A model generated the notes under the pieces. That model made no database searches. It saw only the letters and a program-made list of their open reading frames with translations, and was not told the DNA's origin. Of a stretch of DNA of 64,000 nt, positions 1-64,000 are shown one piece after another (the first letter of the stretch is position 1; the number at the start of each line of letters is the position of its first letter). This DNA is from an uncultured Alphaproteobacteria bacterium. GTDB lineage: Bacteria; Pseudomonadota; Alphaproteobacteria; Rs-D84. The translations under genes and the position numbers were made by a program. The stretch spans positions 275-64,274 of the forward strand of contig CAXHMP010000002.1 in assembly GCA_964017835.1 (NCBI GenBank), in the 5' to 3' direction.

Positions 1-92
1 GTGACAAATATAGCATTTTTACATTAAATGTCAAATATTTTGATTTTAATCATAAGGTATAGTATCCTGATTAATAGTAAAAAGGTTCGAAT

Positions 93-3000
93 ATGAAATA
101 TAAACTTGGTTTGGATTTAGGCAGTACGTCTTTGGGTTGGGCGGTGGTTGAATTGAATGAAAATGATGATGTTCAGCGCCTGATCGATATGGGGGTGCGT
201 ATTTTTCCGGATGGGCGCGATGCACAGAGTCATACACCGATAAATGTTGAACGCAGATTGGCGCGCGGAATGCGACGCCGGGGCGACAGAATAAAAATAC
301 GTAAACGACGTACGTTGAATTTAATTCACAAATATGGCTTGGATTTTGATATTGCTGGGGATATAGAGAGACTGGAAAATCCCTATAAGTTGCGTGCGAT
401 TGCGGTGGAGCAGAAACTGGCGGCAGATGAATTGGGGCGCGTGTTTTTTCATTTGGCGCAGCGTCGCGGATTTAAAAGTAATCGTAAAGAAACGCGCGGT
501 TGTGTTGGTGGAAAGTTAAAAAATGCTACAGAGGCTTTGCGAAAGGTCACAGATGACAAGACGCTGGGGCAGTTCCAGAATGAATCCGGTAAATACAGAT
601 TTGCGGACCAGTTTGATGGCAATGTTATAAAAGACGGGGCTTTGTACCCCACGCGCGATATGTATTTGGATGAATTTCATAAAATATGCGATGTTCAGAA
701 CGTTTCGGATGAGATGAGGCGGGACTTTGAAGATGCCATATTTTATCAGCGGGGATTATTGCCGCCACAGATAGGGCATTGCATGTTTGAGCCAGATGAA
801 CTGCGTGCATATAAATATACGCCGGCTTTTCAAAAGTGGCGTGCGTTGCAGCAGCTTAATCAGTTGCGTATAGAAAATTCCGGCAGCCTGGAGGCGCTTA
901 GCGCGCAACAGCGTGACAAGTTAATGAATATCATGTTGGTAAGTTTTGACGGCGTGGTTCGTGAAAAAAATGGCCATGTTAAATTGACTTTTGCGACAAT
1001 TAAAAAGCTGTTGGGATTGCCGGTACGCACAACTAAATTTAATTTGGAATCGGAAAAGCGCAAGGAAATAGATGTTGATACGACTGCTTTTGCATTTGCA
1101 GAGATTGGCGAAGCGGACTTTTGGAATTCTTTGTCTAGGAATGGGCAAATGGACATTCTGGAAAAGATAAATGATGATAACTTGAACGACGATGATTTGA
1201 TTAATGACCTGATGGGCAAATACAATCTGTCACAGGAGCGTGCAGAAAAAATTATCGGTCTGCCACTGGAAGATGATGTTGGCAATGTGTCTTTGTTAGC
1301 GATTGATAAGATGTTGCCGTATTTAGAACAGGGCCTGTTGTATCATCAGGCGGCCCAAGAGGTCTATGGCGCGCATTCGGAACAAGATATTAAGTCGTTG
1401 GACAAGTTGCCTTATTATGGGGATTTAATGGCGTTGCGCTCCTCCTTGGTTGAAGATAAAAACGGCGTTTACCGCACCATGAATGCGACTGTACACATTG
1501 CAATGAATCAAATGCGTGTGGTGGTAAATGATCTTATTTCACAGTATGGCAAGCCATTTGCAATAACCATAGAAACTGGGCGCGATGTTCATGCTGGGGC
1601 AAAGGAAAGAGGGGAAATAGAGGCGCGGCAGGTAAAAAATAAAAAAGAGAATGACAGAATTGCTGCGGAATTATATTCAGCCGGGGTTTCGGTTAACCGT
1701 GAAAACATTCACAAGTATAAGCTGTGGGAGCAGTTGGGCAGCAATCCATTTGATCGCTGTTGTGTTTATACCGGAGAGGTTATCAGCAAAGAAAAACTGT
1801 TTAGCCCGCAATTTGAGATAGAACATATTTTACCTTTTTCACGCACATTGGATGATTCTTTGGCGAATAAAACAATATCTCGTGTTGATGCAAATAAATT
1901 CAAGGGAAATCGCACACCAGAGGAGGCTTTTACTGCTGCTGATTCGCCGTGGTGTTATGATGATGTTTGGGTGCGCGCCCAAAAGTTGCCGCCGGCGTCG
2001 CGGTGGCGTTTTAATCGCGGTGCCATAGATTTATTCTTGAAAAATAATGATTGTATTGCGCGTGCTTTGAACGATACCAGGCATATGACGCGGATGGCGG
2101 TGACGTATTTGAAACATGTGTGCGTGGATAAAAACAACGTAATCGGAATGCCAGGAAGGTTAACCGCAATGTTTAGGGATATGTGGCATTTGGATTGGTG
2201 GAAGGACAAGGCTGAGGCTGGCAAATATCGTGGAAATCACATACATCATGCCATTGATGCTTTTGTTGTTGCGTGCGCAGGGCGTGACAATATCCAAAGA
2301 TTAAGTAAAAATTCTAGGAATCCAGAAATCTATTCCGGCAAATCGGTCAGGGATAAACGAAAAGATTGGTTCAGCGGTATGGTTTCACCGTTTGTTGGTT
2401 TCGATTATTTTGATTTCAAGATGAAATGTGAAAATACTGTTATTTCATATCGGAAATCTATTAAAAAAACTAATTCTGGCGGTACAGTCGGATGTCTGCA
2501 TGAAGATACGGCGTATAATTTAGAGGACTTTGATAAAAACGGCTGGGCGATTATGTCGCATCGTGAAAATCTGCCTGTGACGATTGCCGACAGAAAGAAG
2601 TTCGCCAAGAATTTTAAACGTGTGAACAAAACTGTATTGCAGACCTTTATCAGTGAAACCGGGTGTGCAAATGATACGCCGGATATTGCGGAACGCTTTG
2701 TGGATTGGGCATTGGCTGCTGGTATAAAAAAGGTTCGTATGCTTAAGGGTGGAATTGATATAAGCGGCTGGGTTCCGGTGTTTCGTACACGTGCCGACCG
2801 TGATGCGTTTCATGATGCATATACGGCCTGGTATGTGGCGGATGGTATTAGTTCCGGTATCGTGGACAAGCGTGCAAAACGCGCCCAGCAGGACGAGGAA
2901 AATGCCTTGCGGGAACGTTATCAGCAGCTTGCACGTCGTGCGTATAAGTGGTATATCAGCGGAAACAATTTCTGTGCGGAAATATTTGAAGTTCGGTCTG

Positions 3001-3416
3001 ATGATAGCAGATACCCTAAAATGGCGGGCAAGTGGCAGATGGAAATAGTTTCAAACTATTCTGCGCAACTTAATGCCGGCCAACCTATGTGGCGTAAAAA
3101 ATATGCGACCGCGAAACGTGTCATGTCATTGCGTATAAATGACATGGTTATGGCCGAATTTAGTAAAGACGATTCCAAGTTGCCCAGTGGCTTGATTGAT
3201 ACTGTGAAACATCAGTGTATGCTGGAACAAAAGGATACAGTTTGGGTTGTGTTTAGGGTTAAGAAGATAAGTAGCAGCGGTTCAGTTTGTTTACGACCGC
3301 ACTTTATTGCGAAAGAGGAAGCAGATAAAAAAAGTTGGATTGCAAGTGTGTCCTCGTTACAGGAACACAAGGCGCGTAAAATAAGTGTCAGCCCGACAGG
3401 AAAAATTTTAAAATAA
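93..3416 (+). CDS. cas9: Cas9 endonuclease, type II-C-like (1107 aa)
   Basis: RuvC-I motif LGLDLGSTSLGWAVV (Asp8). Arg-rich bridge helix RLARGMRRRGDRIKIRKRR. HNH motif EIEHILPFSRTLDDSLANKTISRVDANKFKGNRTP. RuvC-III HHAIDAFVVA. Adjacent to cas1/cas2 and the array, with no csn2 or cas4 nearby. Confidence 0.95.
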   Translation: MKYKLGLDLGSTSLGWAVVELNENDDVQRLIDMGVRIFPDGRDAQSHTPINVERRLARGMRRRGDRIKIRKRRTLNLIHKYGLDFDIAGDIERLENPYKLRAIAVEQKLAADELGRVFFHLAQRRGFKSNRKETRGCVGGKLKNATEALRKVTDDKTLGQFQNESGKYRFADQFDGNVIKDGALYPTRDMYLDEFHKICDVQNVSDEMRRDFEDAIFYQRGLLPPQIGHCMFEPDELRAYKYTPAFQKWRALQQLNQLRIENSGSLEALSAQQRDKLMNIMLVSFDGVVREKNGHVKLTFATIKKLLGLPVRTTKFNLESEKRKEIDVDTTAFAFAEIGEADFWNSLSRNGQMDILEKINDDNLNDDDLINDLMGKYNLSQERAEKIIGLPLEDDVGNVSLLAIDKMLPYLEQGLLYHQAAQEVYGAHSEQDIKSLDKLPYYGDLMALRSSLVEDKNGVYRTMNATVHIAMNQMRVVVNDLISQYGKPFAITIETGRDVHAGAKERGEIEARQVKNKKENDRIAAELYSAGVSVNRENIHKYKLWEQLGSNPFDRCCVYTGEVISKEKLFSPQFEIEHILPFSRTLDDSLANKTISRVDANKFKGNRTPEEAFTAADSPWCYDDVWVRAQKLPPASRWRFNRGAIDLFLKNNDCIARALNDTRHMTRMAVTYLKHVCVDKNNVIGMPGRLTAMFRDMWHLDWWKDKAEAGKYRGNHIHHAIDAFVVACAGRDNIQRLSKNSRNPEIYSGKSVRDKRKDWFSGMVSPFVGFDYFDFKMKCENTVISYRKSIKKTNSGGTVGCLHEDTAYNLEDFDKNGWAIMSHRENLPVTIADRKKFAKNFKRVNKTVLQTFISETGCANDTPDIAERFVDWALAAGIKKVRMLKGGIDISGWVPVFRTRADRDAFHDAYTAWYVADGISSGIVDKRAKRAQQDEENALRERYQQLARRAYKWYISGNNFCAEIFEVRSDDSRYPKMAGKWQMEIVSNYSAQLNAGQPMWRKKYATAKRVMSLRINDMVMAEFSKDDSKLPSGLIDTVKHQCMLEQKDTVWVVFRVKKISSSGSVCLRPHFIAKEEADKKSWIASVSSLQEHKARKISVSPTGKILK

Positions 3417-3746
3417 CTGCAACTGATTAGGGCGGTGGGCCAGGGCGCGTGGCCCCGCCGTCTTGTCTAAATGAATAATGTCGCCAAATTGGGTGTCCGT
3501 GAAAAATAATATATTCACGTCGCCTGTACATGGGTTGTTTCTTTTTACGGCATGTATGTATTTTTGTGAATTTTCGCGGGTGCCAGTAAATCGCATGTAC
3601 ACTGAATACTGCGCCATCGAGAAGCCTATGTCCTGTAAAAAGTTTCGAAAGCGCGATGCCTCGCGGCGTTCGTGTTTGGTGTCTGTCGGTAAATCAAACA
3701 TAACCATCATCCACATGTATTTTAGCCCATCAGTCTTGAATGACAT
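3408..3746 (-). CDS. cas2: Cas2 (112 aa)
   Basis: Cas2-like N-terminus MWMMVMFDLPTDTKHERREASRFRNFLQDIGFSMAQYSVYMRF (beta1 with Asp, then helix). ATG at 3744-3746. Overlaps the cas1 3' end by 17 nt and the cas9 3' end by 9 nt (convergent). Confidence 0.85.
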   Translation of the reverse strand: MSFKTDGLKYMWMMVMFDLPTDTKHERREASRFRNFLQDIGFSMAQYSVYMRFTGTRENSQKYIHAVKRNNPCTGDVNILFFTDTQFGDIIHLDKTAGPRALAHRPNQLQLF

Positions 3747-4626
3747 TTTCGTAGTCCAGTTTGTTTTTCTTTTCTTTTAGAGAATTTACAAAGTTCCACA
3801 CGTCGCGTTGCATTATAGTTATAAGCGGTGATGTGCCGGCACGTGTTTTAATGTTTGATTCCAGTATTCCTGCCAGGCGTTTTTTGTCATCAGGCATCAG
3901 TTCACGTGCCGGGTTATCAACACCGCTGAAAATATCATACACAATGGCGTCAACTATCGGTCTGTATGGTTCCATCAGGTCGTCCACCAGGCACATTGGG
4001 TTCAACTGATTATGGTGTTGTATCCCGTATGACGGGTTAAGGCCTGCGCCTACTACAAGGCGCGCCATTGCGCCACGAATAACGGCGTAACCGTAATTTA
4101 AAAAACTGTTTATGCCCCGATGATGGTGAATCCGCAGAAAATTTGCGCCAAACAGGGCCGGAAAATACATTCTGGCTGCGATGCCCTCTGTGTTTCCTGT
4201 GTCGCCGGATTGTACGCTTGGTACCAGATTTTTTATTTTGTTATCTATTTCGTATTTGTCCAAGACCCTGGATTGATTGCGTATTTTTTCTTGGACTATG
4301 CTTTTCCACAACTGCTTTTCAAGAGGACGAGAAGTATTCACTTGGGCCTGTTGAACGACCATTTGTCTGGTATGGCCAACCAATGGAGTTAAGATTCCGA
4401 CGGGAGTATAATTTTCGTTAATGACGATAAGCGGTATCCCGTTTTCGCAGAGTGCGCTTAGCAATTTTTTTGTAAATGTAATTGCCTGGCCTGTCGCCAA
4501 AAGTGCGCAAATTGAATCAAATGGAATTTCTGCGATGGTTTCTGAGTGTTCTTTTATGCACAAAAATCCCCGCCTTGCGGAAAGTTCTTTGTTGTTACTT
4601 GAAATTTCGATAATACTCGTTTGCAT
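3730..4626 (-). CDS. cas1: Cas1 integrase, type II-like
   Basis: Cas1-like conserved blocks TEGIAARMYFPALFG, NSFLNYGYAVIRGAMARLVVGAGLNPSYGIQHHN and DDLMEPYRPIVD. I chose ATG 4626. The ORF track extends to a TTG at 4644. Confidence 0.9.
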   Translation of the reverse strand: MQTSIIEISSNNKELSARRGFLCIKEHSETIAEIPFDSICALLATGQAITFTKKLLSALCENGIPLIVINENYTPVGILTPLVGHTRQMVVQQAQVNTSRPLEKQLWKSIVQEKIRNQSRVLDKYEIDNKIKNLVPSVQSGDTGNTEGIAARMYFPALFGANFLRIHHHRGINSFLNYGYAVIRGAMARLVVGAGLNPSYGIQHHNQLNPMCLVDDLMEPYRPIVDAIVYDIFSGVDNPARELMPDDKKRLAGILESNIKTRAGTSPLITIMQRDVWNFVNSLKEKKNKLDYENVIQD

Positions 4627-4632
4627 ACGTTT

Positions 4633-4660
4633 TATATAGTACAATAAATCTGTTTGTCAA
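4633..4660 (-). promoter_or_regulatory. Putative sigma70 promoter of cas1-cas2 (TTGACA-16 nt-TATATA)
   Basis: On the - strand, TTGACA (4660-4655), a 16-nt spacer, then TATATA (4638-4633). The -10 ends 6 nt before the cas1 ATG (4626) and there is no Shine-Dalgarno, so the mRNA may be leaderless. Confidence 0.45.
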
Positions 4661-4745
4661 ATTATTTTTGGTTTAGGAAATAAAAATTGTAAAAAACGAA
4701 TCGAATTTGGTGTTGGATTGCGTAATTTTATTTTTGGCATATATT

Positions 4746-4769
4746 AGAAAAATCCCCGGAATCCGGGGA
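4746..4769 (-). terminator. Intrinsic terminator between CRISPR array and cas1 (- strand)
   Basis: Hairpin TCCCCGG-AAT-CCGGGGA (4753-4769). On the - strand it is followed by TTTTTCT (plus-strand A-run 4748-4752). Confidence 0.6.
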
Positions 4770-4783
4770 TATTAGCGGTGTGT

Positions 4784-5873
4784 ATTATATCAGATTGGAA
4801 TTAGATGTCTACCCGCAACACTTGTGCGCGTTTATTGCGTGCGGGTTTAATTATATCAGATTGGAATTAGATGTCTACCCGCAACACAATACGATAACGA
4901 AAAATACAAACGGTAATTATATCAGATTGGAATTAGATGTCTACCCGCAACCGTCATTCTATTCTCCTTTTGTTTCGATATATTATATCAGATTGGAATT
5001 AGATGTCTACCCGCAACTATAGTGTGCTTGATAAGTCGCAAATATAGATTATATCAGATTGGAATTAGATGTCTACCCGCAACAAATCTAATGAACGGGT
5101 GGTTTTCATACTTATTATATCAGATTGGAATTAGATGTCTACCCGCAACAACTTCTATCATATACATTCTCCTTTGTTTATTATATCAGATTGGAATTAG
5201 ATGTCTACCCGCAACCGCGCCGTGCATTGGTTTCATTTTAACATTATTATATCAGATTGGAATTAGATGTCTACCCGCAACGAAGATTATCAAAATATTG
5301 ATTAAACCGCAATTATATCAGATTGGAATTAGATGTCTACCCGCAACCCGGTAAGAACGGTTTAAAAACAAGCACTATTATATCAGATTGGAATTAGATG
5401 TCTACCCGCAACGAAGAAATCAAGGCGATGAACGCTTTGGGTATTATATCAGATTGGAATTAGATGTCTACCCGCAACAACTCATCGAAATCAGACTCAT
5501 CAGCATCAATTATATCAGATTGGAATTAGATGTCTACCCGCAACTGGCTAGGTTCGTCACAGTCGATTATTAACATTATATCAGATTGGAATTAGATGTC
5601 TACCCGCAACAGGCTCGTGCGCGCTATGTGCCGACGTTCCATTATATCAGATTGGAATTAGATGTCTACCCGCAACCGGATAGAATCATGAATGCAAAAT
5701 CCGTTTATTATATCAGATTGGAATTAGATGTCTACCCGCAACCAAAATGATGAGTTTTACACCGGTATTTCGATTATATCAGATTGGAATTAGATGTCTA
5801 CCCGCAACGAGACCAGGTATTCATAATTTTTCGTATGATTATATCAGATTGGAATTAGATATCCACTTGCATT
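4784..5873 (-). CRISPR. CRISPR array: 17 repeats of 36 bp (16 identical + 1 divergent terminal repeat at 5838-5873), 16 spacers of 29-30 bp
   Basis: Plus-strand repeat is ATTATATCAGATTGGAATTAGATGTCTACCCGCAAC. Repeat starts: 4784, 4850, 4916, 4982, 5048, 5114, 5180, 5246, 5312, 5377, 5443, 5509, 5575, 5641, 5707, 5773, 5838. The reverse complement, GTTGCGGGTAGACATCTAATTCCAATCTGATATAAT, starts like type II repeats, so crRNA sense is assigned to the - strand. Confidence 0.97.
5773..5781 (-). promoter_or_regulatory. Repeat-embedded extended -10 element TGATATAAT (representative copy; present in all 17 repeats)
   Basis: The first 9 nt of each plus-strand repeat (ATTATATCA) read TGATATAAT on the - strand, which matches TGnTATAAT. 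This sits at the 3' end of each repeat in crRNA sense, directly upstream of the next spacer. Confidence 0.6.
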
Positions 5874-6014
5874 GCCGCCACCCCTGATAAATTCGTTGTA
5901 AATTGCTGGAGGAGGAGGGATTGGGTTTTAGGTAACTAAATATTGGATGACCATAAAATTCAAATCGGCGCTGCCGGGTTTGGGTAAAAAAATCCCCCCA
6001 GACGGGGGAATTTC
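5838..6014 (+). ncRNA. Candidate tracrRNA (anti-repeat = divergent terminal repeat, running away from the array); hypothesis only
   Basis: 5838-5873 is ATTATATCAGATTGGAATTAGATATCCACTTGCATT. As + strand RNA it could pair with the crRNA repeat: 30 of 36 Watson-Crick pairs, 3 G-U wobbles and 3 mismatches. No other anti-repeat-like sequence was found in 1-92, 4645-4783 or 5874-6014. The hairpin at 5993-6009 is followed by ATTTCTTAGTTTT. No convincing + strand promoter was seen. Confidence 0.3.
5986..6009 (-). terminator. Intrinsic terminator downstream of the 6015-6254 gene (- strand)
   Basis: Hairpin TCCCCC-CAGAC-GGGGGA (5993-6009). On the - strand it is followed by T7 (plus-strand A-run 5986-5992). 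Confidence 0.7.
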
Positions 6015-6254
6015 TTAGTTTTCCCCGTCTTGGGGAATAAATTTGGCAAAGTCGTTAATATTTGCGCCCGTCGAAGTCAGTATTTTTGACAAACTGTGCA
6101 TGGATGGCCAACGGGGTTTGCCTTCTTTGGACCAACGCTTGCTGCGGTTAAATGTGGTTGGATCCAAACCACTGCATTTTGCCAATCCCGAACATGACAT
6201 TTTATGTTCGCTGGCAAAACTTTCTATGGCTTTCCAAATATCTTCATGCGTCAT
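6015..6254 (-). CDS. Small helix-turn-helix DNA-binding protein (79 aa), phage-repressor-N-terminal-like
   Basis: MSCSGLAKCSGLDPTTFNRSKR is a typical HTH segment. The ORF has its own terminator. Confidence 0.65.
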   Translation of the reverse strand: MTHEDIWKAIESFASEHKMSCSGLAKCSGLDPTTFNRSKRWSKEGKPRWPSMHSLSKILTSTGANINDFAKFIPQDGEN

Positions 6255-6417
6255 CTTTCTCTCCTTTATTGGATAAAATTAATCATTCAAAAACCAATTC
6301 GATCCGTGACTGAATATGCCCCCCCTGTGGTCACGTGTCCGCGATTATTCTTGTAAAAAAATACCCCGGATACGAAATCAAGGGTAAAACACCATCGTGG
6401 GAAATGGTATAGGTTAA

Positions 6418-6870
6418 TTATCCTTGGGGGATTTTCAGGTTGGGCCGCGCCGCACGCAGGTTGGCCATTGATTGACGCTGGGCGTCGGCAAAGGCGTCCG
6501 GATTCCAAATTTGAAAACTGTGACCGCGACCAACAAAGATGGCCGTATTGGTGATGTTTGCATGCCGTAACAAATCATCGGGAATGATAATTCGGCCCGT
6601 TACATCAAACGCGCATGGCCGGGCATCGGCAAACAGCATTGCCGTCAAATCGTCCAATTCGCGGTCAAAGACGCCCATCTGGTCGGTGGCGGCGGCCAAT
6701 TGTTCCATGCGGGCCATGGATAATCCTTCGATACAGTTATTGGTAAAAGACCGATATAACACCACGCCCGGGAATTTATCAGATGAAACCGAAGCCCGAA
6801 AAGATGCCGGAACGGAAATTCGCCCCTTGGTATCCAAACGATTTTCATAAGATGAGAGAAATAATGACAT
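6418..6870 (-). CDS. mraZ: Transcriptional regulator MraZ
   Basis: N-terminus FLSSYENRLDTKGRISVPASFR plus a second SpoVT/AbrB-like half with the DVTGRIIIPDDL motif. 150 aa. Confidence 0.9.
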   Translation of the reverse strand: MSLFLSSYENRLDTKGRISVPASFRASVSSDKFPGVVLYRSFTNNCIEGLSMARMEQLAAATDQMGVFDRELDDLTAMLFADARPCAFDVTGRIIIPDDLLRHANITNTAIFVGRGHSFQIWNPDAFADAQRQSMANLRAARPNLKIPQG

Positions 6871-6924
6871 TTCTTTTTTTTCGTTGGGGCGCGGCCCGAC
6901 ATCCTTTGATGGCTTCTGATGGGA

Positions 6925-6953
6925 ACATTAGCACGCGTCCCATGGGTTGTCAA
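6925..6953 (-). promoter_or_regulatory. Putative mraZ promoter TTGACA-17 nt-TAATGT with overlapping (G)ATGG(G) boxes
   Basis: On the - strand, TTGACA (6953-6948), a 17-nt spacer, then TAATGT (6930-6925), about 55 nt upstream of the mraZ start. The plus strand shows GATGGcttctGATGGG (10-nt phasing) and CCCATGGG around it, a possible MraZ operator. Confidence 0.4.
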
Positions 6954-7224
6954 TGACATTTTATAATCGTTTTATGGTATTTTATGGTATTTGCAAATAA
7001 AATTTAAATAAAACATTTTTTTGCTTGACCAGCGATTCGTTTTTGTTCTATGATTCGTGTATAGACAAGGAAAGAAACAATAAAAAGCCCGGAAATTCGG
7101 CGAAAAACCGGAAATCCGCCACAAAAACAAAGGAAAGGAAAAGATTTAACCCGGAATTTTGTAAATACAAACTCTGGCTTAGGTTTTTTTGATTTCGATT
7201 CAAAAAAAACGGGGGGAACCGCAG

Positions 7225-7560
7225 ATGCACAAAAATATCAAAGAAATTATGATTGCATTGAACAACGTTCTGACGACCACTGTTTGGGTCAACCAAGACC
7301 GCCAGATTGTATCGCTCAGTGACGAATTAAAGGTCGGTCGCGACAACGCGCCGCGTTCAATCGAAGATTTATCGCGCGCGTCGCTGATTGGGGCGTACGT
7401 GTCGCTGCAGATTCGTACGGACAATTTCGATGTCGCCGCCGAAAGCCTGGAAACCAAGGCTTTGGCTCAGCGCGTCAAAGAAATGGTCTTTGCCGAGGCG
7501 AAAAAGGTGATGGATGCGGCGGACACCAGTGACGCGTCCCATGTCGCCATGGCTGCATAA
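7225..7560 (+). CDS. Hypothetical protein (111 aa from ATG 7225)
   Basis: ORF with the GGGGGGA Shine-Dalgarno-like sequence before ATG 7225, followed by a terminator. I recognise no motif. Confidence 0.5.
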   Translation: MHKNIKEIMIALNNVLTTTVWVNQDRQIVSLSDELKVGRDNAPRSIEDLSRASLIGAYVSLQIRTDNFDVAAESLETKALAQRVKEMVFAEAKKVMDAADTSDASHVAMAA

Positions 7561-7591
7561 AGTTTCCGGATAATCCGGAAGGAAGGGAGCG

Positions 7592-7626
7592 CCGCCGACG
7601 GTTTACCGCCGGCGGTTGTTTTTTGT
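7592..7626 (+). terminator. Intrinsic terminator
   Basis: Stem CCGCCG(AC)G / C(CG)CCGGCGG with loop GTTTAC, followed by TTGTTTTTTG. Confidence 0.7.
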
Positions 7627-7709
7627 CTCAATGTGTGTAACAACGCGGGCGTGGCAGTTGTGTCATAACGGCGTGGTGTGGTAATTGCGGCATGTTGCCG
7701 GTTTTTTAT

Positions 7710-7904
7710 TTATTTCGTCAGTTCGGCGCATAGTTGATTATGGCGGTAAATATTGCGCGCCAAATCGTCACTGATGACGTCCCAATCCGTTGCATGCCCA
7801 TATATCGCGACGCATGTCATGCGCAGCGCGTCATTGGGCAATGGTGTATTTTTCGCGCAGGATGCGACGAATATCAGCGGTAGCAGTATGTAGAGTTTGG
7901 ACAT
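7710..7904 (-). CDS. Small lipoprotein (64 aa)
   Basis: Signal peptide with lipobox MSKLYILLPLIFVAS-C. Strong AGGAGA Shine-Dalgarno 7 nt upstream. The start lies inside the 3' end of the upstream ORF in another frame. Confidence 0.55.
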   Translation of the reverse strand: MSKLYILLPLIFVASCAKNTPLPNDALRMTCVAIYGHATDWDVISDDLARNIYRHNQLCAELTK

Positions 7905-8064
7905 TTATTTTCTCCTGGGCTTGGGTAATTGTTTCAATGGCGGCGACGGCATTTTTCGCGTGGGTGGCAACGCATTTTTCATGCGCCACACGTCCCCCCA
8001 GTACCCAGGCCGCCATGACCACCGCCGCGATTAAACCCGCGGCATACAGATAAAGTGTTTTCAT
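7831..8064 (-). CDS. Small N-terminally membrane-anchored protein (77 aa from ATG 8064)
   Basis: The N-terminal hydrophobic helix LYLYAAGLIAAVVMAAWVLGG is followed by a polar helical region. GGGGGA Shine-Dalgarno before ATG 8064. Overlaps the lipoprotein gene by 74 nt. Confidence 0.5.
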   Translation of the reverse strand: MKTLYLYAAGLIAAVVMAAWVLGGRVAHEKCVATHAKNAVAAIETITQAQEKINVQTLHTATADIRRILREKYTIAQ

Positions 8065-8104
8065 AAAATCCCCCATAAAAAAACGCCCCGATGGGGCGTT
8101 GGTG

Positions 8105-9373
8105 TTAACCATTCATGGCCGAAAAGAAATCGGCGTTTGTTTTTGTTGTTCGCAATTTATCCAGCAGGAATTCCATCGCTTCGAGTGTTCCCATCGGGTT
8201 GATAATGCGCCGCAGGACGTACATCTTGGACAGGATGTCTTTGCCGACCAACAGGTCTTCTTTGCGTGTGCCGGATTTGGTGATATCAATGGCCGGATAG
8301 ACGCGTTTATCCGACAATTTGCGATCCAAGATAATTTCGCTGTTACCGGTTCCTTTGAATTCTTCGAAAATAACTTCGTCCATTTTTGACCCGGTATCGA
8401 CCAAGGCCGTCGCGATGATGGTGAGGCTGCCGCCGCCTTCGATATTACGGGCCGCGCCGAAAAAGCGCTTGGGCCGCTGCAGCGCATAGGCATCGACACC
8501 ACCGGTCAAGACCTTGCCACTGGATGGGACAACCGTGTTGTACGCGCGCCCCAGGCGTGTGATGGAATCCAACAAGATGACGACATCTTGGCCGGCCTCG
8601 ACCAGACGTTTGGCCTTTTCAATAACCATTTCGGCCACCTGGATATGGCGTGCGGCGGGTTCGTCAAATGTCGATGAAATCACTTCGCCATGGACGCTGC
8701 GCTGCATATCGGTCACTTCTTCGGGACGTTCATCAATCAACAGGACGATTAATTTAACATCGGGGTAATTCGTCGCGATGGAATTGGCGATATTTTGCAG
8801 CATCACCGTTTTCCCGGTACGCGGCGGCGCCACAATCAGACTGCGTTGGCCTTTGCCGGTGGGGGCGATTAAATCAATAACACGCGCCGATAATCCGCGG
8901 CCGCGGTCTTTGTCGTTTTCAACCTCCATCTTTAACTGTTCATCGGGATACAGCGGCGTCATATCGTCAAAGGACACGCGATGGCGCAACTTTTCAGGTG
9001 TGTCGCCATTGACGCGTTCGATGGTTTCCAACGCAAAATAGCGTTCGGATTCATTTTGCGGGGCCTGAATCTGGCCTTCGACATAGTCACCCGTTTTCAA
9101 TCCGTATTTTTTAATCAATCCCGGGGCCACATACAAATCATCGGGGCCGGCCAAATAGTTGCTTTCGGGTGCGCGCAGAAAACCGAACCCGTCGGCCATG
9201 CGTTCCAAAACACCGTCCCCGATTAACGTGACCTTTTTATCGGCGGCGTGCGCGCGCAGCACCGCAAAGCGCAATTGTTGGACGTTTAATTGTGACGGGT
9301 TTTCAATCCCCATGTCTTCGGCAATTTTCAATAATTGCTGGGGCGATTTAGCCTTTAATTCATTGACGTGCAT
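8105..9373 (-). CDS. rho: Transcription termination factor Rho
   Basis: 422 aa. N-terminal [20 protein letters not shown], Walker A PPRTGKT, and [10 protein letters not shown] and [24 protein letters not shown] blocks. Confidence 0.97.
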
Positions 9374-9561
9374 AAAAATAATCCTTTGGTGGGAATAGGG
9401 CGCGCGGAACCGCGGCCAATTGATACGCGTGTATTATACGCTATTTCGCCCAAAAAGTCAAGTTTTTAACGCATTCCTTTTGAATGGGGACAATATGTTT
9501 TTTCCTTGCTTTTTATGGCATTTATTGGTCAAATCAAAATATATGAACAAAGGAAGCATAC

Positions 9562-10020
9562 ATGGCAGGCAGCATTAATAAAGTTATACTGGTTGGAAAC
9601 ATCGGTCAAGAACCCCAGGTTCGCACCATGCAAAGCGGGCAAAAGGTCGTCAGCTTTTCATTGGCGACATCGGAACGGTGGCGCGACCGTCAAAGTGGCG
9701 AGCAGAAGGAACAAACCGAATGGCATCGCGTCGTTCTGTTTAATCCGAATTTGGTCGAAGTTGCCGAACGCATGCTGCAAAAAGGAACCAAGTTATATTT
9801 AGAAGGGTCACTGCGCACCCGCAAATGGCAAAATCAACAGGGTGTGGATGTTTATACGACCGAAGTTGTCTTGAATCCGTTTTCCGGCCAGATGGTTATT
9901 CTGGGCGGGGCAAAATCGTTGGATGGGATGTCGGGCGGTGATTATGGAATGTCGGCCCCGGCCGCGGCCCCGCGCGAAGAAATATCGGTTTCGGAAATCG
10001 GTGATGATATTCCGTTCTAA
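9562..10020 (+). CDS. ssb: Single-stranded DNA-binding protein
   Basis: MAGSINKVILVGNIGQEPQVR OB-fold start, TEWHRVV block, acidic C-terminal tail ending DDIPF. Confidence 0.95.
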   Translation: MAGSINKVILVGNIGQEPQVRTMQSGQKVVSFSLATSERWRDRQSGEQKEQTEWHRVVLFNPNLVEVAERMLQKGTKLYLEGSLRTRKWQNQQGVDVYTTEVVLNPFSGQMVILGGAKSLDGMSGGDYGMSAPAAAPREEISVSEIGDDIPF

Positions 10021-10030
10021 GGCCACAAAT

Positions 10031-10062
10031 AAAAATCCCCGATTTTATCGGGGATTTTTTTT
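10031..10062. terminator. Bidirectional intrinsic terminator (ssb / convergent transporter gene)
   Basis: A5-ATCCCCGA-TTTTA-TCGGGGAT-T8. Confidence 0.75.
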
Positions 10063-11244
10063 GTTGATATCACAACTGATACCGATACTGAGCCGTGCCA
10101 CCGGTATGGTCAGCAATACCATCGCCACCAGGTATATGATGACCGCGTTAACCCCGCCGCCCATCAGGCCGATGACCAACAAACCCAACAAATTGACAAT
10201 CCGCCCCAGGTTTAGCGTGCTTTCGCGCGTGATAAAGTATTCAATTTTATGACGGCAATTCAGGGTATTGTAATTGGATCCGTTGGTCATGTTCATTTCC
10301 ATCATTTGGAAAAATATTTTTTCCGCCACGGTGTAAATCAACAGATACGTAATCAGCATTGGTGTGGTCGGCATCGCAAAAAATATCAACGACACCGCCA
10401 CAATGCAAAAATCGGCCAATGCAATCAGGCGTGGAAATCCCGCCGGTGTTAAAAAGCGTCCCAATATAATCCCCATTACAATCATAAACAGCGACTGCAG
10501 GGATTTGACGCCCCCCAGGGCTAAGTCCGTGTGCATAAAATACACAATCAACATGGTCATCATGACGGTAATTCGGTCAAAGGACAGGCCGCGCAAAAAT
10601 TCGGCCCACAGCAGGCGCCGCGTAAAACGGCATTGGCATGCCCGGCGTGCATAGGGACGCAGGCGAACGGGCTGGGTGGATGTTGGCTTGCTTTGCACCG
10701 TAAAGGACACCAGGAAACTAAGCACGGAAAACGGAATCACCAACCACACCATCACCGTGTACGATGATGCCGTAATCAGTGCCCCGATTAACACGGGCAA
10801 CGTCACCTTGGCCAGGTGGCTGACCGATTGGCGGTATCCAGAATACTGGATTAATTGTTGGCGGGTTAATTTTTCACTGATGATATTATGCCATGGCAAA
10901 TTCATGGCCCCATCCGACAGTCCCAAGATTGACGCCACCAAAATGGCCACCGGCATATTTAATTCGCAAATTCCCAAAATGATACAGGCCGCAATGCGTA
11001 ACAAAATACTGATGCGAAAGACATTCATTTTATTTTTGCGCTTGGTCCAATCGCCCACAGCAACAAACCCGGCCCACACCGTTGCCGCCCAAAATATATA
11101 AAACAGGGCGACGCCAACAATTTGATTGTCAAAACTGCGCATGATATACGAAATCAAAAAGGACGACAGAAAGATATCCAGGATTCCATACGATATATTG
11201 ATAACGATTAATTTTGATACAATATTATTCCAAATCTTTTTCAT
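10045..11244 (-). CDS. Polytopic membrane transporter, MFS-like (399 aa)
   Basis: About 12 hydrophobic segments. No finer assignment was possible by eye. Confidence 0.6.
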   Translation of the reverse strand: MKKIWNNIVSKLIVINISYGILDIFLSSFLISYIMRSFDNQIVGVALFYIFWAATVWAGFVAVGDWTKRKNKMNVFRISILLRIAACIILGICELNMPVAILVASILGLSDGAMNLPWHNIISEKLTRQQLIQYSGYRQSVSHLAKVTLPVLIGALITASSYTVMVWLVIPFSVLSFLVSFTVQSKPTSTQPVRLRPYARRACQCRFTRRLLWAEFLRGLSFDRITVMMTMLIVYFMHTDLALGGVKSLQSLFMIVMGIILGRFLTPAGFPRLIALADFCIVAVSLIFFAMPTTPMLITYLLIYTVAEKIFFQMMEMNMTNGSNYNTLNCRHKIEYFITRESTLNLGRIVNLLGLLVIGLMGGGVNAVIIYLVAMVLLTIPVARLSIGISCDINKKNPR

Positions 11245-11307
11245 AGCGTGGGAATTATATCATATTTTATATATCTTGCAATGCTGTGGCGTTGCGCTGG
11301 GGGGCAA

Positions 11308-11332
11308 TTAAAAATCCCCGCGGTGCGGGGAT
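11308..11332 (-). terminator. Intrinsic terminator (- strand)
   Basis: ATCCCCGC-GGT-GCGGGGAT. On the - strand it is followed by TTTTTAATT. Confidence 0.75.
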
Positions 11333-11345
11333 TCATATCGGGTGG

Positions 11346-12974
11346 TTATTCGGCGGGGGTGGGAATAGTTAACATTGCGTTATAGTGGCCCAAGAACCGG
11401 TCGCCGGTGAAACAATATATCTTTTGCAGGGAATCTTTGTATTCGCGCACGGCGGTCACCCAGCGGTCTTCGATATCACTTTGCGCGCCCTGGTACGCGG
11501 TAAAGGCGCCCATGCCTGCCCCGGCGCCGGCCCCAATCAGGGTACCCTGGGTCCGCGCCCGATTGCCAAAGTCAATTAATGACCCGTCATCGGCCTGTTG
11601 CATAATCGGGTTAAAGTCCGATAATTTGTACGATTCGCCATTGGTCATGCGTGCCAGCGGCAATGCCGCGCCCGCATTGCTGCGGCCGTAAATTGTGGCA
11701 TTGGGGTTGTTGTTGCGCCACTTAACCCAATCGCTGCGTTTCATGCCGAATGTTTTATTGGGAACACCCGCCACCATCGCGGGAACAGATTGGTTCATGC
11801 GGCCCGCCGATTCCAGTTTAACCCACGCGCCCTGGGAACTGTCCGACAGGCCCAGCGTCATGGCATTGTCACGCATCGTGTACTGTAAATCCGGATTTTG
11901 AACGATTTTCAAGAATCGGTCTTCGATGGCATCGTCAATCGTTTCGTATTCGGGGAATTTCAACGCGCCCAAATATTCGGTTTTGCAATCCTGCATGGCG
12001 GCGTTGCATACAACCGTCGTGTCGGTATTCAGGTTAATAAAGGCGGTTTCGGTGGATGAAATGGGTGTGGTTGAAGCGACCATTCCCCACAGACAGTTGT
12101 CCTGTCGGCCATCGATTTCACATTCTTCGATGCGCATGACCGCGTTGCCCGTGGCCATTATGTTGCCAATGGTGGCGCCCGCCGCCGCATTAACGCCGGT
12201 TGATAAAATAATGTCACCGCCAACCTTGCCGGCATATGAACTGCCCGCCATCAGGGCCGCCCCCGACAGGGCGCCAATGGCCGTGTTTCGCATTTTGCCT
12301 TTGTCCGTCCCCAGGGCGCTGTCGTGGCCGGCGTCGTTTTTACCTGTAAAATTCCCCACCAGTCCCCCAATCACGGTGCCGGCCGCGATTTTTAAGCCTG
12401 CGTTTTTCTTTTGTTCATCGTTCATGACGCGCTTGACATCGTCAATGGTCGGTTCGTTATCGGCCGGAAATACCGTTTCCAAGGCATTGGGCAGGTATCC
12501 AGATTCAGGAAATTGGGAAATATTGCATGTCACCGTGTCGCCCGCCGCCAGATTGGCCCGTGCCAGGACGACGTCTGTGCCGGTTTTGCTGTCGCGTGTG
12601 CGCATTTCAACAACTGCAACGCATGTGGCCGGTGTGCCGGTTTTCAGTCCCACCGTCGGCGTATCCCAAGCAAATTTGCCATTGGGATAAATGGCGGCGC
12701 ATTTTTCCAACCCATTAATGGTAGTTGGCGCGTTTGCATCGCCCCGCGAAATGGCCGCGGCCACCGTTTTGTTTGCGACGCGTACCGGTAATTCGGGTTC
12801 CGTGGCGGTAACACCGGGTGCGCCAACCGTCTGAACCGTGTTTTGGGCGGTCACCTGGTTATAGGCATCGGCGTAACTGCGCGATAAATTGCCCACACGG
12901 ATGGCGCCCGACGCCATTTGGGGCATGGCGCTTAACATTGCTGGGATGGATAAAAGAACAAAACGCGACATCAT
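11346..12974 (-). CDS. Secreted hypothetical protein (542 aa)
   Basis: N-terminal signal peptide MMSRFVLLSIPAMLSAMPQMASG. Gly/Ala-rich central segments. Family not recognised. Confidence 0.6.
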   Translation of the reverse strand: MMSRFVLLSIPAMLSAMPQMASGAIRVGNLSRSYADAYNQVTAQNTVQTVGAPGVTATEPELPVRVANKTVAAAISRGDANAPTTINGLEKCAAIYPNGKFAWDTPTVGLKTGTPATCVAVVEMRTRDSKTGTDVVLARANLAAGDTVTCNISQFPESGYLPNALETVFPADNEPTIDDVKRVMNDEQKKNAGLKIAAGTVIGGLVGNFTGKNDAGHDSALGTDKGKMRNTAIGALSGAALMAGSSYAGKVGGDIILSTGVNAAAGATIGNIMATGNAVMRIEECEIDGRQDNCLWGMVASTTPISSTETAFINLNTDTTVVCNAAMQDCKTEYLGALKFPEYETIDDAIEDRFLKIVQNPDLQYTMRDNAMTLGLSDSSQGAWVKLESAGRMNQSVPAMVAGVPNKTFGMKRSDWVKWRNNNPNATIYGRSNAGAALPLARMTNGESYKLSDFNPIMQQADDGSLIDFGNRARTQGTLIGAGAGAGMGAFTAYQGAQSDIEDRWVTAVREYKDSLQKIYCFTGDRFLGHYNAMLTIPTPAE

Positions 12975-13025
12975 CGTTGGACGTTTCCTTGGGTCTGTGG
13001 CGCCGCCCCGTCGCGGGGGACGCGA

Positions 13026-14129
13026 TTAAAACTGCAAACGCATGCGCAGCCCGACGTCGACCGTGCTGAGCCGTCCGCTTTCGTACCAATTGGTGTAATG
13101 AAAGACACTGTCATAGGGGGCTTCGTATTCACCACCGGCGCCGTCCCCCAGCCATTCGGTTTGGGATACGATAATACTGCCCGATGTTTTTACTTTGCCC
13201 AGGTTCGAATAACGAACAAAGAAATCCATCTTAATCCCGCCATCCAATTCGGTGGTGATGCCGCCTTCTAGCATAAAGGCCAACTGTTCCGATGTGCCAC
13301 CGTTATGATAGGCGTAAATGTCCGATATTCCCGTTAATTCGCCCGCCGTGGCATAGGCCGGGTCCTTTTCCGAATAGAATGTATTATCATAAACGACATA
13401 GTCCGCCAGTGTGTTCACCGATAACCCAACACCCGCCCCAACGTACGGCCGCAGGGAACCCCCCGCCAAATATCCGGTATAGGCATCAATATTGTAATAG
13501 ACATTCAACATCGTTGCGTTTGCCGTTATGGCGCCGCCGTCAACCGATGCCGCAATGTAATCGCCCGCGCCGTTTGATGTCTGGACCGTTTCGGGATAGG
13601 ATAACCCCCCATAGCGCAAGAATGAAAAGTCTGCACGAAAATCATTATTCAGCGCCGCCCCAACCGAAATCTGTAACGGGATGACCGTGTCGGATTTAAA
13701 GTCGGCGTCCTGGAACGCGCCCGGAACGAAAAAGGCGTTTTGTTCCCCGGCATAATCCGCAGATATCGACCCCATGACCGATGCCGAAAATCCCACCGAT
13801 AAGCCAATATACAGCCCGCTGTCCGCCAGGCGGTCATAATCGGCGGGTTGATAATATTGACGACCGGCGGTTGTGGCCGTTGACCCCACGCGGGGCAGGG
13901 CGCCCGTTATACGTGTGTTTTGGGCCGCGGCGACGGTATTTGTTGTGTTGGGCATCATCACCGGGCGCGGTTGTTGCGCCTGGGTGGCCGGGATGTATTG
14001 CGGGACCATAACGCGTTGTTGGCCGCCGCCCGTTTGATACGACGGATAAACAGGATAGGCCGCGTTCGCCGCACCACCAAAAACCAGTAAAACGCCCGCC
14101 AAAGCGGCAGAAATCTGGATGCTTTTCAT
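13026..14129 (-). CDS. Outer-membrane beta-barrel protein
   Basis: Signal peptide MKSIQISAALAGVLLVFGGAANA (ATG 14129), alternating beta-strand pattern, C-terminal LRMRLQF. Confidence 0.7.
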   Translation of the reverse strand: MKSIQISAALAGVLLVFGGAANAAYPVYPSYQTGGGQQRVMVPQYIPATQAQQPRPVMMPNTTNTVAAAQNTRITGALPRVGSTATTAGRQYYQPADYDRLADSGLYIGLSVGFSASVMGSISADYAGEQNAFFVPGAFQDADFKSDTVIPLQISVGAALNNDFRADFSFLRYGGLSYPETVQTSNGAGDYIAASVDGGAITANATMLNVYYNIDAYTGYLAGGSLRPYVGAGVGLSVNTLADYVVYDNTFYSEKDPAYATAGELTGISDIYAYHNGGTSEQLAFMLEGGITTELDGGIKMDFFVRYSNLGKVKTSGSIIVSQTEWLGDGAGGEYEAPYDSVFHYTNWYESGRLSTVDVGLRMRLQF

Positions 14130-14236
14130 ATTTTTACCATTTTCAATTGATGGTATTATATCATAAAATGCGCCCAAGAAAAAGAGATATTAATCCCCCC
14201 TATGGCGGTCACGGTCGGGCAAATGCGGTGGCGAAA

Positions 14237-14276
14237 ATAAAAAATCAGACCCAGGGTCCCGGGTCCGATTTTTTTT
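14237..14276 (-). terminator. Intrinsic terminator (hairpin flanked by A-run and T-run)
   Basis: GACCC-AGGGTCCC-GGGTC with T8 on the + side and A-runs on the other. Lies downstream of the 14299 gene on the - strand. Confidence 0.65.
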
Positions 14277-14298
14277 GTCCAATATATGTTGATTTTGC

Positions 14299-15438
14299 CT
14301 AGAATCTGAAATTCAAGCGAACGCCGGCTTCGACTTTGACGTCGGTGCCGTTCTGGGAACGGTCGTGCGCCGTGTCGAATGTGTATTCGCCATACAAAGC
14401 CACCTGGGCGTGGTCGGTCATTTGGGCCGCCACGGACATGCCGACAATGTATTCATCAAACCCGTCGTTCATATCGGCCAATTTCTTTTCCAGTTCGGAT
14501 TTAACCGCGTTCAACTGGGTACCGGCCAATTGAGTGGTGATTTTTTTGATTCCTTGGTCGGCATGATGGTTGTAACGGAACCAGGCACCTGTGGACCAAA
14601 TATCTGTCCATTGATAAAAGACGTTGGCACCGGCGTTAACCTCGGTCGTGGATTTGAATTCCGCCGTGACTTCGCTGGGGGCGTACATGGCCGCCAGAAT
14701 CATGGCTGTGGAATTTGTACCTACAACGGGGGTATTGTTGCCGACAATGCGAATGCGGCTGTTGTCGTCGCCAAAGGTCCGCAGGACTTCGACAAAGGCA
14801 CTGGTGGTTAATTTGTTGTTCCAAACGTGGCCAAATTTGGTCCCAATATGGACACCCCACATCCCGTTGGAATAATTGTCATAGTCAATCACGCCCGACG
14901 CATTTTGCAGCGAATAGGCCGCAATCATGGCCGGAATCTGGGCCGCGGGAATTCCCTGGGCGGCCAGGATTTGTGACAATCCGGCCTGTTCCGCAGGCGA
15001 CAGCGCCTTGCCAGAAATATTATATTGGCCGCGCATTTCACCAACGCCCCCCAGATGCAGGTCCCCGTAAATGTCCCACATAAATCCATTGTTCAGGTTC
15101 AAGACGCGATACGTTGTACCGATACGACCCGCCGACAGACCGGTGCGGCCAATGTCGTTATCGTGCGTGTATTGAACCGACCCGTGAACCGCCCAGCGGT
15201 CCGTGATGCCGAAACCCAGTTCTTCCTGGATACGGATAATCGGAAATTCAACCTTGCCGTCATGGTTTTTATCTTTGTGCGCGCTGGAATCATCGGCGAC
15301 CTTTAACATCAGGCCGTTGGACAATTTCGAATAAAATTCCCGGGCGCCCGGCATATACATCGGGTTTTCCATATTGGTCGCCATCGCAGGCGTGGCCAAA
15401 ACGGATGCGGCGATGACCGCATTAATTGTTTTTTTCAT
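14299..15438 (-). CDS. Outer-membrane beta-barrel protein
   Basis: Signal peptide MKKTINAVIAASVLATPAMA. C-terminal GVRLNFRF. Confidence 0.7.
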   Translation of the reverse strand: MKKTINAVIAASVLATPAMATNMENPMYMPGAREFYSKLSNGLMLKVADDSSAHKDKNHDGKVEFPIIRIQEELGFGITDRWAVHGSVQYTHDNDIGRTGLSAGRIGTTYRVLNLNNGFMWDIYGDLHLGGVGEMRGQYNISGKALSPAEQAGLSQILAAQGIPAAQIPAMIAAYSLQNASGVIDYDNYSNGMWGVHIGTKFGHVWNNKLTTSAFVEVLRTFGDDNSRIRIVGNNTPVVGTNSTAMILAAMYAPSEVTAEFKSTTEVNAGANVFYQWTDIWSTGAWFRYNHHADQGIKKITTQLAGTQLNAVKSELEKKLADMNDGFDEYIVGMSVAAQMTDHAQVALYGEYTFDTAHDRSQNGTDVKVEAGVRLNFRF

Positions 15439-15635
15439 CCATTTACTCCTTTGTATTCCAGATGAAAGAACCAGCCCCCATTATTGGCAAGACCGGTCGT
15501 CACACCCATGCCACCCATTATTGGCAACAGCACGTTTTTATGGTGCAACGGTTCCTAGCATGCCTGTTAATGGGAATAAAGTCAAAAAATCTTTTATCTT
15601 GACAGATGGGAAAAAATACCCTAAGGCCCAACAAG

Positions 15636-15664
15636 AAAAATAAAAACGCCGGATTTCCGGCGTT
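15636..15664 (-). terminator. Intrinsic terminator after glyQS
   Basis: AACGCCGG-ATTT-CCGGCGTT. On the - strand it is followed by TTTTTATTTTT. Confidence 0.8.
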
Positions 15665-15668
15665 TTTG

Positions 15669-17045
15669 TTATGCGTTGATGATTTCCATCAGGCGTTTTG
15701 GGACATCTGTCACCGGAATTCTTTCCTGGGCCATGGTGTCGCGATGACGCAGGGTGACGGTGTTATCTTCCATCGTTTGGTGGTCAACCGTGATGCAGAC
15801 GGGCGTGCCGATTTCGTCGTGACGGCGGTAATTTTTGCCGATGTTGCCCGAATTTTCCAATTCAATGCGACCCATGCCCAATCTGCGCAATTTGGCCACA
15901 ATGTCATTGGATATGGTCAATAATTCCGGCACATTGCGCGCCAGGGGGATAACCGCCGCCTTGACCGGGGCCAGACGCGGCTTTAATTTCAACACAACAC
16001 GGGATTTGCCGTCGCCCAAATCTTCGTCCGTATATGCATTCAGCATAACTGCAAACATTGTGCGGTTTACGCCCAACGCCGTTTCAATGACGTATGGGAC
16101 AATCGTTTCGCCCGTCTGGGGGTCGCTGTAGGCCAATTTGGTGGTGCTGTCGCGGTTTTCCATGACATTGGCCGTGATGTTTAATTCACCTTGGCCCTTG
16201 GTATGGGACCCCAGGTCAAAGTCCTGGCGGTTGTGAATACCTTCGACTTCGTCAAAGCCGTCGGGGAATTCGTATTCGATGTCGCCCGCGGCCTTGGCAT
16301 AATGGGCCAATTTTTCATGCGGGGTAAAGCGCAATTTTTCCGCCGGAATCCCCAGGACGTTAATCCACCACGCCATGCGCGCGTCGCGCCACATGTTGAA
16401 ATACTGCTCATCGTCGCCCGGACGCACAAAGTATTGCATTTCCGCCTGTTCAAATTCGCGCATGCGGAATACAAAGCCGCGGGGCGAGATTTCATTACGG
16501 AACGCCTTGCCAATCTGGGCAATGCCAAAGGGCAGTTTGTGCGGTTTCGAATCCAGCACGTTTTTAAAGTTTGTATAGGTCGTGGTTGCCGTTTCCGGGC
16601 GCAGGTATGCGTTGATTTCACCGTCGGCCGTCGCCCCAATCGACAGCCCCATCATCAGCATATAGGGCCGCGGGTCCGTTAAATCGGTCGAGCCACAGTT
16701 GTCGCATTTTGTGGAATCCTGCATTTTATCCTGGCGCATGCGGGCGCCGCATTTCTTGCATTCGACCAGCGGGTCTGAAAAGCATCCCTCGTGGCCGGAA
16801 TATTTCCACAATAGTCGATTTGTAATCAGCGCGGCATCCAATCCTTCGATATCATCGCGGGAATAAATCATCGTGTTCCACCAGGCATCACGGATATTCT
16901 TCATCAATTCAACGCCATACGGGCCGTAATCATATGCACCGCCCAGACCCCCGTAAATTTCAGATCCGGTGAATATAAACCCGCGCCGTTTGCATAGTGC
17001 GATGACATCATTGACTGTTTTTGCTGGCATAATCATAAACCCCAT
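15669..17045 (-). CDS. glyQS: Glycine--tRNA ligase (single-chain dimeric GlyQS type)
   Basis: RRGFIFTGSEIYGGLGGAYDYGPYG, GKAFRNEISPRGFVFRMREFEQAEMQYF and a C-terminal anticodon-binding region. The start could be one of the internal Met codons at aa 4 or 6. Confidence 0.93.
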   Translation of the reverse strand: MGFMIMPAKTVNDVIALCKRRGFIFTGSEIYGGLGGAYDYGPYGVELMKNIRDAWWNTMIYSRDDIEGLDAALITNRLLWKYSGHEGCFSDPLVECKKCGARMRQDKMQDSTKCDNCGSTDLTDPRPYMLMMGLSIGATADGEINAYLRPETATTTYTNFKNVLDSKPHKLPFGIAQIGKAFRNEISPRGFVFRMREFEQAEMQYFVRPGDDEQYFNMWRDARMAWWINVLGIPAEKLRFTPHEKLAHYAKAAGDIEYEFPDGFDEVEGIHNRQDFDLGSHTKGQGELNITANVMENRDSTTKLAYSDPQTGETIVPYVIETALGVNRTMFAVMLNAYTDEDLGDGKSRVVLKLKPRLAPVKAAVIPLARNVPELLTISNDIVAKLRRLGMGRIELENSGNIGKNYRRHDEIGTPVCITVDHQTMEDNTVTLRHRDTMAQERIPVTDVPKRLMEIINA

Positions 17046-17116
17046 ATATTTAAATTAAGATGTTGCATATATTATATCTATGATTATTATTTTGCAATAA
17101 GTAAAGAAAAAATATA

Positions 17117-17144
17117 TTGACAAATTTTAAAATTTGTATATATT
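17117..17144 (+). promoter_or_regulatory. Putative promoter TTGACA-16 nt-TATATT with an 18-bp perfect palindrome in the spacer
   Basis: TTGACA at 17117-17122 and TATATT at 17139-17144. The palindrome ACAAATTTTAAAATTTGT (17120-17137) overlaps the -35 and the spacer. Confidence 0.45.
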
Positions 17145-17179
17145 AAGGGTGTGAAAGAAAAAAATTAGGGGATTAAAGA

Positions 17180-18829
17180 ATGGTAACGATGAGTTTTTTG
17201 CAGGCGATTGATGTGCTGGGCTTGGAATTGACCGCGACCCAGTCAGAAGTTCGTGCAAGATATATTAAATTGGCCAAACAATATCACCCGGATTGTAATA
17301 ACGACTCGGTTGATGCCAAAATAAACATGCAGGAAATCAACGAGGCCAAGCGGGTTCTTGATGAATGCTTTGCCGCGCAACAGCGCGAAGCGGAACGTCG
17401 CAAGGAAGCCCAAAATCAGGAATGGCAGCGTCAGCAGTACGCCAAGTACCAAGAAGAAACGGCCGAAGATGCTGAAATCGCGGCCCGTCGTGCGCGCGCC
17501 GAAGCCGCCGCCAAGAAAGCCGCCGCAGAAGAAGAAAAACGTCAAAAGCAGGCCGAGGCCGAACGCCAGGAATTTGTTAAACAACAGGCCGAACGTCAAC
17601 GTGCCGAAGCGGCCGCCCGTCGGGCGCGTGCCGAGGCCGAGAAAAAAGCGCGCGAAGATGAAATTCGTCGCATCGCCGCCGAAGCAGCCAAAAAAGCCGC
17701 TGCGGAAAAAGCAGCAAAAGAGGCCGCAGAAAAAGCCATGCGTGACGCCGCCGAGGCAGAACGCATCAAAAAATCCAACGAAGATTTTTTGCGTCAACAG
17801 GCCGAAGTTCGTCGCCAAGCCCAGGAAGAAGAAAAACAGCGCAAGGCCGAAGAAGCCGAGATGTTCGAACGCAAAAAACAGCGTGACGCGGCCTTTAAAA
17901 ATGCGTCTAAATCGCCGTTCGAACTGGAAATGGAGGCCCGTATCCAGCGTGAAAACAGCATTCGCGAACATCTGGAATACTTGGAACAGATGGCGCGTAA
18001 TGCCAATTCAATCTTGGTTCGTGAAACCAGTGCGATGATTGATTTGAAATACATGGTGCCGCGCCCCAAGGATTACAAAAGCCAATTGGCCATGAAAAAG
18101 AAATGTATCGATTTGGCCAAACGTCATTTAAAGTTGGTCCAGGAAAGATTGGATAATGCCAAAAAATTGGCGTCGCGTGGTCGTCTGGACCCCGTGGTTG
18201 AACAGGCGGCATGGGATGTCAAAATGAAAAAGAAAAGCACGGTTTATAACCGGCCCCAGTTCAATGCCAACGACCACCACAATCAGAATCAGGGGACAGT
18301 CAACAATGCCGGCGTGCATGCCGCCTTTGGCGCGCGGCCAGCGGCCCAACCGCAACAGGAACAATGCCAGGCCGCCTTTGGCGCGCAACAGGCCGCGTTT
18401 GTTGGCGAACGTGAACAAGTTGCGGGTCAGGACAAAGTTCGCGAAGAAAAAGCCAAGGCTAAAATGAAAAAAATGACCCTGGATGACTTGTTCAAAAATT
18501 TATCGTGGTGCCAAAAGAATGGAAAACTGAGTCAGAAACAAAATGACGAAGTAACCAAGATTTTGAAAACAATCAAGACCGCCAAATCTTTGTCGCGTAT
18601 TGCATACACCGGTGTGGCTGGGACAGTGTTGGCGGCAATGGTGGCATTCTTGGGCGATATGGTTCAATCGCTGGATCCGGAAATCATTCAGATGATTGCT
18701 GGGGCCTCGATGACGGGTTTGGGGGCCGCTGCAATGGGGGTTATCTATTGGGCCGAACGCAAAAGTAAATTGGCGTTTGCCACTGCGGGGACGTTCTTTA
18801 GATTCACGTCGGGACATCAAAGAGGATAA
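17180..18829 (+). CDS. J-domain (DnaJ-like) protein with long charged coiled-coil and C-terminal membrane segments (549 aa)
   Basis: J-domain VLGLELTATQSEVRARYIKLAKQYHPDCNN with the HPD motif. Long KAAAE/RRARAEAE low-complexity region. C-terminal hydrophobic helices. Confidence 0.75.
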   Translation: MVTMSFLQAIDVLGLELTATQSEVRARYIKLAKQYHPDCNNDSVDAKINMQEINEAKRVLDECFAAQQREAERRKEAQNQEWQRQQYAKYQEETAEDAEIAARRARAEAAAKKAAAEEEKRQKQAEAERQEFVKQQAERQRAEAAARRARAEAEKKAREDEIRRIAAEAAKKAAAEKAAKEAAEKAMRDAAEAERIKKSNEDFLRQQAEVRRQAQEEEKQRKAEEAEMFERKKQRDAAFKNASKSPFELEMEARIQRENSIREHLEYLEQMARNANSILVRETSAMIDLKYMVPRPKDYKSQLAMKKKCIDLAKRHLKLVQERLDNAKKLASRGRLDPVVEQAAWDVKMKKKSTVYNRPQFNANDHHNQNQGTVNNAGVHAAFGARPAAQPQQEQCQAAFGAQQAAFVGEREQVAGQDKVREEKAKAKMKKMTLDDLFKNLSWCQKNGKLSQKQNDEVTKILKTIKTAKSLSRIAYTGVAGTVLAAMVAFLGDMVQSLDPEIIQMIAGASMTGLGAAAMGVIYWAERKSKLAFATAGTFFRFTSGHQRG

Positions 18830-18832
18830 GTT

Positions 18833-19588
18833 ATGACAACCCAAATTATGACGCGCAGCGATGCGGCTAAATTGTTAGGGGTTGCGGAAAATGCCCGTCC
18901 CCAGCAGATTCAGGCCGCCTATAACCAGGAAATCGCCCGCTATAAATTAATTGACAGTCCCGCGCATCCCATCACCCGCCAGGACTATGTCCGTTTGGCG
19001 GTGGCCAAGGGGGTCTTGGACGCGCCGGCGGGGGCATTTGACCATGTTGGATTGCTGGCGGCGGGTGATTCACCGGCACAGCCCCATCGGCGTTCCAACC
19101 GGGTGGACGCGGTTGAATCGGTGGTTCATAATGCGCCGCGCGACGCGCACGAAGATGTGGCGGATACGGTTGCGGGACGCATTGATACAGTGAATCAGAC
19201 AACCCCCGCGGATGGCTTTGTTGGTGACCGTACGCCTGTATACAACACGCCATTGTTTAATCATCCGCGTGAAATTCCCGCGGTCACGGTGCCGCGTCAA
19301 TTGACCGCCGGGCAACAGGCGCGTTCCGATTTGGCCAGCGTCAGCATGTATGCCGTCAAAAAGTTGGATAACTTTGTGGCGTTTCTGTATGCCGTCGGCG
19401 GGGCCGGTTTGGTTGGGACACATGTCTATGATTTCATCAAGGATTTCGACATGCCCGACATCAATTTGTATTCGTATCCCGCGGCGTTGGGGTTAATCGT
19501 GTTGGCCCGGATTTTACAGGGCGCGGTTGCCGCCAAACAGCGCAGCTTTAATCAATTGATGGGGTCGCTGCACAGTTTTACACGTTAA
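18833..19588 (+). CDS. J-like domain membrane protein lacking HPD (251 aa)
   Basis: The N-terminus AAKLLGVAENARPQQIQAAYNQEIARYKL resembles J-domain helices I-II but has no HPD. C-terminal hydrophobic helices. Starts 4 nt after the upstream stop. Confidence 0.55.
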   Translation: MTTQIMTRSDAAKLLGVAENARPQQIQAAYNQEIARYKLIDSPAHPITRQDYVRLAVAKGVLDAPAGAFDHVGLLAAGDSPAQPHRRSNRVDAVESVVHNAPRDAHEDVADTVAGRIDTVNQTTPADGFVGDRTPVYNTPLFNHPREIPAVTVPRQLTAGQQARSDLASVSMYAVKKLDNFVAFLYAVGGAGLVGTHVYDFIKDFDMPDINLYSYPAALGLIVLARILQGAVAAKQRSFNQLMGSLHSFTR

Positions 19589-19598
19589 AGGCTGCAGC

Positions 19599-19640
19599 AA
19601 AAAAAACGGGGGCAAATCAATGCCCCCGTTTTTTTATTTT
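19599..19640. terminator. Bidirectional intrinsic terminator
   Basis: A-run, ACGGGGGCA-AATCAA-TGCCCCCGT, then T7ATTTT. Confidence 0.85.
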
Positions 19641-19647
19641 ATAACCG

Positions 19648-19887
19648 TTACGCAGCGGTTTTTATATCTGTGTCCGCATCGGCGTTGGGTGTCATTTGAA
19701 CGACCGGGGCCGCCGCCGGGGCGATTGCCTGAACCGGGCAGATTGCCGCGCATGTGCCGCATGATATGCATTTGGCCGGGTCAATCACTGCCTTGGAATC
19801 GTCGCCGATTGAAATCGCACAAACCGGGCATGCGCCAACGCACGTGTGGCATGCAATACATTTGGATGGGTCCACTTGGTAAGCCAT
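19648..19887 (-). CDS. 2x[4Fe-4S] ferredoxin (79 aa)
   Basis: Two CxxCxxCxxxCP motifs: CIACHTCVGACP and CISCGTCAAICP. Confidence 0.85.
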   Translation of the reverse strand: MAYQVDPSKCIACHTCVGACPVCAISIGDDSKAVIDPAKCISCGTCAAICPVQAIAPAAAPVVQMTPNADADTDIKTAA

Positions 19888-19917
19888 GATAATACTCCTT
19901 TTGGGCTTTTAGATAAT

Positions 19918-20691
19918 TTAATTGTTTCTGTTCAACAGGCTTAAAATATATTGGAACATTGCGATGAACGAAATGTACATATGCAACGCGCCCAACACGG
20001 CCAATTGATTTTTCTGGGTTTCATCGCCAATGGATGCATACGCCCGCTTTAACGTCTGCATGTCATATGCCGCAAACAGCGCAAAAATCAGAACGCCCGC
20101 CAGGCATACGAATGTCGAAAATCCTGCGCCCAGGGGCCAGATGAACGACGCCAATCCCACCAGGATTAATCCAATCATGCCGATAAATAAAAACGTTCCC
20201 AAAAACGACAGGTCGCGTACAGTCTTGTACCCGAACAGCGCCATGCATCCGAACATGACCGCGGCAATGATAAAGGCCATCAAAATGGATACCGGATTAA
20301 CCGCCAACGACGCCCAAATCAGCGGGGTCAGGCCAAATCCCATCAAAACTGCGTACAGGCCCAACAGCAAAATCGCCGTAGTGGGTTTTAATGAAAACGC
20401 GCGTACCTGGGCCCAGATGGACAACGCCAAACCGCCAAACAATATGACGTAGTACAGGGCCGAAAATCCCGTCCCCGATGCATTGATGAACCACATAATG
20501 CCGCCGCCGAAAATGGTCAGCCATGCCGTAATCGCGGTTAATCCCACGGCCCCGAACATGATTGCAAAAATCCGGCGCAGGTATGCCCCCATGCCATCAT
20601 GCTGGGCCGGTGCAGACGCCGCGCGTGTCGCGCGAACGGTTTTTTTGGCAGTTGTTTTTGTTGTTGCCATTGTTTGTTTCTCCTTGTTCAT
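19918..20691 (-). CDS. Bax inhibitor-1/YccA family membrane protein
   Basis: Seven hydrophobic helices, a FAAYDMQ motif near the C-terminus, and a polar N-terminal tail. Confidence 0.8.
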   Translation of the reverse strand: MNKEKQTMATTKTTAKKTVRATRAASAPAQHDGMGAYLRRIFAIMFGAVGLTAITAWLTIFGGGIMWFINASGTGFSALYYVILFGGLALSIWAQVRAFSLKPTTAILLLGLYAVLMGFGLTPLIWASLAVNPVSILMAFIIAAVMFGCMALFGYKTVRDLSFLGTFLFIGMIGLILVGLASFIWPLGAGFSTFVCLAGVLIFALFAAYDMQTLKRAYASIGDETQKNQLAVLGALHMYISFIAMFQYILSLLNRNN

Positions 20692-20752
20692 TTCACCAAT
20701 ATATAATATAATGAACGCATTATTTCAAGGATAAATAAGAAGGGGTGTTTTT

Positions 20753-21007
20753 ATGACTTATAAAATAGATTCGCGCGCAAAATCGAATAAATTGAAACAG
20801 AAGGGCCGAATTGTACCGGACGGATTTAGTAATAAACATTTTGCCAGTAAAAAAGTCGGTATGGAAGAATTGGCAAAAAAATTACAGGCCGCCAAGAAAA
20901 AGGTTGAAGAACTGCGCAATCAAAAATATCCCGACCAAGATAAAATTGAACGTGCCGAAGTGATTGTTGCGCGATTGCAAGAAACTCTGCGAAAAGAAGG
21001 CCGGTAA
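20753..21007 (+). CDS. Small basic coiled-coil hypothetical protein (84 aa)
   Basis: The ORF abuts lgt: the stop TAA is immediately followed by the lgt ATG. Family not recognised. Confidence 0.45.
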   Translation: MTYKIDSRAKSNKLKQKGRIVPDGFSNKHFASKKVGMEELAKKLQAAKKKVEELRNQKYPDQDKIERAEVIVARLQETLRKEGR

Positions 21008-21805
21008 ATGGCGATTGTGGTTCAGCCTTTTTCGCCGGTGGCGTTTGCGCTGGGGCCGATTGATGTGCGGTGGTATGCGCTGGCCTATATCGCGGCGTTT
21101 GTTGTGGGTTTTTGGTTGTTTCGGCGCCTGATGCGTGGGACAAATGGCCACAGTATTCTGGACAAAAAACAGATGGACGATTTGTTCACGGCCGTCATCC
21201 TGGGGGTTATTATCGGGGGACGATTGGGCTATGTGCTGTTTTATAATTTGTCTTTCTTTGTGGCGCATCCGCTGGAAATCTTTGCCATTTGGCATGGCGG
21301 GATGAGTTTTCATGGGGGACTGCTGGGGGTTGTCGCGGCGACATTTTTGTCGGCGCGGCGGGCGCGGGTTAACCCGTGGCGTGTTTTGGATATGATTGCG
21401 GTGGTGGCGCCAATTGGGTTGTTCTTTGGCCGCATTGCAAATTTTATCAATATGGAAATTATGGGTCGGCCCACCGATATGCCGTGGGGGGTTGTCTTTG
21501 CCGGGGACGCATCTGTGCCGCGCCACCCCAGTCCGTTGTACGAGGCCGCAACCGAAGGCCTGCTGTTGTTTGCATTGATGTATGGGTTGTGTCGGTGGAC
21601 GGGGGTGCGCAAATATCCAGGCGCCCTGTCGGGGGTGCTGGCGATGGGGTATGCGACGGCGCGTATTTTCTGTGAACAGTTTCGGGCGCCGGACGTCCAG
21701 ATTGGATTTTTGACCAGTTGGGGCCTGACCATGGGCCAGTTGTTATCGGGAATAATGTTTTTGGCGGGCGCAGTAATTTTTGCCATTGCGTTTCGTAAAA
21801 AATAG
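21008..21805 (+). CDS. lgt: Prolipoprotein diacylglyceryl transferase
   Basis: GRIANFINMEIMGRPTDMPWGVVF and HPSPLYEA motifs. Polytopic membrane protein of 265 aa. Confidence 0.92.
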   Translation: MAIVVQPFSPVAFALGPIDVRWYALAYIAAFVVGFWLFRRLMRGTNGHSILDKKQMDDLFTAVILGVIIGGRLGYVLFYNLSFFVAHPLEIFAIWHGGMSFHGGLLGVVAATFLSARRARVNPWRVLDMIAVVAPIGLFFGRIANFINMEIMGRPTDMPWGVVFAGDASVPRHPSPLYEAATEGLLLFALMYGLCRWTGVRKYPGALSGVLAMGYATARIFCEQFRAPDVQIGFLTSWGLTMGQLLSGIMFLAGAVIFAIAFRKK

Positions 21806-21834
21806 GATAGAATACGCGCAACGCCCCGCGGCGC

Positions 21835-21884
21835 GTGAACAAGTTTTGGATGGGTGGCAGAGTGGTTGATTGCACCGGTCTTGA
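21835..21884 (+). repeat. Duplicated 5' half of tRNA-Ser plus 13 nt of its upstream flank (49/50 identical to 21996-22045)
   Basis: GTGAACAAGTTTTGGATGGGTGGCAGAG(T/C)GGTTGATTGCACCGGTCTTGA occurs twice with a 161-bp period. The first copy stops within the anticodon (..CTTGA) and has no variable or T arm after it. Confidence 0.85.
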
Positions 21885-22008
21885 CTACGAAGTCCGCAAG
21901 AACAAGTGTCAACGCCGTTCGCGCGGTTACGAGTGGTAAGCAGCGTACCGTCAGGTACGTCAGCGAACAAAACCGTCGGTTTGAAAGACCGGTGGGTGAA
22001 CAAGTTTT

Positions 22009-22098
22009 GGATGGGTGGCAGAGCGGTTGATTGCACCGGTCTTGAAAACCGGCGAGGATGCAAGTCCTCCGGGGGTTCGAATCCCCCCCCATCCGCCA
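22009..22098 (+). tRNA. tRNA-Ser (anticodon UGA), CCA encoded
   Basis: Acceptor GGATGGG/CCCATCC. Anticodon arm CCGGT-CTTGAAA-ACCGG. Long variable arm GAGGATGCAAGTCCTC. T arm GGGGG-TTCGAAT-CCCCC. Discriminator G + CCA. Closely parallels E. coli tRNA-Ser(UGA). Confidence 0.92.
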
Positions 22099-22140
22099 GG
22101 AATCAATTATGTTTTGAATATAAAAACATACATCGTTCAA

Positions 22141-22168
22141 AGCCCCGGGAAATCGGGGCTTTTAATTT
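22141..22168 (+). terminator. Intrinsic terminator after tRNA-Ser
   Basis: AGCCCCG-GGAAAT-CGGGGCT followed by TTTTAATTT. Confidence 0.65.
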
Positions 22169-22265
22169 ATAACTCATCCACGGTATAGCGCAAAATTCCA
22201 AAAATCGGCAAATAAAAACCAGTTTCTATACAATGGCCTTTTTCGCCCTGGCAGTGGTTTGGGGA

Positions 22266-23864
22266 TTATATTTGATGCTGTGGCGCGATGGCAAAGATTT
22301 CTTCCATGCTGTACACCTCTTTGCCGGATAAAATATTGTTCACTTTCTCTGGGTGCATGTATGCCAGATTCAGATAGCGATACAGACTGCGCCACGATGT
22401 CTGTTCGGATTTTACAACGTACTCCAAATCGCCGTGCTTTTCATACGCCATGCGATAACGCCATGCAGTTGCAAACGCCCGCACAATCATATTGTGATTG
22501 TCGGTCCGCGTCATCAGGCCCGCGCGTCCTGCGCTGTACTTATTACTGCCCGTCCATTTATTCAGAACCACCGGTCGCGCCAGAATTAAATCATCGCCAT
22601 TACGCATAAAGTCTATTTTGTTATTTTGAGTGTTGATAAAATCAGGTCGTATAAACGGTCGCAGGCTATTCGCATCTGTATTGATGAAAAACGTTATTCG
22701 CCCTGGTGCATAAATTGCGCGCTGGATTAGTGTTTGAACCAGGCGCCGCCGCGCCATGTAATCCAGGCCACCATAATCAATTTGTTTTAATGTATGTGAC
22801 AAAGTATCGGGCAGGGTGCATAAATCCGAATTCAGGAATTCAACAATCGTATCGGTTGCCAATTTATCAACATCCTGCGCGGGTAAATATTCGCCCGCCC
22901 CGGCATAGTAATAAAGTGTCGGTCGCCGTGCACGCACGGTGCTTTGATTGGTAAACCGCGTGCCGTCCGCATTATATAACCGCCCGGATAATAAATTGGG
23001 CGATCCATTTGTTCGACCCGATTTGTGATTTGCATTGTTCTCTAATTCCGCCTGAACGGCATCAAATAATTCCTGGGTTATGATGGGGGCGTGTTCGCCG
23101 CGGGCAATTGTTCCGGTAACCTTACATTCAACATAGCCCAGATATATTTTACTGCGCAGCATTCTGTGTAACGCCATTTTCTTGATTGGATTCCCACCGA
23201 TAACGCGTCCGCCATGGGTGGTCCATTTCTTGGCATAAATCCCAATGGTCGGCAAATGCCGGGTCAAATCCTGAACCGATTTCATCTGCAGATATAATTC
23301 AAATATGGTTTGAATCTGTGCGGCCTCGGTCATGTTGATAACCAACTTTTTATCGATAATGTCGTACCCCAACGGCGGGCATCCGCCAATCCACATTCCT
23401 TTGGCTTTACTGGCACGCAGTTTGTCGCGCACGCGTTCGCTTGACACTTCACGTTCAAACTGGGCAAATGACAGCAGCATAGTCAGCGTTAATTTGCCCA
23501 TCGATGTACTGGTATCAAATGACTGGGTGATGGATACAAAGTTCGCATTATGTTTATCAAAATACCGCATCATATTATGGAAATCCAAGATTGACCGCGA
23601 CAATCTATCAACCTTGTACACGACAACGGTATTAACCAATCCACGCGCCATATCGTCTAGCATGTGTTTTAACGCCGGCCGTTCCATCGTGCCACCCGAT
23701 ATACCGCCATCGGCATAAGTCTTGTAATATTCCCAATCGTTAAAGGCTTGTGATGCGATGTATGCCCGACATGCCTGTTCTTGATTGTCCAGGCTGTTAA
23801 ACTCTTGTTCCAACCCGTGTTCGGTGGATTTACGAACATATACGGCGCATTTAATCTTTGGCAT
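22266..23864 (-). CDS. Large serine recombinase (532 aa)
   Basis: N-terminal resolvase domain AVYVRKSTEHGLEQEFNSLDNQ..VVVYKVDRLSRS (catalytic Ser in the RKST context). A recombinase domain and a long C-terminal extension typical of phage/ICE serine integrases. Confidence 0.9.
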   Translation of the reverse strand: MPKIKCAVYVRKSTEHGLEQEFNSLDNQEQACRAYIASQAFNDWEYYKTYADGGISGGTMERPALKHMLDDMARGLVNTVVVYKVDRLSRSILDFHNMMRYFDKHNANFVSITQSFDTSTSMGKLTLTMLLSFAQFEREVSSERVRDKLRASKAKGMWIGGCPPLGYDIIDKKLVINMTEAAQIQTIFELYLQMKSVQDLTRHLPTIGIYAKKWTTHGGRVIGGNPIKKMALHRMLRSKIYLGYVECKVTGTIARGEHAPIITQELFDAVQAELENNANHKSGRTNGSPNLLSGRLYNADGTRFTNQSTVRARRPTLYYYAGAGEYLPAQDVDKLATDTIVEFLNSDLCTLPDTLSHTLKQIDYGGLDYMARRRLVQTLIQRAIYAPGRITFFINTDANSLRPFIRPDFINTQNNKIDFMRNGDDLILARPVVLNKWTGSNKYSAGRAGLMTRTDNHNMIVRAFATAWRYRMAYEKHGDLEYVVKSEQTSWRSLYRYLNLAYMHPEKVNNILSGKEVYSMEEIFAIAPQHQI

Positions 23865-24297
23865 GATTCAACCTTTTGTTGGTTAGTCCAAAGAAGTCAT
23901 TTCCGGACACTTTGTGGCCGCATATTTCTTTGGCGATGGCGGACATGGTGCGGTACGTTTTGTTGTTGTATATGAATTCGTCCCGGTCGCCAACGGTCAC
24001 TTTGAATTCCAGTCCGCGGAATGTTTTGGTAATGGTGGTGCCCGGGTTCAGATGGTATTTGCTTTTATGTACGCGGCTCAGGCATTCATCAGGATTATTC
24101 ATATATTTGCGTAGCATTGTGATGTGTTTTGCGGCAATGGTGGCGTGCGCGCGTTCGCATTGGATATAGTACCATAATGCCCGCGCTTGGCGCCGATATG
24201 GATACGGACTATATCGCGCCCACAACAGGGCTTTTTGTTCAAAGTCCATCTTTTCCAGTTCGGATTTGCTTTCGGGCAACATAAAGAAGGCTTTCAT
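23851..24297 (-). CDS. DUF2924-like protein (148 aa), usual partner of large serine recombinases
   Basis: C-terminal block GTTITKTFRGLEFKVTVGDRDEFIYNNKTYRTMSAIAKEICGHKVSGNDFFGL. Overlaps the recombinase start by 14 nt. Confidence 0.7.
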   Translation of the reverse strand: MKAFFMLPESKSELEKMDFEQKALLWARYSPYPYRRQARALWYYIQCERAHATIAAKHITMLRKYMNNPDECLSRVHKSKYHLNPGTTITKTFRGLEFKVTVGDRDEFIYNNKTYRTMSAIAKEICGHKVSGNDFFGLTNKRLNHAKD

Positions 24298-24476
24298 TTA
24301 TTATCCTTTGATTTCACGTCGTTTCGCAGTTGTGCGGTGGCCTTGGTCAGAATAACTTGTAATGCCCGCACCAGGTACAAAACATCAGAATCCGGGATGT
24401 TCGCCGGCCGTCCCAATGGATTGCCCGACACCCCGGGCTTAAACCGCATTTTCTTTGGTGGATTTTTATAAGCCAT
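24294..24476 (-). CDS. Small DUF5681-like protein (60 aa)
   Basis: N-terminal motif FKPGVSGNPLGRP. 4-nt overlap with the DUF2924-like gene. A second N-terminal copy of the same motif lies at 34471-34560. Confidence 0.5.
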   Translation of the reverse strand: MAYKNPPKKMRFKPGVSGNPLGRPANIPDSDVLYLVRALQVILTKATAQLRNDVKSKDNK

Positions 24477-24518
24477 GTCATTTCACTCCTATGGTCGTGC
24501 AATGAATGCTTACAAACC

Positions 24519-24598
24519 GAGTCGAGTCAAGTGGAATAAACTAACATCTTGTGTTATTAGGAATTTATAGTATACTCAGTATCGAGTCTTACGGAGTC
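24519..24598 (+). promoter_or_regulatory. Cluster of four GAGTC (GANTC-class) motifs upstream of the helicase-nuclease gene
   Basis: GAGTC at 24519, 24524, 24584 and 24594, all in the same orientation, mostly as CGAGTC. The last is 5 nt before ATG 24603. A TATAGT -10-like hexamer lies at 24567-24572. Confidence 0.35.
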
Positions 24599-24602
24599 GA
24601 AT

Positions 24603-27600
24603 ATGGTTTCTTATATAAATAGTAAAGATGACAGAAAGAATACTGTTGTTTATTCGGGTTCTTCGGATAAAAAGTATTCAGAAATAAAATTTAACAAAAA
24701 GTTTCTTGAAGCTATTTATAAGAAATTGACAGGATTGGCAGGGCGTACGCCAATCCATCTTATGGCTGTCCCAGGCAGAATGAAAAATCGCCTTGATTTA
24801 TGTGATTTGTCCATTGCAAATGTTGAGCCTGATTTGGATTTGTTTTCCGGAAAGAATGCGCCTAAAACAGATGGGTATGCTAAGAGATTCTTGGAAACGT
24901 TATTAACAAAAGACAAATTTGATTTTAAATTTTCATGGGAAGATAAGAAAATTACTAGCATGGATTCGGAAGCAAAAGATGCCCTGACGATTGTTGGGAA
25001 ACGCTTAAATTCAATGCTTATTGATAACGAAGATGTATTCATTGATACCGGATTAAAAAACTTTGGTTTTGGATATCCTTTACTGGTACTACCAGATCCG
25101 AAGGACAAGGATAAGGCTGTAATAGCCCCGATTTTTATTTGGTCTTTGGATATTTGTCATTCAAATAGAAAAAATGAGTGGATTATATCGAAAACAGAAG
25201 ATAGTCCAATCAAGATGAACGAGATTTTGGTTTCGTACATTGAAAACACTATGAAATTAAAATTGCTTCGACTGGAAGCAGAAGATTTGGATGATGGAAT
25301 TTTGCAAGCAGATGAAATGCAAAAATATCTAAAAGATTTAGTAAAAAAGCTGAATATCCAACACGATGATTTAAATTTGAGACTTGAACCTGTTGGTACA
25401 AAAGAGCGTCTCGTAAAGTTGTGTTCTGAGAATGGTTTTATACAATGGTCAGGTGTTTTTGGCTTGTATAGGTCTCAAAAGGAAACAATTATAGAATCTG
25501 TTTTAGAGCTTGAAAATAATATAGACAATTTTAACGAACAGCAGTTGGAGTTAAAGCCATTTTCGACATCTTCAGAAGCTTCTTTTGAAACAGATCCTAG
25601 TCAGTCTGAAATAATACGAACGCTGAATGATAATGAATTTAAGATAATTCAAGGACCTCCCGGAACAGGAAAAAGTCAGGCGATTTCAGCGATAATTTCC
25701 AATGCTCTTGCGAACAAAGCAAAGACTTTGGTTGTGTGTGAAAAGAAAACAGCTTTGGAAGTTTTAAAACGTAATTTAGAAGAAAAGGGCTTAGATACAT
25801 TCTGTATAGTCGTTGATGACGTAAATAAGGATCGTAAAGCTGTTGTTAATAAGGCGAGAGGATTACAAGAATATAACCCGAATAAAGCTTTTAATGCGAC
25901 TGCATTTGAAAGGGATCAGCAGGAGTTTTTAACACTTAAAGCAAAAATTAATGAATGTTATAGTAATTCTAGTGAGAAGGTATTGGGGAATTATACCTGG
26001 ACAGATGTAATAGGGCTGTATTTAAAATATTCAAAATTGCCAACATTTGATAAGGTGAAGGAAGAATTAAAAGAGTTCGCTGAGTCTAAATTCGATTTTG
26101 ATATGCAAGAATTTGTAGAATTATGCAGTTTGGTAAAGGTTGGACACGAGCGTTACTCTATATGCAAGCACATAGACCCAAAAGCTTTTGAATTATTAGA
26201 TATTAATGCTCTAAAAGATGTTTCGATTTCATATAATATAGAAACACAGGATAATATTTCCTTGGTTCGTAAGCGCATTAACGATGTATCTGCATTTTTG
26301 AAAAACAATTATTGTGAGCTAGGTACGGCAACAATAAATACGACAGAAAAAGCATTAAATGATTATATAAAAGTTTTTGAGTCGTATGTGGAGCAAATTG
26401 AAAAAGCTAAAAACTTAGAAAATTTGAATGCTGATTATAAAACTAAAGTACATTTTTTCCAAACTGTTAACGATTTGGATATAGAGTTTTCTAAAACAGC
26501 AAATAGTCTTAATATCCCGTATGATAAATTGGATTTTGTTATTCCAGAAGTAGAAAAATCTATAAAAGATACGGAAAAATTATATAAAACAACAGAAGGA
26601 TTTGTAGCAGCTGCACAAAAACTTCATGGTATTGAAATAAATTTACAATCAGATAGTGCTTCTGTTAAAGAATTTGTTGGTATAATGAAAGAATTAAGTT
26701 GTTCAATAAATAACACAACAAAAAAACTTGCTGGCGATTACGTTCCTCTGAATTTTGATGATAAAATCGAAGAAAAATTGGAACATTTGTCCATCGTCAT
26801 GGCAAATACGCAATCAATAAAAGAAAATTTTAATTCTGGTAAGGAAGTCTTTGGCAAAGAATTTTCGGAATATAAATGTGGGCTATTTGCGCGCTTGTTG
26901 TCCAAAAAGGCTGCGGAAGCATTTCAATATTATAAAAATATAGAATTAAAATATAAAGAAATAGGAAAAACATTAAAAAGTTTTGCCAAATCATATAATA
27001 ATGCTATTGATTCCGAATGTGTCTTTAATGATGAAGTTGATACGCCTGGGGAAATGATTAAAATAGTGGAGAATGTTTCCGAAAAAGCAAGCACAATACA
27101 AAGCAGACTGTATGCTGAATTGGCCTCAATTCTGGTGGATATTGATAAGTGTGTAAGTGGTTTGCAAGAGGAAATCCGTGCAAGTAATGCCGAGACGAAT
27201 GAATTGATAAACAGTATTTGCGAAAAAATCTCAGTTTATCAGGAATCCTGTCGTGTTAATATTAAAACATTGAAAGTAATACTGCAATGTCAATCGCGTA
27301 TTGCGGATACGGATGAATTATTGCTGTCAAAGTTTCCAGGGCTTAAGAGCAAAGATCTAAAATATGATACCGTAGAACATTACATTGAACGGCTAAAATC
27401 TATACTTGAAAAAATAGATGTTCTTGAAAATCAACTTGAAGATTTAGAGCAGTATATGGCATGGATGGACGTCTTTAAGCCAAGTAAAAAGCTGTTTGAG
27501 GTTCTGATGTTGGAAGAAGATGATTATTTATGGGAAGATTTGTTTAAAGGGGCATATTACTACTATTTCTTGTTGAATTATGCGAACAAAAATAAGAAAC

Positions 27601-29216
27601 GCTTTTTGACGTCAACGAAAGAAAATTACTTGCAAATATTGCGTGACTTGTTCTTAAAGTTGCAAAATAATAATACAAAAAAGATATTTAATATCTGGCA
27701 TGATATAAGAGAAAATGCAATATATAATCTGGATTCTGCATTCGGTTTTAAGGCTTTGTTCGCTCTTAAACGTGGCAAATATGCAAAAAAGTTGTCTTTA
27801 CGACAGATCATAGAAAGAGATTTTGATTCATTTACGGATTTGTTTCCGGTTGTGATGGTAAACCCTATCGTTGCGAATGCATTATTGCCGTTACAGCAAG
27901 GTTTATTTAATTTAGTTATTTTTGATGAAGCAAGTCAGCTTAGAATTGAAGATGTTTATACGTCCATGATTCGCGGGCAATATAAAATCATTGCCGGAGA
28001 CAAACATCAGATGCCACCATCAAATTGGTTCGCTAAAAATGCAGATAATAGCAATTTAGATGACGAAGAAGATGATGATCTGACGTTAGCTTCCACGGAT
28101 GTTGAATCGCTGTTGGAGTATGCAGAGCATTTTAAAAATGCAAAACAATTTGCATCTCATCTGGATTTCCATTACCGCAGTAAACATCCAGCGTTGATTG
28201 AGTTTTCTAACTGTGCATTCTATGGTTCAAATTTATGTCCATTGCCAAATAGATTGGCAGAAACAACGCCGTTTGAATATCATTATATTGCAGGCGCGTA
28301 TGTTGATAGAATGAATAAAGACGAAGCTTTCAAAGTTGTGGAAATTATACGCAATTTGCCGAGAGACAGTAGAGGGAATTTGCCGTCTGTAGGAATTGCA
28401 ACGTTTAATGTACAGCAGAGAAACCTCATAAAGAATCTGATGCATGAGATTGAAATAGAAGATGAAAATTTTGCAAAAATCTGTGCAGAATTGAATCAAA
28501 ACAAAGATCCTTTGTTTGTGAAAAATTTAGAAAATATTCAAGGAGATGAGCGAGATATTATAATCATATCCACTACTTATGGACCTGGAGCAGATAATAA
28601 ATTCCGTGAGCAGTTTGTTATCAACCGACAAGAAGGTTATAGATTACTAAACGTTCTTATAACTCGTGCTAAGCAAAGATTAATTGTTTTGACTTCTATA
28701 CCAGAAAGTAAATTTTTGGATTATAAAACCAGATTAGACGAGGCGCAGGAAAATAATAAGACAGGAATATTTTACGCTTATTTAGCATACGTGAGAGCGC
28801 ATGCCAATCATGAATTTGATGTTGCCAAAGCTGTTTTGAAAGATATATCTAAATATTCATACGAAGAGCCGAGACGCGATTTAGATGAGGTCGCCTATGG
28901 ATTGACAGAATCGCCTTTTGAAGAGGAGGTTTATGAAGAATTGGTTTCATTATTACCTAAGGAAGCAATTCAGCCTCAATATAAGGTTGGTGGTTACCGG
29001 TTAGACTTTTTGTTGACTGTCGGAGACAAAAGAATTGCGCTTGAATGTGATGGCAAGGCTTATCATCAGTCAGAGGAAGCGTTTGTTGAGGATATGCAAC
29101 GACAGAAAATTCTTGAAGGATATGGATATATATTTTATCGGATATGGTCGACAAGCTGGTTTACCAACAAAGAAAAAGAGGTATTAAAGCTGAAACGGTT
29201 CTTAGAGCAATTATAG
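24603..29216 (+). CDS. Giant SF1 (Upf1/DNA2-like) helicase fused to C-terminal Vsr/DUF559-type PD-(D/E)xK nuclease (1537 aa)
   Basis: Walker A GPPGTGKS (aa 351-358, nt 25653-25676). Motif II FDEASQ (aa 1107-1112, DEASQ at nt 27924-27938). GDKHQMPP. GDERDIIIISTTYG. LLNVLITRAKQRLIVL. C-terminus GYRLDFLLTVGDKRIALECDGKAYHQ..YIFYRIWSTSW. Confidence 0.85.
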   Translation: MVSYINSKDDRKNTVVYSGSSDKKYSEIKFNKKFLEAIYKKLTGLAGRTPIHLMAVPGRMKNRLDLCDLSIANVEPDLDLFSGKNAPKTDGYAKRFLETLLTKDKFDFKFSWEDKKITSMDSEAKDALTIVGKRLNSMLIDNEDVFIDTGLKNFGFGYPLLVLPDPKDKDKAVIAPIFIWSLDICHSNRKNEWIISKTEDSPIKMNEILVSYIENTMKLKLLRLEAEDLDDGILQADEMQKYLKDLVKKLNIQHDDLNLRLEPVGTKERLVKLCSENGFIQWSGVFGLYRSQKETIIESVLELENNIDNFNEQQLELKPFSTSSEASFETDPSQSEIIRTLNDNEFKIIQGPPGTGKSQAISAIISNALANKAKTLVVCEKKTALEVLKRNLEEKGLDTFCIVVDDVNKDRKAVVNKARGLQEYNPNKAFNATAFERDQQEFLTLKAKINECYSNSSEKVLGNYTWTDVIGLYLKYSKLPTFDKVKEELKEFAESKFDFDMQEFVELCSLVKVGHERYSICKHIDPKAFELLDINALKDVSISYNIETQDNISLVRKRINDVSAFLKNNYCELGTATINTTEKALNDYIKVFESYVEQIEKAKNLENLNADYKTKVHFFQTVNDLDIEFSKTANSLNIPYDKLDFVIPEVEKSIKDTEKLYKTTEGFVAAAQKLHGIEINLQSDSASVKEFVGIMKELSCSINNTTKKLAGDYVPLNFDDKIEEKLEHLSIVMANTQSIKENFNSGKEVFGKEFSEYKCGLFARLLSKKAAEAFQYYKNIELKYKEIGKTLKSFAKSYNNAIDSECVFNDEVDTPGEMIKIVENVSEKASTIQSRLYAELASILVDIDKCVSGLQEEIRASNAETNELINSICEKISVYQESCRVNIKTLKVILQCQSRIADTDELLLSKFPGLKSKDLKYDTVEHYIERLKSILEKIDVLENQLEDLEQYMAWMDVFKPSKKLFEVLMLEEDDYLWEDLFKGAYYYYFLLNYANKNKKRFLTSTKENYLQILRDLFLKLQNNNTKKIFNIWHDIRENAIYNLDSAFGFKALFALKRGKYAKKLSLRQIIERDFDSFTDLFPVVMVNPIVANALLPLQQGLFNLVIFDEASQLRIEDVYTSMIRGQYKIIAGDKHQMPPSNWFAKNADNSNLDDEEDDDLTLASTDVESLLEYAEHFKNAKQFASHLDFHYRSKHPALIEFSNCAFYGSNLCPLPNRLAETTPFEYHYIAGAYVDRMNKDEAFKVVEIIRNLPRDSRGNLPSVGIATFNVQQRNLIKNLMHEIEIEDENFAKICAELNQNKDPLFVKNLENIQGDERDIIIISTTYGPGADNKFREQFVINRQEGYRLLNVLITRAKQRLIVLTSIPESKFLDYKTRLDEAQENNKTGIFYAYLAYVRAHANHEFDVAKAVLKDISKYSYEEPRRDLDEVAYGLTESPFEEEVYEELVSLLPKEAIQPQYKVGGYRLDFLLTVGDKRIALECDGKAYHQSEEAFVEDMQRQKILEGYGYIFYRIWSTSWFTNKEKEVLKLKRFLEQL

Positions 29217-29271
29217 TATCTATTGCTACGGATAATACCATCAAGTCCTTTATGGCTTGTTCAAATCGATA

Positions 29272-29300
29272 TTGCAAGATGGTTTGTTTTTTAGTAGAAT
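29272..29300 (+). promoter_or_regulatory. Putative promoter TTGCAA-17 nt-TAGAAT immediately upstream of the endonuclease ATG
   Basis: TTGCAA at 29272-29277 and TAGAAT at 29295-29300. ATG 29307 lies 6 nt after the -10 and there is no Shine-Dalgarno, so the mRNA may be leaderless. Confidence 0.35.
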
Positions 29301-29306
29301 ATTCAT

Positions 29307-30692
29307 ATGTTTACCAAGGAATATGATAAAACGAACGTTGAATCCATACTGCGGCATGCCAAACAGCTGCAGGGGTATACGTTGCGTGAATATTTAGATG
29401 GGGTTCAGCTGCCTACAACGCGTGAAACGCGTGCAGGTAATAGAGGACAGCTTGGTAATGAAATAGAAAAATATTTTTTTGGCTATGAACCAAATAGTAA
29501 TTCGGAACCAGATTTCCCAGATGTAGGACTTGAATTAAAGGTTACCCCACTTAAACGTTTGGCAAAAGGCGCTTTGACGACCAAGGAACGTTTGGTTTTA
29601 TCGCAAATAAATTTTCATGATATTGTATCCGAAACATGGGATGATAATAGTTTATTAAAAAAGTTGCGTTTTCTTTTGTTGATGTTTTATGTCGCAGAAA
29701 AAGATGTCGCCTCGTTAGATTTGTTGTTTGAGTTGGTAAGTACATGGTCACCATCCGATAAGGATATGCAAATCATCCGTCAAGATTGGGAAACAATTGT
29801 TGCCAAAGTCCGGGCCGGAAATGCGCACGAGTTATCAGAAGGTGACACAATGTATTTGGGCGCATGCCCAAAGGCGGCAGATTCTACGGTTCGACGTTCG
29901 CAACCAAATAGTAATATTCCGGCAAAGCCACGTGCATTTGCGTTAAAAAGTTCTTATATGCGTGCCATATGGAATGAATTGAATGGTTCGCGTACAGAAG
30001 CTTTGTCTGACTCAGCAAATGTGTATGATTTTGTTATAAATAAGTTTAAACCATTATATGGAAAAAGCATTGCTGATATTGCTCGCATTCTTGATATTGA
30101 TGCTGCCCCGATGCGTCGTTCTAAAGATTTTATAAGTCGTTTTATGAAACAAGTTCAGGTTAAACTATTTTCCAAAAGACTGTCAGAATTTTCGGAGTTT
30201 GAAAAATCTGGTATTCAGGTGAAAAATATTTTGTTGTTGCCGAATGGAATTCCAAAGGAAAGTATGTCTTTTCCTTATATAAATTATAAAGAAATTGTTT
30301 TGCAGGAAGATTGGGAAACGTCCGACATAAAATCGTTGTTTGAAAATGAAAAGCATCTGTGGCTGGTTTTTAAGGCTACAAAGCCGTATTCGTGTCAACG
30401 TGATTTGAATCTGAATGAAATAATTTTTGAAAAGGCTATGTTTTGGAATATGCCTGCTGCTGACCTGGATGGTGCGATGCAAGATTTATGGCGTGATACT
30501 GTTGCAAAAATTCGTGCGGGGGATTATGGGCATTTTATAAAAATGTCTGAAAATCCAGTAGCTCACATTAGGCCAAAGGCTCAAAACTCAAACGATTTAA
30601 TGGAAACGCCCCAAGGAACGCGCGAAAAGAAAAAGTGTTTCTTTCTTAATCGCGCATACGTAGGTAATCAGATAAGAAAAATGGTAGCTTAG
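29307..30692 (+). CDS. Type II restriction endonuclease, Sau3AI/MutH-like (461 aa)
   Basis: MutH/Sau3AI catalytic region EPDFPDVGLELKVTPLKRL...KERLVLSQINF (D..ExK). Size and two-domain length are similar to R.Sau3AI. Paired with a C5 methyltransferase. Confidence 0.75.
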   Translation: MFTKEYDKTNVESILRHAKQLQGYTLREYLDGVQLPTTRETRAGNRGQLGNEIEKYFFGYEPNSNSEPDFPDVGLELKVTPLKRLAKGALTTKERLVLSQINFHDIVSETWDDNSLLKKLRFLLLMFYVAEKDVASLDLLFELVSTWSPSDKDMQIIRQDWETIVAKVRAGNAHELSEGDTMYLGACPKAADSTVRRSQPNSNIPAKPRAFALKSSYMRAIWNELNGSRTEALSDSANVYDFVINKFKPLYGKSIADIARILDIDAAPMRRSKDFISRFMKQVQVKLFSKRLSEFSEFEKSGIQVKNILLLPNGIPKESMSFPYINYKEIVLQEDWETSDIKSLFENEKHLWLVFKATKPYSCQRDLNLNEIIFEKAMFWNMPAADLDGAMQDLWRDTVAKIRAGDYGHFIKMSENPVAHIRPKAQNSNDLMETPQGTREKKKCFFLNRAYVGNQIRKMVA

Positions 30693-31900
30693 TCTTCTTG
30701 ATTTACTATTTCCGTTATTCCTGTGGCAATTACTTGTATTAAATCAACAACCAATGCATTGCCCATACAGAAATATCGGAACTTTTCAGGCATTCCGGTG
30801 TTTGTCCAATTGTCTGGGAAGCCATCAATGCGTTCGCATTCAACAGGGGTGAGTTTCCTTAAATTTCCGGTCGCTTTGTCTTTTACTATATGGGTTGTTC
30901 GGCTGTTTGAACCTTCACTAGTTAGGATTGTTCGGGCTGCCCGGTTGGTCAAATCTGGAAAGGGGATTGGACCTTCTGTATAAAAATATTTGTATCCTGT
31001 TGATGACGTCCGTTCTTCTTTTTTTGCACCTTTCATATATACAAATTTTTTATACAATTCTGGGGATAGAAAAAATCTGTCTTCTGCCTCTATTTCCATA
31101 ATATCATCAAGTGTTTTTCTTGCTGACGGTAGGGTGTTGATTGGTTTAGTTTTTATGGTTTCTATTTGGCTGTCAATCATTATGCCTGTATTTTCAAAGA
31201 TGAATGCAAAGTTGGTAGATATTGATAATAAGTCTGTTGGAAGTGCTGTGGTCTTCATAAGCAGTTCATTAAAAGGCATAATCGGTAAAACGCGAGCAAA
31301 TAGAGTGTCCGTTTGCAGGTTGTGTGTGTGTCTTAACTTTTGAGCATATTTTGTGCTTTTATGAGCGGCAAATATAAATGTTCTGCGTCTGCGTTGTTGG
31401 AATCCGTACTCTTCGGCATTTACCACGCGCCATTCTACATAATACCCCATATTATTCAGGCAGGCTAAAATTATTGCAAAATCACGTCCACGCTGTTTGG
31501 CGGGGGATTTTATTAATCTGTCAACATTTTCCAACAATACAAATGGTGGACGTTTAGCTCTTAAAATACGGTCTATATCCCACCATAAAACCCCTTTTTT
31601 TCCTTCTATCCCCTTGGACTGTGTGCCGGCAACAGAGTAATCTTGGCACGGGAATCCGCCAACCAGGATTGTGTGGTCGACAATAGATTCAGCAGGAACA
31701 GAATGGATGTCTGTATTGGAAAACTTGTTAATCCCGCCTTGTGATTCAAAATGTGTTTTATAACACGTGTATGCATGCTGATTCTTGGCGCCCGGTTCCC
31801 ATTGGTTTGCCCATACTGTTTTCCACGTCTTGTCCGCGGCTTCAAACCCTAGTCTGAATCCCCCAACGCCAGCAAATAATTCTACAATTGTCTTTTTCAT
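30689..31900 (-). CDS. DNA (cytosine-5)-methyltransferase (403 aa from ATG 31900)
   Basis: Motif I ELFAGVGGFRLGFE, motif IV GGFPCQDYSVAG, motif VI ENV (LLENVDRL), motif VIII QRRRRTFIF, and a C-terminal GNALVV. Convergent with the endonuclease gene, with 4-nt overlap of the 3' ends. Confidence 0.92.
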   Translation of the reverse strand: MKKTIVELFAGVGGFRLGFEAADKTWKTVWANQWEPGAKNQHAYTCYKTHFESQGGINKFSNTDIHSVPAESIVDHTILVGGFPCQDYSVAGTQSKGIEGKKGVLWWDIDRILRAKRPPFVLLENVDRLIKSPAKQRGRDFAIILACLNNMGYYVEWRVVNAEEYGFQQRRRRTFIFAAHKSTKYAQKLRHTHNLQTDTLFARVLPIMPFNELLMKTTALPTDLLSISTNFAFIFENTGIMIDSQIETIKTKPINTLPSARKTLDDIMEIEAEDRFFLSPELYKKFVYMKGAKKEERTSSTGYKYFYTEGPIPFPDLTNRAARTILTSEGSNSRTTHIVKDKATGNLRKLTPVECERIDGFPDNWTNTGMPEKFRYFCMGNALVVDLIQVIATGITEIVNQED

Positions 31901-32229
31901 ATGTCTTCCAAACGCCTGTAATATACAATAAAAAAGACAAAGGATCAAGTAAAAAATTACACTGTTATTTAGCGAAATAAGGATTTAATCAGTTGATTTA
32001 AGTGATTCTTTATGCAAAACTGGCAATGAATCCAATGGGAATTGGGTTCGGGGCTGTGGTGGCCCACAAGTGCGGTGATATGTCGTTATAATACCCCGAC
32101 TTTGGTCGGGGAGCAGTTTGTTATGCAATAGGGTTTTCCCAAAGGAAATGGAACATTCACTTATTGACACCAACTCCCCGACCGTCAAATTCCTGTTTGG
32201 CGGTCAAATCTATTTAAAAGGGGAATTTT

Positions 32230-32760
32230 GTGTGCGTTGATCCGTATATTTTGCCGGTGAAGTGGTTTGGAAACGAGAAAAATCCACGTCTGGTAATATT
32301 GCTATGTAATCCGGGCGGCGATCCCAAATGGCCAAAACGATTGCCTGAATACACAATGCAAAGAGATGATGTTTATAAAGATTCCGGAATGTCTTTGACT
32401 GAGTGTCAAAAATACAATGATTGGTGGGATGATTTCTTTGGTGTATTTGAGAAGCATAAACTAAACCCTGCAGATGTCTTGCTGTTAGAGTTTTATCCAT
32501 GCCACACAGTATCGTCGCGCGATTTCTCTCATAACCCAAATAAATGGAATGATTATGCGCGTGCGGCATTAGATTCAAATATTGCGATTTTACGCCGACA
32601 CATAGCGCATGGGCAGCCCGTATTTGGGTATTATTGGGGTGACTGGGTGCGTGTGGTTCCGGAATTAAAGGATTATGCACATTTCTGCAAAAGCGAAGGC
32701 GCTTGGAAAAAGCAAAAGATTAAAGAATTGGACAAGTTTTTAAGCAAGGAGGTAAGTTGA
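32230..32760 (+). CDS. Hypothetical protein (176 aa), possibly UDG-superfamily-like fold (weak)
   Basis: GTG start with an AAAGGGGA Shine-Dalgarno. RLVILLCNPGGDP resembles UDG/MUG motif A (GxNPG). LLEFYPCHTVSS vaguely resembles motif B. The stop overlaps the ARH start (ATGA). Confidence 0.6.
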   Translation: MCVDPYILPVKWFGNEKNPRLVILLCNPGGDPKWPKRLPEYTMQRDDVYKDSGMSLTECQKYNDWWDDFFGVFEKHKLNPADVLLLEFYPCHTVSSRDFSHNPNKWNDYARAALDSNIAILRRHIAHGQPVFGYYWGDWVRVVPELKDYAHFCKSEGAWKKQKIKELDKFLSKEVS

Positions 32761-33557
32761 TGCTCTGGGGTGCGATTGTCGGTGATATTGTTGGTTCGGT
32801 TTATGAGTTTTCAAACATAAAAACAAAGAGTTTTCCGTTCTTTCATGTGAATGGTTATATCACAGATGATTCTTGCATGACGATTGCTGTGGCGCATGCA
32901 CTGATGAAATGGAAACGTGACGGTGGTGAACTGCAAAAACATACCGTTGAGTCTATGCGTAGGATCGGCTTTCAATATCCCAATATGGGTTATGGATTCA
33001 GGTTCGCAAAATGGATGTTTAATAAGGAATCAGAACCATATAACAGTTGGGGCAATGGTGCGGCAATGCGCGTGTCAGCGGTCGGATGGGTTGGGCGCAG
33101 TATGGCAGAGGTTAAGCATTTGTCGTATATGGTGACATCGGTTAGTCATGATCATATAGAGGGCATAAAAGGTGCCGAAGCAACCGCGATTGCCGTATTT
33201 TTGGCACGTATGGGCAAGGATAAAAAAGAAATCGAAAAATACATAACTGATAATTACTACGCCCCGTGCCCATCGATTGCGGAATTACAAGAAAATTATA
33301 GTTGGGATAGCTCGTGTCAGGGCACAGTCCCCCAGGCATTAGAGTGCTTTTTTGAATCAACAAGTTTTGAAGATGCAATACGCAATGCGATTTCAATCGG
33401 TGGTGACAGTGATACTATCGGCGCAATTACCGGGGCGATTGCCGGGGCATATTATGGCGTGCCGGATGATATAAAATCCACCGCACGCGAATACGTGCCG
33501 GAGAAATTGCTTGAAATTGTGGATGAATTTGAACACTGGCTGCGGCCCCACCTATAA
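32757..33557 (+). CDS. ADP-ribosylglycohydrolase family protein (266 aa)
   Basis: WGAIVGDIVGSVYEF, ITDDSCMTIAVA, GNGAAMRVSAVGW and GGDSDTIGAITGAIAGAYYG. These are the four hallmark ARH/DraG blocks, including the metal-binding Asp clusters. Confidence 0.9.
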   Translation: MMLWGAIVGDIVGSVYEFSNIKTKSFPFFHVNGYITDDSCMTIAVAHALMKWKRDGGELQKHTVESMRRIGFQYPNMGYGFRFAKWMFNKESEPYNSWGNGAAMRVSAVGWVGRSMAEVKHLSYMVTSVSHDHIEGIKGAEATAIAVFLARMGKDKKEIEKYITDNYYAPCPSIAELQENYSWDSSCQGTVPQALECFFESTSFEDAIRNAISIGGDSDTIGAITGAIAGAYYGVPDDIKSTAREYVPEKLLEIVDEFEHWLRPHL

Positions 33558-33631
33558 TATGGAGCAAATTATGGTAATAGATAAAATTCGAGAGGCATTT
33601 AATAATTTAAAATCTCAAAACCGTTTTTTTT

Positions 33632-34471
33632 GTGTCAGAGGCGGATTTTCAGCACAGCCTGGCGATGGAGTTAGAACGCGCATTCCAAGGCGAACCTGAC
33701 ACGTCAATCATATTGGAATTTCCAATCGACCAGGGTGGTCGTAAAATCTATGTCGATATCATGATTGTGCATGGCGGTCGGTTATACCCGATTGAACTTA
33801 AATACAAAACCAAACATATTCCGGCAGATAATATATATGGTCAAACACAGATATCTGTGCGTAATATCTTAAAAAATCAAGGTGCCCAGGATTTAGGCGG
33901 ATATGAAATCTGGAAAGATGTCAATCGTATTGAACGTCTGATTAAAAATGACCAGGTTCATTCGGGTGCATGTATTGTGATATCAAATGATAAATATTAC
34001 TGGGATGGTTTTTGCAGCCCGCGCGCCCAAGGCTTTGCATTCCGCACAAAGTCCGGGGTATATTCGCCACGTAAATGTGATTGGAATATTATAAATCAAA
34101 CGGATGTAAAGAAATGGATTGCGGAACACCCAGGATTCAGAATAGAAAACGAATATAATCTAGAATGGACCGACTTTCATAATTGTGACCATCAGAACAG
34201 GTGCTTTAAGTCATTGTTTATACCCATTCAGCCGAAGAAGCCGCGCCCCAAATCGCGCGCGACAACAAAGCAGGCATTGGCGGATATAGAATACCTGCGT
34301 GAACGTACCAAAGGGTATATATCAGAAGAATATTTGGAAAAATTGGTATCACTGGGGATAAATCCACTAAATAGCGATGGGACCTTAAAATCAAAAAATA
34401 TACTGAGTGTAATGATTTGGCGGTATACAGATAAAAGTAGATGGACAAAATCCACCAAAGCAAAAAAATAA
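33632..34471 (+). CDS. PD-(D/E)xK restriction-endonuclease-like protein (279 aa as called; may start at 33559 after a frameshift in a T8 tract)
   Basis: SEADFQHSLAMELE..EFPIDQGGRKIYVDIMIVHGGRLYPIELKYK (E..D..ExK core). Basic C-terminal tail. ATG 33559 lies 1 nt after the ARH stop and is in frame only if T8 (33624-33631) were T7. Confidence 0.6.
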   Translation: MSEADFQHSLAMELERAFQGEPDTSIILEFPIDQGGRKIYVDIMIVHGGRLYPIELKYKTKHIPADNIYGQTQISVRNILKNQGAQDLGGYEIWKDVNRIERLIKNDQVHSGACIVISNDKYYWDGFCSPRAQGFAFRTKSGVYSPRKCDWNIINQTDVKKWIAEHPGFRIENEYNLEWTDFHNCDHQNRCFKSLFIPIQPKKPRPKSRATTKQALADIEYLRERTKGYISEEYLEKLVSLGINPLNSDGTLKSKNILSVMIWRYTDKSRWTKSTKAKK

Positions 34472-34560
34472 TAAAAGGCCGTAAGTATACGGCCTTTTGG
34501 GTTGCCAGACTGACCGGGTTTGAATTGTGTGGCGGTTGGTGGTAATTTATAGCCTATCAT
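34471..34560 (-). pseudogene. Truncated DUF5681-like gene fragment (N-terminal ~30 codons only)
   Basis: MIGYKLPPTATQFKPGQSGNPKGR, after which the reading frame runs antisense into the 3' end of the 33632-34471 gene. The ATG overlaps the stop of the methylase fragment (ATGA). Confidence 0.45.
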
Positions 34561-35827
34561 TTGATTTCTCCTATCTTTTCGGACTTTGTGCCAGTCAATG
34601 TTTCAAAGCGTTTGATTGTGACGTCACAGTATTTTTCTTCTATCTCTATCCCGCGGCATACGCGCCCGGTCAGTTCACACGCAATCAGTGTAGAGCCCGA
34701 GCCCAAGAAACAATCCAGAACAATGTCGCCCCGGCGCGTCACGTCCAGTATCGCATCGCGCAGCAATTGCGACCGGCTTTACGGTCGGGTGCAGTTTCAG
34801 GTCGTCTTTACCCGCGCCGAACGCATTTGCGCCGGCATAGTCCCAAACGTTCGTCCGATATCGCCCATGTGCGCCGAGTTCTATGTTATTGATGTGGGGT
34901 GCGGTGCCAGATTTATAGATAAAGCATAGCTCGTGCTTGCTGCGATACAGGCTGCCCATGCCGCCGTTGGTTTTATTCCAAACACAGATGTTTTTGAAAT
35001 CGTCATAGACGGCCGCGCCGGCGGTGGTCATTTCGCCAACGTGCTTCCAGTCCATAAACAGGTAATGCAGGGCGCCCTTCACGGAATATTCCTTGGCATG
35101 GCGCATAAAGGTCGTCAGGAACTCTGTGAACTCGGCTGGTGTCATCTCGCCTGACGCCATGGCAAACTCATCGTGCTTGTTTTTGCCCATGGATCCGATG
35201 CTCCGGACCTTTACATTATACGGCGCATCGGTCAGAACCATCTGGGCGCGCTCGTCACCCATAAGGGCGGCATAAGACTCGGCCATCAGCGCATCGCCAC
35301 AGACGATTGTGTGTCGTCCAAGTTTCCAAATGTCGCCGCGGTGGCACCGCCGGTCTTCGTCTAGCAGCGCCGGAATGGCGTCAGCTTTCGGATCGCTTGT
35401 CCCGTCGCCGTCCAGAATCAGGTCTATTTCAGCGGTTTCAAACCCGGTAATTTCCAGATTGAAATCCAGGTCAAGGTTGCTTAACTCGCTGAACTCTAAG
35501 TTCAACAGCTCGATACTCCATTTGCCAAGCTCGGTCAGTTTGTTATCGGCAATGCGATATACGCGCTTTTGGGTCTCCGTCAGATGCGACAGGATTATCG
35601 CCGGAACGTCACGCATACCGGCATCCTGGGCTGCCGTCACGCGCCCATGCCCGGCAATGATTTCCAGATTCTCGTCCAGTAAAACTGGATTGATAAATCC
35701 GAATTCGCGAATGGATTCGCGTATCTTCGCCATCTGGGCATGGTTGTGCAACTTCGGGTTGTTTTTATACGCCCGTATCCGGGCGATTTTCTATGTTTTG
35801 GATTGTTAAGTCAGTCATTAGACTCTC
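34557..35827 (-). pseudogene. ParB-like nuclease domain / N6(N4) DNA methyltransferase, disrupted by at least two frameshifts
   Basis: Three frames carry consecutive pieces: MTDLTIQNIE.. (ATG 35827, GGAGAG Shine-Dalgarno); KIARIRAYKNNPKLHNHAQMAKIRESIREFGF..TDAPYN..HPTVKPVA (to ~34770); then LLRDAILDVTRRGDIVLDCFLGSGST.. (to 34557). The shifts are near 35790 and 34769. Confidence 0.8.
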
Positions 35828-35857
35828 CTTATAGTTTTTGTTATCTATCCCTAAAAA

Positions 35858-35875
35858 TTTTTAGGGGTTCCTATA
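35858..35875. repeat. 18-bp perfect palindrome CCCTAAAAATTTTTAGGG
   Basis: Read directly from the sequence. It lies about 30 nt upstream of the ParB-methylase pseudogene start, in the divergent intergenic region. Confidence 0.9.
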
Positions 35876-36085
35876 TATAAGGTCGAGTGAAAGTTTACTC
35901 AGGCGCGAACCCAAAAAACGATACACTTCCCCTCTATATAGGCGATTTGAAAGTTAATGTGTTAATGTAGGGACAAATCTTATGTTTATACTTGAAAAAT
36001 ACGGCAATTTGATTATATATCAGAACGATATGAAAATTATGATGGAGTTATAGACCGTACATATAACAATTTGTGACATATAAAA

Positions 36086-37567
36086 ATGAGAACGCTGAAT
36101 TTGATTTCTTTTGCTGAAAGTTTGGCATCTGATGTTTCAGATGCAGCCTGTAGGTATTTGGAAGTTTTGCCGAAAGATACAGAAAAAGAAATTATACAAA
36201 TTCTGGCTAAAAGATTTATCGAAAAAGGACTTCCAGTCGGATCGTTTAATGGTTTTTATTTTGGCTATAATATACCTCAAATTGGAAAAGAATTCGATTT
36301 TTTGAGAATGGGTTCAAACTACATTGTAAATTTAGAAATAAAGAGTGAGTCGACCGAAGATAAAGTAAAAAAACAATTGGTTCAAAATAAATTTTATTTA
36401 TCTCTTCTTAAGAAACCATTGAAACTTTATACATACATATTGAATGTGGATAAATTTTATAGTTTAAATGAAGATAACGGCCTTTCGGAGATTGATTTTG
36501 GACAAGTCGTTACAAGTATTTTGGAACAAACAGATTTATATACAGATAATTTAGATACTTTATTTGGTGCTTTTAATTATCTTGTTTCGCCATTTAATGC
36601 CACGGATGAATTTATAAATGGATATTATTTCTTAACTCCGCAACAAGACAATATTATACGCGATCTCGATAGCATTTTTTGCAATTCTACTGGAAATATT
36701 GTGGCCATAGAAGGTGCGGCAGGAACAGGCAAATCGTTGCTATTATATGATTACGCCAAAAGAATAATGGAGAGTAATGATCGGGCTTTAATAGTTCATG
36801 TCGCGCAATTAAACCCCGGACATGATAAATTAATGAGAAATTATGGATTTTCTATTTCTAACATAAAAACGTTTATGGAAAATATAAATAATTCAGTTCT
36901 TAATAATTTTGATGTCATACTTATAGATGAGGCACAAAGGCTATTCACAAGCCAACTAGAACAAATTATAGAATATGTAAAAACGCATAACATAAACTGT
37001 ATTTTGTGTTATGATGAAAAACAAAAACTGTCAGATGGTGAATTTAGAAGTGAATCCGTTAGTCTAATTAGACAAAACTCCCGTCCGAATTATACATTAG
37101 GAAAGAAAATAAGAACGAACCATAAACTTGCATCTTTTATAAATAAGATGTTTGACTTAACGAGTGAATTTGATGGGAATTGCGCAGAAGTTTCTCTTAC
37201 TTATTTTAAAAACTTTAGAAGTGCATATCAATATTTAGAGACAAATGTAGATTATAGTTTTGTCCGGTATACACCATCAAGGTATTATCCAAATCCGCAA
37301 ATAAACCTATTAAGTGGTTTAAAATCGTGCGTTGGTGCCGCTCATGAAGTTATTGGGCAAGAATTTGATAATGTATCTGTAATGATAGGAAGAACGTTTT
37401 ATTATTCCGATAATGGAAAACTCTGCTCAAATACTGTTGAAAGGAATCCTTACAATTTCTTAGGTATGTTATATCAAGCTGTTACCCGTGCTAAGAAGAA
37501 ATTAGAAATCATTGTGGTTAACAATCCATCTGTGTATAAAGAGCTGGTTGCAATCATTAGAGGCTAA
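36086..37567 (+). CDS. P-loop NTPase/helicase-like protein (DUF2075-like) with N-terminal NERD/PD-(D/E)xK-like domain (493 aa)
   Basis: N-terminus GKEFDFLRMGSNYIVNLEIKSE (D..ExK). Walker A GAAGTGKS (aa 210-217, nt 36713-36736). Walker B VILIDEAQRL. C-terminus GQEFDNVSVMIG and AVTRAKKKLEIIV (UvrD_C-like). Confidence 0.75.
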   Translation: MRTLNLISFAESLASDVSDAACRYLEVLPKDTEKEIIQILAKRFIEKGLPVGSFNGFYFGYNIPQIGKEFDFLRMGSNYIVNLEIKSESTEDKVKKQLVQNKFYLSLLKKPLKLYTYILNVDKFYSLNEDNGLSEIDFGQVVTSILEQTDLYTDNLDTLFGAFNYLVSPFNATDEFINGYYFLTPQQDNIIRDLDSIFCNSTGNIVAIEGAAGTGKSLLLYDYAKRIMESNDRALIVHVAQLNPGHDKLMRNYGFSISNIKTFMENINNSVLNNFDVILIDEAQRLFTSQLEQIIEYVKTHNINCILCYDEKQKLSDGEFRSESVSLIRQNSRPNYTLGKKIRTNHKLASFINKMFDLTSEFDGNCAEVSLTYFKNFRSAYQYLETNVDYSFVRYTPSRYYPNPQINLLSGLKSCVGAAHEVIGQEFDNVSVMIGRTFYYSDNGKLCSNTVERNPYNFLGMLYQAVTRAKKKLEIIVVNNPSVYKELVAIIRG

Positions 37568-37582
37568 AAGCAATATCAGTAG

Positions 37583-38008
37583 CTATAAATGCACGATGTC
37601 GATGTCGGGGAATTGTTCGGCGATGTATTCGGCCGCCAGGCGGCGGTGGCATTGTAGAGCGGATTTTTCGGTACATAACAGGCAAATTCGGTCAAGGTCA
37701 GCCGGGGTGAGGCCCACGGTCGGGCGGCGTGCGGCCAATAATTCACGGTACATTCGTTCATAATCAGGCCAGGTTATGCGACCATCTTTATATCCGGCCA
37801 GGATTTCCACCGTTGGGGCGAATTCTGGGTGATATTCATATCGCGGTCCCAATGCCACCGCCAGGTTTTCGCCGCTATAAAATGGCACGTATGTGCAGGC
37901 GCGCCATTGGCGTATGTCCCAGACTCTGCGTACACGCACTGCATTTAACACGTCCATAAACGCGTCTGGGGTCTTGCTGCTAAAGCCAATTGTAAATATT
38001 TTCGTCAT
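37583..38008 (-). CDS. DUF488 family protein (141 aa from ATG 38008)
   Basis: MTKIFTIGFSSKTPDAFMDVLNAVRVRRVWDIRQ is a typical DUF488 N-terminus. The C-terminus has CTEKSALQCHRRLAAEY. The ORF track extends to 38053. Confidence 0.7.
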   Translation of the reverse strand: MTKIFTIGFSSKTPDAFMDVLNAVRVRRVWDIRQWRACTYVPFYSGENLAVALGPRYEYHPEFAPTVEILAGYKDGRITWPDYERMYRELLAARRPTVGLTPADLDRICLLCTEKSALQCHRRLAAEYIAEQFPDIDIVHL

Positions 38009-38167
38009 ATTATTGTAATTATGACGGGAAGTGCGCGCATAATCAACCATCAATCGCGATTAGTTCTTTTACCCGGATTTAAGCATTTTTTTTGTTTTTG
38101 TATCGTCCACGGTAATGAACGGCGATATTGAACGGGCGATATAAATGAATAAAATAATAAAAAAATG

Positions 38168-38196
38168 TTGACATGAAAAACATTGGGATATATGAT
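38168..38196 (+). promoter_or_regulatory. Putative promoter TTGACA-17 nt-TATGAT
   Basis: TTGACA at 38168-38173 and TATGAT at 38191-38196. An AAGGAAG Shine-Dalgarno precedes ATG 38224. Confidence 0.5.
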
Positions 38197-38223
38197 AGGG
38201 AGTAGTTTAAAAGGAAGATAAAA

Positions 38224-38607
38224 ATGGCTTTTATTGAATTTAGAGAAGTACGGGCAAAAAATAATGTACGGGCGACGATTTCTGGTCGCGGTGAATTATC
38301 ATTTACCGGCGGGGTGATGCGTAAATTCATGATTGATTTACGCCGGGATCGATTTGCCAAACTTTATTTTGACCCAGCAGACAAAAAAATTGGCCTGAAA
38401 TTAATCATGATGGATGACGGATACGCGGTGAAAATTCGCCCCCAAGGTCAGGGATTTAAAATTGTAAACAAGGCGTTTTTCGAAACGTATCACATTATGC
38501 CCAAAGAAACCTGCAATTATGATGTCACGATGGAAGATGACATGTTGGTGGTGGATTTAAAAACGGCGCGGCCCCGGGTTGCGGCGCTGGATACGGACGA
38601 CGAATAA
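38224..38607 (+). CDS. Hypothetical protein (127 aa)
   Basis: ORF with a good promoter and Shine-Dalgarno. Family not recognised. Confidence 0.55.
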   Translation: MAFIEFREVRAKNNVRATISGRGELSFTGGVMRKFMIDLRRDRFAKLYFDPADKKIGLKLIMMDDGYAVKIRPQGQGFKIVNKAFFETYHIMPKETCNYDVTMEDDMLVVDLKTARPRVAALDTDDE

Positions 38608-39109
38608 AAAAAACAGCCCAATCTGCTGGAACAGGCTGGGCTGGGGGAACGATTCTAATACACATTAGAACAATTCTAACCATTCTAAGTGTAACAAAAG
38701 TTCCCTAAATTGTCAAATTTTGATGTTTAATATAAAGCGAAAGGGGAATTTTATGCATAAATTTCAAATAATTGGTGGATTTTCATCTTGTTCTGGGGGA
38801 TGTGTGATGGGGATTGTTGATACATCGCGGCCAATCTGTACCATTAGACAGATGAATACAAGGGCGTATTTAAAGGGGATGTTGTTCTGCCTGATTATCA
38901 AGCGCGGCGTCGATTTTTTTTGGAATTTGCTGCATGGGATAGTGACGGGATTAATGGATTATGGAACGCAATGCTGGACGTTGTGTGGATAGTTAACGGT
39001 TGGTCAGCATGGGTATGATTATATTTATTTCCCATAGAGAAGGGCGCAGTGCGTACATTTCTGGCGCAATGTGGGGCGTTTGTGTTGGGGGGATAAATAG
39101 TATCTGAGA

Positions 39110-39690
39110 ATTTTATTAACGGTCCAAGACGAAGAAAGGTATTAAACCGAGTTTATAGAATACTATAAATTAATGGGAGGCGAACATTTTTATATATGCA
39201 TCCAATAATGGGACGGATGAAACGCCGAAATACAGAAAAAAAACACTAAATCGGGAATTATTACATACCAAGGTTATCCAGGGGAAAAGGATTATTCAGG
39301 GCAAAAGGTTCAAACAGATATTTATAATTATGCGGGGCATCATTATGGTATGAAAACGTGGTGGATGGCGATTATCGACGCGGACGCGTTTATTGTGCCG
39401 GTGGTCCATAAAACGATTCCGGAATTTTTAACCCGGTACGAGAAATATTCCCAGGTCTGTATTCATTGGGTTTTATATGGCAGCGCCGGCGGATGGATGC
39501 ACGGGCGCCAATCGATAAAATTCGCATAAATCGTTATGTAACCCAGTCATGGGATGAATTTATGGCCCAGATAAAGCACAGTCGTGCATCGGGTCGGGAT
39601 GATGATTTGGTTGTGTTTTTTTCGCGCCCACGATAAAAATGACGTAACCGGCAATATCGTGAAAAAATATACTTGTATCATCAAAGCGGG
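39110..39690 (+). pseudogene. Decayed paralogue of the downstream glycosyltransferase gene
   Basis: Fragments in shifting frames parallel the 40039-40965 product: LMGGEHFYIYASNNGTDET vs ILVGVEKFYLYDNDSTDDT; WWMAIIDADAFIVPVVHKTIPEFL vs RWMAIVDVDEFIVPVMHNTIPEFL; IDKIRINRYVTQSWDEF vs NKIRINHYAVKSYDEF. Stops and deletions separate the fragments. Confidence 0.7.
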
Positions 39691-39852
39691 TCGCAAGTGC
39701 CGGGCGGTAAACGCATCATTATTGGAAATAATGCCAATTCATGTTTTTGTTTCCGCGGGCGATTTTCAGATTTCATGGTTGATTTTAGGCCGTTTATCTT
39801 TTAATATGTTTTCTGTATTCATGCGATGCATGAGTATGTTAGTAGTAGGGCG

Positions 39853-39980
39853 TCGATAACCCGGATAACTAGCACACATTGTGTTTTGACTAACAATCCC
39901 GACACTTGTCGGGAAGTTGTGGCTATACAACAGGGTCATTGACCCGAAAACCACAAGGTCAAAGTTATCTGACTTATCGA
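39853..39980. repeat. Inverted repeat pair TCGATAA-N4-GATAACT (39853-39870 / 39963-39980) enclosing several small hairpins
   Basis: TCGATAACCCGGATAACT versus the reverse complement of AGTTATCTGACTTATCGA. Internal hairpins: ACAC-ATT-GTGT, TCCCGAC-ACTT-GTCGGGA, GTTGT-GGCTAT-ACAAC, GGTCA-TT-GACC. Confidence 0.6.
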
Positions 39981-40038
39981 ACTTCCCGACTCCTATTCCA
40001 CAAAATAGGGGTTTGTTTTTATCAAAGGGGATTATGAT

Positions 40039-40965
40039 ATGTCATTACCAATTTTAACGTCAAACAAGGTTTTATTTGCCAAAATTATGACCGGATGGAT
40101 TCCGTTCAAAGTCTATCGAAAATTGGCCCGGGCCATCATGTACATGGGGGTACGAAATTGGGGACGCGTTATGCGGACGGATAAAAAGCGAACATTTCCG
40201 CATGAATTGTCAATTGTGGCCACGATGAAAAACGAGGGACCGTATCTGAAAGAATGGCTGGATTTTCATATCTTGGTCGGGGTGGAAAAGTTCTATCTAT
40301 ACGATAATGATTCGACGGATGATACCAAAACTGTTTTGGCGCCGTATATTCGTCGGGGGATTGTCGAATATATCCCATGGCCGGGCGCGGGCCAGCAAAA
40401 CAATATCTATGTCGATGCATTGAACAAATTTGCAGAGGAAACGCGGTGGATGGCCATTGTTGACGTTGATGAATTTATTGTACCGGTGATGCACAACACC
40501 ATACCTGAATTTTTAAAGACGTTGCCGCCGCGGTTTGGGTTGTTGGTTTTAACGTGGATTATGTATGGGTCGGGCGGTCACCGGAAAAAGCCCGATGGCC
40601 TGGTCATTGAAAATTACAAATATCACGGGGACAAAACGCGGGCCGCGGGGTGCAAGTCAATTGTCAATCCACGTTTGGTGGTGCGTCAAAGCAATCCGCA
40701 TATTAACGAAGTGGCGGGCTTTGTCATCGATGAAAACGGCAAAAAGTTGGGGACGATTAATCAAACGTACAATCCGCCCAGTTCAAACAAGATCCGTATC
40801 AATCACTATGCGGTGAAATCATACGATGAATTTATCGCCCGTGGACGCCAGGGGAACGCCAGAGGCCTTAACACCCGCACGCCCGACAGGTTTGCGGCCA
40901 GGGATACCAATGACATTTATTCATCCATTATGGATAAATATATCGACCGGCTGAAAGAAATGTAG
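40039..40965 (+). CDS. Glycosyltransferase (GT92/DUF23-like or GT2-like, 308 aa)
   Basis: LSIVATMKNEGPYLKEWLDFHILVGVEKFYLYDNDSTDDT and AIVDVDEF (DxD-like) blocks. Confidence 0.75.
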   Translation: MSLPILTSNKVLFAKIMTGWIPFKVYRKLARAIMYMGVRNWGRVMRTDKKRTFPHELSIVATMKNEGPYLKEWLDFHILVGVEKFYLYDNDSTDDTKTVLAPYIRRGIVEYIPWPGAGQQNNIYVDALNKFAEETRWMAIVDVDEFIVPVMHNTIPEFLKTLPPRFGLLVLTWIMYGSGGHRKKPDGLVIENYKYHGDKTRAAGCKSIVNPRLVVRQSNPHINEVAGFVIDENGKKLGTINQTYNPPSSNKIRINHYAVKSYDEFIARGRQGNARGLNTRTPDRFAARDTNDIYSSIMDKYIDRLKEM

Positions 40966-41024
40966 AACTTGATTTAACGGCATAAAAAGGATAGCCTGGG
41001 GGAAAGTGATTAAGGGAGGTTTTG

Positions 41025-42017
41025 ATGAAGGTTTTGTTAACAGGGGGCGCCGGGTATATCGGCAGTCATACCGCCGTTGAATTGATGCGCGCCGGCCATG
41101 ATGTCGTGATTATCGACAATTTATCCAACGCGGACGCGGATGTTATCGATAAAATCGAACAAATTACCGGGCGCCGGCCGGTGTTTTACCAGGGCGACAT
41201 GCTTAATCGCGGTGATGTGGAAACCGTATTCCGTGACCATCAAATTGATGCGGTTATCCACTTTGCCGGGTTCAAGGCCGTGGGCGAAAGCGTGGCAAAA
41301 CCATTGATGTATTATCAAAACAATTTGGTGTCGACGTTAAACCTGTTGGATGTGATGGGGCTGCACGGGGTCAAAAACTTAATCTTTTCATCCAGCGCCA
41401 CCGTTTACGGTATGCCGGAAACACTGCCGATTACCGAGGATTCACCCCTGGGGGCCTTGTCGCCGTACGGGTACACGAAATTGGCGATTGAACGCATTCT
41501 GGGTGATGTGGCGGCGGCGGATGGGGATTGGAATATCACGATGTTGCGCTATTTCAATCCGGTGGGCGCAGACGCCAGCGGATTAATCGGTGAATCGCCG
41601 CGTGGGATTCCCAACAATTTGTTTCCCTTTATCATGCGGGTGGCAATCGGTGAATTAAAAGAACTGGGGATTTTTGGAAACGATTACGATACGCCCGACG
41701 GGACATGTATTCGCGATTATATTCATGTGTCCGACCTGGCGGTGGGGCATGTGCGTGCGCTGGAAAACCTGGGGGGAATGCGGATTTACAATTTGGGAAC
41801 CGGTCACGGGTACAGCGTTCTGGAATGCGTCCAGGAATTTTCACGCGCATGCGGGTTTGATATCCCGTATGTTATCAAGCCGCGTCGCGCGGGTGATGCG
41901 CCCATGGTTTATGCCGATGCTTCGCTGGCCCAGCGCGAGTTGGGTTGGCGTGCGGAAAAAAATCTGGGTGACATGTGCCGGGATTGTTGGAACTTTCAAA
42001 AAAATCAGAAACAATAA
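41025..42017 (+). CDS. galE: UDP-glucose 4-epimerase
   Basis: MKVLLTGGAGYIGSH Rossmann motif, SSSATVYG, YGYTKL (YxxxK), DGTCIRDYIHVSDL. GGGAGG Shine-Dalgarno before ATG 41025. Confidence 0.93.
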   Translation: MKVLLTGGAGYIGSHTAVELMRAGHDVVIIDNLSNADADVIDKIEQITGRRPVFYQGDMLNRGDVETVFRDHQIDAVIHFAGFKAVGESVAKPLMYYQNNLVSTLNLLDVMGLHGVKNLIFSSSATVYGMPETLPITEDSPLGALSPYGYTKLAIERILGDVAAADGDWNITMLRYFNPVGADASGLIGESPRGIPNNLFPFIMRVAIGELKELGIFGNDYDTPDGTCIRDYIHVSDLAVGHVRALENLGGMRIYNLGTGHGYSVLECVQEFSRACGFDIPYVIKPRRAGDAPMVYADASLAQRELGWRAEKNLGDMCRDCWNFQKNQKQ

Positions 42018-42031
42018 AAACGCATTAAAAT

Positions 42032-42057
42032 CGCCCCCACCACGGGGGCGTTTTTTT
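42032..42057 (+). terminator. Intrinsic terminator after galE
   Basis: CGCCCCC-ACCAC-GGGGGCG followed by T7. Confidence 0.85.
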
Positions 42058-42095
42058 ACGGTAACGGTCGATTGTGCGTTGCCCGGATGATGCAT

Positions 42096-42119
42096 AAAAA
42101 ATCCCCCCGGGCGGGGGGA
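42096..42119 (-). terminator. Intrinsic terminator after the 42140 OMP gene
   Basis: TCCCCCC-GGGC-GGGGGGA. On the - strand it is followed by TTTTTTAT. Confidence 0.8.
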
Positions 42120-42139
42120 ATTTGGTACGCATCCATACC

Positions 42140-42922
42140 CTAGAACGAATAACGCGCGCCCAATTTCAATTCATGCGCATAAACAAATTCGCCACCGATG
42201 GTCGATGAATTAAAGCGGTATGCCATATCCGCCGCCCAGTTTGGCGTAAAGTGGTACGCGGTGCCAAATCCAACCTGCCATTCGAAGACGGTTTCGTCAT
42301 TTTCCAGAACGGTCATGGATTGGTCAAAGGGAATATTGTTGGCCATGAATGTCGCGTCACCCGACACATCAACCTTGGCCTTTTGTTTATACGTGCCAAC
42401 GCCGATACCGCCCCCGACATAGGGTTCCCAACGTGAATCAGCGATTTTAAAGTCATAATAGACATTGGCCATGTATGAATTGTGCGTGACCTCGGTCGTG
42501 GTGGCGATGTCGGCGTTGACGTTTAGAATGCCGCCCAGTTTTGAAAAACTGCCGTTAAAGATATCGTATTTGTCTTCGGATGCGCTGCGGAATGCGGCCT
42601 CTAGTTCGGCGCGCAAATGTCCCCATTTGATACCTGCGACGAATTCGCCGGCAACGGCCATGTCGAATTTCATATCGCCCCCGCCGTCGCGAACAATCGC
42701 TGCACCCATCGCATCGGACATCAGTTTATTAATATCAGGATTGCGCATGATATCAGGGGTTAATTTGATATCGATATTGTCGGCATTGAATCCAACGCGC
42801 TTGGCAGATGTGCCGGCCTTGTCGATAACAATTCCCATGCCAAAGTAAGGGGTGATTTCCGCCGCCCAGGCGCCGGTTGCCGTGGTGACCGATATCGCGG
42901 CCATGGCAAATATTTTTTTCAT
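42140..42922 (-). CDS. Outer-membrane beta-barrel protein (porin/opacity-like, 260 aa)
   Basis: Signal peptide MKKIFAMAAISVTTATGAWA. C-terminal LGARYSF. Confidence 0.75.
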   Translation of the reverse strand: MKKIFAMAAISVTTATGAWAAEITPYFGMGIVIDKAGTSAKRVGFNADNIDIKLTPDIMRNPDINKLMSDAMGAAIVRDGGGDMKFDMAVAGEFVAGIKWGHLRAELEAAFRSASEDKYDIFNGSFSKLGGILNVNADIATTTEVTHNSYMANVYYDFKIADSRWEPYVGGGIGVGTYKQKAKVDVSGDATFMANNIPFDQSMTVLENDETVFEWQVGFGTAYHFTPNWAADMAYRFNSSTIGGEFVYAHELKLGARYSF

Positions 42923-43085
42923 TTTATATCCTTTTGCGTTTTAATCCTGTACTAGGAAAATTATCCCACACCCGGGGGCGGATTGTCAAACATAATCCGT
43001 TTATGGGGGGGATAAATAGAATACAGTTTATTTGACAAATGGTGAATTTGTGTATAGAATAAGTTTCTTTGGATAAAGATTGACC

Positions 43086-43616
43086 ATGAAACATGAACTT
43101 TATATACCAGTTTTGACGCGTCCCCTGTCCCAGACTTTGACCGATGGGGCGGCGCGTGATATATTGGGGGCGTATTACGCGACCGGTCTGGTGTACAATT
43201 TTGATATAAAACAGTGGAACCGCCAAGATTATTTAAATTTTCCGCTGATTCATCAATTGGCCCATACAAAAAACATGTGGGGCATGAAACGGGTTATGGA
43301 ACAAGCGCCCTGGATGGCGGGACGTGAAATTGCTGCGTGTGTCAGTTTGGTTATCCCCCTGGCGGATGTGCCAATGGGGCATGTTGGAATCGTCAACCCC
43401 ACTTTTTCCAACAGCGGGGTTGCTGTTGCAGTGAATCTGGTAATACGCGACCAAGATAGTGGCCGTTTAGAAATGGCCCCCAAATGGCAATGCGCCGATG
43501 TATACGGCAGTCGCCGCACCGCCGCCCAACTTGCGGGTGGTCAATGGGCTGGGCGGGTGGCCCAGCATGCCATATTTGGTAAAATGTTTGGCCAAGTCCA
43601 GGGATGGTGCAAATAA
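43086..43616 (+). CDS. Hypothetical protein (176 aa from ATG 43086)
   Basis: ORF followed by a bidirectional terminator. Family not recognised. Confidence 0.5.
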   Translation: MKHELYIPVLTRPLSQTLTDGAARDILGAYYATGLVYNFDIKQWNRQDYLNFPLIHQLAHTKNMWGMKRVMEQAPWMAGREIAACVSLVIPLADVPMGHVGIVNPTFSNSGVAVAVNLVIRDQDSGRLEMAPKWQCADVYGSRRTAAQLAGGQWAGRVAQHAIFGKMFGQVQGWCK

Positions 43617-43643
43617 AAAAACCGGACTGTTTCCGGTTTTTTT
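43615..43643. terminator. Bidirectional intrinsic terminator
   Basis: A7-ACCGGA-CTGTT-TCCGGT-T7. Confidence 0.8.
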
Positions 43644-43647
43644 ACGA

Positions 43648-44400
43648 TTATTCATCTGCCTCAATCGATAAATCATCGCCGGCCCGTGCCGCGGTTTCGA
43701 TTTGCAGCAACTGGTTTTCCAGGGCCGTGCGTTCCGAACTTTTGTATCCGGTGTCGGTGCCGGCATCGGGCGTGTCCTGGGGGGCGGCGGCAGTCGTGGT
43801 TTTCGTCGGCGAAACCGTCGCGGTTTGTACCGCGGGGTTAATCAGATTGTTATAAATGTCCATCGCTTCGCGGGTGCCGGTCATATCGCGGGCCAACAAT
43901 TTGTTTTCACCGGGGATAAACCATTGCTGAATCTTTAACGCCGTCAGTTGCATAATCGGGCGGGTGCGCGCCTGGGCAATCCAGGCGGGCAGGCCGGGCG
44001 TGTCGGAATAGTACCACAATGCCGCCCAATACACCAATCCCATGACCACAATCCCGCGGATAATTCCGAAAATCACCCCCAGCGTATGGTCTGTCACGCG
44101 CAGCATGCTGGCCTGGATTCGTGACCGCAGGCGTTGGTTAAACAGTCCCATTATCAGCAGGATAACGAAAAACACGATAAAGTACGAAGACACCATCGTG
44201 CCGACCGTCGATTCCGTCAGGTTAAACCATTGTTGAAACACGCCGTCCAGCCAGGGCGAAGCAAAACGCGCCGCCACCGCCGCCACAACCCATGACAGCG
44301 TTGCGACCGTTTCGTAAATACCCCCGCGTATCGTGGCCCATATCGTGGACGCCACCACGACGCCCACATACACATAATCCAAAGTTGTTAAATCCAGCAT
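43648..44400 (-). CDS. cvpA: CvpA family membrane protein
   Basis: N-terminus LDYVYVGVVVASTIWATIRGGIYE, four hydrophobic helices, acidic/low-complexity C-terminal tail. Confidence 0.8.
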   Translation of the reverse strand: MLDLTTLDYVYVGVVVASTIWATIRGGIYETVATLSWVVAAVAARFASPWLDGVFQQWFNLTESTVGTMVSSYFIVFFVILLIMGLFNQRLRSRIQASMLRVTDHTLGVIFGIIRGIVVMGLVYWAALWYYSDTPGLPAWIAQARTRPIMQLTALKIQQWFIPGENKLLARDMTGTREAMDIYNNLINPAVQTATVSPTKTTTAAAPQDTPDAGTDTGYKSSERTALENQLLQIETAARAGDDLSIEADE

Positions 44401-44421
44401 AGTCTTAGCCCTTTGACGGAA

Positions 44422-44976
44422 TTATTTCCGACGCCGTCCCAATACAACAACCAATCCCATGACCAAGGCCGCCATCAACACGTACCAATAGGTCATTGAC
44501 CCATTATCAGTTTTTTTTTGCGGTGCGGTGCCAAATTCGGCCATTTTTGCAACGCGGCCGGTATGCTGGGTGCGATAACCGTCGGCATCGCGCGTCATGG
44601 CGCTGCGGACGGCGGCGGCGGCCTGAATCTGGTCGTCGGTCATGCCGCTTTCAACCGCGCGGCGCAAATCGTCCTGCATGAAGTCGGCGTAGCCCTGGAA
44701 ACATTTTTCACCCACCACAATCACCGGAACGCCACCGTTGTCAAACTTGCACTTGGTGACGGCATCCCGGAACAGGGGCATGTTGTTGTTGTCCATCACA
44801 TTGATATTGATGATTTCAATGTCGGGGTATTCATACATCATCTGTTGGGCGAAAAAGTCACGCGCATGATGACAATGCGGACATGACGGGGAATAAAACA
44901 GACGAACATCCGTCGCGCCCGCCGCGCCCATGAACACCAGCGCCGCATGCGCCGCAAATAATAACGTTTTTTTCAT
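44422..44976 (-). CDS. Secreted thioredoxin-fold protein with CPHC motif and C-terminal membrane anchor (184 aa from ATG 44976)
   Basis: Signal peptide MKKTLLFAAHAALVFMGAAGA. YSPSCPHCHHARDFF. C-terminal YWYVLMAALVMGLVVVLGRRRK. AGGAGAA Shine-Dalgarno before 44976. The ORF track start at 45207 is unlikely. Confidence 0.7.
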   Translation of the reverse strand: MKKTLLFAAHAALVFMGAAGATDVRLFYSPSCPHCHHARDFFAQQMMYEYPDIEIININVMDNNNMPLFRDAVTKCKFDNGGVPVIVVGEKCFQGYADFMQDDLRRAVESGMTDDQIQAAAAVRSAMTRDADGYRTQHTGRVAKMAEFGTAPQKKTDNGSMTYWYVLMAALVMGLVVVLGRRRK

Positions 44977-45140
44977 GATAATTTTCTCCTTTGATGGGGT
45001 AATTATAGAAATCGATGCCGATGGGTGCAAGCCCTTTTTATCGGCATAATATCCCGCCGGCGAAATGGTCATAGGTTCCTGTTGAAGAATTTGGGTGGGC
45101 GCGTCAAAATGTTGGGGTAACACAATCGGGGGGATACGCC

Positions 45141-45728
45141 ATGTTTTCACTGGAACAATTTCCGTTGCCATTTGGGGTCGATGCGCTGGCGCCATATATG
45201 TCGGCAAGCACCATTAAATATCATTACGGCCATCATCTGGCGGGATATATAAAAAAAACAAACGATTTGATTGCTGGGACCGAATACGAATCCCAGCCCC
45301 TGGCCCAGATTATCATGCAATCGGCCACCGATGCGACGCCCATGGGTCAGAAAATTTTCAACAATTCCGCCCAGGTTTTTAATCATGCGTTTTTCTTTCG
45401 CTGTCTGCGGCGGGGGGTGGATGCGCCGGTTCCGCGGGCGATTATTGATGCGTTTGGTTCGGTCGACCAATTCCGCAATGATTTTGCCGATGCCGCCCGC
45501 GCTGTATTCGGCAGCGGGTGGACATGGCTGGTGCGTGACGGGAATAAATTGCGTTTGGTCAACACCGAAAACGCCGATACGCCCATGACCCACGGGATGC
45601 AGCCGATTTTAACCCTGGATGTGTGGGAACACGCCTATTACTTGGATTATCAAAACCGGCGCGATGAATTTATTGACGCGTTCTTGACGCATTTAATTGA
45701 TTGGGACTGGGTGGCCCAGAATCTGTAA
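45141..45728 (+). CDS. sodB: Superoxide dismutase, Fe type
   Basis: LPFGVDALAPYMSASTIKYHYGHH, FNNSAQVFNHAFFF (Fe-type Gln position), DVWEHAYYLDYQNRR. Confidence 0.92.
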   Translation: MFSLEQFPLPFGVDALAPYMSASTIKYHYGHHLAGYIKKTNDLIAGTEYESQPLAQIIMQSATDATPMGQKIFNNSAQVFNHAFFFRCLRRGVDAPVPRAIIDAFGSVDQFRNDFADAARAVFGSGWTWLVRDGNKLRLVNTENADTPMTHGMQPILTLDVWEHAYYLDYQNRRDEFIDAFLTHLIDWDWVAQNL

Positions 45729-45730
45729 AA

Positions 45731-45758
45731 CAAAACCGGGCGTTGCCCGGTTTTGTTT
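45731..45758. terminator. Bidirectional intrinsic terminator
   Basis: AAACCGGGC-GTT-GCCCGGTTT flanked by an A-run and TGTTT. Confidence 0.8.
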
Positions 45759-45765
45759 ATGCATT

Positions 45766-46695
45766 TTATTTCGCGATGGCGTCAAAATTGGTGCGGATGA
45801 TTTTCGCCGACCGTTTCAAGGCGACCGATTCTGCGTCCGACATCTTGGGCATCAGGACGGTTGTTACCCCATCCGCCCCCACAATCGACGGCATTGACAT
45901 GGCCACGCCCATGCGGGTGGCGGTGGTGCTGACCGTCAAAATGCGGCGTTCGTTGCGCGCGATGCATTTCAGTAAATCCGCCGCCGCCGACCCAATCCCA
46001 TCCCATGTGGCGCCACGGCCCTGGATAATTTCATAGGCGGCGTTTCGGACGCGGTATTCGATTGTGCGGCGCGTGGTCTGGGTTAATGAAATTTTTGTCT
46101 GGCGACAAAAATCATCCAGGCCGATTGCACCCACTGTGGCCGATGCCCAGTTAATCACACTGCTGTCGCCATGTTCCCCCAGGACGTATGCGTTTATCGA
46201 TTGGGTGGACGCCCCCAGGCCGCGGGCCAATATCGTGCGCAGGCGCCCCGAATCCAGCATCGTTCCAGTACCGATAACGCGACCGGAGGGTAATTTGGAC
46301 AGGCGTTGTGTTAACATAACCATCACGTCCAAGGGATTGGTCACCACAATTATCTTAACTGTTTGGGCATCAACATTTGGCATGATGCGCGGTACAATGT
46401 CATTGATGACCGCCGCGTTTTTATTCAGTAAATCCATGCGGGTTTCGCCCGGCTTTTGATTGGCGCCCGCCGCGATAATCACAACATCGGACCCACGGAT
46501 ATCACGATAACCGGACGCCGCGCGGATATTGACGTCCCAACAGAACGCGGCCGCGTGGCCCAAATCTTCGGCCGCCGCCCGTGCGCGCGCCGTATCCCGG
46601 TCCAACAACACCATTTCCGACGCCAGGCCGGTATTCTGGACCGCGGTGGCGACCGCGGACCCCACGCTGCCGATGCCGATAATTGACACTTTCAT
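45766..46695 (-). CDS. ldh: L-lactate/malate dehydrogenase family, LDH-like
   Basis: MKVSIIGIGSVGSAVA Rossmann motif, GANQKPGETRMDLL (Gln at the LDH-type specificity position), VTNPLDVM, GTGTMLDSGR, GEHGDS. Confidence 0.8.
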   Translation of the reverse strand: MKVSIIGIGSVGSAVATAVQNTGLASEMVLLDRDTARARAAAEDLGHAAAFCWDVNIRAASGYRDIRGSDVVIIAAGANQKPGETRMDLLNKNAAVINDIVPRIMPNVDAQTVKIIVVTNPLDVMVMLTQRLSKLPSGRVIGTGTMLDSGRLRTILARGLGASTQSINAYVLGEHGDSSVINWASATVGAIGLDDFCRQTKISLTQTTRRTIEYRVRNAAYEIIQGRGATWDGIGSAAADLLKCIARNERRILTVSTTATRMGVAMSMPSIVGADGVTTVLMPKMSDAESVALKRSAKIIRTNFDAIAK

Positions 46696-46750
46696 TGTTA
46701 TTCCCCCGTTTTATTGATTCCCGTATTATACCAGAAATTTGTTGTGGCGT

Positions 46751-46777
46751 AAATGAAAACGGGGCCGCGGCCCCGTT
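46751..46777 (-). terminator. Intrinsic terminator after the peptidase gene
   Basis: Palindrome AACGGGGCCGCGGCCCCGTT. On the - strand it is followed by TTTCATTT. Confidence 0.6.
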
Positions 46778-46779
46778 TC

Positions 46780-48768
46780 CTACCATAATTTAACCCGCGC
46801 GTCCGGGGCGATATACATTTTATCGGCCGGCGTGATGTCAAAGGCGTCATACCATGCATCAATATGCGGCAAGATGCCGTTTACCCGCCACCGCGACAGG
46901 GAATGTTCGTCGGTCTTGGTTTGATTAATCAGGGCGTCGTCGCGGATATTCGACTTTTCGGTTCCCACGTACGCAATGAAAAAGCGCATGTCCCCCGTTC
47001 GGCCGTTTTCATCCGGCGCGGGGATTTGTGCAAAATTCTTGTACGCGGTATAGGCCACCGTGATGCCGCCGTAATCGGCCAGGTTTTCACCCAATGTAAA
47101 TGTCCCGTTGGCATGAACGCCGGGCGCCACCAAAATATTGTCAAAGAATTTGCGCATCACGTCCGCCCGTTTCACAAAGGCGTCTGCATCGGCGTCGGTC
47201 CACCAATCGCGCATGTTGCCGCGCGCGTCAAAGTGCCGGCCGGTGTCGTCGAAACCGTGCGTCATTTCATGGCCAATAACACTGCCGATGGCGCCATAGT
47301 TAAACGCATCGTCGGCATCCATGTCAAAAAACGGGTACTGCAAAATTCCCGCCGGGAAACAGATTTCGTTTGTTGACGGGTCATAATACGCGTTGACCTC
47401 GTGCGCGTTCATGTACCAAATCGTCGGGTCATTTTTCTGGCCGATTTTATCCATCCAAAAACGGTCTTCGAATTCGGCAACACGCGTCATATTGTCCCAC
47501 AGAGACGCGTCCGCGCGAATGTCCAGTTTTGAATAGTCGCGCCATTTGTCCGGGTATCCGATTTTCGCCCGAAAGGTCCCCAGTTTTTCCAACGCCCGTG
47601 CGCGTGTTTCATCCGACATCCACGTCAATTTTTCAATCCGCATTCCCAACGCACGGCGCAGGTTTTCGATTAACTGGGTCATGCGTTCCTTGGCCGCGGG
47701 GGAAAAATATTTGTCGACATACAACTGGCCGACCGATTCCCCCAGGGAATCGTCAATCATGGAAACCGCGCGTTTCCAACGGGGTTTTGGCGTCGTCTGG
47801 CCATTGATGGTGCGGTTATAAAAGTCAAACGCGATGTCGTATGTTTTATCATCCAACAGCCCGATGCCCGAATTAATCACGCGCCATTTCAAATATGTTT
47901 TTATTAATTCCAAATCGGTGTCGCGCATGATGGCGATGGATTCGGTGATGGCCGATGGCTGGGCCACGTTGATAAATTCCGGCGCAATTTGGCGGGCGGC
48001 AAAATACGCATCCCAATCAAAGCCCGGGAACTGGGCCGCCATGTCGCGGCGCGAAATTTTGTGGTAATTGGCGTGCGGGTCGCGCAGGACTTCCTTGGTA
48101 TGAAAGGCCCGGGCCATGCGTTCCTCGAACGCATACAGGGCGTCTGCGTCCACATCAATGCCAAAGTTTTGCATCTGGTCTGTGATGTATTTCTTGTACT
48201 TGGTGCGGGTGTCGGCCGCCTTGGCATCGTCGTCAAAGAAATAATCGCGCGACAGTCCCACGCCCCCCTGGTGAATGTTATACAGGAAATGGTCGCTGTC
48301 CATTTCGTCCAGTGACACCCCGTCCCCCCAAAACGATGTGACGGTCGCGTGCATCTTGCCCAAAAAATCGGCCAGTTCGTCGCGGGATTTGATTTCATCA
48401 ATCTGGGCCAAATCCGCCGCCACGGGCGTGGTGCCGTCGGCGTTTAATTTTTCGGCATCCATGGCGATGCGGTACAGTGTGCCGATTTTGCCGTTATCAT
48501 TTTCGGCGATGTTGCGCACCCGTTCCAAATTTTCCGACCGCAGAACGTCAAACGACCCATAGCGCACATAGTCGTCCGGAATGGGGTTGGCGTCGCGCCA
48601 CCCGCGGGATGCGTAATCATAAAAATCGTCGCCCGGGCGTACGGTTAAATCCATGTCTTGGGGACGGATACCTGTGGTCATTTTTTTGTCCTTTGTCATA
48701 TAAAACGCCCCGGCCAGCGATACGGCCACAGCGATTATTCCAATAATGTTCAAGAATTTGTTTTCCAT
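46780..48768 (-). CDS. M13 family zinc metallopeptidase (PepO/neprilysin-like, 662 aa)
   Basis: VIGHEMTHGFD (HExxH), NAYY and ENLADYGG (downstream Glu ligand region), N-terminal membrane/signal anchor. Confidence 0.9.
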   Translation of the reverse strand: MENKFLNIIGIIAVAVSLAGAFYMTKDKKMTTGIRPQDMDLTVRPGDDFYDYASRGWRDANPIPDDYVRYGSFDVLRSENLERVRNIAENDNGKIGTLYRIAMDAEKLNADGTTPVAADLAQIDEIKSRDELADFLGKMHATVTSFWGDGVSLDEMDSDHFLYNIHQGGVGLSRDYFFDDDAKAADTRTKYKKYITDQMQNFGIDVDADALYAFEERMARAFHTKEVLRDPHANYHKISRRDMAAQFPGFDWDAYFAARQIAPEFINVAQPSAITESIAIMRDTDLELIKTYLKWRVINSGIGLLDDKTYDIAFDFYNRTINGQTTPKPRWKRAVSMIDDSLGESVGQLYVDKYFSPAAKERMTQLIENLRRALGMRIEKLTWMSDETRARALEKLGTFRAKIGYPDKWRDYSKLDIRADASLWDNMTRVAEFEDRFWMDKIGQKNDPTIWYMNAHEVNAYYDPSTNEICFPAGILQYPFFDMDADDAFNYGAIGSVIGHEMTHGFDDTGRHFDARGNMRDWWTDADADAFVKRADVMRKFFDNILVAPGVHANGTFTLGENLADYGGITVAYTAYKNFAQIPAPDENGRTGDMRFFIAYVGTEKSNIRDDALINQTKTDEHSLSRWRVNGILPHIDAWYDAFDITPADKMYIAPDARVKLW

Positions 48769-48769
48769 T

Positions 48770-49825
48770 TTATGCCACCAATTTTATCAATATTTCGTCC
48801 AAAATCAAGATGCCGTTATTCGTTGCCGCCAAACGGTTGTCGGGGGTCAATGTAATTAAACCGTCCATATCGCGCGCCGCGTTCCAATCAATCGCCGCGC
48901 GCACATCCGGCGTCAGGTTAACCCCGCGCGTGGTGCGCATACCGGTAATAATTTGTTCAACGGCGCGCGTGGTATTCGATATCGGGGTGCAGCGCCCGCC
49001 GCCCCCCATTTGGTCATGCCAAACGTCATCAATGATGGGACGGCCCGCGGCCCCGCGGCCCAATCCAATGTACGGCGCCGCGTCCCAAATATTGGAATTA
49101 TGTTGGCATTCGTTGCCCGGGGCGGCGTAATTTGATACCTCGTACCTGGCCAGGTGCAACGTATCCGAAATCGCATTGTACATGTCGGCCATGGTGTCGT
49201 TGTCCGGCATATCCAGATTCATTTTGCCAAATGGCGTCGCCGGTTCAATCGTTAATTCATACAGCGACGCGTGTCGTAACCCGATGTCATTAATTTGACG
49301 GCACAGATGTTCAACACTGGGTGCCGTATGTCCCGGCAGGCCATAGATAAAATCCGCCGACACACGCAGGCCTGCATTTAATCCTGCGTCAATCAATCGG
49401 CGGGCATCGGTCGCACTGTGGCGCCGCCCCAGGAATGCCAATTCTTCATCATTAAAACTCTGGACCCCAATCGACAGGCGATTAACCCCCAGATTTTGAA
49501 AGGCGCCCAATCGTTCCCCGTCCAATGTGCCGGGATTTGATTCCAATGTGATTTCGCACAGGGGCGATACATCAAAACTGTTACGGATATGGGTCATTAT
49601 CCGGTCAAAAATGGGCGTCGGCATCAGCGACGGCGTCCCCCCGCCAAAGAAAATGGTTGGGACCGAAAATTTACCCAGTTTCAATCGCCAATCATCGATT
49701 TCCCGGCAAATCCCGCCCGCGTACATATCCCAATCGGGTTTGACGGCCGCCGAATAAAAGGCGCAGTAACGACATTTTGATGCGCAAAAGGGGACATGGA
49801 TATAAAGATTGTGGGCGACTGTCAT
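48770..49825 (-). CDS. hemW: Radical SAM heme chaperone HemW (oxygen-independent coproporphyrinogen oxidase-like)
   Basis: YIHVPFCASKCRYCAFY (CxxxCxxC), FFGGGTPS, NRLSIGVQSF. Confidence 0.88.
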   Translation of the reverse strand: MTVAHNLYIHVPFCASKCRYCAFYSAAVKPDWDMYAGGICREIDDWRLKLGKFSVPTIFFGGGTPSLMPTPIFDRIMTHIRNSFDVSPLCEITLESNPGTLDGERLGAFQNLGVNRLSIGVQSFNDEELAFLGRRHSATDARRLIDAGLNAGLRVSADFIYGLPGHTAPSVEHLCRQINDIGLRHASLYELTIEPATPFGKMNLDMPDNDTMADMYNAISDTLHLARYEVSNYAAPGNECQHNSNIWDAAPYIGLGRGAAGRPIIDDVWHDQMGGGGRCTPISNTTRAVEQIITGMRTTRGVNLTPDVRAAIDWNAARDMDGLITLTPDNRLAATNNGILILDEILIKLVA

Positions 49826-49923
49826 GGATTTTTATTCTAATGACAAGGCGACCAGATTCAAGTATAAATTAATCGCTTTTGCTGGAAAAATATTTATGAT
49901 ATAATGCGGATATTGATTTAGGT

Positions 49924-51396
49924 ATGAGAAAAAGTTTATTGGCATTTTTTACCGGAATTCTGATGCCTGGGGCCGTTGTCGCGGCCAGTGAAGGGGTCCC
50001 GGTTTATTATCAGTCGCAGTCTCAAAACGCGAACCAGGCGGCCTATGGCGAATACGCGGCCCAGGGATATTCCAAATACGTCGGGCAATCTGGCCAGAAA
50101 CAGGTCGTTGGCACGCGTACCCAGACGTATCAGGTCCCCAAGGCGGTCACCCCAACCATTGCGGGAACCATGACCGCAAACGGCATTTCTTTGCCGGCCG
50201 ATGCGGAAAATGGGACCCAGGTTTTTGCCGAATACAGCCGGCGCTTTGCAGATTTTCAATTTAAAACGGGCGTGAATTCCATTCTGGAATGGGATGACAT
50301 GATTTTTAATGAAATCACGGTTGGCGCCCAGCATAACTTTTCAATCCGCAGTTTTGATATGTTTGCCTACGGTCAATATACGTACGGCGATTTGTCGCAC
50401 GGCGGGCTGTCGATGGACTATGACCTGGACCCGTTTGATTATTCCAAGCCGTCTGAGGGGATATTCACCATTTCAATGGGGGATATGTCGGGGCGGTCCA
50501 ATCATTTCCGCTTTGGAATCGGTGCGCGGCACGTGTGGGATATTGGCGGATGGAAATTGTCGCCGTCGATTGGGTATGAGATTTTCAAACATAATCTGGA
50601 AATGGGGAATCATATTTACCCCAATCCCGGTGTGTATTTGCCCCTGATGACGGACAAGGGGGATTATGTCTATGGCGATTCCCAGGGGTATTATTACAGT
50701 TTGCCGGTCGGCACCACACCGCCTGATGATTGGTACCAGGTTTGTATGTCCCCCGAAGATATCAAAATTGTTCCCGCCGTCGGCAGTGGTGTGGAATTGG
50801 GTGATAAGCTGACAACGGTTGACTATGACCCGGCGTTGGGAATTATCCCATGGGGGGTCGAGGCCGGCGAATGCGTCATTATTGGTGGCGATGGTCCCAT
50901 TCAAATCGAAGGCACAACCCATATTTACAACACAACGTGGAGTGGGTTCTATGTCGGCCTGGAAGTTGAAAAGCAAATGACGCTGACCGACAAATTGCGC
51001 TTTTATGTCCAGTTCGGCTTGCCCAAATACTCATCCGAAGGGATTTGGCCCAATCGTGACGATTGGCAACAGAACCCCAGCTTTATTGACGAAGGCAGCA
51101 ATGGCGCGTATTCATACGCCGCGGAAATGGAATATAATTACCGGCTGTCGGACAGATTGCAATTGGCGTTAAAGGTTGACACCAACGTCTTTCATGTGGG
51201 CAAAATTCCGGGTGAATTGTATATCGCGGAATACAGCCATTATCTGACCGATGCCAACGGCCAATACATTTTGGATGATAACGGTTTGCCCATTTTGGAA
51301 ACAATACCCGCACACACCGAACATGTGACAGATTCGCTGAAAGAGGCGACATGGCAATCGTTCGGTCTGCATTTGGGTATCAAGTACGCGTTCTAA
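49924..51396 (+). CDS. Outer-membrane beta-barrel protein (490 aa)
   Basis: Signal peptide MRKSLLAFFTGILMPGAVVA. Alternating strand pattern. C-terminal LGIKYAF. Confidence 0.65.
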   Translation: MRKSLLAFFTGILMPGAVVAASEGVPVYYQSQSQNANQAAYGEYAAQGYSKYVGQSGQKQVVGTRTQTYQVPKAVTPTIAGTMTANGISLPADAENGTQVFAEYSRRFADFQFKTGVNSILEWDDMIFNEITVGAQHNFSIRSFDMFAYGQYTYGDLSHGGLSMDYDLDPFDYSKPSEGIFTISMGDMSGRSNHFRFGIGARHVWDIGGWKLSPSIGYEIFKHNLEMGNHIYPNPGVYLPLMTDKGDYVYGDSQGYYYSLPVGTTPPDDWYQVCMSPEDIKIVPAVGSGVELGDKLTTVDYDPALGIIPWGVEAGECVIIGGDGPIQIEGTTHIYNTTWSGFYVGLEVEKQMTLTDKLRFYVQFGLPKYSSEGIWPNRDDWQQNPSFIDEGSNGAYSYAAEMEYNYRLSDRLQLALKVDTNVFHVGKIPGELYIAEYSHYLTDANGQYILDDNGLPILETIPAHTEHVTDSLKEATWQSFGLHLGIKYAF

Positions 51397-51414
51397 AGTT
51401 TTATTTAACCCGGG

Positions 51415-52476
51415 GTGATGAATATGAAATCTGTGATGGCGCGCCTGGCGGGCGCTGTGGTGTTGTGTTTTTTGTCGGTACCGGCGTTGGCCGAACGGGG
51501 CTGTTTTGATACCGCGCGATGGGATGCGATTTTGTCGGATGTTCGCGTTTCTGCCGCGGCGGCGGGGGTGGGTGATGCAACAATCAATGCCGTCGTCAAA
51601 TCGCCGGCCTTTATTCCCGCCATTGTCAAAAGCGACGCGAACCAGGCCGAATTCAAACTGACGCTGGACCAATATTTGGCGCGAACAATCAATGCCACCC
51701 GCATTGCCCAGGGCAAAAAGATGCAAGCGACATATCCAACCATGCTGGGGCGTGTGGAAAATAAATACGCGGTTCCCCCGCATGTGATTTTGGCGTTTTG
51801 GGGATTGGAATCGAATTACGGCGGGTTCAAGGCGCGTCACAAATTAACCGATGCATTTTTAACCCTGATTTACGAAGGGCGCCGTGAGACGTTTTTCAAA
51901 AAGCAATTGTTATCGCTGATGAAAACGGCGTCTAAAAATAATCTGGATATCGCCGACATTCGTGGCAGTTGGGCCGGCGCCATGGGACACTTTCAATTTA
52001 TACCGACCACGTTGGAACAATACGGCACGGACGGAAATGGGGACGGAAAAATCGACATTATCCACAGTGTTGGCGACGCCATGTTCAGTGCGGGAAATTA
52101 TCTGAACAAACTGGGGTGGGACCCGACCCAGCGGATTGTGCGTCGTGTCGCGCTGCCGGCGGATTTTGATACCAGTTTGCTGGACAGTAAAACAAAAAAA
52201 TCATTGGTTGAATGGATGCAAATGGGGGTGACAAACCCGGACGGGACGCCCATTCCCGTGGCGGACATGACGGCCGGATTGGTGGCTGATTTGAACCAAG
52301 TCGCGCTGCAGCCTGCAACTATTACCGATGCACAAAATGCCATTGATACCGATGTCGCCCCGCGGCCGGTGATTGTGGCGTATTTAACCTATCCCAATTT
52401 TTATCGCATTAAAAAGTGGAACAGTTCAAATTGGTATGCCATTGCGGTGGCAACACTGGCCGATGAATTGAAATAA
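51415..52476 (+). CDS. Lytic murein transglycosylase (MltB/SLT_2-like)
   Basis: Signal peptide, ILAFWGLESNYG (catalytic Glu block), GSWAGAMGHFQFIPTT, C-terminal peptidoglycan-binding-like region. Confidence 0.85.
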   Translation: MMNMKSVMARLAGAVVLCFLSVPALAERGCFDTARWDAILSDVRVSAAAAGVGDATINAVVKSPAFIPAIVKSDANQAEFKLTLDQYLARTINATRIAQGKKMQATYPTMLGRVENKYAVPPHVILAFWGLESNYGGFKARHKLTDAFLTLIYEGRRETFFKKQLLSLMKTASKNNLDIADIRGSWAGAMGHFQFIPTTLEQYGTDGNGDGKIDIIHSVGDAMFSAGNYLNKLGWDPTQRIVRRVALPADFDTSLLDSKTKKSLVEWMQMGVTNPDGTPIPVADMTAGLVADLNQVALQPATITDAQNAIDTDVAPRPVIVAYLTYPNFYRIKKWNSSNWYAIAVATLADELK

Positions 52477-52556
52477 TGACGCCATAATAAAAACGTTGAT
52501 AAGGCGTGTTTTCTTTGATATTCTTCCCAGTGCAGATATATACAAAGGATTAATTT

Positions 52557-53513
52557 ATGGGAATAAAAGTTCGTGATTATGAAGTTCGATTAACCCGGAC
52601 CAAAGAAGAACGGCGTCAGGTGCGCCAGTTGCGCTATGACGTCTTTGTCGAAGAAGAGGGCGCATCTGCCACCGAAGAACAGAAAAACCTGCGCGAGGAA
52701 TATGATGCCTATGACACCTTTGCCGAATATATGGCGGTGTTTCACCAGGGAAAGATTGTCGGGACATATCGGATTATCGACCGGACGGCGGCCGAAAAAA
52801 TGGGGGGCTTTTATACCGAATCCGAATTCAATATTTCAAAAATAAAAAAGGCATCCGGCAATATCGCTGAAATGTCGCGCGCATGCGTGGCGGCCGATTA
52901 TCGCGAAAGCGGTCTGGTGATGCGGATGCTGTGGCTGGGGCTGGGGGAATATATCGCCAAGCGTCAGATTGCCATTTTGTTCGGTGTTGCATCGTGGGTG
53001 GGCCAAAACCCGGTTGATGCCGCCCAGGCGATTTCATATTTATATTATAATCATTTGGCGCCGGTCGGGTTGCGGTCAACGGTGCTGACGGATAAATTTG
53101 CCGATGGGGTTGACCGCCGTCTGGGGCAAATGAATATTTTACCGCGTGCCTTTGTTATCGAAGAACGGGCGCGCCGTGAAATGACACCGTTAATCAAGGG
53201 ATATCTGCGTCTGGGGGCAACATTTGGCAAAGGGGTCTTTGTCGACGCACCGTTTAACACCTATGACGTCTTTGTTATGATGCAAACCAAGAAAATCGAT
53301 GCCGCGTATCAAAAGCATTTCGCCGGCAGTGAAAACGCGTTTGAACATCTGGGGCTGCGCGATGGGGCGATGAAAACGCTGGGGAAAATCGTACTGTTCC
53401 CGGTGACAGGGCCGTATCGGGCCTTGCGCGCGTTTGGGTCGTTCTTGCTGCGCGAAGATGTGGATAATATTGAATATATCGATGATGCCAAATCGGACGT
53501 GTCGGATGATTAA
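52557..53513 (+). CDS. olsB: GNAT-like N-acyltransferase, ornithine-lipid synthase OlsB-like
   Basis: LRYDVFVEEEGA, EYDAYD and GTYRI blocks typical of OlsB/hemolysin-like acyltransferases. Followed by a PlsC-family acyltransferase. Confidence 0.7.
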   Translation: MGIKVRDYEVRLTRTKEERRQVRQLRYDVFVEEEGASATEEQKNLREEYDAYDTFAEYMAVFHQGKIVGTYRIIDRTAAEKMGGFYTESEFNISKIKKASGNIAEMSRACVAADYRESGLVMRMLWLGLGEYIAKRQIAILFGVASWVGQNPVDAAQAISYLYYNHLAPVGLRSTVLTDKFADGVDRRLGQMNILPRAFVIEERARREMTPLIKGYLRLGATFGKGVFVDAPFNTYDVFVMMQTKKIDAAYQKHFAGSENAFEHLGLRDGAMKTLGKIVLFPVTGPYRALRAFGSFLLREDVDNIEYIDDAKSDVSDD

Positions 53514-53525
53514 TCAGGAAACGAT

Positions 53526-54359
53526 ATGATGGCGCGCGTTATTCGGCAAAATTTTTGGAACACAATATGGGGAACGGTTAAGTTTACGCTGTTTCTGATG
53601 GCGGTGCTGGTCCAGTTGCCCATTGTGTTCATTTTGCCGCGCGGTCATGTGTCGGTGGCCTATATGCGCGTGTTTATGCGCATCGTTATTTTTATCGCGG
53701 GTATTCGTATACGGCGCCATGGCGTACTGACCACGGACCGGCCATTGATGGTGGCATGCAATCATATATCCGTGTTTGAATTGGTGACGTTTCCCGTTGC
53801 CTTTGGCGGCAGTTTTTTTGGCAAAAAAGATATCGAACATTGGCCTTTGATTGGATGGGTGTCGAAAAAGTTCGGGGTTATTTTTGTTGACCGCCGGCCC
53901 GCCCACGCCCGTGATGCATTGTTGGCAGTGCAAAATCAAATGGCCTGTGCGTCGTATCCCATGGTGTTATTTCCCGAAGGAACCACCACAAACGGCGCGT
54001 ATGTCAAGCAGTTTAAAAGTACCCTGTTCAATGTGGCGGAACACGGCGGCATAACGATTCAGCCGGTGGTGATTCATTACCGTCACCGTGACGGAACACC
54101 GATATCAGATGATGACATGGCCCAGCATTACGCCTATTTCGATAATGCCAAGCAAGACCGCGGACCATACGCCATGCGTGAACGGTCATTGGTGGCCCAG
54201 GTCTTTCACATCATGGTCATTGGTGGGTTTATGGTGGAATTTACGGTTTTGCCGCCCATCGATTTGGCGGGCATGGACCGCAAGGAAATTGCCGCCCGTT
54301 TGCATGACATCGTATCGGACAAATATTTGGAATTAAAAGACAAAAGAAGTGGAAAATGA
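53526..54359 (+). CDS. olsA: Lysophospholipid (PlsC family) acyltransferase, OlsA-like
   Basis: H(x4)D-type motif region VACNHISVFELV, FPEGTTTNG block, N-terminal membrane helix. Confidence 0.7.
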   Translation: MMARVIRQNFWNTIWGTVKFTLFLMAVLVQLPIVFILPRGHVSVAYMRVFMRIVIFIAGIRIRRHGVLTTDRPLMVACNHISVFELVTFPVAFGGSFFGKKDIEHWPLIGWVSKKFGVIFVDRRPAHARDALLAVQNQMACASYPMVLFPEGTTTNGAYVKQFKSTLFNVAEHGGITIQPVVIHYRHRDGTPISDDDMAQHYAYFDNAKQDRGPYAMRERSLVAQVFHIMVIGGFMVEFTVLPPIDLAGMDRKEIAARLHDIVSDKYLELKDKRSGK

Positions 54360-55792
54360 AAACAGCGATTACCCCGACGCGGTCGGAAAACTTTAGCGAA
54401 TGGTATCAAAATCTGATTGTGGCGGCCGATTTGGCCGAAAATGCCCCGGTGCGCGGATGCATGACGATTAAACCCTATGGCTGGGCGATTTGGGAACTGA
54501 TGCGCGATGAAATGGATAAACGTATCAAGGCAGCCGGCGTCCAGAATGCGAATTTCCCGCTGTTGATTCCCATTGATTTCTTTAACAAAGAGGCGGAACA
54601 TGTTGCCGGCTTTGCCAAGGAAGCAGCGGTGGTCACCCATTATCGTTTGAAAATGATTGACGGCGCGTTACAGCCCGACCCGGAATCGAAATTGACCGAA
54701 CCGTACATTATTCGTCCGACATCCGAAACCATTATTGGCGAAGCGATGTCCCGCTGGGTCCAATCATATCGTGATTTGCCGATGAAGTTGAACCAGTGGG
54801 TGAACGTTATGCGGTGGGAAATGCGGCCGCGAATGTTCCTGCGGACGTCCGAATTTAATTGGCAGGAAGGTCACAATGCATTCGCGACGCATGACGAGGC
54901 AAATGCCGACGCCCGCCGAATGCATGCGATGTATGCCGATTATATGCGTGATGTTTTGGCCATCCCGGTGATTCGCGGTGAAAAAACACCCGAAGAACGC
55001 TTTGCAGGCGCCGACCATACGTACACTGTTGAACAGATTATGCAGGACGGTAAAGCCTTGCAGGCGGGAACATCCCATGATTTAGGCCAGCATTTTTCAA
55101 AATCGTTCGGGATTCAATATTTGGGGACCGATGGTCAACTGCATCATGCCTGGACCACGTCATGGGGAACGTCAACCCGTATGATGGGTGGGCTGTTTAT
55201 GGTGCATTCCGACGATGATGGCTTGGTTTTGCCGCCCGCAGTTGCACCGCACCAGGTTGTTATCATTCCCATTGTCCGGGACGAAAATACCGATGAATTG
55301 AATGCCTATGCCACCCAAATTGCCGATGCATTGACCGCGGCGGGTGTGCGCGCATTGGCCGATGTGTCCGATATGCGCGGGGCTGACAAAATGTGGAAAT
55401 GGATTAAGCGTGGCGTTCCCCTGCGGGTCGAAGTTGGTGCGCGTGAAATGGCGGACCGCATGGTGACGGTCACCCGGCGTGATTTGGGTCGCGCATCCAA
55501 GCAGACAATTGCCATGGATGAATTTGTGGGCGCCGTCACGGATATGTTGCATCAAATCCATAACGATTTGTTGGCGGCCGCGGTTCAGCGCAATCGCGAC
55601 ATGACCCATGACATCGCCGATTTGGACGCGCTGGACGCGGCGTTGACGGCGGGCCAGATTGGATTTTTCCGTCTGCGTTATGACCAGACCCTGGACAAAC
55701 GCTTTGATGAATTAATGGAAAAATACAAGATTACGCGCCGGTGTTTGGATGATGCCGACCCGACGTATGTCTTTGTTGCCAAATCGTATTAA
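54356..55792 (+). CDS. proS: Proline--tRNA ligase (archaeal/eukaryote-like short type)
   Basis: FSEWYQNLIVAADLAENAPVRGCMTIKPYGWAIWE, RPTSETIIG, WVNVMRWEMRPRMFLRTSEFNWQEGH, GTSHDLGQHFSK, C-terminal ..VFVAKSY. The start overlaps the upstream stop (ATGA). Confidence 0.95.
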   Translation: MKTAITPTRSENFSEWYQNLIVAADLAENAPVRGCMTIKPYGWAIWELMRDEMDKRIKAAGVQNANFPLLIPIDFFNKEAEHVAGFAKEAAVVTHYRLKMIDGALQPDPESKLTEPYIIRPTSETIIGEAMSRWVQSYRDLPMKLNQWVNVMRWEMRPRMFLRTSEFNWQEGHNAFATHDEANADARRMHAMYADYMRDVLAIPVIRGEKTPEERFAGADHTYTVEQIMQDGKALQAGTSHDLGQHFSKSFGIQYLGTDGQLHHAWTTSWGTSTRMMGGLFMVHSDDDGLVLPPAVAPHQVVIIPIVRDENTDELNAYATQIADALTAAGVRALADVSDMRGADKMWKWIKRGVPLRVEVGAREMADRMVTVTRRDLGRASKQTIAMDEFVGAVTDMLHQIHNDLLAAAVQRNRDMTHDIADLDALDAALTAGQIGFFRLRYDQTLDKRFDELMEKYKITRRCLDDADPTYVFVAKSY

Positions 55793-55797
55793 AAAAT

Positions 55798-55819
55798 CCC
55801 CGGGCCAACCGGGGTTTTT
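55798..55819 (+). terminator. Intrinsic terminator after proS
   Basis: CCCCGG-GCCAA-CCGGGG followed by T5. Confidence 0.85.
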
Positions 55820-56036
55820 AATAAGGTATAAGTTATAAATTATCAATTATAAGGGATTGTCTAAATTTATGATTTCTGATTGGTTTGGCGCTGTTCTTAA
55901 TCTCCTGGAATCTAAAAGCACCCCGCCGCAAGGTGGTGATTTTTAATTTTCCTTGCGATTCCATTACGATTAGAATATAATCCACACTGCATCGGCCGAT
56001 TACCGATGTGGGGTGTGATTACCTCCTTAGTAAAGA

Positions 56037-56134
56037 CTCCAACGATGGTTGGAGGGTCGTGATATATCAAAATAAACGACACTATGCTAAGTAGTAATCA
56101 ACCTCCAACCGCCCTTCATCACGGCGGATTTTTT
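56037..56134 (+). promoter_or_regulatory. Candidate transcription-attenuator/leader with mutually exclusive helices upstream of the 56148 HTH gene
   Basis: Helix 1:2 is CTCCAAC-GATG-GTTGGAG (56037-56054). Helix 2:3 pairs GGTTGGAGG (56047-56055) with CCTCCAACC (56102-56110). The terminator CCGCC-CTTCATCAC-GGCGG (56109-56127) + T6 shares two C with segment 3. Confidence 0.3.
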
Positions 56135-56147
56135 AATTTGGGGGTAA

Positions 56148-56366
56148 ATGGAAATGCCAGTAATTTCGAATGAAACCAGATTAATCGGCGGGGCGATGCG
56201 CCATGGCCACCGGTTAAACCGCATCAGCCGCACGGACGCCGCCCGCGCCTTGCGGGTTAGTTTGGAGGAATTGGGCCTTATCGAGGGTGGCCGCATGGTC
56301 ATCCCGCGGCGCGTGTTGAACAGCCTGATGTACCACGCGATACGCAAGAAGTGTAAAAAGGATTAA
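56148..56366 (+). CDS. Small XRE-type helix-turn-helix protein (72 aa)
   Basis: LIGGAMRHGHRLNRISRTDAARALRVSLEELGLIEGG is a typical HTH_XRE layout. Confidence 0.55.
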   Translation: MEMPVISNETRLIGGAMRHGHRLNRISRTDAARALRVSLEELGLIEGGRMVIPRRVLNSLMYHAIRKKCKKD

Positions 56367-56494
56367 TGCATATTTGTACGGGATTGTGACGCCCGGTCGC
56401 CATCGCTTGCACGATGGACGCCCTTGTGTGCGATGACAGAAGTTTTTAAGAGCCAGGGAAGTTAAGAACAGAACCAAAATAAATCAGAATTCAG

Positions 56495-56544
56495 AAAAAA
56501 AAATCCCCGCATTCGGGCCACGCGCAAACAGGGTTTGCGGGGGG
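56495..56544 (-). terminator. Intrinsic terminator after fabF
   Basis: Outer stem CCCCGC/GCGGGG with inner hairpin CGCAAAC-AGG-GTTTGCG. On the - strand it is followed by T9. Confidence 0.65.
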
Positions 56545-56564
56545 TGGAATGTGGGGAGTTTTAT

Positions 56565-57815
56565 TTAAGCAACCTTTTTCAAAACCAGGCTGGCGTTTGT
56601 GCCGCCAAACCCAAACGAATTGCTGATGGCGGCGTCAACTTTGCGTTTTTTCGCCACATTCGGCACCAGGTCAAAATCACCAACTTCGTCTTCGGGATTT
56701 TCCAAATTGATGGTCGCCGGGACAATTTGGTCACGGATGGCCAGGGCGCAGAATATTGCCTCGACCGCGCCGGCCGCACCCAACAGATGGCCCGTCATTG
56801 ATTTGGTCGATGACATGGAAACGTCCGCGCCGGCAAACAAATCTTTGACCGCGGCCAATTCACCCATGTCCCCCAGGCCCGTTGATGTCCCGTGCGCGTT
56901 GATGTAATCAATGTCGCCCGGTTGCATGCCCGCATCGCGCAGCGCGCAGCGCATGGCACGACCGCCACCTTCGCCGTTGGGCGCCGGGGCCGTGATGTGG
57001 TACGCATCGCCCGACATGCCGTAACCGGCAACTTCGGCATAAATTTTGGCACCACGGGCCTTGGCGTGTTCATATTCTTCCAGGACCAGGACACCCGCAC
57101 CTTCGGCCATGATAAAGCCGTCGCGGTCTTTGTCCCAGGGACGCGATGCCGCCGCCGGGTCGTCGTTGCGCGTCGATAACGCCTTCATCGCGTTAAATCC
57201 GGCAACGCCAATTTTGCCAACCGCCCCTTCGGCACCGCCGGCAATCATAATGTCTGCATCGCCATGTTGAATCATGCGGGCCGCTTCGCCAATGCAGTGG
57301 GCGCCCGTCGCACAGGCCGATACCACCGATAAATTTGGTCCCTTTAACCCATATTTAATCGACACCTGGCCGGCGACCATGTTAATAATCGCCTTGGGGA
57401 TAAAGAAGGGGCTGATGCGGCGCGGGCCGCCCGTGTGCAGTTCAATGCAATTATCATAAATCGTGTTCAGGCCCCCAATGCCCATCCCGATGGAAACACC
57501 CATACGTTCACGGTCGCCCTGGAACGTGTCCAGGCCCGCATCCCGGATGGCTTCGTCCGCGGCAACAACGCCGTACAGAATGGATTTATCCATTTTCCGT
57601 TGTTCACGGGGTTCAACAACTGCGTCCGGGTTAAACATGCCCGGTTCCGTTCCCTGGACCGGCAGACCCGCAATCTGGGTCGCGCAATCAGATGCGTCAA
57701 ATGTATCAATTTTACGTACGCCGGACACACCGTCCAAAATATTTTTCCAGGCATATTCAACACCGGTACCAACCGGGGAAACAATTCCCATACCTGTGAT
57801 AACAACTCTTTTCAT
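56565..57815 (-). CDS. fabF: 3-oxoacyl-ACP synthase II
   Basis: MKRVVITGMGIVSPVG, VSACATGAHCIG (active-site Cys), NAHGTSTGLGD, SMTGHLLGAAG, NSFGFGGTNASLV. Confidence 0.96.
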   Translation of the reverse strand: MKRVVITGMGIVSPVGTGVEYAWKNILDGVSGVRKIDTFDASDCATQIAGLPVQGTEPGMFNPDAVVEPREQRKMDKSILYGVVAADEAIRDAGLDTFQGDRERMGVSIGMGIGGLNTIYDNCIELHTGGPRRISPFFIPKAIINMVAGQVSIKYGLKGPNLSVVSACATGAHCIGEAARMIQHGDADIMIAGGAEGAVGKIGVAGFNAMKALSTRNDDPAAASRPWDKDRDGFIMAEGAGVLVLEEYEHAKARGAKIYAEVAGYGMSGDAYHITAPAPNGEGGGRAMRCALRDAGMQPGDIDYINAHGTSTGLGDMGELAAVKDLFAGADVSMSSTKSMTGHLLGAAGAVEAIFCALAIRDQIVPATINLENPEDEVGDFDLVPNVAKKRKVDAAISNSFGFGGTNASLVLKKVA

Positions 57816-57871
57816 ACCTTTTCCTTTAAAAGTTCAGACATATCTTAATATGTCCCAGAACAAAAATACAG

Positions 57872-57908
57872 AAAAAAATCCGTCGACAATATAAATATTG
57901 TGACGGAT
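57872..57908 (-). terminator. Hairpin/terminator between acpP and fabF (probable partial terminator)
   Basis: Long hairpin ATCCGTC..ACAATAT-AA-ATATTGT..GACGGAT. On the - strand it is followed by T7. Confidence 0.65.
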
Positions 57909-57939
57909 TAATTTTATCATAAAAGACACCAGAAATAAA

Positions 57940-58173
57940 TTATTTCTTGTGGGCGTCAATGTATTTCACAGCATCGCCAACGGTGTTCAGTTTCATCGCT
58001 TCATCGTCCGGGATGGTGATGTTGAATTCCTTTTCAACTTCCATAATAAATTCGACGACGTCCAAAGAATCCGCACCCAAGTCGTTCGAGAACGTCGCGG
58101 TTTCGGTCACTTTGTCTTCGGACACATCCAATTTTTCAATCACAATCTTTTTAACTTGTTCGAAAGTTGTCAT
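57940..58173 (-). CDS. acpP: Acyl carrier protein
   Basis: 77 aa. [19 protein letters not shown] with the phosphopantetheine Ser in DSL. Confidence 0.96.
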
Positions 58174-58307
58174 TTTTTTTCCTTTGTTTTGGTTAAACTT
58201 TTTACACGCGTTGACGTGTTATTGTCACTAATCTATCATTTTATCGATAGAGTGTCAAGATATTATAACAAACTGTAACAAAACTTGACAAACGTGCCTT
58301 AGGAATT

Positions 58308-59309
58308 TTAACCCAACACATTGTCCAGCAAGGTGTTCATGTTGTTACGAAAATCTTCGCGGTCGGATGCCCAGGTTAATTGCCGCATCAGGAATTTATG
58401 CACATCGTCCATTGTTAAATTGGGAATGCGGGCCGCCGTGGCAATGCGGTGCCACGCCACGCGCGGGTCAGTCAACGGCCGGCCAATACGCCCCGGGAAA
58501 ACCCAGCGCCCGTCCTGGGGTAAATCACGCAGCAGAACAACCGCCCGGTCCGATAACGGCATTGTTCCCCACATGTAATGATTGAAATCCAAATCACGCC
58601 ATTGCATGGAAAAGATTTTTGATTTTGGCGCAAACCCATAAATCAGCATTTGAAACGCCGCCCGCAGGACTGGGTTTTCTTCGCGTTCAATGGCACCCGC
58701 CACGCGATGCATCCCCGCCGGCGTCAACGGACGCGTGCGACGCACCGATGTTGCCTTGGCCACATGGCGCATGGGATTGTCGGTAATATATCCCATGTCA
58801 ATGGCGAAATTAAAGACGCTTTGCAGCAATTCGTGCATGCGGCCCGCCATTGCGCCGCCCGATATTTGCCCCAGTGTGTCTGCAATCATGTCCGGCGTTA
58901 TTTGTTGGACCGTTTTTGAAAACAAAGGCATCAGGTGGCGGTTAACCGCGCGCGTCAATTTGGCGCGGCCGCTCTCGCTGCGCCGCACCTTTTTATTCAT
59001 ATACGCGTCCATTAACCGTTTGAATTCGATTTTATTACGGCGCACCGTAATCGTGTGATGACGCGGCGCGTCCAAAACATCGGTCGCCGTACGCCGGGCG
59101 GTTTCAATATCAATATCGGGATAATTGCCAATAATAATTCGGCGGTCACGGCCATTAATCCGGCGGCGGACAAAGAATGTCTTGACGCCGTGACTGGTCA
59201 CATACAGGCGCAATCGCGGCTGGGCCGCATCCTGGACAACGTCAAAACCTGAATCCGGGGCCGGCAGATTGTCCAGTATGTATTCTGCAAAGAAAAATTG
59301 ATGCGCCAT
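58308..59309 (-). CDS. Tyrosine-recombinase (P4-type integrase) homologue, apparently catalytically degenerate/truncated (333 aa)
   Basis: DUF4102-like arm-binding N-terminus LRLYVTSHGVKTFFVRRRINGRDRRIIIGNYPDIDIETARR. The catalytic-domain region reads LIYGFAPKSKIFSMQWRDLD (no Arg-I) and VHKFLMRQL (no HxxR). No C-terminal Tyr block. Confidence 0.65.
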   Translation of the reverse strand: MAHQFFFAEYILDNLPAPDSGFDVVQDAAQPRLRLYVTSHGVKTFFVRRRINGRDRRIIIGNYPDIDIETARRTATDVLDAPRHHTITVRRNKIEFKRLMDAYMNKKVRRSESGRAKLTRAVNRHLMPLFSKTVQQITPDMIADTLGQISGGAMAGRMHELLQSVFNFAIDMGYITDNPMRHVAKATSVRRTRPLTPAGMHRVAGAIEREENPVLRAAFQMLIYGFAPKSKIFSMQWRDLDFNHYMWGTMPLSDRAVVLLRDLPQDGRWVFPGRIGRPLTDPRVAWHRIATAARIPNLTMDDVHKFLMRQLTWASDREDFRNNMNTLLDNVLG

Positions 59310-59342
59310 ATTTCATCCCCCCGTTGTCGCGCGTCGCGCCGG

Positions 59343-59756
59343 TTATTTGGTCTGCATAAATTTGCGGGACCAGAAATTACGTTTGTTTTTGCGGGCCGCG
59401 TTATAATTTTCCAAAGCCCAAAAATAGGACAGATTTTTCGCAATATGGGGACAGGCGACATTACAGCACGAGGTTTCCTTTCTAAAATTCGGACAAACCT
59501 TCATCGCATAGGCAATTTTTTCGCCGTCATCCATGCCAAAATTTAATATCGGATTGAAATATTTATACTGAATACAGGCTTGGTTATCTTGAAACATATC
59601 TTTTTCAGGCACATCAATGCCCAGGTCGTCATGCGCGCGGGTCAATTGCGTGTGCAGATTGTCGCAGTGTTGGACAATGGTGCGATATTCCCGGATGGCA
59701 TTGCGGATGTCACGCATCGGGGTTGAAAAAAAATATTTAAAAGCCATTTTTATCAT
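59343..59756 (-). CDS. Cys-rich hypothetical protein (137 aa)
   Basis: ORF with CPNFRKETSCCNVACPH. Family not recognised. Confidence 0.45.
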   Translation of the reverse strand: MIKMAFKYFFSTPMRDIRNAIREYRTIVQHCDNLHTQLTRAHDDLGIDVPEKDMFQDNQACIQYKYFNPILNFGMDDGEKIAYAMKVCPNFRKETSCCNVACPHIAKNLSYFWALENYNAARKNKRNFWSRKFMQTK

Positions 59757-59796
59757 CGATTATTTACCTTAACTTGTGTCTATCTATTTATTTCCT

Positions 59797-61608
59797 TTAT
59801 GAAACCTTTAACGCGTTGATAAAGGCGCTTTGCGGGATTTCAACGTTTCCAAATGAACGCAGACGTTTTTTGCCTTCCTTTTGCTTTTCCAGCAATTTGC
59901 GTTTGCGTGTAATGTCGCCGCCATAACATTTTGCCGTTACGTCTTTGCGATATGCGGCAATTGTTTCGCGGGCGATAATTTTACCGCCAATCGCCGCCTG
60001 GAGTGGAATCTTGAACTGGTGCCGCGGTATCAGGTCTTTGAGCCGTTCGACAATTTGCCGTCCACGTTTTTCTGCCGCACTGCGGTGACACATGAATGAT
60101 AGCGGTTCTACGTTCTCGTCGTTAACAAGAATAGATACCTTGACCAAATCGGATGGTTCGTATCCATTCAGGACATAGTCAAATGACGCGTATCCCGACG
60201 ACAGTGATTTAACCCGGTCATAGAAATCAAAAACAATTTCCGCCAGTGGCAGTTTATAAACCAATACCGCCCGGTTGCCAACATATGAAATGTTTTCCTG
60301 GACACCGCGGCGTTCCGCGCACAGCCCCATAATGCCGCCCATATATTTTTCCGGCATCATGATGGTGGCACGAACCCAAGGTTCTTCAATCATTTCAATA
60401 CGTGTGGGGTCCGGCATGTCGGCCGGGTTTTCCAAATCCACAACGTCGCCCCCGCGCAGATGCAGGCGGTACAGCACGCTGGGGACTGTGTTAATCAGGT
60501 TTAATCCAAATTCGCGGGTCAATCGTTCACTGATGATTTCCATGTGCAGCAGGCCCAAAAATCCGCACCGCAGACCAAAGCCCAGTGCGCTGGATTTTTC
60601 CGTGGTGAACACAAACGACGCATCGTTCAGGGCCAATTTTTCCGCCCCCTCGCGGAAGGCGGGATAATCATCCGCTTCGACCGGGAAAAAGGATGAAAAG
60701 ACCACCGGCACCGACGGCTTGAACCCGGGCAGGGGGTCCCCAGCCGGGGTGCGGGCGTCGATAATGGTATCGCCAACCTTGCAATCATGGATGGTCTTCA
60801 TCCCCGTGATAATAAATCCGATTTCGCCGGTATTTAAACAGTCGGTGTCCACCATTTTCGGCGTAAAGTAACCAATTTTATCCACGGTGTAATCCGCGCC
60901 GGTGGCCATAAAGCGAATCTTTTGCCCGCGGGCCAGTTTCCCGTCAACCACACGCACCAGCACCACAACCCCCAGGTATGAATCATACCACGAATCCACC
61001 AGCAGGGCGCGCGTCGGTGCGTTTTCATCCCCATGCGGGGCGGGCAGTTTTGTAACAATTTCTTCCAGTAATTCGGGAACGCCATCGCCGGTCTTGCCCG
61101 ATACGCACAGGGCGTTTGACGCGTCCAGTCCGATAACGTCCGCAATTTGTTCACGGGCGGCGGCAACGTCGCTGGACGGCAGGTCGATTTTATTCAATAC
61201 CGGCAACATTTCCAAATCGTTATCCAGCGCCAAATACGCATTGGCCAGGGTTTGTGCCTGGACCCCTTGGGTGGCATCCACCAGCACCAGCGCCCCTTCG
61301 CAGGCGGCCAAAGACCGTGACACTTCGTATGAAAAGTCAACGTGGCCTGGCGTGTCCATCAGGTTTAATTGATACGTTTGGCCGTCGCGGGCCGTATAAT
61401 TCAACCGCACCGTCTGGGCCTTGATTGTAATGCCGCGTTCGCGTTCAATGTCCATGGAATCCAGGACCTGGGCCTTCATCTCGCGCGATTGCAGGCCGCC
61501 GGTGAATTCAATCAGCCGGTCCGACAGTGTCGATTTGCCGTGGTCAATATGGGCAACAATAGAGAAATTGCGTATGTTTTTTTGATTCATCATGCGGCAA
61601 TCATACAC
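59797..61608 (-). CDS. lepA: Elongation factor 4 (LepA)
   Basis: [21 protein letters not shown] (G1), [14 protein letters not shown], and the C-terminal LepA-specific region. The start is more likely the MMNQKN Met at about 61593. Confidence 0.96.
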
Positions 61609-61637
61609 CAGTATTAGCCACGCCGCAAGGTGATTTT

Positions 61638-61991
61638 TTACTTTGTTTCCAGGTGGCTTAGCAATTCGTCAATCCGCGACGCACGTTCCATTGTGTCGTC
61701 ATAGGCAAAACGGATTTCCGGGACATATTTTTGGTCGATTTTCATCGCCAAACTGTGGCGGACCATTCGTGTGATTTCGTCCAGCCGTTTTTGAACCGCC
61801 GCCAAATCATCATTGCGGGAATAATAAAACAGTTTTACATACTGTAACCCGCCATGTGCGACCGCCCCCACCAACGACACGCCGCCAACCAGGGCGTCGT
61901 CCCCGAATTCGTCGCGCAAGATTTCGGCGACCAGTGTTTGAACCTTGGATGCGATGCGTTCGCTGCGATTTGATACGGTTGGTTTTTTCAT
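61638..61991 (-). CDS. rbfA: Ribosome-binding factor A
   Basis: [22 protein letters not shown]-like fold length (117 aa), [11 protein letters not shown] block. Confidence 0.88.
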
Positions 61992-62076
61992 GCCTGTTTT
62001 CCAAATAAATTATAATTGTAAATTAGCAAAGATTTCTGTACAATCAAGCGAAATTCATTCACAGGGGAAGCACATC

Positions 62077-62649
62077 ATGAAATTAGTGGACGCAATCTTG
62101 CAAAAATCGGGCCATCCGGCGTTTTCGTGGGTGGTTTTTTTCCTGACATTTTGTGAATCTATATTTTTATTCATTCCACCCGAAGTCTTTATGACGCCCC
62201 CCATTGTTGCCGACCGCCGGCGCGCGGTGCCAATTACGGTTGCGGCATCGCTGGGGTCGTTGGTGGGGGGCGCCGTGGCGTACGGAATTGGATGTTGGCT
62301 GTTTGATTCAGTGGGGGTGTGGCTGATTAACAATTTTGCCAGCATGGAAAAATTCCAAATGGCCCAAGATTTGTTTATCGGTCACGGGGTGCTGATTATC
62401 TTTTTAACCGCGGTGACGCCCATTCCGTACAAGTTAATGGCGATTTGCGCAGGTTTTTTAAATTTCCCGGCTTTGTTGTTCTTGGGCGTGTCGGCAATCT
62501 TTCGCACGGGACGTTTCGCGATTGTGGGCTATTTGCTGTGGCGGTTCCAGGCGCGCGCCAATGCCATTGTAAAAAAATACTTTTGGCCGTTAACCGCAAT
62601 TGCCATTGCGGCCGCCGGTATCGGCATCGGGTTAATGATGTTGTTATAG
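62077..62649 (+). CDS. YqaA/DedA-like small membrane protein (190 aa from ATG 62077)
   Basis: FLTFCESIFLFIPPEVFMTPP motif and multiple TM helices. AGGGGAAG Shine-Dalgarno before 62077. The ORF track start at 61945 overlaps rbfA antisense and is unlikely. Confidence 0.65.
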   Translation: MKLVDAILQKSGHPAFSWVVFFLTFCESIFLFIPPEVFMTPPIVADRRRAVPITVAASLGSLVGGAVAYGIGCWLFDSVGVWLINNFASMEKFQMAQDLFIGHGVLIIFLTAVTPIPYKLMAICAGFLNFPALLFLGVSAIFRTGRFAIVGYLLWRFQARANAIVKKYFWPLTAIAIAAAGIGIGLMMLL

Positions 62650-62675
62650 AAAAAAACGGGGTGGGACCCCGTTTT

Positions 62676-63143
62676 TTAACGCGATGTATTTTTGCGTTTT
62701 TGTGTTTGCGTGGATGATTTGGATTCACGCGCCTGTGTCATTTCGTTATCCATGTTGTGGGATTTGCCGTTTGCGCCCCGGCGGTCCGTAAACTTTTTAA
62801 TTCCGTACAAAACCGCACCCGCAACCAGGCCCGCAACATCTTGGGGGGATACCTGTTCGGTGACGCGGTCACGCACGTCTTCGTACAGATTCTTGACCGC
62901 GGTTTTGGCCATTGTAACCATGCGGCGCCGGCGGTTACGGGTGACGATTTCATGGACCCACATGGCAATCAAAAATGCCAGCAACGGGACCGCCACGCAC
63001 CAGATAAAGTATTTGAACACGTGGTCGTCACAGAATGTGGCCCCAAACATGGCGTCGCATGTCCGCGAACAATGCAGCAAGATTATTGCCGCGATTTCAT
63101 ACACCGAAAATATGGTGAAGTATGTTTTTAGTTTTAACATCAT
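62676..63143 (-). CDS. Hypothetical membrane protein (155 aa)
   Basis: Two N-terminal hydrophobic helices and a basic C-terminal tail. Family not recognised. Confidence 0.45.
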   Translation of the reverse strand: MMLKLKTYFTIFSVYEIAAIILLHCSRTCDAMFGATFCDDHVFKYFIWCVAVPLLAFLIAMWVHEIVTRNRRRRMVTMAKTAVKNLYEDVRDRVTEQVSPQDVAGLVAGAVLYGIKKFTDRRGANGKSHNMDNEMTQARESKSSTQTQKRKNTSR

Positions 63144-63268
63144 GGTTAATTTCCTCCTGTGTTATCTATTGTGACGAAATGCCCCGTTTCTGTCACCAGG
63201 AACCATTACCCAACATTAGGGGATTATTCATATATCCCATGTCCATTTCGGTATGATATAATTTAAGT

Positions 63269-63568
63269 ATGGCAGATGATGTTTCATATATTTTAACCGA
63301 CGACGGTCTGGGCTTTGGCGCCCATGTCGATGGGCATCGGGTGGGACAAATTACCTTTGTTCGTGTTGGTATCGATAAAATGATTATTGACCACACGGAT
63401 ATTGACGACGAATTTCGGGCGCGTGACGTGGCGTCGGGATTGGTGGGGTGCGTGGTGGATTTGGCCCGGCGCCAGGGACGGCGGATTTTGTGCATGTGTC
63501 CAGTGGCGCGCGCCATATTTAACCGCACGCCCGAATACGATGATGTGCGTTTGATTAACATGCACTGA
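63269..63568 (+). CDS. Small GNAT-like N-acetyltransferase (YjdJ-type, 99 aa)
   Basis: MIIDHTDIDDEFRARDVASGLVGCVVDLARRQGRRILCMCPVARAIF matches the single-domain GNAT-like layout. Confidence 0.65.
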   Translation: MADDVSYILTDDGLGFGAHVDGHRVGQITFVRVGIDKMIIDHTDIDDEFRARDVASGLVGCVVDLARRQGRRILCMCPVARAIFNRTPEYDDVRLINMH

Positions 63569-63638
63569 TGAAATGCTTTCCGGACTTGAACCGATTTGAT
63601 TTTTTCTCTAAGATGCCCGCATAAGCACAGGGGGATTT

Positions 63639-64000
63639 ATGACAAAAAAATTGCGCGCGTGGTTGGTGTTTCTTATCTTTTTAAACGGGTATGTCAGTTT
63701 GTCGTTGGAATTAATCGTGTTACGACAACTGTCGTTCTTTGTCGGCAGTGCCGCCGTCATCACCAGCATTATTATGGGAACCTTTCTGGGGTTTATGTCG
63801 GTCGGATATTTTCGCGGCGCCACCATTGGCGCGCGCCGACGCGGCGGGGCCAAGCGCGCCCTGGGGGCCAGTTTTATTATCATTGCGGCGATGTCTATCC
63901 TGGGCGCCAGTTTTGCGTTGTTGGGAACATATTTTTCAATAATGTATATTGCCGGCATAACGTCCGGCGCCGTCCAAACCGCGATTTATTCCGTCATTTT
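63639..64000 (+). CDS. Partial (5' part) polytopic membrane protein, possibly the spermidine-synthase-like fused membrane domain
   Basis: ATG 63639 with an AGGGGGA Shine-Dalgarno. MTKKLRAWLVFLIFLNGYVSLSLELIVLRQLSFFVGS... is open to the window end. Not in the ORF track because there is no stop. Confidence 0.45.
   Translation, partial: MTKKLRAWLVFLIFLNGYVSLSLELIVLRQLSFFVGSAAVITSIIMGTFLGFMSVGYFRGATIGARRRGGAKRALGASFIIIAAMSILGASFALLGTYFSIMYIAGITSGAVQTAIYSVI

Follow-up and report, generated by a model that had tools for sequence, protein, structure and literature searches.

A shortened helicase-nuclease of the Hhe/Prometheus superfamily, probably a single-gene anti-phage protein, carried as a self-contained cassette in an alphaproteobacterial defence island

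Hhe (Gao et al. 2020, as presented in bioRxiv 10.1101/2022.06.16.496414) is a defence protein of about 1800 aa which combines DUF4011, a helicase classed as SF1 Upf1-like and a Vsr endonuclease in a single gene. It protects against lambda, T3, T7 and PhiV-1, and defence is lost in a nuclease point mutant (bioRxiv 10.1101/2022.06.16.496414). ProA of Prometheus (van den Berg et al. 2024, Cell Host Microbe 32:1427, as described in PMC13700489) is reported there to be validated, with all four of its domains essential, and short "Prometheus variants" lacking DUF3320 are noted in Lokiarchaeales by the same source.

We analysed a window of 64,000 nt from an uncultured Alphaproteobacteria bacterium (contig CAXHMP010000002.1), to which all positions refer. 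One ORF is open for 1537 aa, and its product (P0001) joins in a single chain a DUF4011-like N-terminus, an SF1B helicase of the Upf1 type and a nuclease with the Vsr fold (MTES_1575/DUF559) (Table 1). The ORF and all the motifs listed for it in the first-pass annotation were recovered at identical positions, and the catalytic residues are invariant in alignments of 90 homologues. The G+C content of the gene is 33.8%, compared with about 51% in the flanks and the genome.

Table 1. Features of the helicase-nuclease gene and its surroundings (nt, positions in the window; aa, residues of P0001)
Feature	Position	Strand	Evidence or remarks
End of conserved backbone / cargo junction	24499..24537	.	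18-mer GCAATGAATGCTTACAAA then CCGAGTCGAGTCAAGTG
Putative expression signals	24571..24596	+	-10-like TATACT 24571-24576; GGAG Shine-Dalgarno 24593-24596, 6 nt before ATG; direct reading
Helicase-nuclease gene, P0001	24603..29216	+	ORF and profile matches; short-form relative of Hhe / Prometheus ProA / PDC-S37
N-terminal alpha/beta domain, DUF4011-like	24675..25592	+	aa ~25-330
RecA1, first part	25593..25862	+	aa 331-420; Walker A GPPGTGKS 351-358, motif Ia LVVCEKKTAL
All-alpha arm	25863..27737	+	aa 421-1045, ~625 aa, between motif Ia and motif II; hypervariable
Lineage-specific extra arm pieces	26493-26717, 27123-27212	+	aa 631-705, aa 841-870; alignment of relatives
RecA1 remainder and RecA2	27738..28727	+	aa 1046-1375; motif II FDEASQ 1107-1112, motif III GDKHQMPP 1132-1139, QGDERD (GDERDIIIIS 1314-1323), TRAK (VLITRAKQRL 1351-1360)
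C-terminal Vsr-fold endonuclease domain (MTES_1575/DUF559)	28917..29201	+	aa 1439-1533; YRLDFLL 1465-1471, IALECDG 1478-1484, IWSTSW 1514-1519
Nhi/AbiO homologue, separate gene of the island	36086-37567		Nhi match

The motor belongs to the Upf1/DNA2 class of SF1 helicases, as first suggested from its motifs: the best Foldseek matches were Upf1, IGHMBP2, Sen1/SETX and Dna2 (E ~1e-8; probability 1.00 to 2xzo, 4b3g, 8rd3, 5eaw and 5mzn), which share with P0001 the RecA1-RecA2 core fold, the motifs and accessory subdomains inserted in RecA1. Pfam assigned AAA_11 to residues 332-406 and AAA_12 to 1177-1364. Motifs I, Ia, II, III, V and VI were all located and are invariant in the 90 homologues, and the first part of RecA1 shows 85-86% identity among the 19 more distant of 25 aligned relatives. 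Judging from these motifs, the motor is an intact Upf1-like SF1B helicase, with K357 in Walker A, D1108/E1109 in motif II, and motifs III, V and VI. To our knowledge, none of Upf1, IGHMBP2, Sen1/SETX and Dna2 carries a Vsr-fold nuclease; Dna2 has its nuclease at the N-terminus, and this belongs to another type.

The proposed C-terminal Vsr/DUF559-type nuclease was confirmed by Pfam: the MTES_1575 REase (PF18741) scored 86 bits over 1439-1533 (cut-off 38; E 1.7e-24), and DUF559 was assigned to 1457-1532 (E 4.7e-5). D1468, E1481, D1483, H1488, R1500 and W1515 occupy invariant alignment columns, the domain aligns with the ECDG..YH motif of ProA, and a weak structural match was obtained to the DUF559 structure 3HRL. 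With D1468, E1481, D1483 and H1488 all retained, the nuclease is predicted to be intact. Among the other domains that had been expected, AAA_11 and AAA_12 were thus found, DUF3320 (PF11784) gave no Pfam match, the chain ending 4 residues past the nuclease domain, and DUF4011 was detected only below threshold (aa 130-211, E 0.037, 14.4 bits against 22.2). The same profile gave 22.1 bits with the homologue P0004 and 26.1 bits, above threshold, with P0010, which is 42% identical to P0001. An AlphaFold2 model of this region contains a sheet at 154-205 with helices on its flanks (pLDDT 80-90); its invariant residues are mostly G, P, W and F. The spacing from the DUF4011-like domain to Walker A is about 140 aa in both P0001 and ProA.

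Between Walker A and motif II lie 756 aa, a gap that had been noted as an insertion of about 750 aa with a largely coiled-coil look, and had by implication been taken as unusual. Its composition, rich in K, L, E and N, was confirmed, and two AlphaFold2 models predict the arm to be entirely alpha-helical (16 helices, pLDDT ~85), with a single 96-residue helix spanning 815-910. The gap is, however, not unusual for the family, as it measures 431-784 aa (median 573) in 116 homologues and 630 aa in bona fide ProA; the lineage of P0001 to P0006 does have the longest arms of the set, at 745-756 aa between the motifs as against modes of 572 and 645. In topology, the insertion point of the arm is that of the 1C "prong" in Upf1/Sen1. 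In Upf1, IGHMBP2, Sen1/SETX and Dna2 this insertion comprises tens of residues, compared with about 625 here. Conservation is 0-30% in the arm against 60-87% in the core; a search with the arm alone against 1.84 billion representatives retrieved no more than 6 proteins, and Foldseek gave only weak SMC/Rad50/chemoreceptor-like matches.

Comparison with profiles of defence systems placed P0001 near PDC-S37, ProA and Hhe. Its E values were 1e-130 (PDC-S37) and 5e-77 (Hhe) with PADLOC, and 3e-135 (antiphage_ProA) and 4e-98 (Hhe) with NCBIfam. The score against the ProA equivalog NF058533 was 452.7 bits (residues 164-1536 on profile positions 489-1705 of 1903), below the cut-off of 1500 that a bona fide ProA (P0122), used as control, exceeded with 2223.8 bits; that against Hhe NF042953 was 329.5 bits in three partial stretches, below the cut-off of 2000. 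The PADLOC Hhe match was limited to the C-terminal third of P0001, and alignment with Hhe extends only over the C-terminal half of the helicase and the nuclease (profile 1231-1683 of 1797). Against the PDC-S37 model PDLC05009 P0001 scored 435.8 bits, its best stretch covering profile positions 401-1340 of 1550, whereas ProA scored 1180.8 bits end to end (9-1531); P0001 and its short relatives stop at about position 1340.

P0001 and ProA share the order of parts (a DUF4011 or, in P0001, DUF4011-like region, an Upf1-like SF1B helicase with 600-750 aa inserted in RecA1, and an MTES_1575 nuclease), and both reside on mobile DNA. Identity is 33% over the C-terminal half of the helicase plus the nuclease and 36% around Walker A, and the arms are not alignable by BLAST. 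The first ~370 residues of ProA and its C-terminal ~250 residues with DUF3320 (1820-1868 in ProA) have no counterpart in P0001. The domain set and length class are those of the short variants without DUF3320, among them P0036, encoded in a Promethearchaeota MAG, with 48% identity over the core. This short Prometheus-like class, to which more than 7600 uncharacterised homologues of 1200-1540 aa in CPR, Bacteroidota and gut Alphaproteobacteria correspond, is the actual subfamily of P0001. Nhi and Mokosh, with which the gene had initially been compared, have a helicase-plus-nuclease logic in common with it but are more distant than Hhe and ProA: Nhi combines a UvrD-like helicase with an N-terminal nuclease, and the PADLOC Nhi model did not match P0001; MkoA and MkoC of Mokosh resemble P0001 in nothing but the Upf1-like helicase core (E 1e-20 to 1e-22), and Mokosh has other effector domains. 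The type and position of the nuclease, previously thought to set this protein apart from known systems, are those of Hhe and ProA/PDC-S37.

The gene lies in an ~18-kb serine-recombinase island at tRNA-Ser, whose other cargo comprises a Sau3AI-like R-M pair, the Nhi/AbiO gene (1e-139) and a DUF488/PDC-M45C gene. The cargo junction separates the leftward recombinase operon from the helicase-nuclease gene. Window positions 22005-24516 are 90.5% identical (nt) to the sister island of another genome, G029, and homology to sister islands stops ~65 bp before the helicase-nuclease ATG, which bears out the earlier remark that the cargo following the recombination module begins with this gene. Of 61 genomes of the genus, 5 contain the junction 18-mer, without exception at this junction, and G029 has it twice, on both sides of a type I R-M block; in three sister islands with this junction, type I R-M occupies the slot of the helicase-nuclease. 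At the other end, a 92% nt-identical copy in another sample loses homology at base 29215, in the stop codon, and is followed by a Ymh/Abi-like gene. All seven homologue contexts were defence or mobile-element neighbourhoods, with no common neighbour. The helicase-nuclease gene is a self-contained, horizontally acquired cassette in the defence-cargo slot of the island. It putatively has its own expression signals, since a TTAGGAAT..TATA(A/C)T..CGGAG layout also precedes homologues of 57-59% identity in unrelated contexts; a consensus promoter scan did not call the site at 24571-24576 because its -35 is weak.

We consider it likely that P0001 is a stand-alone, single-polypeptide helicase-nuclease acting against phages or other invading DNA, a shortened form within the Hhe/Prometheus superfamily. 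Its kinship with Hhe and ProA, from which it differs by divergence and reduced length, makes it a probable though unremarkable defence gene; of the two roles suggested by the first-pass annotation, single-gene defence is the one that the analysis favours. Several points nevertheless speak against this reading: P0001 scores far below the NCBIfam cut-offs, it has neither the DUF3320 tail, reported to be essential in ProA, nor the first ~370 residues of ProA, its own DUF4011 match stays under the threshold, and some relatives, as the DUF4011 gene of Pseudomonas aeruginosa discussed below suggests, behave like core genes. By analogy with the relatives, the protein would load on a nucleic-acid structure of the invading replicon, candidate substrates being a 5' single-stranded tail, a replication/recombination intermediate or an R-loop (as proposed for Prometheus). 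ATP-driven 5'->3' translocation would follow, with the tethered Vsr-fold nuclease nicking or cutting DNA, and a partner gene would be unnecessary. The fast-evolving arm, and perhaps the DUF4011 domain as well, may gate the motor/nuclease or recognise the trigger, and the hypervariability of the arm would follow from such a role. Substrate, polarity and the part played by the arm are what we infer from the relatives and the fold only.

The second role suggested earlier was cooperation with the neighbouring GATC-type R-M, the helicase-nuclease, the Sau3AI/MutH-like endonuclease and the C5 methyltransferase forming one multi-gene system, e.g. for processing of GATC cuts or methylation licensing. 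The genes are adjacent, with 91 bp from the helicase stop codon to the R gene, and alignment with the G029 island shows one 7.4-kb indel (window ~24538-31985) that takes in both the helicase gene and the R-M pair. However, since the 92%-identical copy loses homology exactly at the stop codon and has a Ymh/Abi-like gene next, a partnership is unsupported; furthermore, a MutH/Sau3AI-like gene was present in none of the 7 homologue neighbourhoods, the R gene comes with a promoter-like site of its own (29272-29300), and Hhe and ProA act as single genes. We regard such a system as very improbable. A host enzyme for repair or R-loop resolution, of the DNA2/senataxin kind, is scarcely credible, even though the fold resembles Dna2, SETX and IGHMBP2. 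A DUF4011 gene is conserved in every Pseudomonas aeruginosa isolate, where it borders a defence hotspot as a core gene (PMC10250203), and some relatives therefore behave like core genes. The present gene does not: among 60 related genomes (36 of the same genus), one full-length homologue and one 90-aa remnant were found, and none in the other 58, most of which are >90% complete. The situation named in the first-pass annotation as refuting a defence role, ubiquitous core homologues outside defence islands, was thus not observed. The foreign base composition, the location inside a recombinase-bounded island and the decay of the remnant in a congener also argue against a housekeeping function.

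Service to the mobile island itself, through competition with other mobile elements, plasmid exclusion, addiction or maintenance, appears improbable as the main role of P0001. It would fit the occurrence of these genes, always on integrative elements, plasmids or islands: relatives are present on 501 plasmid records, including IncF plasmids, and lie beside serine or tyrosine recombinases or, in Flammeovirga p1, beside plasmid replication/partition genes. On the other hand, those relatives that were assayed scored as anti-phage, and the slot holds classical R-M systems in sister islands. As anti-plasmid and anti-phage roles are compatible, this explanation overlaps with that of an anti-phage protein.

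The gene adds one more well-delimited short Hhe/Prometheus-like example, for which the cassette boundaries from promoter to stop and a swap partner are identified. The short class is abundant, and is here shown to circulate as a plug-in cassette in gut Alphaproteobacteria with genomes of ~1 Mb, of which an 18-kb defence island makes up about 2%. With a conserved motor and nuclease set against a hypervariable arm, the arm is a concrete candidate domain for trigger recognition. It is conceivable, though rather unlikely, that the short form without DUF3320 is functionally distinct, in that the arm, a 1C "prong" grown to ~625 residues, acts as a specificity-determining sensor in place of the winged-helix tail of ProA, with the helix insertions at 631-705 and 841-870 retuning recognition; a related suggestion is that the conserved junction sequence GCAATGAATGCTTACAAA...GAGTCAAGTG, where the recombinase module ends, marks a defined site of cargo exchange in these islands.

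The helicase-nuclease P0001 is encoded by a + strand ORF of 1537 codons (24603-29216), where no rival long frame was found among the ORFs of the window, and every motif quoted in the first-pass annotation was recovered at the residues listed in the table. Pfam searches assigned AAA_11 and AAA_12 and identified the C-terminal nuclease, previously described as Vsr/DUF559-type, as both MTES_1575 (E 1.7e-24) and DUF559 (E 4.7e-5). Of the other domains that had been expected, DUF4011 gave only a sub-threshold match (aa 130-211, E 0.037) and DUF3320 was not detected, the polypeptide ending 4 residues past the nuclease domain. The motor and nuclease residues are intact and invariant in the homologue alignments. 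The N-terminal domain, modelled by AlphaFold2 as alpha/beta with a sheet at aa 154-205, was thought to lack a catalytic motif, and its invariant residues in the alignment, chiefly Gly, Pro, Trp and Phe, fit this view; however, since D144, E148, D165, K171 and D183 are near-invariant, a catalytic role is possible. Because Foldseek returned no meaningful match for this domain, we infer only tentatively that DUF4011 corresponds to the stalk and 1B barrel of Upf1.

Features of the island and of the helicase-nuclease P0001 (nt, window positions; aa, residues of P0001)
Feature	Position	Strand	Remarks
tRNA-Ser(UGA)	22009-22098 nt		First in left-to-right order
Large serine recombinase gene	22266-23864 nt		Leftward operon
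DUF2924 gene	23851-24297 nt		Leftward operon
60-codon ORF, unlisted	24294-24476 nt	-	Leftward operon; MAYKNPPKKMRFKPGVSGNPLGRP..., carries KPGVSGNPLGRP motif
Helicase-nuclease gene	24603-29216 nt	+	Next after leftward recombinase operon
MutH/Sau3AI-family endonuclease and C5 methyltransferase genes			Convergent; right of helicase-nuclease gene
Three-gene block including ADP-ribosylglycohydrolase			Right of R-M pair
ParB-methylase gene			Right of three-gene block
Full-length Nhi/AbiO homologue	36086-37567 nt	+	PADLOC E 1e-139 and 1e-143
DUF488 gene	37583-38053 nt	-	Matches PADLOC candidate PDC-M45C (8e-30); convergent with Nhi/AbiO homologue
AAA_11	332-406 aa		Pfam
Walker A GPPGTGKS	351-358 aa		
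Motif Ia LVVCEKKTAL	376-385 aa		
Motif II FDEASQ	1107-1112 aa		
GDKHQMPP	1132-1139 aa		
AAA_12	1177-1364 aa		Pfam
GDERDIIIIS	1314-1323 aa		
VLITRAKQRL	1351-1360 aa		
MTES_1575 'REase'	1439-1533 aa		Pfam
DUF559			Pfam
Nuclease signature	YRLDFLL 1465, IALECDG 1478, AYH 1486, IWSTSW 1514 (aa)		

Among the PADLOC profiles, P0001 matched PDC-S37, a candidate single-gene system (E 1e-130), and Hhe (5e-77). Membership of P0001 in Nhi or Mokosh was rejected, since the Nhi profile did not match and those of MkoA and MkoC matched the helicase core only; Druantia, as described in a preprint, is an unrelated helicase-nuclease. The NCBIfam models 'anti-phage protein ProA' and 'Hhe' gave 453 and 330 bits, with cut-offs of 1500 and 2000, respectively. 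A bona fide Prometheus ProA from an IncF plasmid (1963 aa; 2224 bits, NCBIfam cut-off 1500) covers PDC-S37 end to end (1181 bits, profile positions 9-1531 of 1550), so PDC-S37 is the Prometheus-type family. P0001 and four short relatives score 435-464 bits against PDC-S37, with matches ending near profile position 1340; P0001 is thus a short, diverged form of this family that lacks the DUF3320 tail. In ProA, roughly 370 residues that P0001 does not have precede DUF4011, and the two proteins share 33% identity over aa 1048-1537 and 36% over aa 290-402 (BLASTP), the intervening insertion being unaligned.

Hhe, whose class is SF1 Upf1-like (bioRxiv 10.1101/2024.02.29.582594), works as a single gene whose product contains a Vsr endonuclease domain; it is active against lambda, T3, T7 and PhiV-1, and a point mutation in the nuclease abolishes this activity (bioRxiv 10.1101/2022.06.16.496414). 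A secondary source reports ProA as a single-protein system that has been validated experimentally, with four domains, all essential, and a characteristic insertion, and notes 'possible variants' of Prometheus without DUF3320 or without DUF4011 in Lokiarchaeales (PMC13700489); P0036, a Promethearchaeota protein among the matches of P0001, is such an archaeal protein. PDC-S37 was not mentioned in the literature searched, and Prometheus does not appear in bioRxiv 10.1101/2022.12.12.520048. The nuclease type and position had been regarded as differing from known systems, but Hhe, ProA and the SF-I helicase fusions from which the Vsr-fold REase MTES_1575 was defined (PMC3710099) share this architecture, so it is already known and its novelty in P0001 is not supported. 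P0001 belongs to a short, DUF3320-less branch of the Hhe/Prometheus/PDC-S37 superfamily.

In two AlphaFold2 models built from 90-sequence alignments (aa 340-1537, pLDDT 86, pTM 0.63; aa 1-1160, pLDDT 82, pTM 0.53), the region at about aa 432-1052 is all alpha-helical, with sixteen helices including one of 96 residues (815-910). The insertion between motifs Ia and II, described earlier as largely coiled-coil, is therefore predicted to form a long helical arm, and to that extent the description holds. The motor matches Upf1, IGHMBP2, Sen1/SETX and Dna2 (Foldseek against PDB, E about 1e-8, prob 1.00), and the arm gave no meaningful Foldseek match, showing weak generic likeness to SMC, Rad50 and chemoreceptor coiled coils (TM <= 0.14). 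In Upf1 and Sen1 the same position is occupied by the small 1C 'prong' subdomain, to which the arm may be equivalent. Such an insertion is not peculiar to P0001: among the best 120 relatives, the 116 with both motifs have Walker A-to-motif II spacings of 431-784 residues (median 573, modes near 470, 572 and 645), and the control ProA has 630. The lineage comprising P0001 to P0006 lies at the long end of this range and has two additional helical pieces (aa 631-705 and 841-870) missing from the 645-class. Within the protein, conservation is by far the lowest in the arm (0-30% identity vs 60-87% in the motor, in 30-residue bins). Six proteins were retrieved when it was the sole query against 1.84 billion representative proteins, a search that did not trace it beyond its own family, compared with >7600 for the whole of P0001.

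The source genome is small (955 kb, 56 contigs) and about 90% complete. In an alignment-based search of genome contigs, the closest homologues by name come from animal-gut Alphaproteobacteria MAGs, then from Bacteroidota and CPR. Sixty related genomes, 36 of them congeneric and most >90% complete, yielded one full-length homologue (47% identity, from a different family of the order) and a single remnant of 90 residues, with nothing in the other 58; the neighbouring lgt gene, by contrast, is present in 37 of 40 genomes. The G+C content is 33.8% for the P0001 gene, 39.8% for the whole stretch of 22.1-40 kb and about 51% on both sides. With this distribution and foreign G+C content, P0001 is not the ubiquitous core gene that would have spoken against defence, and a housekeeping role was rejected. 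The 90-residue remnant comes from a congener (G028:C12:58124-58393) and shares 76% identity with aa 1300-1389 of P0001; the open frame around it spans only 108 aa, and it is apparently what is left of a decayed related gene.

The island order agrees with the earlier placement of this gene as the first cargo gene past the recombination module. In G029, the closest congener, the same tRNA-Ser site carries a recombinase module that is 90.5% DNA-identical as far as window base 24516, followed by a type I R-M system (HsdM, HsdS, HsdR). The 60-codon ORF, with a GGAGTG ribosome site and a stop overlapping the ATG of the DUF2924 gene, is conserved in G029 and probably opens the recombinase operon. The end of the conserved module (window 24499-24537) bears an 18-mer, GCAATGAATGCTTACAAA (then ..GAGTCAAGT..), in five species of the genus. 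G029 has two copies of it as a direct repeat flanking the 8.7-kb type I R-M block (sister island L094, 7504-7542 and 16221-16238), and it lies at the junction in three further species (G032:C22:10345, G033:C34:49292 and G084:C4:31766). Two of these three junctions were readable beyond it, and both carry type I R-M, with two different families across the set; the slot of the P0001 gene thus holds classical restriction systems in all three comparable islands. Cargo may be exchanged at a fixed site that the 18-mer marks; alternatively, the 18-mer may represent the divergent promoter region of that operon, the recombinase operon.

Integration at the lgt/tRNA-Ser site recurs in the genus, making it a hotspot: in a third congener it is occupied by different cargo and by a serine recombinase module that is more distant (57-69% aa identity; 3472-4727 of locus L095, G003:C2:214000-233999). 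Within the window, a 56-nt direct repeat (95% identity; 21829-21884 and 21990-22045) duplicates the 5' half of tRNA-Ser(UGA) together with the flank preceding it, 161 bp upstream of the intact gene. Synteny did not fix where the island ends on the right, since the epimerase gene to the right varies in the genus and is unlinked to lgt.

It was also suggested that P0001 cooperates with the neighbouring Sau3AI-like R-M pair. The sole point in favour is that, relative to G029, the gene and the pair form one indel (about 24538-31985), but on a contig from another sample with a 92% nt-identical copy (window 24502-29215) the homology ends exactly at the stop codon, downstream of which lies a Ymh/Abi-type gene. 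Six other homologue neighbourhoods share no recurring neighbour and contain none that is Sau3AI-like; they feature, respectively, an HsdR-N-like gene and a HigAB-like pair; Mrr, EcoRI-type methylases, GmrSD and HicAB; a serine recombinase, VirB4, a C5 methylase and PLD; a tyrosine integrase and an AAA_25 replication-type gene; type III R-M, HipAB and GmrSD; and plasmid replication and partition genes. The partnership is therefore not supported. The P0001 gene is preceded by a -10-like element and a GGAG ribosome-binding site of its own, both found again upstream of 57-59% identical homologues in unrelated contexts, and we read it as a self-contained cassette.

A defence function of P0001, as proposed earlier, is supported through a homology to Hhe, Prometheus and PDC-S37 that the first-pass annotation did not name. 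This analysis contributes the accessory, mobile, defence-slot context, the intact motor and nuclease, and the hypervariable arm; anti-phage activity and the need for the nuclease site would be as in the relatives. P0001 may load on an invader-made structure (a 5' tail, a replication or recombination intermediate, or an R-loop) and then translocate 5'->3', as other SF1B enzymes do, and the tethered Vsr-fold domain would do the cutting, with the arm, and perhaps the DUF4011 domain too, acting as gate or sensor.

The UDG-like/ARH operon is preceded by a conserved non-coding leader (32027-32226, +) that recurs in another metagenomic contig (L097, 4919-5152, -), the two sharing an exact core of 29 nt. 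In L097 the leader lies ahead of a DksA/TraR-zinc-finger gene divergent from the gene for P0003, a 66% identical helicase-nuclease homologue. Within 80 bp before the ATG of the P0001 gene lie four same-strand GAGTC (GANTC) motifs (window 24519-24598); GAGTC is under-represented in the window (18 found vs 34 expected). The cluster is retained in the 92% identical copy, whereas 12 homologues at greater distance lack it upstream, and a family-wide operator was therefore ruled out. Contig C23 of the genome encodes a 373-aa putative N6/N4 methyltransferase that could be CcrM-like.

Follow-up and report, generated by a model that had tools for sequence, protein, structure and literature searches.

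Three genes in the window, the 64,000-nucleotide stretch of DNA analyzed here, are tentatively interpreted as the cargo of one transcription unit and as a modular anti-phage (conflict) module of the "ARG-centric" kind, a reading to which we assign a probability of roughly 0.38. The three genes, which form a modular candidate defense operon, encode a small protein of a family of its own (gene 1), an ADP-ribosylglycohydrolase (ARH; gene 2), and a nuclease-like protein (gene 3). The boundaries of the unit are a structured leader RNA on the upstream side and a hairpin terminator downstream (Table 1).

Gene layout and genomic context

The three ORFs, which an earlier note on this DNA had described as co-directional genes, were confirmed on the plus strand at the positions given there. 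Because each has many diverged homologues, they represent real genes and not chance ORFs. Genes 1 and 2 do overlap, as had been claimed, but bases 32757 to 32760 read TTGA and not ATGA. The gene 1 stop codon (TGA, 32758 to 32760) shares its final A with the gene 2 ATG (32760 to 32762; TGATG), giving a 1-nt overlap, and a Shine-Dalgarno sequence (AAGGAGG, 32746 to 32752) lies ahead of this ATG. At the second junction, the gene 2 stop codon (TAA, 33555 to 33557) and the ATG at 33559 are separated by a 1-nt gap, exactly as first described.

Table 1 Features of the candidate operon, in window positions
Feature	Position	Strand	Description
Promoter-like segment	31993..32021	+	TTGATT, 17 nt, AAAACT; directly upstream of the leader RNA; putative
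Structured 5' leader RNA	32027..32205	+	About 8 helices in the window copy; family absent from Rfam
Gene 1	32230..32760	+	176 aa, GTG start; founding member of a small undescribed family
Gene 2	32760..33557	+	ARH/DraG family ADP-ribosylglycohydrolase, 265 aa from ATG
Gene 3	33559..34471	+	PD-(D/E)xK-fold nuclease-like, 303 aa when repaired; frameshifted
GC-rich hairpin AAAAGGCCGTAAGTATACGGCCTTTT	34473..34498		Two bases past the gene 3 stop; terminator-like, 11 pairs

The genes were said to sit in an AT-rich island, which is borne out by a GC content of 0.32 to 0.43 against approximately 0.50 in the flanks. The island is flanked by a Sau3AI-like REase with a C5-MTase, in keeping with the R-M system noted before, and by a ParB-methyltransferase that is frameshifted. 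Defense neighbors within the window comprise a PDC-S37/Hhe-like helicase, the Sau3AI-type R-M system, AbiO/Nhi, and PDC-M45C, and the view of one operon-like unit within a defense island is supported. When compared to the systems of PADLOC-DB v2, the trio proteins gave no match except for a 14-bit local match of the ARH, leaving the trio unassigned to any PADLOC system.

Predicted functions of genes 2 and 3

The assignment of gene 2 to the ARH/DraG family holds. All motifs quoted for it are present, and the protein matches PF03747 (ADP_ribosyl_GH) with an E value of 7.5e-35 (121.4 bits versus a cutoff of 26.2) over profile positions 3 to 281 of 287, as well as phrog_6572 (E value, 1.8e-50). 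Its nearest solved structures are those of ARH3, in alignments that span GDxVGSxYE, TDD, GNGAAMR, and GGDxDT. The metal-site motifs are complete, with GDIVGSVYE, TDDS, GNGAAMR, and GGDSDT aligning with ARH3, and by these motifs gene 2 is predicted to be a catalytically intact ADP-ribosylglycohydrolase. Judged by profile scores, it is a member of the ARH/DraG family and neither a DraG nor a Tri1 orthologue, the equivalog models giving 53 bits versus 337 (TIGR02662) and 39.7 versus 490 (NF041672).

No ART partner was found for this enzyme: genes 1 and 3 have neither a Pfam ART match nor an ART-like fold match, the Pfam-marked gene calls of the relatives include no ART family, and the trio shows no DarT (DUF4433), macro domain, or NADAR in Pfam or PADLOC. 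The earlier statement that gene 2 stands without an ART, DarT, or macro partner is supported.

The 1-nt frame problem reported for gene 3 is real. It is a +1 frameshift arising from a surplus T in a run of eight (T8, 33624 to 33631), where relatives read CGT TTC TTC GTG in the DNA alignment. With one T deleted, the frame encodes a protein of 303 aa, which shares 88% identity with the intact homologue P0026 along the full length; in the unrepaired sequence, the listed ORF (33632 to 34471, 279 aa from a GTG start) is missing the first helix. The E..D..ExK core recognized earlier is present and invariant, with E49, D62, E75, and K77 conserved in all 61 family sequences. In the AF2 model (pLDDT, 87.6), which carries a C-terminal helical extension of approximately 80 aa, these residues lie on strands 44 to 54, 57 to 67, and 70 to 79. 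The best Foldseek matches are all PD-(D/E)xK proteins (Cas4, Card1, MGME1, Hjc, Can2, and 3ijm), with probabilities of up to 0.99 but E values of 0.02 to 0.4. Motif and Foldseek matches together support a PD-(D/E)xK fold with intact catalytic residues, and the modeled gene 3 protein is classed as PD-(D/E)xK nuclease-like, with an intact D...ExK motif and a frameshift in the window copy.

A small protein family with a weak resemblance to uracil-DNA glycosylases

Gene 1 could not be placed in a family when it was first described, and no profile ties it to one: searches of Pfam (E ≤ 1), NCBIfam, PHROG, and PADLOC gave no family match, and its profile returned only chance matches among PDB sequences. 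The family consists of 25 clusters when grouped at 90% identity and of 30 representatives at the 50% level. These approximately 30 clusters among 1.8 billion representatives come solely from gut alphaproteobacterial MAGs. An exhaustive profile search (1.84 billion representatives) added a handful of distant relatives, none of them with a Pfam domain, and no relative was found among the 2.9 million viral contigs of IMG/VR. Across 23 family sequences, N27, E87, Y89, P90, and H92 are invariant, and the aromatic residues Y62, W65, W66, and W139 are also conserved. N27 (in NPG) is invariant even in 35 sequences, with P28 and G29 conserved. The two motifs quoted in the earlier note, RLVILLCNPGGDP and LLEFYPCHTVSS, are present, and both fall where the family alignment is most conserved.

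The AF2 model of gene 1 (pLDDT, 85; pTM, 0.84) has its best PDB matches in Foldseek among UDG family 4, SMUG1, UdgX, and TDG. The match to 1l9g (E value, 0.015; probability, 0.97; TM score, 0.50) is weak, and none reach an E value of ≤0.001; the best BFVD matches, phage and crAss UDGs, are likewise weak (E value, 0.02). The UDG resemblance first guessed by eye therefore comes out best in both databases, but the matches are weak and no profile link accompanies them. On the strength of the model, which is closest to the uracil-DNA-glycosylase fold, gene 1 is weakly predicted to be UDG-superfamily-like.

Of the two UDG motifs proposed by eye, the first stands and the second appears to have been misplaced. 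The sequence LVILLCNPGG directly follows strand 21 to 25 of the model, which is the position of UDG motif A, the water-activating loop of G-x-x-P-G/Y type, and this loop with N27 may have a catalytic role. The supposed motif B, YP(C/Y)H(T/S), comes after the second core strand (83 to 87) and not after the last, and the model has no HPS-type motif B after the last strand, where only K/S is conserved past 152 to 154. From its location after the second core strand, LLEFYPCHT would correspond to the base-reading Asn/Glu position and not to the HPS motif. In UDGs and Brig1, catalytic residues come after strand 1 and base-reading residues after strand 2, the positions held in gene 1 by the conserved Asn and the conserved Glu, respectively. 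Together with the Trp/Tyr cluster, this Glu would suit a glycosidase of the NAD+ or base type. Fold searches with gene 1 showed no resemblance to the ART fold and no TIR, and deoxyribosyltransferases appeared only near the bottom of the lists.

DUF1643 (PF07799), presumably a family with a UDG-like fold, resembles gene 1 in size (approximately 170 aa) and in the order of its motifs (hydrophobic strand plus NP(S/G), strand plus (N/E)xYP, and strand plus W/GG). The two differ in that gene 1 has no Pfam match and the profile-profile comparison is not significant. The expected LLLEFYP/MLNVYP register was recovered with one DUF1643 sequence and then with a 35-sequence alignment, for which hhalign gave a probability of 0.06% and an E value of 0.78. 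Homology is not claimed because of this lack of significance. One DUF1643 gene is located near a gene 3 homologue, at a distance of two genes.

A conserved leader RNA and a terminator bound the unit

The leader RNA is the most solid new object in this analysis. RNAalifold predicts 65 pairs from 14 sequences, 23 of which show compensatory changes; pairing holds in 97.4% of cells, compared to 30 to 51% in slid controls, and none of 500 shuffles reached the observed values. A covariance model of the leader matches positions 32027 to 32238 with 179 bits (E value, 9e-49). None of the Rfam 15 covariance models matches at an E value of ≤1 in 31800 to 32230, the sole Rfam 15 match being a chance-level sRNA inside gene 3 (E value, 0.79), and a tRNA/tmRNA scan of the leader found none. 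The window copy lacks one internal hairpin pair, and its 3' end is formed by a terminator-like hairpin (32180 to 32205) that lies 25 nt upstream of the gene 1 start. In the putative promoter, TTGATT and its spacing to the −10-like hexamer are conserved across 16 aligned upstream regions; a generic sigma-70 scan did not flag the segment.

EAR and LoaP-type leaders are RNAs that control long or foreign operons. The leader appears to resemble riboswitches and such processive antitermination leaders in being a structured RNA of approximately 180 to 250 nt between promoter and first gene, in ending with a terminator-like hairpin, and in preceding horizontally acquired defense and cell-surface operons. 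It differs from riboswitches and EAR or LoaP-type leaders in matching no Rfam family. Elsewhere, the same RNA heads operons with unrelated cargo, encoding type III R-M, envelope proteins, or glycosyltransferases. At the other end of the unit, the GC-rich hairpin separates gene 3 from the convergently oriented ParB-methyltransferase remnant and is likely a bidirectional terminator.

Two further observations concern the leader. The earlier note had overlooked this conserved structured RNA upstream of gene 1. In addition, an alternative pairing of GGUCGGGGAG with CUCCCCGRCC, visible by eye, would compete with P2, P7, and the last hairpin; covariation cannot back it, since the columns are nearly invariant.

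Gene neighborhoods of related loci

Among 30 species-level loci, the next gene downstream of gene 1 encodes an ARH in 12 and an SseB-like protein in 15, so that one of these two partner kinds is found in 27 of the 30. The pattern persists in leader-less loci in other contexts, and neither partner is present at L015-17, L022, and L046. Gene 3 adjoins gene 1 in 8 of the 30 loci. The ARH and gene 3 also occur together without gene 1 (L018/L019), and their link recurs in L010, L018, L023, L031, L050, and L053; all three pairwise combinations of the genes are recurrent. The gene orders observed are gene 1-ARH, gene 1-lipoprotein-ARH, gene 1-x-gene 3-ARH, gene 3-gene 1, and ARH-gene 3, the lipoprotein genes sitting between gene 1 and the ARH gene in some relatives. 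In the L001/L020 lineage, the ARH gene is a multi-stop pseudogene beside an intact gene 1. The homologues are syntenic elsewhere, but the trio is not a system of constant makeup: what recurs is gene 1 together with an ARH or SseB-like protein, with gene 3 optional and the order variable.

When the same loci are compared, the ARH has diverged more slowly (identities of 72 to 81%) than gene 1 (53 to 57%) and gene 3 (43 to 48%). At L010, gene 1 is 89%, the ARH 85%, and gene 3 only 43% identical. In L050, an unrelated 4.2-Mb genome, an ARH gene and a gene 3 homologue of approximately 30% identity are located two genes apart. The 217-aa protein encoded between them was considered as a distant gene 1 relative and rejected; it is vWA-like by eye.

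The wider gene 3 family was surveyed at 92 loci with gene 3 homologues, both flanks having gene calls at 61 of them; an ARH turned up at 2 of the 92, and serine recombinases are the commonest neighbors. Since this family has no conserved partner, gene 3 is not a required component of ARH systems; the family members are mostly solitary and located on mobile elements. A fusion of genes 3 and 1 (L048), considered as Rosetta-stone evidence, was set aside: it involves a 1-nt deletion beside an A6 run in a single MAG, which makes this evidence weak. Other neighbors of the relatives are reverse transcriptases, a Hachiman-like HamA plus helicase, Gabija-like genes, Mrr, and type III R-M. One distant gene 1 relative adjoins COOH-NH2 ligase, amidotransferase, and Mu Gam genes, presumably of the DNA hypermodification type.

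Comparison with known systems

The trio had been put forward as a candidate for an undescribed system. It indeed matches no PADLOC system, but ARG-centric neighborhoods were predicted computationally in 2022 (Iyer, Burroughs, Anantharaman, and Aravind, Viruses 14:1977, section 3.8; PMC9503650), and Brig1 and Brig2 are known. The ARG-centric neighborhoods, which are predictions without experimental support, combine REase and SseB/vWA partners with no ART and include a "previously unknown REase"; Nudix- or WYL-HTH regulators occur in approximately 42% of them and a coupled phosphatase in approximately 55% (PMC9503650). Like them, the window ARH has no coupled ART or sirtuin and is linked to an REase-fold effector (gene 3), and the modular makeup, fast-evolving components, and conflict settings also agree. 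Relatives extend the likeness with the SseB-like partner at 15 loci and the vWA-like protein (by eye) in L050. In contrast, the window operon has no chaperone-type partner (vWA, SseB, or TY-Chap), the SseB-like proteins of the relatives replace the ARH instead of accompanying it, and the trio has no Nudix/WYL regulator, rhodanese or other phosphatase, or ARPP. A UDG-fold-like protein is also absent from the ARG-centric systems, the words "uracil" and "glycosylase" appearing nowhere in PMC9503650.

Such a protein is known from Brig1, which carries Glu where UDGs use Asn after the same strand and works as a single gene despite its three-gene operon (PMC11078745); Brig2 and other UDG-like proteins also defend. 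Gene 1 resembles Brig1 and Brig2 as a small UDG-fold-like protein from AT-rich defense islands on mobile elements that is undetectable by sequence, in having family 4 UDG (4ZBY/1L9G) among its best structural matches, and in its Glu after the second core strand, where UDGs have Asn. It differs in nearly always having an ARH or SseB-like partner, unlike the single-gene action of Brig1 and Brig2, and its Foldseek support is weaker than that reported between Brig1 and Brig2. DarTG/DarHTG, DraT-DraG, and Tre1-Tri1 likewise place an ADP-ribose-removing enzyme beside a small enzyme in a defense context, and DarG3 of DarHTG is an ARH-type antitoxin (PMC13069673). The trio differs from these pairs in having no DarT/DUF4433, ART fold, macro domain, or NADAR, and the pseudogene lineage indicates that the ARH is dispensable for gene 1 staying intact.

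Competing explanations for the operon

It is quite possible that unrelated single-gene morons or defense genes, namely a Brig-like glycosylase, a stand-alone ARH, and a stand-alone nuclease, are stacked in one leader-driven cargo slot, the tight spacing reflecting compact cargo arrays and not a shared pathway. Gene order and content differ among close relatives, with lipoprotein genes intervening between gene 1 and the ARH, and the L010 identities suggest that alleles were swapped independently. The very different cargo headed by the leader elsewhere, the mostly solitary life of gene 3 on mobile elements, the ARH pseudogene next to an intact gene 1, and the single-gene function of Brig1 within a three-gene operon (PMC11078745) are all consistent with such stacking. 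It leaves less room, however, for a gene 1 that keeps one of two partner kinds in 27 of 30 loci, including leader-less contexts, for the recurrence of every pairwise combination, and for a gene 3 that is again near an ARH in an unrelated genome.

The nearly obligatory downstream partner, whose types are mutually exclusive and whose start overlaps gene 1, would also be expected of a toxin-antitoxin or abortive infection system. Gene 1 would then encode an N-glycosidase that is toxic through its action on DNA bases or NAD+, to which its conserved Glu and Trp/Tyr cluster could be suited, restrained enzymatically by the ARH or through binding by the SseB-like protein, with gene 3 as an extra effector. 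ARH-type antitoxins do exist (DraG, Tri1, and DarG3 of DarHTG; PMC13069673). We nevertheless hold this to be improbable: gene 1 is intact where the ARH has several stop codons, the partner is missing at L015-17, L022, and L046, an excised base cannot be restored by an ARH, and the gene 1 model is unlike the ART fold, with no TIR and deoxyribosyltransferases only near the bottom of the list. Also hard to favor, and slightly more remote, is a role in which the ARH and the glycosylase-like protein serve the element by protecting or repairing its own or host DNA and proteins, as counter-defense against ADP-ribosylating toxins (DarT-like or phage Alt/Mod-like) and not as an attack on invaders. The unit adjoins the packaging module of a phage-satellite-like element, phage ARHs exist (phrog_6572), and in the proposal of Iyer et al., ARG systems do not attack DNA but reverse ADP-ribosylation (PMC9503650). 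Against this stand the classical defense genes around the unit, the absence of gene 1 relatives from the viral contigs, and the attached nuclease, which suggests an effector arm.

Under the favored reading as a modular conflict module, the unit would run from promoter and structured leader RNA through gene 1, the ARH, and gene 3 to the terminator. It would occupy the variable cargo slot in what is left of an integrative, phage-satellite-like element, whose opposite ends carry a serine recombinase and a ParB-methyltransferase/terminase module, in a gut alphaproteobacterium of the Candidatus Enterousia type. Gene 1 may act as an N-glycosidase that flips out a nucleobase bearing an ADP-ribosyl- or sugar-type adduct in invading or damaged DNA and then either removes that base or splits off the adduct. 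The ARH would strip adducts of the ADP-ribose type from these targets or related ones, the gene 3 nuclease would be the effector cutting marked DNA, and the leader RNA could set expression of the following cargo as a riboswitch/attenuator or a processive-antitermination element. In its favor count the boundaries of the operon (the covarying leader, the terminator, and the tight gene junctions), the defense genes around the window unit and around its relatives, the component identities, with a gene 1 model that comes out closest to UDG in two independent libraries, and the recurring linkage of the genes, with a partner set like that of the ARG-centric systems, fast-diverging genes 1 and 3, and the presumed hypermodification-type genes beside a distant gene 1 relative. 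Several observations speak against this reading: the weak fold matches of gene 1 (E values, 0.015 to 0.02; TM score, approximately 0.5), with no profile link to UDG or DUF1643 and no HPS-type motif; the plastic composition and order and the ARH pseudogene (L001/L020); the wider gene 3 family without a conserved partner; a leader that heads unrelated operons; the absence of Nudix/WYL regulators and phosphatases; the frameshift in gene 3; and the origin of the sole gene 3-gene 1 fusion in a 1-nt deletion.

ADP-ribosylation is a major weapon for both the phage and the host side, and host systems built on an ARH without a transferase are so far predictions only. A compact, clonable operon of ARH, glycosylase-like protein, and nuclease would be a direct way to test ARG-type predictions and would widen the recently opened class of UDG-fold defense enzymes. 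The leader, for its part, is a new structured RNA with good support; it fronts defense and cell-surface operons in an uncultured gut lineage, and its ligand or protein partner would reveal how the cargo switches on. A bolder proposal, which we consider unlikely, is that gene 1 founds a UDG-fold N-glycosidase family dedicated to ADP-ribosylated or ribosyl/sugar-hypermodified bases, working with an ARH and a nuclease under a new leader-RNA class, riboswitch or antiterminator, that governs the cargo slots in a family of satellite-like elements. If true, the three proteins would read and destroy, or repair, ADP-ribosyl-DNA and would represent a new branch of ADP-ribose-based immunity.

Organization of the three-gene operon

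The three open reading frames (ORFs) lie on the forward strand of the window where the earlier note had placed them. They encode a candidate uracil-DNA glycosylase (UDG)-like protein (gene 1), an ADP-ribosylglycohydrolase (ARH; gene 2), and a PD-(D/E)xK nuclease-like protein (gene 3). Genes 1 and 2 meet at AAGGAGG-N7-TTGATG, in which the TGA stop codon (32758-32760) shares a single base with the gene 2 ATG at 32760, rather than overlapping it as ATGA, as had been described. The gene 2 stop codon (33555-33557) and the ATG that follows it are as reported. From this ATG, 24 codons lead to a T8 run (33624-33631), a homopolymer that arose by two synonymous changes; relatives read CGT TTC TTC GTG at this site. 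Removing one T yields a 303-amino-acid (aa) protein with 88% full-length identity to the intact 299-aa homologue P0026. The 1-nt frame problem is therefore real, and gene 3 in the window carries one surplus T, which is either a genuine frameshift or an assembly error.

Features of the trio, its leader RNA, and the surrounding island (window coordinates unless a related genome locus, L, is named)
Feature	Coordinates	Strand	Remarks
Large serine recombinase + DUF2924	22266-24297		Left end of island
Helicase-type protein, 1537 aa	24603-29216		Matches PDC-S37 (E 1e-130) and Hhe
Sau3AI-type REase + C5-methyltransferase			In island
Leader RNA	32027-32205 (core)		5' of gene 1
Gene 1	32230-32760	+	GTG start, 176 aa
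Gene 2	32760-33557	+	265 aa
Gene 3	33632-34471 (as listed ORF)	+	Upstream ATG 33559, one base past gene 2 stop
GC-rich hairpin	34473-34498		Directly 3' of gene 3
ParB-N6/N4 methyltransferase remnant	34675-35751		Frameshifted; C-terminal part in other frame, 34557-34766
AbiO/Nhi-like protein	36086-37567		E 1e-143
DUF488 protein	37583-38053		Matches PDC-M45C
Second, diverged leader copy	39839-40045	+	68.6 bits; island edge
GT92/GT2 glycosyltransferase	40039-40965		
Third, weak leader match	55988-56160	+	30 bits; no obvious gene downstream
Inserted lipoprotein genes	L005 8526-8888; L010 8537-8971; L023 8526-8939		

Predicted functions of the encoded proteins

By its sequence, gene 2 is clearly an ARH, in line with its earlier placement in the ARH/DraG family. 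It matches Pfam PF03747 (E 7.5e-35) and phrog_6572 (E 1.8e-50), and its GDxVGSxYE, TDD, GNGAAMR, and GGDxDT motifs align with those of ARH3, its closest solved relatives. NCBIfam cut-offs rule it out as a DraG or Tri1 orthologue.

Gene 3 has no match in Pfam or PADLOC. Its family comprises more than 342 clusters with a shared core of ~220 aa and has, more widely, no constant partner gene. Residues E49, D62, E75, and K77 are invariant throughout, which bears out the proposed E..D..ExK core. For the confidently predicted model (pLDDT 87.6), the top of the PDB list holds PD-(D/E)xK proteins only (Cas4, Card1, MGME1, Hjc, and Can2); the E-values are weak and the picture is consistent with a PD-(D/E)xK-type protein. 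The C-terminal 80 aa are restricted to the closest relatives. This segment (window 34215-34471; …LGINPLNSDGTLKSKNILSVMIWRY…) is N-terminal in the homologues P0027 and P0028 and therefore looks like a small, permuted mobile domain.

Gene 1 has no match in Pfam, NCBIfam, PHROGs, PADLOC, or PDB sequences. The family is small: at 90% identity it forms 25 clusters, and a search of 1.84 billion representatives yields 30. All genomic members belong to uncultured Alphaproteobacteria of the gut, most of them labelled Candidatus Enterousia; no relatives were found in IMG/VR. The AlphaFold model (pLDDT 85, pTM 0.84) best matches PDB entry 1l9g (E 0.015, prob 0.97, TM 0.50), followed by SMUG1, UdgX, 4zby, and TDG. 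In BFVD, the best matches are a phage COG1573 UDG, crAss-like UDGs, and UDG-like domains of phage polymerases. UDGs are the best structural matches in both of these independent libraries. Given the weakness of these matches and a non-significant profile-profile comparison with DUF1643, we call the predicted fold UDG-like and do not assign gene 1 to the UDGs. The original by-eye resemblance to UDGs is weakly echoed in the predicted structure, with no sequence or profile link.

Among the conserved residues of gene 1, N27 falls in LLCNPGG directly behind strand 1, and an E87-x-Y-P element comes behind strand 2; the aromatics Y62, W65, W66, and W139 are conserved as well. This pattern fits an enzyme. 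The E87-x-Y-P element had been weakly likened to UDG motif B. It is indeed conserved, but its position in the model suggests a base-reading site rather than the HPS loop. Brig1, a UDG-fold defence glycosylase, carries Glu after that strand, where UDGs carry Asn (PMC11078745). P0170, which is distantly related to gene 1 (profile E 2e-5; L142 1742-4916), is encoded beside genes for COOH-NH2 ligase, class-II glutamine amidotransferase, and Mu Gam. Such a gene set is typical of phage DNA base-hypermodification clusters, a further pointer to nucleobase chemistry.

A structured leader RNA upstream of gene 1

The ~240 nt 5' of gene 1 are far more conserved than the gene itself, with upstream blocks 88 to 97% identical in loci whose gene 1 proteins share only 43 to 55% identity. 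Folding an alignment of 14 sequences gives ten helices; of their 65 pairs, compensatory changes are seen in 23. In this alignment, 97.4% of cells are paired, compared to 30 to 51% in slid-partner controls, and 0 of 500 shuffles reach the observed values on any of five measures. Nearly all pairs of the long-range helices 3 and 4 covary, and the last helix (32180-32205), which resembles a terminator, ends 25 nt before the gene 1 start codon. The leader has no match in Rfam 15 and is strongly supported as an uncatalogued structured RNA. It defines the 5' end of the trio operon. The earlier note's account does not include it.

A covariance model detects the leader 5' of gene 1 at 19 loci besides the window, where it scores 179 bits; related copies occur in L005, L010, L018, L023, L025, L026, L028-31, L036-38, L041, and others. 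The leader also heads a type III mod-res-ARH-gene 3 operon (L018) and precedes a gene 3 homologue in L013, an operon of outer-membrane-protein and lipoprotein genes in L038, and, on two contigs of IMG/VR, other cargo beside the packaging module. The operons with gene 1, gene 3, type III R-M, or envelope genes as cargo belong to elements of the Enterousia type. In the window, the second copy lies directly 5' of the glycosyltransferase gene and an NAD-dependent epimerase gene. Because it precedes unrelated cargo too, the leader is not confined to the trio and probably serves the expression of whatever occupies a variable cargo slot. Its mode of action could be that of a riboswitch, an attenuator, or a processive-antitermination element.

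Genomic context

As described, the island around the trio is AT-rich (GC content of 0.32 to 0.43 versus about 0.50 outside); it extends from the serine recombinase to about 40 kb and includes the Sau3AI-like restriction-modification (R-M) system noticed previously. Further candidates for defence in it are the helicase-type, AbiO/Nhi-like, and DUF488 proteins. The region 22266-40000 looks like a single decayed integrative element. In relatives, the trio position adjoins an intact ParB-MTase/DUF5681/Terminase_6C module on the opposite strand; its DUF5681 and terminase genes are missing from the window element. The relatives' elements carry ParB-MTase/DUF5681/TerL only, without structural genes, a set that resembles a phage satellite. 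In relatives, reverse transcriptases, Fic/VbhA, HamA with a helicase, type III R-M, Mrr, and genes resembling Gabija and YjiT/YjiV are also neighbours of the trio position. Since relatives show both the packaging module and defence genes beside it, the trio occupies the cargo region of an integrative element that is phage-satellite-like.

Recurrent but modular linkage

Across 30 species-level genome loci with gene 1, an ARH follows it in 12 (two disrupted, one cut by a contig end) and a protein that weakly matches the SseB domain (E 2e-6 to 1.7e-3) in 15, with neither in 3. Gene 3 adjoins gene 1, downstream or immediately upstream, in 8 of the 30, and the ARH-gene 3 pair also occurs without gene 1. 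Gene order and content differ among relatives, with lipoprotein genes inserted. The linkage is recurrent but modular: in our reading, the recurrent unit is gene 1 with either the ARH or the SseB-like protein, and gene 3 is an accessory nuclease. The ARH near a gene 3 homologue in the unrelated genome of L050 speaks for linkage; the ARH pseudogenes of the L001/L020 lineage, the lack of a constant partner in the wider gene 3 family, and the 1-nt origin of the only gene 3-gene 1 fusion speak against a fixed system. Of the single three-gene system proposed earlier, the succession of gene 1 and ARH stands, but a fixed composition does not.

PADLOC does not recognize the trio. It contains no ADP-ribosyltransferase (ART), DarT, macro, or NADAR domain and is therefore neither DarTG nor a classical ART/ARH pair, as anticipated. 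The closest description is that of "ARG-centric" neighbourhoods (ARG, ADP-ribosylglycohydrolase), in which an ARG without ART is linked to REase effectors, helicases, and SseB/vWA/TY chaperones; their proposed role is to reverse phage-inflicted ADP-ribosylation (Iyer et al. 2022, PMC9503650). The ARG and REase are shared with the window trio, and SseB and vWA with its relatives. In contrast, Nudix/WYL regulators and phosphatases are absent from the trio, which includes a UDG-fold-like protein not mentioned by Iyer et al. Brig1 and Brig2, the UDG-fold defence glycosylases, are a second reference point. We regard the trio as a variant of this largely predicted ARG-centric type with an undescribed protein family, gene 1.

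Possible mechanism and alternatives

We tentatively favour an adduct-directed module, at a probability of roughly 0.4. Gene 1 would act as an N-glycosidase, flipping out a base with an ADP-ribosyl- or sugar-type adduct, the ARH would strip ADP-ribose-type adducts, and the gene 3 nuclease would be the effector, with all three expressed from the leader-controlled slot. The domain assignments, conserved residues, limits of the operon, defence setting, and recurrent though modular linkage come from the data, whereas the substrate, the sequence of action, and any cooperation are inferred. The main rival, which we consider somewhat less probable, is that independent cassettes are stacked behind a common leader. 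L010 shows 89% identity for gene 1, 85% for the ARH, and 43% for gene 3, and L018 shows 89% for the ARH and 88% for gene 3, with gene 1 absent; the alleles have been exchanged independently. Against this rival, gene 1 partner pairs are kept in leader-less loci and in other contexts.

DarG3 of DarHTG is an ARH-type antitoxin (PMC13069673). A toxin-antitoxin reading of the trio is improbable and is weakened by ARH pseudogenes that accompany an intact gene 1 in the lineage of L001 and L020, where the ARH (L001 8729-9508; L020 8531-9298) has three to five in-frame stops. A repair or counter-defence role for the mobile element itself seems slightly less probable still. As a whole, the observation in the earlier note is confirmed with minor corrections, and its interpretation is partly supported.

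Variant arrangements in relatives

Downstream of the ARH in L001/L020 lies a gene for a 257-aa protein, which is fused to the SseB-like domain in L025 and L028. Many relatives encode lipoprotein-signal proteins (lipobox L-x-G-C; 120 to 144 aa) between gene 1 and the ARH, which may be morons of the superinfection-exclusion type. A single metagenome-assembled genome carries a gene 3-gene 1 fusion of 402 aa (L048 7308-8516). Compared to L042 (7307-8516), where the genes overlap by 11 nt, 1 nt is lost beside an A6 run, so that this is either a true fusion or a homopolymer error. In L049 (5340-9019), on a contig binned as Bacteroides fragilis, a unit of disrupted gene 1 and ARH is duplicated in tandem, perhaps as an artefact of binning or assembly. 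A gene 3 homologue (~30% identity) in an unrelated genome of 4.2 Mb is followed by a vWA-looking protein (by eye) and an ARH (L050 7001-9314), downstream of SWI2/SNF2 and PLD-helicase genes. A distant gene 3 homologue lies two genes from a DUF1643 protein (L051 5316-7651).
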